A stretch of DNA of 32,000 nt, taken from NCBI GenBank assembly GCA_002794465.1, contig MTSL01000041.1:47113-79112 (forward strand), written 5' to 3'. Shown piece by piece: positions 1 through 32,000 of the stretch. Under the pieces are notes generated by a model, which did no database searches, was not told the DNA's origin, and was given only the letters and a program-made list of their open reading frames with translations. This stretch comes from Paramicrosporidium saccamoebae KSL3 (lineage: Eukaryota > Fungi > Cryptomycota). The translations under genes and the position numbers were made by a program. The first letter of the stretch is position 1, and each line of letters opens with the position of its first letter.

Positions 1-3000
1 TTCAATTTGTAACTTTTCCATTTGTCGCTCCACTTCAACCGGTCGTTCCTTGGGCATCTCCTCGGGTAATACCATATTCCCAAACATGCAATATGACAGC
101 ACTTGTTCCAAAGACCATTTTTGCTGAGCGTGTCGCTCTACAATCAACGCCAGATCGCGGGCCCGATGGGACATGGGATGTCTCATAGATCTTCCCAGCA
201 GAGTCAGCACGGCCCGATGGGCATTGATCGCCGTAGCCCGAAGCAAAGGCCCCAGAAGCGGTCGTGGCACCAGGGCCCCATCAAAGAGCGGTCCAAAGGG
301 CGGGATGGAAGACTCCCGGAAGATGGAGATGCGGTATAGATGGCCTGCACCAGGCGTGACTACCAAATTCACATTAGCATAGTCCCCACGGAACGACGGG
401 CGGTAGTCTCGGTAATGTTCGTTCCATATAATGTGCACGTGGTCATTGCCAATGTGGCGTTTCTTGCTGATCATTTTAGAGTCAGAGTCATCGGTGGAGA
501 CCAAGGTGGGCGCCTCGTGGAAAACGACTTCAGTTGTAGAGTTACAATGATAGAGTGCCTTGTTGTCTATAGTCATTCCCAACTCTAAACCGCCTGTGTA
601 GCCGGGATGGGTGGCAAGATCCACTCGCCATCCCAAAGACCGGAGCAGCTCATTATATGCGTCGCTGCACATTTCGGGCGTGTTCTGCAGGATCGTCTGC
701 TCATCCTCCTGGCCAGGCCCAATATACACCACAGCTACTTTAACCACCTTGCGGGCGTGCTTCATGTCCAATCCCTTCAAATCACGGCCCAGTCCCGTTG
801 TCTTGGTCAAGACGTGGATAGGAAGGGGCGAATCGGCATTCTCAAGAGGAGATAGGAAGCCGAAATGGGCAAGAAATTGACGACAATAGTGGAAAGGAGG
901 GATTGCCTTTGTGGAAGGCTGACTGGGGAGGATGGCCTCATGTCCAGCAGCCTTGGCATATTGTTGTGCCACCTGTCTCTCTGCCTCAATCTGTTCTTTA
1001 CAATACTCCTCTACCCGCTGGACCGCCTCCCGCTGTGCCTCGGGAACGGGATTGGGAAGAGACAGACTTGTGCGTTCCTTGTTGATGCATCCCGGATGCT
1101 CCTCCCCAATATAATCCAACAATTCCTTCAGCATGTCCGTCTTTTCAAGCTCCACATTTCCCTCTTCATAGATGGGCATCATCTTTGGCGACCGTGTAAA
1201 CTCTCTCAACGATTTAAGGGGATTGAATCGCTCAATGGTATCGCTGACCCGGCCCGAAATCCAATCAAAGTCCCTTGCCCGCCCCACATCTTGCCACTTT
1301 TCTGGTGCATCCGCAGGGAACAGAGAGGAGGTGCGATGATCAAACGTCTCTATGAACGAGTGCGAATTCCAAGTGAACCGACCAGCAGCATTTCGGATAG
1401 TGATTCGCATCTGCGGCTTGCCATCAAGATCAGCTCCACCAATTTGTTGCAGAGCCAAAATGGCCGAATCTGCCAGACTAAAGTAGAGGATCCTATCTTC
1501 TCCGGGCTGGTGCCAGGCTGGTTCTGAGATTTGCGAATTGACCATGGTTGGACCATATTCTGGGCTGAAATTCTTCAAATGATGCATCAGATGAACAAGT
1601 GCAAATTCAGCCGCCTCTTTGGCTAAACACGGCTCCTCCTCATCCTCAGAAGTGCTGTCGTCCCGGGACGGCGGCGGGGGTAGACGATCAAGTGACTTTC
1701 GTGGCGAAGGTGACACGGCGCCGCTTCGTATTCCCATGACACTTTGTGATCGACTCATGGCTGTCAAGGTTGCCTTCCGGAGCGACTCTTCTAAAACTGC
1801 AAACACCTGTTCCCGCAATGAATGATGCTTAGTCAACCAATCGTGTGGAAGCACCATCAGCCATTCCAAAAGCGTCACAATTAGCTTGGAAATTAGTTCG
1901 TCCTGCTCACCTGCCGGTGCATCCACATCCGAAAAGGCCGAGCGGATGCTCGTAACTAAACGTTGCACTATCAATACTTCGCGCTCAATGCCAAATTTAC
2001 CCTGAAACAGTGGAGCAAGTTGGGCAAGTGCAAGAAACTGATCAAAAATGATTGGCAAAACTGCAGCGTCCTTTGGAAGCAAATGGTCCAGTAGCACATT
2101 TAAATATCCATCAACCAATGTTTCACTTGGTGTTGTCTGTGCCAATAGCTCGTTGATCAGCAACACATTGACGACAGACAGAAGAATAGAGTGGGTGGGC
2201 GGGTCGTTTCGGGTATATTCTTGAAGATCAAGCATAAACAGTAAATCCTTGACCTGCATTTTAATCCCATCCAAGTCCATCTCGCCCGCACAAGTGATTG
2301 GGATTGCAGACATTATGGGTAGGGGCGCTTCAATCCTCGGAACTGTCAACTTTGGATATACATCGGGCAGAATTGCAATGGCAGAGACGGTGCGCATCAT
2401 GGGCACCAAGACTCCACTACGGTCCAAGGGTATTTGACTATTTAACATTCCCGCAATGCACTTTAGGAAAGCCGGAATGAGTATTGTCGAGCCGGGCAGT
2501 TGTCTTCCCAAAACATGCGATGCACAGAGCATAATGACTGTAGCCACCGCATCGTCCTTGTCACTAAGCCCATTGACAATGGCCAAATAGAAGCGCACAT
2601 AGAACTCGTCCGGGAAGCACATGTCGGGGAGACGGCAGAACATTCTGCAAATGGCGGAATATGCCAGACAGCGACTGCGTTCATACATTTTGGCTGGCAA
2701 GTCACAGGCATCCAAGAGCGTAATGGCTGATTCATAAATAGGTGGAAGGGGACGGCAGATGTACGCCTGCGTTTCACGAATAGCCAAGAGTTGCTCAAAT
2801 ACCTGCACAATGCAGCGAATCGCAATCTCGTGGATTTCAGGCCGTTCAATGGCATTGATATCTCCCAAGGCCCGGAGCATATTTCGCCACAAAAAGACAA
2901 TGTTTTCCTTGGCCCAAGCGGATTCTGTCCAGGAAAGGAAATGATCCGCAGAAGTGTGCGTCTGCATGGCCTTTCCGTGGGCAGGATTTGCGAGTTCAGC

Positions 3001-4686
3001 ACTCATCGCCCTTCCGATGGGATTATTCATGTTTAGCAAAGACAGCAGCTGTGATCCCTCAAAGGTGCCATTTCTAATCTGCTTCCGCTTCACTGACAAA
3101 TCCTCCAGGGTCTTTTTGTCAACTGAAAACACAATCTCCGACATCATCCCCGTTACAGTCATCACCGTCTTTGTCCATTCCTCCACGACTAGAGACCACC
3201 GGGTGCATTTATTGAGCACAATGGCAAACCGCTCCCAGTGGGCCTGAAGAACCGTCTCGGATCTAATCCAGGTCCCATAGAGCGTCTCAGCCAGCAATTG
3301 GGAAAACTCTTCCGCTGAATCCGGATTCGAAACAATGGCATATTTGTTCTGTTGTGTGAGCTGGAATTCCATAAGATTCATCAGTGTTGTCAGCAGGCAA
3401 TCCCACGACTCGCGACTAAGGGTAAAGAACACTTTCATGGCCAGTCCGCGTAGAAAATAAACCCCTTCGCGGTACAACTCAATCTGTTCGGTTGACTGTC
3501 CTTGCGTGGATCGGCCGTCATAGAGTCGGGAGAGGAGACCCATGTAGAGCTGGAGATAGTAATCGAGAACACCATCGGCCTCAATCCCAACCTTTTCCAT
3601 CAGATTGGCAGTCACCTTGTTAGTAGCCATTGCTTGCAAAAACGCAGGACGTCTCTCGCGGGAATTAAAGACCCAAGTGCGAAGAACTCCCACCGCAATC
3701 TTGATAACCGGTTTATAAGAATAAGGAAGCAGTAGACTTTGTCCAATAATTTCATGGATCAGCTCCAAGTCTTGCGTCGAGCTGAGCAGCATTTCCTGCA
3801 GGATAAAGGTGGCCACGGGGATAAATGTCCCCGACGAGTTTCTCTCAAACAAGTCCGGACTCTGAATCGTCCACATTGCAAAGTAGCGCATCAAAATGGC
3901 CTGCAGAGCATGTGGACAGCCATTGACAAATCCTGTCGTCTTTTCCGTCAACCCTACCCGTTTACAAACATTGGGATAAAGCGGAGTCAAATAGTACTCC
4001 CGAAAAAGTCCATACAAGAATCCCGTGGAAGATCGGTCCGCGTCAGTGTCAAAAGTCATGAAATTCAAAATTTCGGTGAATAATGTCAGCGCCTGTTCCT
4101 TTGGTGTCACCATGGCGGGTGCGGGAAATAACGGCGGCTCATTGTCGGGAGCCAAGGGAAATGGTCTTTGGTCTAGCATAATCATCTCGCCCTCGGGAAC
4201 AAACAACGACAATGGCACACACGACTCGAAGAGAGTGACTGCTTCTGGGACAACACATGACTCGTCACGGAGCCAGAGCATGAGGAGCTGGAGACCTTCG
4301 CGACGCAGCGCAGGATGGTTGCCTGGATGGAGGAGCACTCGGATAATATTGCAGAGTTGGTCACACTGTGCCATAGTCGCAACCTCATGTCTCAAGAATT
4401 TCAAAACTCGCGTCAGCAACAAGGGCACCTTGAAGTGCTCATCCACATCTCTATTTAGGCTCCTTTCAAACTTTGCATAAAATTCCTTGTCAACATTGAG
4501 ACGCTCGAGGGTCAAGTTATATGTCTCGACCACAAAGGTGACCAGTTGGTCAGCCAAGTCCTTGTAGACCTTGTGCTGCTCCGACTCGTTACTGCTTTCA
4601 AGAAAGGCGAGCAGTGCCCCGAGTCTATATTTGTACTTTTGCGTGCCATCAAGGAAGGGCCGTAGTTTTTTCGGCACACGTTCCAT
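1..4686 (-). CDS. RALGAPA: Ral GTPase-activating protein alpha subunit-like (N-terminal region plus C-terminal Rap/Ran-GAP domain); 3' end beyond the window
   Basis: ATG at 4686 opens a frame that reads to position 1 (1562 codons); the track lists no closed ORF in this frame, consistent with no internal stop. N-terminus MERVPKKLRPFLDGTQKYKYRLGALL...LLHPGNHPALRREGLQLLMLWL resembles the RalGAPA N-terminus. C-terminus has Rap-GAP motifs VAVVYIGPGQEDE, LGWRVDLATHPGYTGGL, KKRHIGNDHVHIIWNEH, PFGPLFDGALV, LLRATAINA. Confidence 0.85.
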   Translation of the reverse strand, partial: MERVPKKLRPFLDGTQKYKYRLGALLAFLESSNESEQHKVYKDLADQLVTFVVETYNLTLERLNVDKEFYAKFERSLNRDVDEHFKVPLLLTRVLKFLRHEVATMAQCDQLCNIIRVLLHPGNHPALRREGLQLLMLWLRDESCVVPEAVTLFESCVPLSLFVPEGEMIMLDQRPFPLAPDNEPPLFPAPAMVTPKEQALTLFTEILNFMTFDTDADRSSTGFLYGLFREYYLTPLYPNVCKRVGLTEKTTGFVNGCPHALQAILMRYFAMWTIQSPDLFERNSSGTFIPVATFILQEMLLSSTQDLELIHEIIGQSLLLPYSYKPVIKIAVGVLRTWVFNSRERRPAFLQAMATNKVTANLMEKVGIEADGVLDYYLQLYMGLLSRLYDGRSTQGQSTEQIELYREGVYFLRGLAMKVFFTLSRESWDCLLTTLMNLMEFQLTQQNKYAIVSNPDSAEEFSQLLAETLYGTWIRSETVLQAHWERFAIVLNKCTRWSLVVEEWTKTVMTVTGMMSEIVFSVDKKTLEDLSVKRKQIRNGTFEGSQLLSLLNMNNPIGRAMSAELANPAHGKAMQTHTSADHFLSWTESAWAKENIVFLWRNMLRALGDINAIERPEIHEIAIRCIVQVFEQLLAIRETQAYICRPLPPIYESAITLLDACDLPAKMYERSRCLAYSAICRMFCRLPDMCFPDEFYVRFYLAIVNGLSDKDDAVATVIMLCASHVLGRQLPGSTILIPAFLKCIAGMLNSQIPLDRSGVLVPMMRTVSAIAILPDVYPKLTVPRIEAPLPIMSAIPITCAGEMDLDGIKMQVKDLLFMLDLQEYTRNDPPTHSILLSVVNVLLINELLAQTTPSETLVDGYLNVLLDHLLPKDAAVLPIIFDQFLALAQLAPLFQGKFGIEREVLIVQRLVTSIRSAFSDVDAPAGEQDELISKLIVTLLEWLMVLPHDWLTKHHSLREQVFAVLEESLRKATLTAMSRSQSVMGIRSGAVSPSPRKSLDRLPPPPSRDDSTSEDEEEPCLAKEAAEFALVHLMHHLKNFSPEYGPTMVNSQISEPAWHQPGEDRILYFSLADSAILALQQIGGADLDGKPQMRITIRNAAGRFTWNSHSFIETFDHRTSSLFPADAPEKWQDVGRARDFDWISGRVSDTIERFNPLKSLREFTRSPKMMPIYEEGNVELEKTDMLKELLDYIGEEHPGCINKERTSLSLPNPVPEAQREAVQRVEEYCKEQIEAERQVAQQYAKAAGHEAILPSQPSTKAIPPFHYCRQFLAHFGFLSPLENADSPLPIHVLTKTTGLGRDLKGLDMKHARKVVKVAVVYIGPGQEDEQTILQNTPEMCSDAYNELLRSLGWRVDLATHPGYTGGLELGMTIDNKALYHCNSTTEVVFHEAPTLVSTDDSDSKMISKKRHIGNDHVHIIWNEHYRDYRPSFRGDYANVNLVVTPGAGHLYRISIFRESSIPPFGPLFDGALVPRPLLGPLLRATAINAHRAVLTLLGRSMRHPMSHRARDLALIVERHAQQKWSLEQVLSYCMFGNMVLPEEMPKERPVEVERQMEKLQIE

Positions 4687-4815
4687 GGCTGATGATTGAA
4701 CTGGAAGACTACAAACAGCAAACTTGCCAAATGGGGGGTGCGAAAATATAAACTAAAATATTTATTACCCGTTCCTGGTCCGCCCGACCTTGACGGGGCA
4801 TTATTGTTCAAGTCT

Positions 4816-5566
4816 TCACATGAGCAGACAGCTATCCTTGTTTGAATTCTGACGAGCCCTTTTCATCGTATTCATTAAGCGTCGCCGCTTCACCTCGAGC
4901 TCACTAGAAGCGTCGTCCATCATTTGAGTGTCATATGTCTGATTCACAAGCTGCACCGGGAGAGGCTTCTCTGGAGACGGCTGCCTAATTTCTGGCGGAG
5001 CAGGGATGGGTTCTGTTGGCTTTTCTTGCAACCTGTGCTGAATATGATCTATGGCGCGGGCGGCCAAGGCCAATTTTTCGACCAGTGTTTCCTTGTATTG
5101 CTCCAAGGCTGCTAAAGCCTCGTCTGGCAGCTTCTCAATTAAAATAACTTCAGACTCTATGCCATTTGGCGCAAATGAACACGAAATTTGATCATTTTTT
5201 GTCATAATGTCCGTTACAGTAGGGCCCTCGGACGTTCCAACAGCAAGTAATGCTTTCTCTCGATGGGATGGTTGCCTTTCCACTGAAGTCACCCTAAAAG
5301 CTGACTCTGTGGCAAGCAACTTTTTCTGTATGTTACGGTACCTATGAAAATGAGGATTGCAGCTCGCATACTTGTCCTTCAAGTCCCCAGAGCTACGGTT
5401 ATCAAAGGTCAATGTGGGATCGGCCAGCATTGAGCTCCAATTTCCCACACCATACTAACAAGTAGTTAGCACGCAAACAATATCCAGGTACCGTCTTAAT
5501 GCCATTCAAAAGCGAGTCTTCTTCCTGTGGAAGCCAAGGACGCCTCTTTCTAGGAGTACCCAGCAT
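4816..5566 (-). CDS. Telobox (TRF-like) single-Myb protein with coiled coil, basic NLS-like patch and C-terminal CaaX (CLLM); exons 5566-5492, 5454-5372, 5341-4816, about 227 aa
   Basis: Removing GT-AG introns 5455-5491 (37 nt, GCTAAC branch site) and 5342-5371 (30 nt) gives MLGTPRKRRPWLPQEEDSLLNGIKTYGVGNWSSMLADPTLTFDNRSSGDLKDKYRNIQKK, matching the telobox consensus (W..EE...L..G...G.G.W; LKDKWRN). The protein ends EVKRRRLMNTMKRARQNSNKDSCLLM-TGA. Confidence 0.85.
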
Positions 5567-5709
5567 CGCAATTACTATTGGTCAACAGCCACAATCTAAT
5601 TCATGTGGTATAATTAACACTACCATTGACGCAGTATCCTCTGCTACTGAAATTCAGGAGCACAGAGATGTAGGAATATAAGTGCTTTATAGTGGCAGAT
5701 GATTGGTGC

Positions 5710-6123
5710 ATGCCTGCTCCCAAGGATTGGTGCGTTGGATGCACCAATAAAGTGTGCACTTACCAAACCAACCGTACTGCATGCTGGATGGACGTCCTGC
5801 TCATTGCGTCCATCGCCGTCCTTTGTATTACTTGTATTGGGATTGCAGCTCTTGGTGTGGCGAGCTATGTATGCGCCCCAGCGGCACGCAAGACTTGTGC
5901 AGCAAAACAGGTTGGAGCCCCGCCGGTAATAGTCAGCATTAATCAGGAGGATGAGTTGCATATGGCACCGATCTCCAGGTCACAGCCAGTGACGCCACAC
6001 GTGTCGCTCGGCGGTAGCACTACAATTACTTCCTCGCCAAAATCGATTCCGTCAGACTGGTTCAATAGGAGCGATGGACCCACATTTTCTGATATCATGA
6101 AGGAAGAAAGTGTTGGAGAATAG
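5710..6123 (+). CDS. Small Cys-rich single-pass membrane protein, unknown function; start uncertain
   Basis: ORF (first ATG 5710; track starts at GTG 5692) with a Cys-rich N-terminus, a hydrophobic segment VLLIASIAVLCITCIGIAALGVASYVC and a Ser/Pro-rich tail. Confidence 0.55.
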   Translation: MPAPKDWCVGCTNKVCTYQTNRTACWMDVLLIASIAVLCITCIGIAALGVASYVCAPAARKTCAAKQVGAPPVIVSINQEDELHMAPISRSQPVTPHVSLGGSTTITSSPKSIPSDWFNRSDGPTFSDIMKEESVGE

Positions 6124-6346
6124 ACAAATCTTTGATAGCTGATGATAGACTAATAAACGCATTTACAAGTGGTGAACGTTGAGATGATGGCTTGGGCGTG
6201 AGGATCCTCAGCCTGAAGTAAAACTTACTTAGACCCAAGATGATGGCACATATGATGTAGTAAACTGAATGGCGAATCATTTGTTCATAGTGCCGTTCTC
6301 GTCTAATCTATTGCTGATATATTAAGGAACCTGTAAAAAAGCTCAC

Positions 6347-6467
6347 AAAGTACTAATAAAATATCAATAAAATGCCAACAAAGTACCGACAGAATACCAT
6401 CAAAATGCCACCAAAATACCAACAAAGCACCGACAAAATACCAACAAAGCACTGACAAGATGCCAAC
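6347..6467. repeat. 11-bp degenerate minisatellite, 11 copies (consensus about AAARYRCCRAC)
   Basis: Consecutive units AAAGTACTAAT, AAAATATCAAT, AAAATGCCAAC, AAAGTACCGAC, AGAATACCATC, AAAATGCCACC, AAAATACCAAC, AAAGCACCGAC, AAAATACCAAC, AAAGCACTGAC, AAGATGCCAAC. Confidence 0.85.
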
Positions 6468-6549
6468 AAAGGAGTTTCCTTGCTGCCTAGCAAAGTCTGT
6501 AGTGATTATTCCACCACATAACATTTCAATCAAACGCCACGACACCACA

Positions 6550-6612
6550 TCACCGTGTCACCGTATCACCATAAAACTACAACACTATAGCACTATAACA
6601 CACACTATAAAA
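6550..6612. repeat. Degenerate ~8-bp repeat (CACCGTRT / CACTATAR)
   Basis: CACCGTGT CACCGTAT CACCATAA AACTACAA CACTATAG CACTATAA ... CACTATAA. Confidence 0.55.
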
Positions 6613-6655
6613 TACACCCTAATGCTTCAACCCTTTTGGGGATATATATTGACAA

Positions 6656-7408
6656 TTAGCGAAATGGCATGTGGGGAAAAACTGTGCCCAGTTCCCCGTC
6701 CTGCGGGTTCATGGGAATGTACACTGCGACGGCTGGCCCATTATTCGTGGTCGTCGGATCAATTCTTGCCAAGACCGGCGTCGCATTCGCAGAATACGGT
6801 GGCGGAGAGTCGGAATGTCGTATTTCATGCATTATGGGCGGCAGTTGTTTCCTCTTCTTTTCAGATTCTCCATGCTGGGAAACAATCACTTTGACAAACA
6901 CGAGCACAATCAGAACTAGGCCGGCCAATATAACAATGGGAATGACAATGAATTCTTTCCGCACGTTAAAGTGCTGCACGGGGGCTTGACGACTGGTTGT
7001 GCTGTTTGAGATGCAGAGTCGGATAGAGTTTTGGCAGGACATCCCGGACGGACAGCCATATTGGGAGGAGCCTGGAATGCACTTCGCATAACAAAAGCCT
7101 CGGTAGCAGGCCAGTCCATCATGGCACTGCTTGTTCTCCACACACATACCATATAGCGTCTTCCGGAAAAGACACCAATTCTTATGGCAATACATGGCAG
7201 GACTGCAGTCTTCATCGCCCATACAATTTTCCTGTTTCGTCTTGCCCGGTGGGTGGCAGGTCAGTAATTCACTCTGGCACACCAAGCCTTCAGGGCAGTT
7301 GTGCTGCGCGACCGAGCAAGAGTCATAGAGTTTAGTGGGAAGTTGACAAGTGTTTTCGTGGCAGTTATTTGAGAGACAGTGCTCGTGTTTGACACAGAGC
7401 TGAGACAT
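6656..7408 (-). CDS. Single-pass membrane protein with five 4-Cys modules (EB/Dickkopf-like spacing) and a cytoplasmic PPPY motif
   Basis: 250-aa ORF with modules such as CMGDEDCSPAMYCHKNWC and CVENKQCHDGLACYRGFC, a TM segment FIVIPIVILAGLVLIVLVFVKVIV, and tail motif SPPPYS. Confidence 0.8.
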   Translation of the reverse strand: MSQLCVKHEHCLSNNCHENTCQLPTKLYDSCSVAQHNCPEGLVCQSELLTCHPPGKTKQENCMGDEDCSPAMYCHKNWCLFRKTLYGMCVENKQCHDGLACYRGFCYAKCIPGSSQYGCPSGMSCQNSIRLCISNSTTSRQAPVQHFNVRKEFIVIPIVILAGLVLIVLVFVKVIVSQHGESEKKRKQLPPIMHEIRHSDSPPPYSANATPVLARIDPTTTNNGPAVAVYIPMNPQDGELGTVFPHMPFR

Positions 7409-7463
7409 CCCCAGCGTTAGCCACTTAATCTGCCATATCAGGAAAACTTTTAAAATATGCCCT

Positions 7464-8552
<1,089 letters not shown>

Positions 8553-8951
8553 TTTTGCGCTTTGTTTGCCACTTGTCACACCCCGCACACAGTGCACGAA
8601 ATGCACAAAGCTGGCACAAGACACTCGCCATTGGGCTTGAATTATTTTGTGCTAGTGCCCGTCTCAAATCCTACTTTCACTCCATGCAAGACTGTACACT
8701 GATAGCGATAAGGATGAATTTGGGGACCGCGGGATCTGATTGGTGGCACATTGTCATTACCCCAAATAGGCAAGTGACCAGGACTGGCAAATTGCAAAGT
8801 TCACACTCCACCCTTGACTGGTGGTTGCGTGCATCGACTCGCAGCGCCCCTTCCAGTTTCACCGCAGCATCCTTTGTGGCAAAGCTGCCAAGGCGCTGGT
8901 TCGCCAATCGTTGTATAAAAACAGTAGCAGGACCTTTATTGTCTATTTCAG

Positions 8952-8980
8952 GTATATTGAGATGTCTCACTGACGCATAG
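8952..8980 (+). other. Probable 29-nt intron in the 5' leader of the homeodomain gene
   Basis: GTATATTGAGATGTCTCACTGACGCATAG has a GT donor, CTGAC branch site and TAG acceptor, and matches the size class of the other introns. It lies downstream of a TATAAAA at about 8914. Confidence 0.5.
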
Positions 8981-8995
8981 ATAACTTTGTTTTGG

Positions 8996-10384
8996 ATGCC
9001 TGAGGGAATCAGAGATACCGATACGCACCGTATGTCTCGTGGACGGTTAAAGGAAGAGGGTGATGAGCATTCGCATTCACATCCCCAAGGCGGCATGGAA
9101 ATGAATCCATATGGGTGGAGCACTGGATGGCCGGAGCATTTGGCCAGCAATGAGTTGTTGCATGCCGCATCCATCTCACCGAACATGTTGCGGCCCGGTG
9201 CCCTTGGATTACGCTCAAATACCTTATCGGTGTCGCCATTTGCCACTCAACTGCAGCATATAAACCCCGACGAGCCATTGAACCCGAACCAAGTTAAATT
9301 TGTAAATGCCACGGTTGAAATCCTGCAAAGCCAAATTCGCAAAGAGGAGGCCCCCAAAAAAAAGAGAACAAGGACCACTCCTGAGCAGCTAAGGATTCTT
9401 CAAAAGGCCTTCTCGGCCGACTCCATGCCAAACTCTAGTGCGAGACTCACCTTGGCTAAGAAGCTGGGAATGAATGCACGCGCAGTACAGGTCTGGTTCC
9501 AGAATAGACGTGCCAAGGAGAAACTTGAGGCGAAGCGGGCCGAGGTGGGGCAGGTGAGAGATCGTGGCGGCTCACTGCAGAACATGACAATGAAGGACCC
9601 GATGAACTATGTTAGAGCATCCCTGCCTACTCACACACGGCTTCCCCAGCGACACGAAGGTGGAGATGAAGAAAGTCACCCCTTGTATGATCTTGGAATG
9701 TACTTTGGAGACCATTCACTGGCCCAGTACACATCTGGATTTGAGCTGAGTCCGTATGGATACACGATGGAGGGTCTGCCGCAGCAGCAACTGTTTGATG
9801 ATCTTGAGGAAGCCAGCGATGTGTCTACCAATGAAAGCGGAGAATCAGCCAGTCGTCAGCAGTACACTCGATTCCAATCCATGCCAGCGGTTGCATTCTC
9901 CTATGATGGAATGGGTACTTCCCTTGGTCTTGTTTTTGATAATCCACACAACGAAAACGGAGCAGAGGGCGACTCAAAGGTGGGGGAGCGAACAAACTCT
10001 GTCGATGCCCTTGCCATGGCAGGAGATGTGGAGTCTCAGGTAAAGATCTTTTCGACGCCGGCGGCCGGCGAAGCTTTCCTTTCTGCCCCACTGGGACAAG
10101 GCATTCCGATGCCGGTGAAGCAGAGAAGCTTGTCCGTCCCAGAGATATCATCTAGCTACACATCAAGAGGGCCCGTGGAGATTCCGCCGCTATTTAGAAA
10201 TCATGAGCTGTTGGTAATTAAAGAGGAAGACGCTCCCGCAGCAGAAGCACCACAAGTTGCTAAGAGGCTTTCCAACGTGGAAGTTCCTCCTTCCAGTCTC
10301 CTTGGTACATTTTCGGGGATGGCCAACATCATGGCTCTTGACGACATTCAGGCATATTTGGACGGGATGAGCAACGAACTTTAA
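8996..10384 (+). CDS. Homeodomain transcription factor
   Basis: KKKRTRTTPEQLRILQKAFSADSMPNSSARLTLAKKLGMNARAVQVWFQNRRAKEK is a canonical homeodomain with Q50. Start ATG is 8996 or 9032. Confidence 0.93.
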   Translation: MPEGIRDTDTHRMSRGRLKEEGDEHSHSHPQGGMEMNPYGWSTGWPEHLASNELLHAASISPNMLRPGALGLRSNTLSVSPFATQLQHINPDEPLNPNQVKFVNATVEILQSQIRKEEAPKKKRTRTTPEQLRILQKAFSADSMPNSSARLTLAKKLGMNARAVQVWFQNRRAKEKLEAKRAEVGQVRDRGGSLQNMTMKDPMNYVRASLPTHTRLPQRHEGGDEESHPLYDLGMYFGDHSLAQYTSGFELSPYGYTMEGLPQQQLFDDLEEASDVSTNESGESASRQQYTRFQSMPAVAFSYDGMGTSLGLVFDNPHNENGAEGDSKVGERTNSVDALAMAGDVESQVKIFSTPAAGEAFLSAPLGQGIPMPVKQRSLSVPEISSSYTSRGPVEIPPLFRNHELLVIKEEDAPAAEAPQVAKRLSNVEVPPSSLLGTFSGMANIMALDDIQAYLDGMSNEL

Positions 10385-10558
10385 TTGCATCGACGCACAC
10401 ATTTTGATTTACTAAATATTCAGAGTTATAACGGCGTTATATTGCCAATAAACGTGTATAAATGAAGACGCAATATCGAGAGTATATATGTGAGGGCTGG
10501 ATAAGACGAGAGAATTTAATTTCAGTGGTTTCGTATTGTATTGCTGTGTGGTGGGAGT

Positions 10559-10615
10559 TTAGAGTTATGGGGTTTAGAGTTGAGTATTGAGAGTCAAGAG
10601 TCAAGAATTGGGAGT
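10559..10615. repeat. Weak ~7-bp degenerate repeat (TTRAGAG-like)
   Basis: TTTAGAG TTGAGTA TTGAGAG TCAAGAG TCAAGAA TTGGGAG in the spacer between the homeodomain gene and DBP7. Confidence 0.35.
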
Positions 10616-10906
10616 ATTGCCGCGCAGTGAAAAAGATGCTAAAGCATGGGTAATGTCAATACTTCCGCTTCTCGCCTCCGACTCTTCCTTCCACCACATA
10701 TCCCTAGATACCCAGCTAGTCATTCCACTGCTTTACAGCCCGATGGGATCAAATAAACTTCGTGTCTATCCAGCCTAGTATCTCGTATGTAAGACTATAA
10801 GGGTCGACATTAATTGATAATTTCACAACTCACCACATATACAGGAAACGTTCATTAATACTGCGCTCAAAAGATATGGGCATGGCTGGGGACACACCGG
10901 GGTTAC

Positions 10907-12691
10907 ATGGCCAGCGACTTTACTAGTCTTGGGTTGGATCCTGCGCTTTGTGCTGCGGTCCAGGCAGCCTTCTCAATTGAGAAGCCGTCTGATATACAAG
11001 AAAAGGTTATTACTACGGCACTCGGCTTAGAGACACCTCGTGATATACTCATCCGTTCGCGCACTGGTTCAGGAAAGACGCTGGCATTCTTGCTGCCCAT
11101 TCTGCATCGGCTGCTGCTCGAACATCGCCAGAGTGGCAGGACTAGAGAAGCTGCTCGGATGATGGGGACACAATTACTGGTGGTAGTACCAACCCGCGAG
11201 TTGGCTGCCCAGTCACACCAAACTCTGGAGCGTCTTCTCGCAAAACTGCATGGTGCTGATCATTGGCTCGTCAGTGGTACCCTTTCTGGAGGTGATCGTC
11301 GCAAATCGGAAAAAGAGCGACTTCGGAAGGGCGTTCATATTGTCGTCGGCACACCGGGTCGTCTAGTGGACCATCTGAACAATACAGAACGGTGGGCCAA
11401 GCAAATTTCGGCCTGTCGATGGGTCGTTTTTGATGAGGCGGATCGATTATTGGATTCTGGTTTTGAAAAGTTTGTTAAAGAGATTTTGGGTGCGCTGGGA
11501 AAGGGCAGGATCGATAGACTGCAAGTTTGCTTGTGTTCTGCAACAGTGGATGGCAAAAGACAGGACTTGTTTGGATACAAATTGACTGATCCGTTGCTTG
11601 TGTCGGAGGGACCTCTCCGTTTAAAGGCTGCAGATACAAAGACACTCATTACAAATGATTTTAACACTCAACTGGAGCATTTTTATATTGTTTCCCCCAC
11701 AAAAATGCGCCTCGCAGCGCTTCTTGGCTTCCTTGAAGAGTCCTTCTCCAACGCAACACCCCAGAAAATAGTCTTGTTTACAATCTGTTGCGACACGGTG
11801 GATTTCATCTCGTTGCTATTCAATGATCCCACATTCAAAATGCTTCCCAAAGATGTTAACAAATTCAAGCTGCACGGTAGTTTGGAGCACAAGACCCGCA
11901 TCGAGACATTCAATGCCTTTACAAAGGAGACTCGTAATTGTTTATTGGTCTGCACAGACGTGGCTGCACGTGGACTCAACTTGAGTCATGTTTCATGTAT
12001 TGTTCAGTATGATGCGCCTTGCGACATGAACGATTATATCCATCGTGCTGGGCGTACTGCTAGACAAGAGGAAACTGGAAAGTCGGTTCTCTTTCTAATG
12101 CCGTCCGAACGGGATTATATACCAGAATTAGAAAAGAAGAATCTCAAGCTAAAGAAACTCCGATGGGAACCTTTGGTGGAGCGTGTTGCAACAAAGGTAG
12201 ACATAAAAAGCGCGGAAAAGGTGACAGTCGAAGAAACTATTCCTGAAGAAGACCTTACCACCGTAAATCTGGATACAAGAAAGCGCATCTTTGCATGGCT
12301 AGAGCAGCTTCAGGGAAAAATCAAGACCAAGGGACAGCTCTTTTCCCTGGCAAAGTCTGCATATCTGTCGTTCATCAGAGCATACGCGACCCATCCCACT
12401 GTGGAAAAGTCTATTTTTCATATCAAAAAGTTACATTTGGGACATATTGCGGCCACTTTTTTGCTTGATGAAGCACCCAAGGCAGTGGCTGCCAATCGTG
12501 GAAAAGAGGTGCCAGAGGGCAAACCAAAGCGCGATGAGAAGGATTTCAAGGGCGGGAAAGGTGGCAAAGGGAGCAAGGGAGACAAAGGAGGAAACTCCAA
12601 AGGGCCATTCAAGCCAAAGCGTGTGATTAGCGAGTTTGATGCAGGTGATATCGATGCAGTGTTTACAAGAAAACTAAAGAGACCCAAATAA
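10907..12691 (+). CDS. DBP7: DEAD-box RNA helicase DBP7/DDX31-like (60S biogenesis)
   Basis: Q motif, TGSGKT, PTRELA, GTPGRL, DEAD, SAT, TDVAARGL, HRAGRTAR; DBP7-type GGDRRKSEKERLRKGVHIVVGTPG and C-terminal FHIKKLHLGH. Confidence 0.9.
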   Translation: MASDFTSLGLDPALCAAVQAAFSIEKPSDIQEKVITTALGLETPRDILIRSRTGSGKTLAFLLPILHRLLLEHRQSGRTREAARMMGTQLLVVVPTRELAAQSHQTLERLLAKLHGADHWLVSGTLSGGDRRKSEKERLRKGVHIVVGTPGRLVDHLNNTERWAKQISACRWVVFDEADRLLDSGFEKFVKEILGALGKGRIDRLQVCLCSATVDGKRQDLFGYKLTDPLLVSEGPLRLKAADTKTLITNDFNTQLEHFYIVSPTKMRLAALLGFLEESFSNATPQKIVLFTICCDTVDFISLLFNDPTFKMLPKDVNKFKLHGSLEHKTRIETFNAFTKETRNCLLVCTDVAARGLNLSHVSCIVQYDAPCDMNDYIHRAGRTARQEETGKSVLFLMPSERDYIPELEKKNLKLKKLRWEPLVERVATKVDIKSAEKVTVEETIPEEDLTTVNLDTRKRIFAWLEQLQGKIKTKGQLFSLAKSAYLSFIRAYATHPTVEKSIFHIKKLHLGHIAATFLLDEAPKAVAANRGKEVPEGKPKRDEKDFKGGKGGKGSKGDKGGNSKGPFKPKRVISEFDAGDIDAVFTRKLKRPK

Positions 12692-13071
12692 ACCACTAGA
12701 TTAGTTTGATAGCTGTGTATAAAAGACTGAAAATTTCACGACTAGTGCATAGCAGGTTAAAGAATCTCCCGGTTAATGCGAGAGTCAATGTATTGTAAAT
12801 TGGAAATTTCACAATTAGTGCGATAGTTAATTTATGGCAAGTCACATGTTCAACGATTGGTTAGTGTATAGCAAATCACATTTCCAACGATTGGGATTAA
12901 AGCTATCATGCAGCAAATCAAATCCCTCTCCTATCCTACAATTGGCACTTGTGTATACTATTGGGGATTATGCAATTTTGGTCCAATGGCATTTGGCCCC
13001 TGGGGAAACACTGTCGCTGATTGGCTGGTCCGGGCATAAATAATTCCCAACTGAGTTTGCGTCCGACAGAA

Positions 13072-15108
13072 ATGTCAGCGCCTCGCCTCATCTCGGGCAA
13101 TCAACAACTTTCCCAGCAAAATGTCAAAACCATCTCCAAACGCTGCCAGGAGCTTATTGGCCGTGCCGCCTGTATCGACCAGATCCGCATAGACGTGATT
13201 GAGCCGGTCCTGGGATACTATGCGGCCCAGAGTCCCCCCAAGACGCTTGCTGACGACCCGGTATTTTTAGCGTGGCGACTCCTCCGACAAGGGACGATGC
13301 TGTGTCTGTTGCTAAACAACTTTCGTTCGGGAATCTTGGAGACGTTTAATCCCCTAAAGTCGGAAATTAGTGAAAGGAGATTTTCAGATTCGTCGGCAAA
13401 GGAGAACATAAAGATATTCTTGGCAGCCTGTAAGGGCGACTTGTATATGACTGAGGATCAGCTTTTTCCCGAGGGACAGCTCTTCTCTGACGACACTAAC
13501 ACCCTCACCAAGGCCATTGCCATGACCGACACTTTCTTCCAACGCATCGGCAGGATTCAAGCTATCAATTTTGACAAGAAGCTTGAGCAGATGCGAGCGG
13601 AGAACCCGCTCTTTAGTCTAGAACCACCAGAGTCCCAACATACCACAGTGGATGAGAAAAACTTGGATTTGCGTCTGAGGGTCATCAAAGAGATTCTGGA
13701 GACTGAAAGACAATATGTGGGCGACCTGGACAAGCTACAAAGCTATGCAGAAGAGCTGAGAATGGACGAAATCATCTCTCCAGAGGCCCACAGGACAATA
13801 TTCGCAAATCTTGATAAACTTGTCGACTTTCAACGTCGCTTCCTGCTGAAAATGGAGCAAAAGCTGTCCAAAACAGTGCTTAACAATTTGGGGGCATCTT
13901 ACATGGCCGGTGTGGCCCAACTCTTCCTGGACGACGAAAAGGGCTTTTCGGTATACGAAGTATTCTGTACCAACCATAAGAAAGCCACGGAAAAGGTGGT
14001 AGAGGAGATGCCTAATTTGATGAAAAAGGAACGTGTGATGGATCCAAAGACTGTACTGCCTGCCTATCTTATTAAACCGACGCAGCGGATTTGCAAATAC
14101 CCGTTGCTCCTCAGAGAGATGCTTAAACAGTCCACACCCGATGCACCCGATAGAGGTGATCTTGAAAAGGCCTTTACCATGGTTAACAGTGTGACCCTTC
14201 GAGTCAATGAGGTGAGCAGAAGAAATGCCATGGCAGCGGCAGCAGATGAAATGGCAGCCTTCATAAAGGACTGGAAGGGATTGGATAGAAAGATGCTCGG
14301 ACCGTTATTGCTACATGATCTGGGCACCATTGTAATGGGAGACAATGCTAAGGAACTTGATCTATATCTGTATGAAAAGGCACTGATTATGTGTGGAAAG
14401 AGTAAGAGCATTTCAGAAATCAAATTTGGACCTCGCAAGGTGGCCAAAAATCAGCTTGTCATCAAGGGACACATTTTCATCTCACAGATCGCCTCGGTAG
14501 TCAAGACACCCCACAATGGAGATGGTAATTTCTCCCTAAAGATGACTTATCGGAATGTTGACACTGAGTACTGCACATTACGCTTCAACATGGAAGAAAA
14601 GATGAAGAACTGGGCGGTCACTATGGAAAAAATTATTGCGCTCAATAAGCCCAAGGAGCTACCAAAGCCGCCTGTTGTTGCATCTGCATCACTGGTAAAG
14701 GAACGGCGGCGTCGTTCGCTCGTGGCTGCCGCCTTACCGCAGGTCGCACCCAATGTTCCCGATTCCGCAACGCCTCCTACTACTGAGGAGCCGATGCGTT
14801 TAAAGATATTCTATGGGAAGGATATTTATGTGGCCCCCGTATTTATTGATATTGCTACTTTGACAGACCTCAAAACCGAAGTGCTGAGAAAGCTATTAGC
14901 CGCACATAAGATTTTAGGGGCTACCTTTAACTACCGGGTTGAAGACATTTCCCTTAAATACTTTGACGACCAAAAGGATCTGATTAGCCTGCTGGATGAT
15001 ATAGACGTGGACACGGCGCTAACGTTTAGTCCCAACAGCATTTCAGTCAGGGTGCTTTCTAAGAATGGCAAGACTGTCCTCGGACTGGAATCGGTTGATA
15101 GCGAATAG
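13072..15108 (+). CDS. CDC24: Cdc42 guanine-nucleotide exchange factor Cdc24/Scd1 (CH-like, DH, PH, PB1)
   Basis: N-terminal WRLLRQGTMLCLLLN and FLAACK, DH domain (VIKEILETERQYVGDL; YLIKPTQRICKYPLLLREM), PH-like region, C-terminal PB1 (LKYFDDQKDLISLLDDIDV). First ATG is 13072. Confidence 0.9.
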   Translation: MSAPRLISGNQQLSQQNVKTISKRCQELIGRAACIDQIRIDVIEPVLGYYAAQSPPKTLADDPVFLAWRLLRQGTMLCLLLNNFRSGILETFNPLKSEISERRFSDSSAKENIKIFLAACKGDLYMTEDQLFPEGQLFSDDTNTLTKAIAMTDTFFQRIGRIQAINFDKKLEQMRAENPLFSLEPPESQHTTVDEKNLDLRLRVIKEILETERQYVGDLDKLQSYAEELRMDEIISPEAHRTIFANLDKLVDFQRRFLLKMEQKLSKTVLNNLGASYMAGVAQLFLDDEKGFSVYEVFCTNHKKATEKVVEEMPNLMKKERVMDPKTVLPAYLIKPTQRICKYPLLLREMLKQSTPDAPDRGDLEKAFTMVNSVTLRVNEVSRRNAMAAAADEMAAFIKDWKGLDRKMLGPLLLHDLGTIVMGDNAKELDLYLYEKALIMCGKSKSISEIKFGPRKVAKNQLVIKGHIFISQIASVVKTPHNGDGNFSLKMTYRNVDTEYCTLRFNMEEKMKNWAVTMEKIIALNKPKELPKPPVVASASLVKERRRRSLVAAALPQVAPNVPDSATPPTTEEPMRLKIFYGKDIYVAPVFIDIATLTDLKTEVLRKLLAAHKILGATFNYRVEDISLKYFDDQKDLISLLDDIDVDTALTFSPNSISVRVLSKNGKTVLGLESVDSE

Positions 15109-15120
15109 AAAATAAATGGA

Positions 15121-15422
15121 ATGATTTGTATACATGTGAGGTTAATCAATGTCAAGGGAGTGATGATTTGTGTACATGTGAGGTTAATCAATGTCAAAGG
15201 GATAATTTGTATACAGTATAACTTACTCAATGTCAAAGGGGTGATTTGTATACAGTATAACTTACTCAATGTCAAGGGAGTAATGATTTGTATACAGTAT
15301 AATTCACTCAATGTCAAGGGAGCGATTTGTATACGGTATAATTTACTCGATATCAAGGGAGTGGTTTGTATACAGTATAATTTATTCAACGTCAAATGAA
15401 ACGATTTATATACAGCATAATT
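15121..15422. repeat. 39/42-bp minisatellite, 7 full copies plus a partial, with palindromic TGTATACA core
   Basis: Units such as ATGATTTGTATACATGTGAGGTTAATCAATGTCAAGGGAGTG and ATTTGTATACAGTATAACTTACTCAATGTCAAAGGGGTG, directly abutting with no spacers. Confidence 0.92.
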
Positions 15423-15917
15423 CTACCAAACAGCCATTGGAATGTTGAACAGATGCCTGTAGTCCTTCCTTTGGGTAACAATGCGTTCTTCTGACTGAAC
15501 TCGTTGCGCACGTATGACATGTCTCTTTCTTAGTGTCCGCTCTAGCGCTGGCTGTTCACTCAACATCCTCCCAATCAAGCTTGTACTTAGTGTCGGTGTC
15601 TGAAGCATGCCGTCGCCAGCGGTAATGCGCAACTTTATAGCCATGGACTGTTAATGCTATTTCCATTTTGGGCAACGCATGTCGACATTATGATTACCCA
15701 TTATGGAAGCCTAATGTCAATCGTCTGGAGCCCAGGAAGACGTCACCTTCCGATTGCCTTATTTGGTGCTGGAAGGCGGGGGCATTGATTGTTGCATGGT
15801 GGGGAGCATGACTCTGTACATTTGAGGGCTAATCTTGCCGTCTCTCGCCTCTGACTCAAAATAGATCCTTTATTGGGGCTATTGATCTGCTATACACACA
15901 CACACTCTCTCTCTGTT

Positions 15918-17838
15918 TTAAAGAGGGCTTCCGCAAGGACAACTGTACTGCCAATGCGCATGCCAAAAAGGCAAACTGGGCACCTCGTCATGGAATACGG
16001 AAGCAGGTGCAATTGGGGTGAAGCAACTTGGACAGGAGGCACATTGGAGGTCGGGCGAGATCCACCGGCCAGTCACGGCATCACGGTCGCGCGTAACAAG
16101 AGTTGTAGAGCGCAGTGAATTGAGGGTGGAGGCAGTGTCTTTGAATATTACAGACATTGACTCTGACGCATTGGCTTTAATGCTCTCCAAAAAGGCACTT
16201 ATGGCGCCAAGGTTGACGAGGGCGATCGAGCTATCTAGACGGGTCAGATAGGATTTGAAGTAATTCAACAGCGATGGCAATCCCTTTTGCGTGTACTTTT
16301 CAACCGTCACAAATAGGGATTGACGGATGGCGTGGATTAAAAGTATGTTAGACGTCATACGATGGTGGATGGCAGCCACGAGCAACGCTCTATCCCGGAT
16401 CACATCATCTCCAGAAAACACATTTGCCATCCCATCGACAATCTCAATGGTCAGTTCTGTCAACAGCGGAAGCGAATCACACTGGAAACTTAAGTTGCTG
16501 CCGTCGGCTTTTTCGAGAAGTTGCAGGGTACGTCCCATCTCTTCAGTGGATGCAACGGCCACCTCCCAAAAATGACTAGCCCGCCACAGGAAGACGAAAA
16601 ATGCATAGTAGGCAGACATTTGAGGCCATGCGGATAGAATAGAAAAGATGGTGCCTGCAAGATGTGCCTTCCTCATGGAGGGACGCAATAAACGCATCGT
16701 CTCCTCCATGAAAGGGGGGATCAGCTCTATGGATCGGACCGAACAACAGGACATGGCACGAACAATGTCAGAGACACTTCTCCCGAGCATAATGGCCTCT
16801 GGCAGAACAGTAGTGCGATCCTCTGCCAGGGGATCTGTCAAGCGACATTCGAAAATGCAGCCGTCTGAAAAGAGATGGTACAAATAAATGCGATTGGCTG
16901 AAAGACATTGCTTATGCAGAGATGTGCAGTTGGGACTAATTAGCGTTACTGGCACAAGGGCCTCGGGACTGATGACGGCAGTTGCAATGACCTGCATTGC
17001 AGTGACAGAGACTATGGTACATGCGCTCTGGGAGGAGACTAGATAGACAATTGCGCGCTCTCCCCCCGAGATGATGGTTTCGATGGGATGATCCACTATT
17101 AATTGAGAATCCTTGCAAGAATTGTCCGTCAATGAACTGCATCGAATACAGAGTGTGGCAGTCCCAACCCCGCCTACCAATAGCGCTTGTTGCTGACGCA
17201 GGTCCCAGAGAATACAGCTAATGTCCATGGGTGGAAGAGTCCGTTCCCCTATTTCGCGCATTATGCCCACAGTAATGGCCAACTCTATTTCCTTTGCATA
17301 CAGTGAGTTGGGAGCGGAGAGGATTATGAAGAAGGAGATGCGCTCCTCCTGGGGAAAGACAAAATGCACCTTTCTGGGAGCAACTGGGAGTTTTAGGACC
17401 GTCTGGTCAACAAGAAACGGGCCATTTGTGACAATTTGTCTAAAAAGTAGCAGCGTTCCAGACGGTTGCAGAGCAACAAAGGAACGACAGCCCGGCAGAG
17501 CGCCGAGTATGCCCATGGGGATCCATGCGACATCAATAAACCCATTATTCATCCTCTTTACCCTCACTCTCCTCTACAAGGTTATTCATCAAAGCCCATC
17601 CTACGGTTTGGTAATCAACAATGGCCAAATGTCCACTAGCGGTCCATGCGAGCAAAAAGACGGCACCGGACCAAGCCAAGCTAACAGACTCGCCCACGGG
17701 GAATTGGGTGAGGATGAGAGTGCATTCGCGCTTGGTGCTTGCCGCATGATAGTTGGTGTTGACAAAGAGCAGACGCGTTGCATTGTCGGCAGAGACGATG
17801 GTCGTAGCCAAAACGTTTTCATCGGAACAGACGAGCAT
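15918..17838 (-). CDS. Divergent beta-propeller protein with a Med16/Sin4-like Cys-rich C-terminus; intron 17574-17604
   Basis: A 31-nt GT-AG intron joins track ORFs 17545-17880 and 15918-17567 in frame (VDYQT|RRVRVKR). C-terminus CASCPSC...FWHAHWQYSCPCG resembles the Med16 CxxC...WxxxWxxxCxCG motif. 5' end uncertain. Confidence 0.55.
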
Positions 17839-18110
17839 GCTAAGAGAATAACTCCTTTTTCTTTGATCGGACACGTGCAAAAGGCAAATCGTTAAAGCAC
17901 CATGTCAGCCATTAAGCTCCTCATATCCCGCTCCTTTGCAAACTGAATCAGCTCAGCTCAACTCGAATTGGCTCATTGGATCTTTCTGTACTTTATCTCT
18001 TTCATTGCTTACCCCCTCCCTTTTTTCAGTTACTTAATAAACCCATTACAACAATAAAATTTCTTGGCATACAATACAGTTATACTCGCTCCAAGAGAGC
18101 AGTTTATAAT

Positions 18111-19508
18111 TTACGGAGCCTCCGTCATTGTCTCTTCAGGCGGGCTGCGTCGCTTGAATCCAGGGAATCGGATGCTTCCATCGAGAGCATACTTGAGCAC
18201 AAACAGACACAACGCCACTGTAGATACAACCGACGTGACATTGAAGAGCAGATTAGGACCAAACGCTTTGTAGCATCGACCTCCCGCCACCGCAGCCAGC
18301 ACAGTGGGTAATTGCGAGTAGACGGACGTGTACAATGCTTGGGCAGTCGCCTCCAGACCTTTGGGCGCCGAATCGCTCGCCAGCTTGACGCCTGCAAGCT
18401 GTGTGAACCCAAACGCCACTCCCTTCAGCAGCTCAATTAGATAGACGAGCCAGAAATTGGAGGGAGTGGGGGGAAGTATGACATAGGCCCAGCATCGCAC
18501 AACCATGGCGATCTGTCCAAAGACAAGCAGCCAATAGATGCCAAAGATGCGGAGATATGTGGGTCCGAAGAAGAAGATGACAACTTCCAGAAAGATTCCA
18601 AAATTGGCTGCAGTTGCTACCTGCGTCGGTAAAAGCTTGACTCCCTCCTCTAGGTATTTGCTGAGGAAGGTTGTCATGACGGCGCGGGCAGTGCCGGTCA
18701 TAAAGACAACGATCAACATGAATAAATAGCTAGGATTTTTCAAGAGCTGAAAGATGGGACGTGGCTTTTTTGGACCCTCTATTTCCTCCTCTGCCTCCTC
18801 CCCTCCGACAACCAGCTTAGTCTCTTCCGTCTCAGGGGCCATAGACTTGGACTCTATCGGCTTTTCTGGCTTGGGGTTTCTAGAAAATAATCCTTTGAGC
18901 GATTTCGGCTCATCAGCAGGAGCAAGTCCCAGGACGCAAATGGCACAAAGGACCGAACTCGCGGGGATTAGGTAAAAGAGAGCATTGAGACTAAACACTT
19001 GCACCACAACACCAACGAGGGACGTCATTAATCCGTAGGAGATGGTCCCCCAAAGACGCTGTCTTCCGTACAAGTCGCGACTAAATCCAGGCCGATTAGA
19101 CAGCTTCCGCAGTGTCAAGAAGTCAGTCAGCGGTAACATTCCCGACGCAAAGAACGAGTACACTCCCAGTACCGCTGCAGAAAGGTAGAATCGTGCCGTC
19201 ATATTGTTGACGCGTATGACAAACAGAAACAGCTCGAACGAGCCCGCCAAGGCCAAACACAGGACAATGAGCACCGTCCGGTGTCTTCCCAGCGCGTCTG
19301 CCAGCGTACTCCACATTGTCATAAAGCTAAAGCTAACTAAAGCCATCACGGCGCAGAGGTCGCCATATTCATCGTCGTCAAACCCAAGATACTGCTTAAT
19401 AAATTTTGCACGAAAGACGTGCAACGCGTAGAAAGAGGCACAGACGACGAAATAGATGAGCTTGGGCGAGATGAGAAAACGGTCCTCGAGTTTTGCTAAG
19501 AACTGCAT
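18111..19508 (-). CDS. MFS transporter, MFSD6/NupG-like (MFS_1_like)
   Basis: 465-aa ORF with about 12 hydrophobic segments; motifs WSTLADALGRHR, YGRQRLWGTISYG, IELLKGVAFG, ATAQALYTSVY. Confidence 0.88.
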   Translation of the reverse strand: MQFLAKLEDRFLISPKLIYFVVCASFYALHVFRAKFIKQYLGFDDDEYGDLCAVMALVSFSFMTMWSTLADALGRHRTVLIVLCLALAGSFELFLFVIRVNNMTARFYLSAAVLGVYSFFASGMLPLTDFLTLRKLSNRPGFSRDLYGRQRLWGTISYGLMTSLVGVVVQVFSLNALFYLIPASSVLCAICVLGLAPADEPKSLKGLFSRNPKPEKPIESKSMAPETEETKLVVGGEEAEEEIEGPKKPRPIFQLLKNPSYLFMLIVVFMTGTARAVMTTFLSKYLEEGVKLLPTQVATAANFGIFLEVVIFFFGPTYLRIFGIYWLLVFGQIAMVVRCWAYVILPPTPSNFWLVYLIELLKGVAFGFTQLAGVKLASDSAPKGLEATAQALYTSVYSQLPTVLAAVAGGRCYKAFGPNLLFNVTSVVSTVALCLFVLKYALDGSIRFPGFKRRSPPEETMTEAP

Positions 19509-19737
19509 GGTGATATGTCGTTGGTTATTGAACAGTTATTGCCCGGCCTTATCGTCTTCCCATTGGCCTATGAACGTGTATAATCTCCCAAACACGGGCG
19601 AATCAGTGCACTTGACCAATAGTCTACGATTACGTAACTCCAGGACTTATGAATATTGGGGTTGTGTCAAACTTTGACATGGCGTTAAGTGGAATTTGTA
19701 TTGCATAGTGATGACACAAAATAGTGCGAGAGAGGTA

Positions 19738-20049
19738 ATGCGAATGATACGAGATACTGTGGGATAATATGAGAGAGATAATGCGAATAATACAAGAAGA
19801 TGATTTTCTCCCTCACTTGGTCCATATAAAGATGATGTAGTTGTTAGATTCTTGCACTGTTGCATTGTTGCACCGTTGCATGAATTTCATACTCCCATAC
19901 ACTTATATGCGAATGATACGAATTACTGTGGGATAATATGAGAGAGATAATGCGAGTAATACAAGATGATGATTTTCTTCCTCACTTGGTCCATATAAAG
20001 ATGATATAGCTGTTAGATTCTTGCCCTGTTGCATTACTTTCATACTCCC
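19738..20049. repeat. Direct tandem duplication (about 159 bp and 143 bp copies, period 169) in the MFS/ORC6 divergent spacer
   Basis: ATGCGAATGATACG...GTGGGATAATATGAGAGAGATAATGCGA...CTCACTTGGTCCATATAAAGATGAT...TTCATACTCCC occurs at 19738-19896 and 19907-20049. Confidence 0.92.
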
Positions 20050-20104
20050 CCCCCCCACACACACCTACACGCGCACGATAAACATTTTCTTTACTTTGCT
20101 CTCA

Positions 20105-20818
20105 ATGGAACCGTTGGCCCAGTCATTGGCAATTTCTCCTCAATCCAATGTGTACCTGCACGCTTTGGACCTCTATCATCAGATATCTCCGCAATTAGGC
20201 TCCCAGAAGTATACAACACGCTGCGGAATGGCGGCCTGTCTGCACCTATCTTCCACTCATTTTGGCATCCGTCTCGAAATTCCTCAGGCCGCCCGGATGG
20301 CTGGCGTCCCGCCCAAGACATTGACGGGCTGTCTGGAGATGACGGCGCGATTTCTGGGGGTGGTGACACTGGAGGGTGTTTGTGCGGCTATAGGTTATGT
20401 CGGCTTGGCGGTGGTGGCACAAGAGGTGGTTCGACGAAGCGGCCGGTCAGTGGATCCCGTAGTGGTGGCAGCAGCCGTGTCGCTGGCATGCACAGCTGTC
20501 GGCGTCAGAATGTTGGCCAAAATTTGCGGTGCAGCATACGCAAACCAGCAACATGTCCAACGATGCGCCCTCGAACTTGACAAGGGCAATGTAAAGGAGT
20601 ATCTGCAGAGCGTCTCTCAGGATGAAAAGCTGATAAAGAACATTAAAACAGAGGGGCTCCAAGTGACCAAGAAACGCAGAGTGGACCAAACTGCCACGCC
20701 ACAAAATACCCAAAAAGAAAAGTCTGTGACGACGGAACGGAAAATGACATTTATGCAAACGCATTACAATTATCCTCTAGGGTTTGCCGTATTCGCTACG
20801 GATGCCAGTCAAATATAA
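20105..20818 (+). CDS. ORC6: Origin recognition complex subunit 6-like (TFIIB-fold)
   Basis: AACLHLSSTHFG...QAARMAGVPPKTL resembles the Orc6 helical repeat; C-terminal MTFMQTHYNY resembles the fungal Orc6 TMxQxxxDY motif. First ATG is 20105. Recognised by eye. Confidence 0.55.
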   Translation: MEPLAQSLAISPQSNVYLHALDLYHQISPQLGSQKYTTRCGMAACLHLSSTHFGIRLEIPQAARMAGVPPKTLTGCLEMTARFLGVVTLEGVCAAIGYVGLAVVAQEVVRRSGRSVDPVVVAAAVSLACTAVGVRMLAKICGAAYANQQHVQRCALELDKGNVKEYLQSVSQDEKLIKNIKTEGLQVTKKRRVDQTATPQNTQKEKSVTTERKMTFMQTHYNYPLGFAVFATDASQI

Positions 20819-20880
20819 CTTGTACACTATTTTCTCTCTCTCCACCTCTGTACATTACAACTTGCAACAGCCTTGACAAA

Positions 20881-22583
20881 TTACTTTTTGCTTTGTATCT
20901 TTCTCGTCAGGATCGCAGCAGCCTCTTCTTCTTTCTGCTTCTTCTCCGCTGCAAGGGCTTCTTTTTCTAACAATTCAGCATCTAGAATGGTGGTAGGCTG
21001 CGTTTCTTTATACGCTGGGGTCACAAACTTTGGATCCTTTTCAGCTCGCTCCGCATACCGTAACAGTGCCTCTCGCGGATCCTCATCTCTCCGAGTGTCA
21101 CGAAGCACATTGCGCATAATGGACTGGGTGACCGAAGAGCCCAGTCGACCTCCAGTACCGGGTCCATCGACAGGCATCTCGGGACGACTGGAGGAACGCG
21201 GATCCTTTCTCATTTTGATGCGAATGCGTTTGAGAGAACGGCCTTCAAGCGTCTTGAACAGCGGCAGGGCATTGGGGGTCTGAATGCCGCCCACAGTAAA
21301 GGCCATCATGGACTCTTTCTTCTTGACATTGGATCGAGAGAGGGGCAGAATGGCGCCCTTTTGGCTGAGTTGGGGATCATATAGCATTTGCACATTTCCA
21401 TCCCCGCAGCCAACAATCAGTTGATTAAGCACTGTCGGCCACAACAACGACACTGCGCTACTATCGCCAATACAAACGGGCTCAGTCACTGCTTCCAATG
21501 AGACAGTATCAAAGAATGCCACAGAACCTGAGGATTTTCCCTTTCGAGCCGACACACAAGTGGCAATTAGATTTTGATCGGGACTAAAGACGCAACTAGT
21601 TTCATCATTAGTGTTGGGCAGATCATTGACTACTCCGATCGGCTTGGAGAAGGAGCGCACATCCCATAGTTTCAAAGTGTCATCGGCACCCCGGGATGTA
21701 ATGTATCGTCCCGAAGAATCTATTGCCAGACAAGAAGTTTCGCCGTTGTGAGCATCGCTAACCATAGAGTCTGCATGTAGCCACGGTCCCTTTGTGGAGT
21801 AAATCCTAATGGATCCATCTGCAGTTGCCACACAGAGATTGGTATTATCAGGCATCATGGCGAGGGCAGTGACTCCAGGTGATCTTCCGCCCGTCTTTCC
21901 TTGTGGACGCACCACCAGAACCGTTTCGCAATTCTTTTTTTCTGCATCCCAAAACCTCACAGTCCCATCCAATCCGGCCGTCACAAATCGGTCCTCTCCA
22001 TACCATTTTCCAGCCGTAACTGCACTTACATGGCCCGCCGTCTTCCGCATGTCCCGCAGATACGGATCACCTTTTGCATATTCCATCACCAATGCGCCAT
22101 GTCGATCCAGTAACACGGGAGTCCCACCACCCCCCACCAGCAGCCAGTCAGAGGCGGGTGAAAATTGCAGGAACCGGAGGGGACAGCCCTCGGTAGGCTC
22201 AAGGTAGCGGAAAGGAGAGAGGGTGTGATCCATTCCACCAAAATCCCACAAAGAGAGTGTATAGTCGTGACTACCCACCGCAAGGCGCGCCCCACTCTTG
22301 TCCAGTGACAATGCACTAATAGTCTTCCGGTGCTGTTTGAGGGTGATACTGTGTGTCACTGGCAATTCAATAGAGTATTCCTGCAGCTCTTCAGCCGCTG
22401 GACGTTTAGCTATGGCCGGCGATTCTAGTCGCCGTGTTTCTGCCAGTCGCGATTCTGTTAATCCGTCACTCTCTGGTGCTTCTTTACCAAACCCCCTTGG
22501 TATCAACTTTGCCAATTCGTCATAATCTGTGGAATTTCTATAATCCTATAGGGCGGTTAAAAGAGAACAAGAAATACCTTCAT
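20881..22583 (-). CDS. WDR70: WD40 protein WDR70/GAD-1-like; 6-nt first exon (22578-22583), intron 22546-22577
   Basis: PRGFGK N-terminus, LWDFGGMD, KGDPYLRDMRKTAGHV, SRGADDTLKLWDVRSF, DEDPREALLRYAE and PAYKETQP are typical of WDR70. A 32-nt intron joins ATG-AAG in frame to DYRNSTDYDELAKL. Confidence 0.9.
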
Positions 22584-22610
22584 GTTGGGAAACAGCACTG
22601 ACCAATCATA

Positions 22611-22721
22611 CTGTACAAGACTATCCATATTATACAAACTACCCGTATTGTATATTGTATAAAGCTATCTATTCAAATTGTACAAAACTTTCCATTCATC
22701 CTGGACAAGACTATCTATTTT
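22611..22721. repeat. Degenerate 20-24-bp minisatellite, 5 copies (about YTGTACAARACTATCYATT)
   Basis: CTGTACAAGACTATCCATAT, TTGTATAAAGCTATCTATTC, TTGTACAAAACTTTCCATTC, CTGGACAAGACTATCTATTT; the last copy contains the DHX35 stop codon. Confidence 0.7.
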
Positions 22722-24739
22722 ACACGCTGGAACTCGTAATATTTGGGTGCAATCTCTGCCAGCCACTCCAAATCGACTACTGTGACATCTCGCATCCATA
22801 TCTTACTCGTCTGCAAGACATTTTGGAAGACTACACATTCTGGCACCCTCTTGAATAATACTGAGGATGGGTGAATGTGGAGGACAGTGTTGTCACGGAT
22901 GCTGCGATATGTTCCATCCGCCTGTGCCAAGGCTGCCTGGGCAAACAGACCCGAGGCTATGCATTTCTGCACAGGGATCACAGAGTTGCTCCTTATCATA
23001 GAGAGACCATATCGCTGCATGTATTTTTGGAACAGGGCATGGATTCGGGTTGCCTTTTGGAGGGTCTTGTGACTGAGAAAGTGACGCTGGCACCATTTAC
23101 CATCGTGTTTTTGATACGAGCGGTAAATGTTGATAAGTGTAACCAGATCGCCTTGTTCCACGCCCAACCGACGTTTTGCCTCATCCAGAGCACCGCGCAA
23201 ATGTCCCGACACATTCACAAACACCGGTCCTGCGCTCAACATTGCCGCCAGGATGCACATTTCCGCTCCACAATGATATTCGGCCGATGCAATAAGCATT
23301 CTTCCCAGCGTGGCCTCCACGGGTAGTTCTGACATCACCTCGCCCATCATTGTTAGCTGTGAATTAGAGTCCAGGGCGTGAATTGCATGGAGAAATTCAA
23401 GCGATCGGGCCATAGAATCGGTTGCTGGCTGCGACATGAAATCAAAGGCAAGAATGTTGCCAATCCCAAGTGCTTTTAATTGCAGAATCACATTGGTTGG
23501 ATTGCATTTCTGGATTTCTGGAATGGTGTTTCGCAAAAGACTGTCATACTGATCCTCAGTGTAGAGACGGTATGCCTTTCCGGGACAAAGGCGGCCCGCC
23601 CGACCGGCACGTTGTTGGGCAGAAGCCTGGGAAATAGAGGTCAGAAGTAGGACATCGAGTCCTGTTTGGGGATTGAATATCTTTTGCTTCACCCGTCCAC
23701 TATCCACTACATAGACAATCCCCTCGATTGTCACTGAAGTCTCGGCAATATTAGTGGCAATAATGACCTTGCGAACGCCCTTTCCAGTGGCTTCAAAACA
23801 ACGCATCTGCTGCTCAAGTGGCAGTGCTGCATGCAATGGAAGAGGGAATAGTCTCCTCCGGTCCTTGGACAGTACAGCTCCGGCTCCTCCCTCTAGTAAT
23901 GCAATGCATCTATCAATTTCATCCTTCCCAGGAAGAAAGACGAGAATATCGCCAGAATCTTCGTTCGCATGGATTTTGACTATAGTAGAACTGGCCTCCT
24001 CCACTACATCATGTGTCTCTTCCCGTAGATAAAACACATCCACGGGATGCATTCTTCCCTGGACAGTCAATATAGCCGAATCAGCCAGATGGTTTGAATC
24101 ACGGGTAAAGTACGTCTTAAAGGCCTCGGCATCCATGGTAGCAGAAGATATAATTATGCGTAGATCCTTGCGCTTCTTTATAATCTTTTTAAGCAGTCCC
24201 AACAGCAGATCCGTATACAGGGACCGCTCATGGGCCTCATCGATCATGACTACAGAGTATCGACTGAGCAATGGGTCAAAGAGAGCCTCTCGGAATAACA
24301 TTCCATCCGTCAGATATTTAATTCCAGTCATTGGCGAGCTCTTTTCGTCAAAACGGACACTATAGCCGACCAAACCGCCCACCTCGCAGGACATTTCTTC
24401 GGCAACGCGGGTAGCAACGGAAATGGCGGCTACTCGGCGTGGCTGTGTGCATGCGACCATGCAGGTGGTACTGGTCCAGCCGGCCTCAAACAAATACTGG
24501 GGAAGTTGGGTGGTCTTACCTGAGCCAGTTTGACCCACCACAATGACAACCTGATGATTTTCCACGAGATAAAGGAATTCGTTTCGATGTTTATGCACCG
24601 GCAATTGCCCCTTTGATGGTATCATTGCCGCTAATAACACTGTACTTGCCTCCTCCTCATCCAAAGTTACCTCTTCACCAGGCGCAACTGCACCAGGTTT
24701 CCAAAACTTCATCCTCCGGGGATAAAGATAATCCATCAT
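22715..24739 (-). CDS. DHX35: DEAH-box RNA helicase DHX35-like
   Basis: KFWKPGAVAPG N-terminus typical of DHX35, GQTGSGKTTQLPQYL, DEAHER, SAT, QRAGRAGR, HA2/OB-like C-terminus. Start ATG is 24739 or 24712. Confidence 0.92.
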   Translation of the reverse strand: MMDYLYPRRMKFWKPGAVAPGEEVTLDEEEASTVLLAAMIPSKGQLPVHKHRNEFLYLVENHQVVIVVGQTGSGKTTQLPQYLFEAGWTSTTCMVACTQPRRVAAISVATRVAEEMSCEVGGLVGYSVRFDEKSSPMTGIKYLTDGMLFREALFDPLLSRYSVVMIDEAHERSLYTDLLLGLLKKIIKKRKDLRIIISSATMDAEAFKTYFTRDSNHLADSAILTVQGRMHPVDVFYLREETHDVVEEASSTIVKIHANEDSGDILVFLPGKDEIDRCIALLEGGAGAVLSKDRRRLFPLPLHAALPLEQQMRCFEATGKGVRKVIIATNIAETSVTIEGIVYVVDSGRVKQKIFNPQTGLDVLLLTSISQASAQQRAGRAGRLCPGKAYRLYTEDQYDSLLRNTIPEIQKCNPTNVILQLKALGIGNILAFDFMSQPATDSMARSLEFLHAIHALDSNSQLTMMGEVMSELPVEATLGRMLIASAEYHCGAEMCILAAMLSAGPVFVNVSGHLRGALDEAKRRLGVEQGDLVTLINIYRSYQKHDGKWCQRHFLSHKTLQKATRIHALFQKYMQRYGLSMIRSNSVIPVQKCIASGLFAQAALAQADGTYRSIRDNTVLHIHPSSVLFKRVPECVVFQNVLQTSKIWMRDVTVVDLEWLAEIAPKYYEFQRVK

Positions 24740-24903
24740 TAGTTGTTGTTTAAATTGTTCTGTGGTGAAAGTATCGTCACAGTGTCACAATAAACGGATG
24801 ACAGAGAACCAAAAGTTGGCGTGTACTCACCGACATGGTGTCCAAACGTTGAAAAGTCAATACTCTCATTCCTTGCCTCTTACTCTTATGTTTGGGCAAT
24901 CAC

Positions 24904-24945
24904 CCAGCACCTAGCACCTAGCATCTGGCATCTAGCATCCGGCAT
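24904..24945. repeat. 7-bp repeat CTAGCAY, 6 copies
   Basis: CCAGCAC CTAGCAC CTAGCAT CTGGCAT CTAGCAT CCGGCAT. Confidence 0.75.
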
Positions 24946-25207
24946 TTAGAACTCGGCTAAAATTCCACTACTTCATGTGGCAATGCTATTGGATCACATA
25001 ACGGCGCTCCTTAGACCGTTATAAACGGTAATGCCTCTGATTGGGCTGCAAGTGACCTGTGGAGCTCAAGTCATACTCATTCTATTTTTACCTCGGATCA
25101 TGATTGGTGCATCTTTTGTAACACTGTTTGAGAAGCGGAGCCGTGTTACATAGGCCTCCAACTAGAGCCGCTTGGTCAGACTAGCAGATCCTCAGACGCA
25201 CCAATCC

Positions 25208-26431
25208 ATGTCGACGCCTGCCGCATTTCCTGCCTCTGGCGCGTCCACAGCACCAACGACACCTACTGATAAGAATCCAATGATCACTGAACTGCGAAAC
25301 TTCCTGGGTAATGCTCCCATGACAATGCCCACTGATCACGATCCGGCAGTGCGAAAGTTCAAAATGTCTAATGGAGAGGAGATTAGCTGTGTATTGTACA
25401 ACCGACGATTCTTCATTACAGGCACTGATGTGGTCAAGATTCTCATCTTCCGATTCCAACAGTTGGGACGTGGGATCCTGAATCCGAAAAAGTTTGAAGA
25501 GGGCGTCTTCTCGGATCTACGGAACCTAAAGCCGGGTACCGAGGCAGTGTTGGAAGAGCCACGCAGCGAGTTTCTGGAATTCCTTCACAAACACGGCTGC
25601 ATCCGGACGCAGAAGAAGCAAAAGGTGTTCTTCTGGAACAAGGTACCACACGATGATCTGTTCCGGGAGGCCTTGGAACGCAATTTGAAGCGAGTAACGA
25701 ATGTAGTGAGTTGGGCACAACTGATGAACTCTCCAGATGTGATGAAACAGTATATGATGATGCAGGCGGCAGCTAATGGACAAATGATGATGGGAATGCC
25801 CATGATGCCGAATCAAATGATGCCACCTCAATATATGCAATACCCCATGGTGCATCCCAATATGGTGCCACCAGCTGAAATACCTGTTGAACGGACTCAT
25901 CCGAGACGGACGATTAGTCTGAGCGCAGTAGACTTTACCTCCAAGAATCCACATTCCATGCTCAACGTTGGAACTGCAGGAGGCATGGGAAACATGGGAG
26001 GTATGGGGGATATGGGAAACTTGGGAATGCCGGATATAAGCTCGGCATTATCATCGCCCCTCTTCTCTCCGGATATGGAAGTGGACGAAAATTACTTTGA
26101 TGTCCCTGACACACCCACAGAGAGCAAATTGTCTGCAGAACCCATCACGGCTACCTCATTGACGGTGGCGCCCTCCGATCTCATGCGGAATGACTCCTCA
26201 CTACCCAGCACCGAAGAGAAATTGGACGTAGAGATGCTGAATGAGCTAGAGGCATTGGGTACGCCACCTGAGCTAATCCTGGATCCCACGTTGGGGGCTG
26301 ATCTGACGAGCAGTGATCTGCTGAATGATCTGTGGCCGGGAGAGAAGAGTAGTACTATGAACGCGCCGCTATGGGACGATCTTTCCATGCTCATGCCCAA
26401 CATTGAGCCTAATCTGCGCGGCTCTGAATAG
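25208..26431 (+). CDS. STE12: Ste12-like transcription factor (STE domain, no C2H2 fingers)
   Basis: EISCVLYNRRFFITGTDVVKIL, KKFEEGVFSDLRNLKPG, EFLEFLHKHGCIRTQKKQKVFFW, VPHDDLFREALERNLKR form a canonical STE domain. First ATG is 25208. Confidence 0.95.
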   Translation: MSTPAAFPASGASTAPTTPTDKNPMITELRNFLGNAPMTMPTDHDPAVRKFKMSNGEEISCVLYNRRFFITGTDVVKILIFRFQQLGRGILNPKKFEEGVFSDLRNLKPGTEAVLEEPRSEFLEFLHKHGCIRTQKKQKVFFWNKVPHDDLFREALERNLKRVTNVVSWAQLMNSPDVMKQYMMMQAAANGQMMMGMPMMPNQMMPPQYMQYPMVHPNMVPPAEIPVERTHPRRTISLSAVDFTSKNPHSMLNVGTAGGMGNMGGMGDMGNLGMPDISSALSSPLFSPDMEVDENYFDVPDTPTESKLSAEPITATSLTVAPSDLMRNDSSLPSTEEKLDVEMLNELEALGTPPELILDPTLGADLTSSDLLNDLWPGEKSSTMNAPLWDDLSMLMPNIEPNLRGSE

Positions 26432-26695
26432 GCTGTTAAATAAACTAAGACTGTACTATAGCATGGTGGTCAGGACGATAAATTGTGGAAAGCTATGAAG
26501 GTGGGTATAATAGCATATGATATAGTGGGCTTAATGGCAGACAACGGAACAATCTATGATAGTAATATCTAGCTACTAATCTTACAGCCAGGCCATGACC
26601 ATTTTTACTTAATCGTGCCCACAGCCACACTACACTACATAACAAACCAGGGACCAGGAGATAATATCTCACTGCACCGTGTTACGCGCAATTGA

Positions 26696-28586
26696 ATGTT
26701 GACAGAGGAGGACGGCCATGTGGAGGTGACGGAGAAAGAGCTGGGCGAGGAGGGACGCAGGCTGGGAATTCTACAGGAGAGCCTGCAGCAGACGGCACAG
26801 CTATGCAGCGATATGATCAAGCAGTTGGACGAGTTTGAGACACGTGTGGCGGCATTGGAGCCCACCCTGATGCCTCTCCATCGGAACCTGGGGATCATTT
26901 CACGTGTGCATACCAGTACAGCCTGACGGCGGCTGAATGATAGATGTCGAGGCAACTCTGAATGTGGTCAAGACGCTCGCAGAGAAGAATGACCTGGCAC
27001 GACGAGAAGAGTACATATTGGCCACAGGGTACAAGCACGTTTGGGTTAACATATAGTCCGACATTGGAAAATTTAGACTCATTTTTGGCGTCTATTGAAC
27101 GGGTGCAGAATGGAATTGACGACTTGAACCAGAACAATTTGTCCTTTTGTCGGGTAACAGTCCGACGATTGGTAATGGCTATTCCGTGCTCATTGGCTGT
27201 AGGAGACGGCAAATGGGCTGGCCATTGATGCACTGGCGCAGAGGTACCGGGAGTGGCTTACGTCAGCAAGCGTAGTAATTGATCCCACCCAATTGGAGAC
27301 TGACGAGACGGACATATTGCCTGAACTGGCGGCAGGACTCAAGAAGATTGCCGAATACTCAATCCACTCGGATCTTCGGGCTGACATTATGGGATGTTAT
27401 GGGGAGGTGCGGTCCAACTACATGTTGCAGACACTGCAGATCCTTTTCCGCAATATTGACACCACCATCAAAGGAACATATACGCGGGGAACACATCCCT
27501 TTATTGTGGCAGTACGCGAATTCTTCCGAATGGCGCAGCGTGAGGCGCAATTCGCTGCGCAGGTGCTATCAACAAACTGTGTAGCCGATGCGGTGCGTCG
27601 TGCCATTGCCCATCCCGCAGATTTGGTCAAAATGGGTGCAGAGACCGTCTCCACCAAAGTGCACAAAGCCTCTGCCAAACACGAATTTGTAGACCAAATT
27701 TGGCTTTTTGACGTCATTGAAGTCTTTAATGACATGTACGTCGAGTGTCTTGATGTTGATGTAAAGGAGACGGTGCGACCAGCATTAGTTTCAGTGACAA
27801 CAGCGGGTGTGGATTTCATGAAAGAGCTCATGGATGATGTGCAAGGAACCAGTCGCAGCATTGGCACCTTGACGGCTGCTGCAAATGCCACCGTTTTTGA
27901 GCAGACTAGCGCCGTGCTGAACTGTCTCAAAAAGATGCTCGAATATGAACGCATCATTGAGGCATTATTATCATCCTGGTCACATAAGCAGTGGGATTAC
28001 ATTGTTGGTCCCATTGCCACTGATGCCCAGAACTTTGCCACTGCCCTCTATTACCAAGATTTACTAAAGGGATTGGAGATAGTCATTGAAAAGTACAGTC
28101 ATGGCTATAAGCGTCCCATGGTCAGTGTGCTATTCCAACTCAACAATTACAACCATATTCTGCGTTCCTGTGCTCCCTTGGCCCATATCCTCGTTGATGG
28201 GGAGGGTAAATATGCAGAGATTGTCGATTCTCTGCAGGGTGAATATGTCGGCTATTGGCGGCACACTGCTGCACTTCTCGAGGATGGTTCACAGCGTGCT
28301 GCTGGCAGTCCGCCCAAGGAGCGTCTCAAGCAGTTCTCTGCCGAACTAGAAGAGCACGTCAAAAGTCAGGAGGGGTGTGCCGTTCCCGATGCCGAGTTAC
28401 GCATGACTCTTATTGAAAAGGTTCAACACGAAGTCACTGCCGTCTTTATTCCCTTCTACAATCTGTACCCAATCCCCATACATTTTCATCTGTAGGAACC
28501 AAAGCACCTTTGCTTCTCTCCATTCGCGCGTGAAATTGGATCCCGACATTGTAGAACAAATGGTTAGTCGAATGTTCCAAGCGTAA
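26696..28586 (+). CDS. EXO70: Exocyst subunit Exo70; introns 26916-26943, 27029-27056, 27172-27202, 28465-28495
   Basis: Four 28-31-nt GT-AG introns join the track ORFs in frame. Motifs VFQLNNYNHIL, KERLKQFSAELEE, AVPDAELR; final exon KLDPDIVEQMVSRMFQA-TAA. The third donor could alternatively be 27154. Confidence 0.88.
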
Positions 28587-28667
28587 TAAACTGTCATTAT
28601 CGTTCTATCAATCTAGTGGTATTTAATCTCTAACGTTGATTTCGATTCCGATCGCAGTCATCTTGCT

Positions 28668-29954
28668 TTAATAATCTCTACTATCCCGATTATCTCTGCT
28701 TCGGTAATCTCTGTTATTCCTGTCTCGATGACCATCTTGATAATCTCTGTTATCCCTCCTCTGTTCATCTCTGTAATCTCTTCTCCGTTCGTCTCTGTAA
28801 TCTCTACTCCGATCATCTCTGTTATCCCTCATCTGTTCATCTCTTTTATCCCTCCTCTGTTCATCTCTGTAATCCCTTCTCCGTTCATCTCTGTAATCCC
28901 TTCTCTGTTCATTTCTATAATCACCCTCCCGAACGCCCCCATTGGCCGCACTAACCCCACCACTCCCGCTTTCTCGGCCCTGGAGCCAGTCTTGGTGGAG
29001 TTTGGAGACAGACTGCGAGAAATCTACATGGATCCGACGGTCATCAATGAGCACTTTGTCCATCTTCAGATATGCCTCCTCGCATTCCTCCTTTTCGGAA
29101 AATTCGATAAATGCAAATCCAAGTGATCGGCCGGTTCGGCGATCCTTGATCACATCACATTTTAATATCGTCCCAAATCGTGAAAATATCATCTTGAGAT
29201 CATCTGCCTCGGTGAGCGGGTTGAGTTTGCACACAAAAAGTACATTTTCCGGTGGCTTCAGGTCAGCAGAGTCGCGTTCCCCGATCATTTCCAAAGTAAT
29301 GGCCCGTGCCCTTGCTTCCTCCTTTAGTGCCTGCTGTTCTGTCTTTTCGTTAATTGATATGGGCTCTTCGTCAGCTCGGTAACGACGCTGATCGGCAAAG
29401 ACGCGGGACGGTGGGGGTGAACGATCAATGGGAATAAAACCCTTTGGATCCGGAAATGGATCGTCCAAAATCACAGTGTGCTTGATAAAAATGTCGTGGT
29501 ATGGGCGCAACTTTCCGTCACAATGGACCGCGTTAATTCTATCCAACACATCCATGCCCTCTATAACCTGCCCAAATATGGTGTATTTGTCGTCCAGATA
29601 GTCTAGTGGACGGTCTCCCAACGTCACGTAAAACTGCGAGCCATTCTGGCCTCCCCCAGTATTTACCATTCCCATAACGCCCTTCCCTCTATGTCTCAAC
29701 TGCTTGCAAAATTCATCTCCAAAGTACTTGGGAGCTCTATGGTCGAGGACAGCTTCAACACTCATGCCACCAGTGCCCGTGCCAGTTGGGTCTCCACTCT
29801 GAGCAATAAATCCACGCTCCACCCGGTGAAAGAGACACCAATGGTAATACTTCAACTTGCATAATTTGAGAAAGTTACAACAGGCACGAGGAGCTTTGTC
29901 AATATGGAGTTTGACCACCAAGTCGCCTTCATTGGTTACTACCCGCACTGACAT
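28668..29954 (-). CDS. PPIL4: Cyclophilin-RRM protein PPIL4/Cyp59-like with Arg/Asp-rich tail
   Basis: MSVRVVTNEGDLVV start (ATG 29954), NFLKLCKLKYY, FIAQSGDPTGTG, NGSQFYVTL, RRM NVLFVCKLNPLT...GFAFIEF...IDDRRIHVDFSQS. Confidence 0.95.
   Translation of the reverse strand: MSVRVVTNEGDLVVKLHIDKAPRACCNFLKLCKLKYYHWCLFHRVERGFIAQSGDPTGTGTGGMSVEAVLDHRAPKYFGDEFCKQLRHRGKGVMGMVNTGGGQNGSQFYVTLGDRPLDYLDDKYTIFGQVIEGMDVLDRINAVHCDGKLRPYHDIFIKHTVILDDPFPDPKGFIPIDRSPPPSRVFADQRRYRADEEPISINEKTEQQALKEEARARAITLEMIGERDSADLKPPENVLFVCKLNPLTEADDLKMIFSRFGTILKCDVIKDRRTGRSLGFAFIEFSEKEECEEAYLKMDKVLIDDRRIHVDFSQSVSKLHQDWLQGRESGSGGVSAANGGVREGDYRNEQRRDYRDERRRDYRDEQRRDKRDEQMRDNRDDRSRDYRDERRRDYRDEQRRDNRDYQDGHRDRNNRDYRSRDNRDSRDY
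28690..28920 (-). repeat. Coding 24-bp tandem repeat (RRDYRDEQ units) in the PPIL4 tail
   Basis: About eight 8-aa units: RRDYRDER, RRDYRDEQ, RRDKRDEQ, MRDNRDDR and variants. Confidence 0.85.
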
Positions 29955-30017
29955 CCCCGGAGTAAACTTCAAAGACAACCTCGTGCCATAATGGACTTTG
30001 GGTTATCAAAACTGTTA

Positions 30018-30127
30018 TTGACTCGTAACCCAGTATCAAGGACTATTGACCCGCAACTCACTATCAGGGACTCTTGATCCGCAACTCATCATCAGAGATA
30101 CTTGGCTCGCAGCCTTATCAATGATTT
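30018..30127. repeat. 28-bp degenerate minisatellite, about 4 copies
   Basis: TTGACTCGTAACCCAGTATCAAGGACTA, TTGACCCGCAACTCACTATCAGGGACTC, TTGATCCGCAACTCATCATCAGAGATAC, TTGGCTCGCAGCCTTATCAATGATT. Confidence 0.8.
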
Positions 30128-30179
30128 TTGCTCACTAGTACCGCTTGATTGGATACATTGTGTAATATGGTCTAATTTA

Positions 30180-30458
30180 TTAACAGACTAGGTACTTGCG
30201 TCCCTTCATGATACGTCGGTGGAGAACTTTTCGGCCTCCACGGGTGCGGAGTCGGGCAAGATATCCAAATTTTCGACGCCGTCGGAGCGAGCTAGGCTGG
30301 TATTCTTGGCCATACGTTGTCCAGCGAAGCGGCATCATGTTGATACGATGCACAACTGGTAAACGTGCAGTCGGTATAATGCTGAATGTGCGAACAAGAG
30401 ATGAAAGCGGCAGGACCTTGTCAGAGAGAGACTTTAATCGGCTGAGAAACGCAAACAT
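30180..30458 (-). CDS. MRPL34: Mitochondrial ribosomal protein bL34m with N-terminal targeting peptide
   Basis: RWTTYGQEYQPSSLRRRRKFGYLARLRTRGGRKVLHRRIMKGRKYL is the L34 signature; the N-terminus is amphipathic and rich in Arg/Ser/Leu. Confidence 0.93.
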   Translation of the reverse strand: MFAFLSRLKSLSDKVLPLSSLVRTFSIIPTARLPVVHRINMMPLRWTTYGQEYQPSSLRRRRKFGYLARLRTRGGRKVLHRRIMKGRKYLVC

Positions 30459-30640
30459 TAACGATAAATGTGAGAAATGCGAGGTTTGTATTAAGAATCA
30501 AAGGGTTCTGATCTGATCCGTATATATATTCGTGAGGTTTTATGGACCCAGTTTCGCGTTGTTTAGTGAAGTAATTATCACTAGTGCGATTGGTACGGGG
30601 ACAGGGGCATATTCAGCCTTTCCAGTATCAATTGGGTCTG

Positions 30641-31783
30641 CTAATCTATGTGAAAATGACCCCCTTCATCGGTGGGATTGAGCAGATGGTAGGTATAAAT
30701 AGCCAGACATCCAAACAAGTTTACCCAGCGCCATAATACGGGATCCATATAAATGGGAAGGGCAGATTGTCGTGTATAATTGAGCCAGGCAAACGTATAA
30801 ATAGCGACCAGTATGGCCCTCCCAAAACACGGCCACAGATAGGCTGTCAGCCAAGTGGTAATGTCAGGCTGCTCTTCGCCATCTAATCCCACCGAACGCC
30901 GATACATACGCACGGCAACTAGAAAGATTCCCATTTGAAGGAGCAATGTCATGACAATTTCAACACTAAACATGGAAAATAGTGCCTCTACGACCGCCAA
31001 TGGCTCCATTGGCAGGGCCTTCCATCCCGCATGAGAGATGAACCTGAGGAGAGAGTTGGAAGTGGCATGGAGAGCGAGACGGGGAACTGAGCGGGCAATG
31101 AGCCAGATATTGTACATGGCGTAGAGGGTCACTAGGGAAGAATCGGTAATGGTGCCGTGCGGGACAAGAATTGTGCCAAATGTCAGGACACCCACCAAGG
31201 TCAACACAATGGCTAGCAAAGTAGCACTGGTGACATTGCTCACTTGCCCTGTGTAGTAGAGATTGCCCACCACTCCCAAAGACGTGCCGTATATTAAGAT
31301 GCAACCGACAAGTACAAGGCCCTTGGTAAAGTTGGATTGGTCTGCAATGGACTCGGAAAAGAGCTGTCCAGAGCTTAGAATAACCGTCATGGCGGCAAAT
31401 CCCTCCAGTAGGATTATCAGCGGACATGCGACACTGAGTATTGTTTCATATGGTACAGTCACCCAAGTGGGCATGTATTTCAACCCAGCATAGGAGACGG
31501 ACAGGACAAGGGGCAACTCTGAAAATACAAAGATGGCTGCCACTCGATCGAGGATCGGAAAGGATACTGCATGTCTCCTTTTCTTGTCAGACTGGCTCGG
31601 CCCAAATGTGACCCCCGCCTCAACCAGCAGCTGGAATAGGCCGCGTGCCAAATAAAACAGCAGCACTGACAATGACAACTTTAGACCCTCAGTCTTGCCA
31701 AACTTGGAAAAGACGGGCGGAAAGGCCACGACAAATGCAGTGACGGCAAGGAACCTCCCGCCGGACCAGAATCCCGCCGCCAT
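30641..31783 (-). CDS. ICE2: ICE2-family ER membrane protein
   Basis: Multi-pass membrane protein; GLKLSLSVLLFYL and PLIILLEGFAAMTVILSSGQ resemble Ice2 motifs. Likely ATG is 31783 (MAAGFW). Confidence 0.65.
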   Translation of the reverse strand: MAAGFWSGGRFLAVTAFVVAFPPVFSKFGKTEGLKLSLSVLLFYLARGLFQLLVEAGVTFGPSQSDKKRRHAVSFPILDRVAAIFVFSELPLVLSVSYAGLKYMPTWVTVPYETILSVACPLIILLEGFAAMTVILSSGQLFSESIADQSNFTKGLVLVGCILIYGTSLGVVGNLYYTGQVSNVTSATLLAIVLTLVGVLTFGTILVPHGTITDSSLVTLYAMYNIWLIARSVPRLALHATSNSLLRFISHAGWKALPMEPLAVVEALFSMFSVEIVMTLLLQMGIFLVAVRMYRRSVGLDGEEQPDITTWLTAYLWPCFGRAILVAIYTFAWLNYTRQSALPIYMDPVLWRWVNLFGCLAIYTYHLLNPTDEGGHFHID

Positions 31784-31848
31784 ACAGTCGTCCCCGATTG
31801 GCTGTTCTTTAGTCCGTCTGATTGGATGCCGCCTACAACTTGATTGCA
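31784..31848. promoter_or_regulatory. 65-bp bidirectional promoter with CCAAT-type boxes
   Basis: Lies between divergent ATGs (31783 minus, 31849 plus); GATTGG at 31796 and 31820, GATTG at 31842. Confidence 0.45.
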
Positions 31849-32000
31849 ATGAGGCAGTTGTACGCTAATCTGGAGAATCGTTTCTTGATATCTCCCAAGC
31901 TCATTTACTTTGCGGTGAGTACGGCCTACTATGCCCTGTACCTGTTCCGCGCAAAATTCATCAAAGACTATCTGAGACTGGATGATACAACATATGGGGA
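31849..32000 (+). CDS. 5' part of a second MFSD6/NupG-like MFS transporter, paralogue of 18111-19508; truncated by the window edge
   Basis: MRQLYANLENRFLISPKLIYFAVSTAYYALYLFRAKFIKDYLRLDDTTYG aligns without gaps to LAKLEDRFLISPKLIYFVVCASFYALHVFRAKFIKQYLGFDDDEYG. Confidence 0.9.
   Translation, partial: MRQLYANLENRFLISPKLIYFAVSTAYYALYLFRAKFIKDYLRLDDTTYG

Follow-up and report, generated by a model that had tools for sequence, protein, structure and literature searches.

In the genome of Paramicrosporidium saccamoebae, a parasite of amoebae (host Saccamoeba), we identified a small spliced gene whose protein product combines, in a single polypeptide, an N-terminal telobox Myb domain with a C-terminal CaaX box. 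This is a genuine domain combination that is confined to a narrow lineage and, to judge from a full-text literature search and the best 150 of 974 TRF-like matches, has not been described, in keeping with the original prediction. On its sequence features, this single polypeptide could attach DNA, possibly that of chromosome ends, to the nuclear membrane. The best overall explanation of these features, to which we assign a probability of roughly 0.4, is that the gene encodes a farnesylated, dimeric telobox protein that holds telomere-like DNA at the inner nuclear membrane; for this explanation, we infer splicing in vivo, the lipid modification, dimerisation, the location and the DNA target.

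Gene structure, neighbours and public annotation

Within the window (the whole analysed stretch of 32,000 nucleotides of contig MTSL01000041.1, assembly GCA_002794465.1), the telobox gene reads on the minus strand, 5566..4816, from an ATG at 5566 to a TGA at 4818..4816. Once its two GT..AG introns (37 nt and 30 nt) are removed, a coding sequence of 684 nt remains, which translates into 227 aa with the C-terminus ...KRRRLMNTMKRARQNSNKDSCLLM. Exon 1 (75 nt, 5492..5566, minus strand) encodes MLGTPRKRRPWLPQEEDSLLNGIKT, that is, the basic N-terminal arm and Myb helix 1, and the alignment with human TRF1 (hTRF1) is unbroken over the exon junction. It is followed, on the same strand, by intron 1 (37 nt, phase 0, 5455..5491, GTACCT...GCTAAC...TTAG), exon 2 (83 nt, 5372..5454), which encodes Myb helix 2 and the beginning of helix 3 (YGVGNWSSMLADPTLTFDNRSSGDLKDK), intron 2 (30 nt, 5342..5371, GTATGC...CATAG), and exon 3 (526 nt including the TGA stop, 4816..5341), which encodes the remainder of the protein. 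The orthologues in two environmental loci, L002 and L005, contain 56-nt introns at the codon boundary that is occupied by intron 1, and lack intron 2, so that DLKDKYRN is uninterrupted there. Intron 2 is in frame and contains no stop codon, and accordingly, its retention would add 10 aa inside the recognition helix. An intron of 30 nt is also required by the neighbouring TPT gene (7724..7695), where the joined peptide fits the Pfam TPT profile over the junction. The proposal that removal of two tiny introns exposes a TRF-type Myb N-terminus is thus borne out by the gene model, the Pfam and PDB matches, and the orthologous position of intron 1. As had also been anticipated, splicing conceals the Myb domain from the list of open reading frames, which at this locus holds only a 54-aa ORF (5402..5566) and a 210-aa ORF (4816..5448); an exact look-up of the ORF that starts at the ATG at 5430 gave no match.

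The public annotation covers this locus with a chimeric 2082-aa model (window <1..5430, minus strand) that includes RALGAP, Rap_GAP and ATG13 domains. Taken at face value, this GenBank-derived gene call would imply that the frame belongs to a single protein consisting of a Myb fragment, RalGAP and ATG13, with the CLLM codons internal or spliced out. Trinity transcripts were supplied to MAKER, and a GT..AG pair at 4904..4859 or 4904..4832 could skip the telobox stop. However, the start of the annotated model, Met34, falls within the Myb domain; L004, a close relative, has AATGAAATC in place of the candidate donor (GTGAGC at 4904); and a complete eIF2B-epsilon gene sits between the telobox gene and the RalGAP gene in L002. 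Furthermore, the telobox stop, the downstream AATAAA and the RalGAP ATG are all conserved, and the same annotation, for which MAKER was set to keep_preds=1 and used a gene model from Rhizopus, also fuses WD40 and DEAH-helicase genes. We consider the single-protein model most improbable. The existence of a real, separate telobox gene, with introns deduced from the sequence, is well supported because the eIF2B-epsilon gene intervenes in L002, an AATAAA lies downstream of the stop in every one of the four family members (the window, L002, L004 and L005), and the RalGAP frame has an ATG of its own. More generally, the public annotation of P. saccamoebae merges adjacent genes and conceals small spliced ones, as this case demonstrates.

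The RalGAP/Rap-GAP-type gene (1..4686, minus strand), which is separate from the telobox gene, runs uninterrupted for 1562 codons from the ATG at 4686 to the edge of the window, matches Pfam Rap_GAP (1.6e-39) and RALGAPB_N, and starts in the same ATG context in L004. In the intervening spacer, the AATAAA at 4761..4766 (minus strand), the likely polyadenylation signal, lies 50 nt 3' of the telobox stop, within a conserved 66-nt block sharing 94% identity with L004. This block was also considered as a structured RNA and is not called one, given that it has no Rfam match and a fold z-score of -1.3. On the other side, a gene in divergent orientation that is annotated as intronless (5710..6123, plus strand) lies 143 bp away from the telobox ATG; its 137-aa product has a single hydrophobic, transmembrane-like segment and a C-terminal motif, SPKSIPSDWF..P[TS]FS[DE]I, that also occurs in the equivalent gene in L002. 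An arrangement of TPT, HD and helicase genes resembling a sex locus was considered and is only mentioned here, given that L002 does not show the TPT adjacency.

The Myb domain and the CaaX box

The TRF-type telobox Myb domain occupies residues 6-60 (5320..5551 with both introns included, minus strand). It matches Pfam Myb_DNA-binding (PF00249) over residues 8-56 at 27.2 bits, above the cutoff of 24.4 (E 4.2e-6), and the telobox motif of helix 3, GDLKDKYRN, including an intact LKDKYRN, closely follows the consensus (V/I)DLKDK(W/Y)RN; the top library matches have DLKDKWRN. Among solved structures, the best match is human TRF1 (1.5e-9), followed by zebrafish Terfa (3e-4), TRF2 (6e-4), Tbf1 (3e-3), the CHD1 SANT domain (7e-3) and MYB21 (0.39), with plant TBP1 also among the matches. 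The Myb profile check that had been proposed thus came out in favour of the TRF type, and, by sequence, this domain is closer to telomere-repeat-binding Mybs than to the c-Myb or SANT types. The AlphaFold2 (AF2) model contains the three helices (17-26, 28-35 and 47-72), at low confidence. An exhaustive HMMER search of 1.84 billion representatives recovered 180 proteins at E<=1e-10, and those inspected are telobox-type Myb proteins. A word-indexed search with the full protein gave a single match, to the Myb part only; the orthologues came from the exhaustive HMMER and profile searches. A metagenome scan with the three-sequence alignment yielded six loci, all encoding unrelated Myb proteins without a CaaX. 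Neither the window nor the other loci analysed contain TTAGGG arrays.

At the opposite end of the protein, the predicted CLLM-stop C-terminus is read directly in the spliced coding sequence: the CaaX box comprises residues 224-227 (4819..4830, minus strand), with the stop at 4816-4818 directly after. It complies with the farnesylation rule, with Cys at -4, aliphatic residues at both a1 and a2, and X = M (the rule admits M, S, Q, A or C). The original prediction had staked itself, in advance, on retention of the terminal CaaX in orthologues, and all four members of the family retain it: CLLM in the window, CLLM-TAA in L004, CLLQ-TAA in L002 and CLVQ-TAA in L005, the latter three from environmental relatives. 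L004 is a close relative, with a RalGAP 94% identical to that of the window, whereas L002 (identical to L003) is a distant one, with 54% identity in Spb4, 50% in RalGAP and 41% in the telobox protein itself. Thus, Cys is found exactly four residues from the end in four of four members despite the approximately 50% protein divergence of neighbouring housekeeping genes, although 'conserved' here refers to two deep branches only, the family being made up of four sequences that represent three lineages within a single narrow clade. The substitutions within the box, L to V and M to Q, all stay within the farnesyltransferase (FTase) rule, and the codons for Cys, Leu and Leu (three of the four of the CaaX) and the stop show synonymous differences only. 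The comparison of L002 with L005 gives a dN/dS of 0.27 for the gene as a whole, 0.13 for the Myb domain and 0.29 for the last 40 codons; between the window and L004, it is about 0.07 over the last 48 codons, with pS of 0.69. Synonymous sites are saturated. Purifying selection on the C-terminal CaaX is, in our assessment of these sequence comparisons, well supported.

The small size of the family and its confinement to a narrow clade lend some weight to the alternative that the CaaX-like end is unmodified and has been kept for other reasons or by limited divergence, in which case the product would be a small soluble Myb protein. Canonical CaaX ends do arise by chance, with unrelated ORFs showing one in approximately 1 of 175 cases: the window and seven loci together contain 177 stop-to-stop ORFs of 100 aa or longer, of which only one other ends this way, and that ORF is probably non-coding. 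Against this alternative, the distance from Cys to the stop and the aliphatic a1 and a2 positions are kept over the same divergence while the adjoining linker, which is short and hydrophilic, changes in both length and sequence (NSNKDS, SSKIAPSDNN and SSKIASGDRN); the confinement of substitutions to the FTase rule and the saturation of synonymous sites point in the same direction. Moreover, the enzyme is reported to be present: a 2026 survey describes FTase alpha and beta subunits in SB-Microsporidia, represented by P. saccamoebae and Mitosporidium, and GGTase-I beta in rozellids only (PMC13393502), and X = M or Q at the CaaX end agrees with this distribution. An unmodified end accordingly seems quite unlikely to us, and farnesylation of the telobox protein at Cys224 is, on sequence grounds, likely. 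The Cys at -4 appears to be specific to the family: among the best 150 of 974 TRF-like matches, it is present only in the two orthologues, and more diverged orthologues, for example in Mitosporidium, Rozella or Nucleophaga, could lie beyond those 150.

Candidate membrane attachment and its alternatives

Between the Myb domain and the C-terminus, two conserved helices are predicted. The first, an amphipathic helix of 33 residues (126-158; 5026..5124, minus strand; ...LAALEQYKETLVEKLALAARAIDHIQHRLQ), shows an a/d heptad pattern when read by eye, and L129, EQYK133-136, L143, L145, A146, I150, I153 and R156 are invariant in the three orthologues. This helix, a candidate dimerisation or coiled-coil element, probably pairs two chains, although the AF2 model, which predicts it at low confidence, was built on a three-row alignment, has a mean pLDDT of 48 and carries no information on dimerisation. 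Of the coiled coil that had been proposed for this region, a conserved, predicted helix with a heptad pattern stands, and the coiled coil as such stays a prediction from a poor model. The second helix (ELEVKRRRLMNTMKRARQ, residues 200-217; 4849..4902, minus strand) forms a polybasic patch upstream of the CaaX, in line with the proposed basic patch (KRRR...KRAR). It is the best-predicted portion of the AF2 model (pLDDT about 75), its invariant residues are E200, L201, E202, K204, R207, L208, T211, M212, K213, R214, A215, R216 and Q217, and its KRAR fits the consensus of a monopartite nuclear localisation signal (NLS). By eye, NLS-like stretches are present at both ends of the protein, PRKRRP and KRAR. 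A profile search with the non-Myb part found no relatives beyond the family among 5.8 billion proteins and nothing in the PDB.

These elements can be assembled into a mechanism. A separately transcribed gene would encode an N-terminal TRF-type Myb with an LKD-x-x-R recognition helix and a basic arm, followed by an amphipathic helix that would pair two chains, the basic helix with its NLS-like KRAR, a variable hydrophilic linker and an FTase-type CaaX. Cys224 would be modified by cytosolic farnesyltransferase, after which removal of the -LLM tripeptide and methylation of Cys would follow at the ER/nuclear envelope. Nuclear entry would depend on the basic stretches, the lipid together with the basic helix would provide the hold on the inner nuclear membrane, and the Myb domains would bind a TTAGGG-like duplex, most plausibly telomeric repeats, such that chromatin is kept at the envelope. 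Anchoring at the nuclear envelope, considered on its own, is a tentative proposal from sequence to which we would give somewhat less than even odds. There is a precedent for the physical principle: GFP-NLS-CaaX and the farnesylated C-termini of lamin and Kugelkern act directly on the nuclear membrane, also in the lamina-free S. cerevisiae, so that NLS plus CaaX suffices for such action (PMC2947476).

The Myb type and the selected CaaX fit equally well with a nucleoplasmic telobox factor that regulates transcription or acts at telomeres, in which the farnesyl would serve as a handle for protein-protein contacts or control stability or trafficking instead of anchoring a membrane. On chromosomal proteins, farnesyl can indeed serve to bind other proteins instead of a membrane, as in CENP-E/F and Spindly at kinetochores, and the plant MADS factor APETALA1 is farnesylated as well. 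The telobox protein can be likened to these, and its strongly conserved helix just upstream of the CaaX, ELEVK..RL..TMKRARQ, could bind a partner. Nevertheless, such a factor is without a known partner, a basic helix beside a lipid is the usual second membrane signal, and NLS plus CaaX alone is enough for association with the nuclear membrane elsewhere (PMC2947476). We regard the nucleoplasmic alternative as unlikely, though as the most serious of those considered. A farnesyl with a polybasic stretch can also direct proteins to the plasma membrane. In a hold on the plasma membrane or endomembranes in the style of K-Ras4B or Rac1, the Myb domain would be kept off DNA until release, or else the protein would have a non-nuclear role; the 21 residues that precede the Cys include 8 basic ones and no second Cys for palmitoylation, the classic signal of this kind. 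Yet, a DNA-binding domain dominates the protein, NLS-like PRKRRP and KRAR are found at its two ends, no cleavage or release element is evident, and the basic cluster is not directly next to the Cys, so that this placement seems to us as improbable as an unmodified end. The idea that the protein is secreted and works as an effector in the host nucleus was rejected: it has no signal-peptide-like N-terminus and opens with the Myb basic arm.

To return to the envelope-tether reading, 'telomere' is its weakest half because TRF-type Mybs double as ordinary transcription factors, often so in fungi, for example, S. pombe Teb1 and Tbf1 (PMC7952879). Telomeres as the DNA target are, going by the sequence, a rather doubtful assignment. 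The interpretation of this gene as encoding a telomere-to-envelope tether is, therefore, partly supported: the gene, the Myb type and the selected CaaX hold, and we infer envelope anchoring and telomere specificity. Even so, the pairing of a telobox domain with a CaaX under selection would offer a minimal model of chromatin-membrane tethering that is open to testing. The protein would also put a name on one of the non-GTPase farnesylation targets that, according to the 2026 survey of small GTPases, are still unknown in other members of this clade that retain FTase, Hamiltosporidium and metchnikovellids (PMC13393502).

Comparison with telomere-binding and envelope-attached proteins

The animal TRF1 and TRF2, the fungal Tbf1/TRF-like proteins and S. 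pombe Taz1 possess the same type of Myb domain, and the telobox protein retains both their basic N-terminal arm and the K-D-x-x-R in the recognition helix. In TRF1, TRF2, Tbf1 and Taz1, however, a TRFH dimerisation domain precedes a C-terminal Myb, whereas the telobox protein carries its Myb at the N-terminus and a CaaX at the C-terminus; Pfam shows no TRF-homology domain at a threshold as permissive as E<=1, and the PDB contains no match to the non-Myb profile. The tandem-Myb TTAGGG binders Tay1, TayL1 and Teb1 share with the telobox protein a Myb near the N-terminus and the fungal lineage (PMC7952879), but have two Mybs against one and an unrelated C-terminal part. Residues 61-227 contain no Trp/Tyr-spaced second repeat, the best stretch being 6-60 only. 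Short two-Myb proteins of Mucorales are among the best non-orthologous matches, with YGVGNWKKIL...VDLKDRFRT in the first repeat and no CaaX. In layout, although in layout only, the telobox protein resembles the plant Single-Myb-Histone (SMH)/TRB proteins, in which a single telobox Myb at the N-terminus is likewise combined with a helical region at the C-terminus. In the plant proteins, this coiled-coil region multimerises, and plant TRBs have no CaaX. They also contain a central H1/H5 linker-histone domain, for which there is no Pfam match in the telobox protein, and no homology was found beyond the Myb.

From the membrane side, the telobox protein shares with B-type lamins, Dictyostelium NE81 and Drosophila Kugelkern the combination of a helical region and a basic, NLS-like stretch with a CaaX that ends in Met. 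Those proteins have no sequence-specific DNA-binding domain, whereas the telobox protein is without an intermediate-filament rod or an Ig-fold tail: it has no Pfam match to the Filament domain and only one predicted helix of approximately 33 residues. To our knowledge, prenyl-anchored sequence-specific DNA-binding proteins are very rare, and the described attachments of telomeres to the envelope are all protein chains that end in a membrane protein. The job proposed for the telobox protein is performed by Taz1-Rap1-Bqt4 in S. pombe, Ndj1-Mps3 and Sir4-Esc1 in S. cerevisiae, and TERB1-TERB2-MAJIN-SUN1 in mammals, where TERB1 also has a Myb-like domain; no homology of the telobox protein to these bridge proteins was detected. 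It is conceivable, if rather unlikely, that one farnesylated polypeptide replaces such bridges in a lamin-less parasite lineage with a reduced genome; if so, this would be the first sequence-specific tether of telomeres that is anchored by a lipid. The known bridges are multi-protein chains with a transmembrane or membrane-associated end, whereas the telobox protein, as proposed here, would do the same work with one polypeptide and a lipid.

Gene structure and the public gene model

The telobox gene runs from 5566 to 4816 on the minus strand, where removal by script of two GT..AG segments leaves a reading frame of 684 nt that encodes 227 residues, MLGTPRKRRPWLPQEEDSLLNGIKTYGVGNWSSMLADPTLTFDNRSSGDLKDKYRNIQKK ... 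ELEVKRRRLMNTMKRARQNSNKDSCLLM-stop. On re-reading, the original prediction of this gene, with its two tiny introns, proved accurate to the base, down to the terminal CLLM; as it had also claimed, splicing hides the Myb domain from the mechanical ORF list, in which this locus appears as just two pieces, of 54 aa and 210 aa. Intron 1 (5491..5455, minus strand; 37 nt, with GTACCT, a branch-like GCTAAC and then TTAG) has a length not divisible by three, and its removal is required to link RKRRPWLPQEEDSLLNGIKT with YGVGNWSSML; the alignment with the human TRF1 Myb domain, from the comparison with PDB sequences, is unbroken across the junction, and two orthologues carry a 56-nt intron at the same phase-0 site. 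Intron 2 (5371..5342, minus strand; 30 nt, GTATGC...CATAG) contains no stop and keeps the frame; the sequence alone therefore makes it a candidate, not a proven intron. Its retention would insert ten extra residues within the recognition helix; at this site, the orthologues are intronless and read DLKDKYRN. The neighboring TPT gene requires the loss of a 30-nt segment, GTAAGC...CTAATGCTGTAG, and the joined peptide matches the Pfam TPT profile without a break at positions 175-291. Introns as short as 30 nt are normal in this genome.

An exact match to the neighboring Spb4-like helicase assigns the window to contig MTSL01000041.1 of GCA_002794465.1, in the Paramicrosporidium saccamoebae genome (MTSL00000000; Quandt et al. 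2017, PMC5701793). This species, from the line that leads towards Microsporidia, is a parasite inside the nuclei of amoebae. Its public annotation contains a 2082-aa model (1..5430, minus strand) that joins a telobox fragment to RalGAP, Rap-GAP and ATG13 domains and begins at 5430, that is, at Met34, within the Myb domain. This fusion is very unlikely to be the true gene. GTGAGC at 4904 is a possible donor that would bypass the telobox stop. This donor is absent in the closest relative, the environmental contig L004. Moreover, the RalGAP frame begins with an ATG of its own (4686) and stays open for 1562 codons, the 130-nt spacer between the telobox stop and RalGAP includes AATAAA, and in the syntenic contig L002, a complete eIF2B-epsilon gene separates the two genes. 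A WD40 gene and a DEAH-helicase gene further along the contig are likewise fused, in a 1225-aa public model (20881..24739, minus strand), and the annotation was produced with MAKER under keep_preds=1 with a Rhizopus gene model (Quandt et al. 2017, PMC5701793). For all these reasons, the 2082-aa model is a chimera.

The Myb domain and the conserved CaaX ending

The domain passes the curated Pfam threshold for Myb_DNA-binding (27.2 bits against 24.4). Among all PDB sequences, the best match is TRF1 (1.5e-9), followed by zebrafish Terfa, TRF2, Tbf1, the CHD1 SANT domain and plant TBP1, with c-Myb-type protein reaching an E-value of 0.39 at best; the predicted TRF-type telobox Myb is thereby upheld. 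The helix-3 motif LKDKYRN retains the K, D and R that reportedly contact bases in TRF1 (Court et al. 2005, as used in PMC7952879), and the RKRR arm is present as well.

Exhaustive searching of 1.84 billion representatives with HMMER recovered 974 proteins at E<=0.001, 180 of them at E<=1e-10. Those inspected, from the best 150 of the 974, are telobox-type Myb proteins; the nameable short two-Myb matches among them are hypothetical proteins of Mucorales. Two matches align outside the Myb domain, namely, P0030 (48 aa, 77% identical to telobox residues 180-227) and P0077 (268 aa). A profile search added another orthologue, P0152. P0030 comes from L004, a JGI metagenome contig that ends inside the gene and shares the RalGAP start downstream (RalGAP 94% identical). 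P0077 comes from L002, a 49.6-kb ENA contig to which L003, from another sample, is identical; its gene order is Cdc24, Spb4, homeodomain, ..., small membrane protein, telobox, eIF2B-epsilon, RalGAP, with identities to the window of 54% for Spb4, 50% for RalGAP and 41% for the telobox protein. P0152, on the ENA contig L005, is 72% identical to P0077 and 40% identical to the P. saccamoebae (MTSL01000041.1) telobox protein.

In all four sequences, a cysteine lies exactly four residues from the stop: CLLM-TGA in the window, CLLM-TAA in L004, CLLQ-TAA in L002 and CLVQ-TAA in L005, so that the CaaX box expected in orthologues is indeed retained. The box itself shows just two changes, V for L at a2 and Q for M at X, and both conform to the farnesyltransferase rule, Met or Gln at X being the farnesyl-type ending. 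The linker that precedes it is variable, in length as well as sequence (NSNKDS, SSKIAPSDNN, SSKIASGDRN). Over the last 49 codons, the window and L004 have 19 identical codons, 19 with synonymous changes only and 11 replacements, and the codons for Cys and both Leu as well as the stop all differ synonymously. Nei-Gojobori estimates of dN/dS for L002 versus L005 are 0.27 for the whole gene, 0.13 for the Myb domain and 0.29 for the last 40 codons; for the window versus L004, the value is about 0.07 over the last 48 codons (pS 0.69). Together with the synonymous changes in the CaaX codons, these values show that the protein, not the DNA, is under constraint. A canonical CaaX ending occurs in one of 177 unrelated ORFs, and no cysteine at -4 is present in the 148 other telobox proteins among the best 150 of 974 matches.

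Neither a metagenome scan nor a non-Myb profile run against 5.8 billion proteins yielded further family members, and this profile has no match in the PDB. Within the reach of these searches, the C-terminal module is restricted to Paramicrosporidium-like lineages; orthologues of greater divergence could rank below the best 150 of the 974 HMMER matches.

An AlphaFold model built from a three-row alignment is poor (mean pLDDT 48) and was used for secondary structure only. It comprises the three helices of the Myb domain, a hairpin at 95-109, further helices at 126-158 and 193-217, the latter being the best-scoring part (pLDDT about 75), and a disordered tail (218-227). Six of the nine residues with 3-4 spacing in helix 126-158 (L129, L132, K136, L139, L143, A146, I150, I153, L157) are invariant in the orthologue alignment, and a dimerizing coiled coil is plausible here. 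Nearly invariant in the same alignment is ELEVK-x-x-RL-x-x-TMKRARQ, a polybasic surface 6-20 residues ahead of the Cys, in which KRAR fits the monopartite NLS consensus.

Neighboring loci

A 66-nt block (4701..4766, minus strand; TAATAAATATTTTAGTTT.TATTTTCGC...CATTTGGCAAGTTTGCTGTTTGTAGTC) in the spacer that follows the telobox stop and precedes the RalGAP ATG is 94% identical in L004, where adjoining coding synonymous sites differ at about 69%. The block matches nothing in Rfam, and its fold is not unusual; it probably combines a poly(A) signal with the RalGAP core promoter or 5'UTR. A divergently transcribed gene (5710..6123, plus strand), its ATG 143 bp from that of the telobox gene, encodes a 137-aa protein with one hydrophobic transmembrane-like stretch and no Pfam family. 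The head-to-head layout and the C-terminal motif SPKSIPSDWF..P[TS]FS[DE]I recur in the more remote relative L002 (9078..9602, minus strand; BLASTP 3e-9).

In Mucorales and Microsporidia, the sex-related locus combines a TPT transporter, a transcription factor (HMG) and an RNA helicase. The cluster at 6656..15108, which comprises TPT (minus), a homeodomain protein (plus, 8996..10384), an Spb4-type DEAD-box helicase (plus) and Cdc24 (plus), recalls this locus, with the homeodomain replacing HMG; L002 keeps the homeodomain-Spb4-Cdc24 order, although no TPT was seen beside it. An HD1/HD2 pair (PSACC_01945/6) has been discussed by Quandt et al. (PMC5701793). The 516-aa public TPT model (6656..8552) may merge the transporter with a Cys-rich DUF7107 protein. 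Also in the window are a STE12-like factor (25172..26431), an intergenic tandem array of 7.6 copies of a 39-nt unit downstream of Cdc24 (15118..15423), another of 11.5 copies of an 11-nt unit (ACAAAATACCA) between the small membrane-protein and Cys-rich genes (6345..6471), and a 24-nt coding repeat of 7.5 copies in the C-terminal part of a cyclophilin-RRM (PPIL4-like) gene (28704..28929, minus strand).

Probable farnesylation, possible tethering and known telobox architectures

A 2026 survey of the clade of Rozellida and Microsporidia reports both farnesyltransferase subunits in "SB-Microsporidia", for which P. saccamoebae and Mitosporidium stand as representatives, and the GGTase-I beta subunit in rozellids only (PMC13393502). 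Met or Gln at X is consistent with this distribution. That the CaaX ending stays unmodified seems unlikely; on the combined results, farnesylation of Cys224 is probable. A farnesyl that serves as a protein handle would be a less likely alternative to a membrane anchor. As to a membrane role, GFP-NLS-CaaX and the farnesylated C-termini of lamin and Kugelkern bind and deform nuclear membranes, also in lamina-free budding yeast, and do so with protein-free liposomes (PMC2947476). Sequestration at the plasma membrane or endomembranes is another, unlikely alternative, to be set beside the NLS-like basic stretches and the DNA-binding domain, from which the inner face of the nuclear envelope would be the expected destination. 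From the type of Myb, the expected ligand is duplex DNA of TTAGGG-like sequence, and telomeres would be the obvious array of such sites. We put the probability that the telobox protein is an envelope-anchored DNA tether at roughly 40%. Because telobox sites in promoters, with Tbf1 and Teb1 as precedents, would be an equally compatible target, the dedicated telomere tether originally proposed appears unlikely.

All the building blocks are familiar; their combination is not, and at the sequence level, it is real. Full-text literature searches that paired CaaX or prenylation with telomere or Myb yielded lamin reviews only, and with none among the 148 other best telobox matches, the initial impression that no telobox-CaaX protein had been described holds. 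The protein is confined to a small, hard-to-culture lineage and would be cheap to test in yeast. Pfam detects in it no TRFH, second Myb or linker-histone domain, which places it outside the known architectures (reviewed in PMC7952879): the TRFH domain characterizes TRF/Tbf1 and the linker-histone domain plant SMH/TRB, neither of which the telobox protein shares, and whereas Tay1 has a second Myb, the telobox protein has one.
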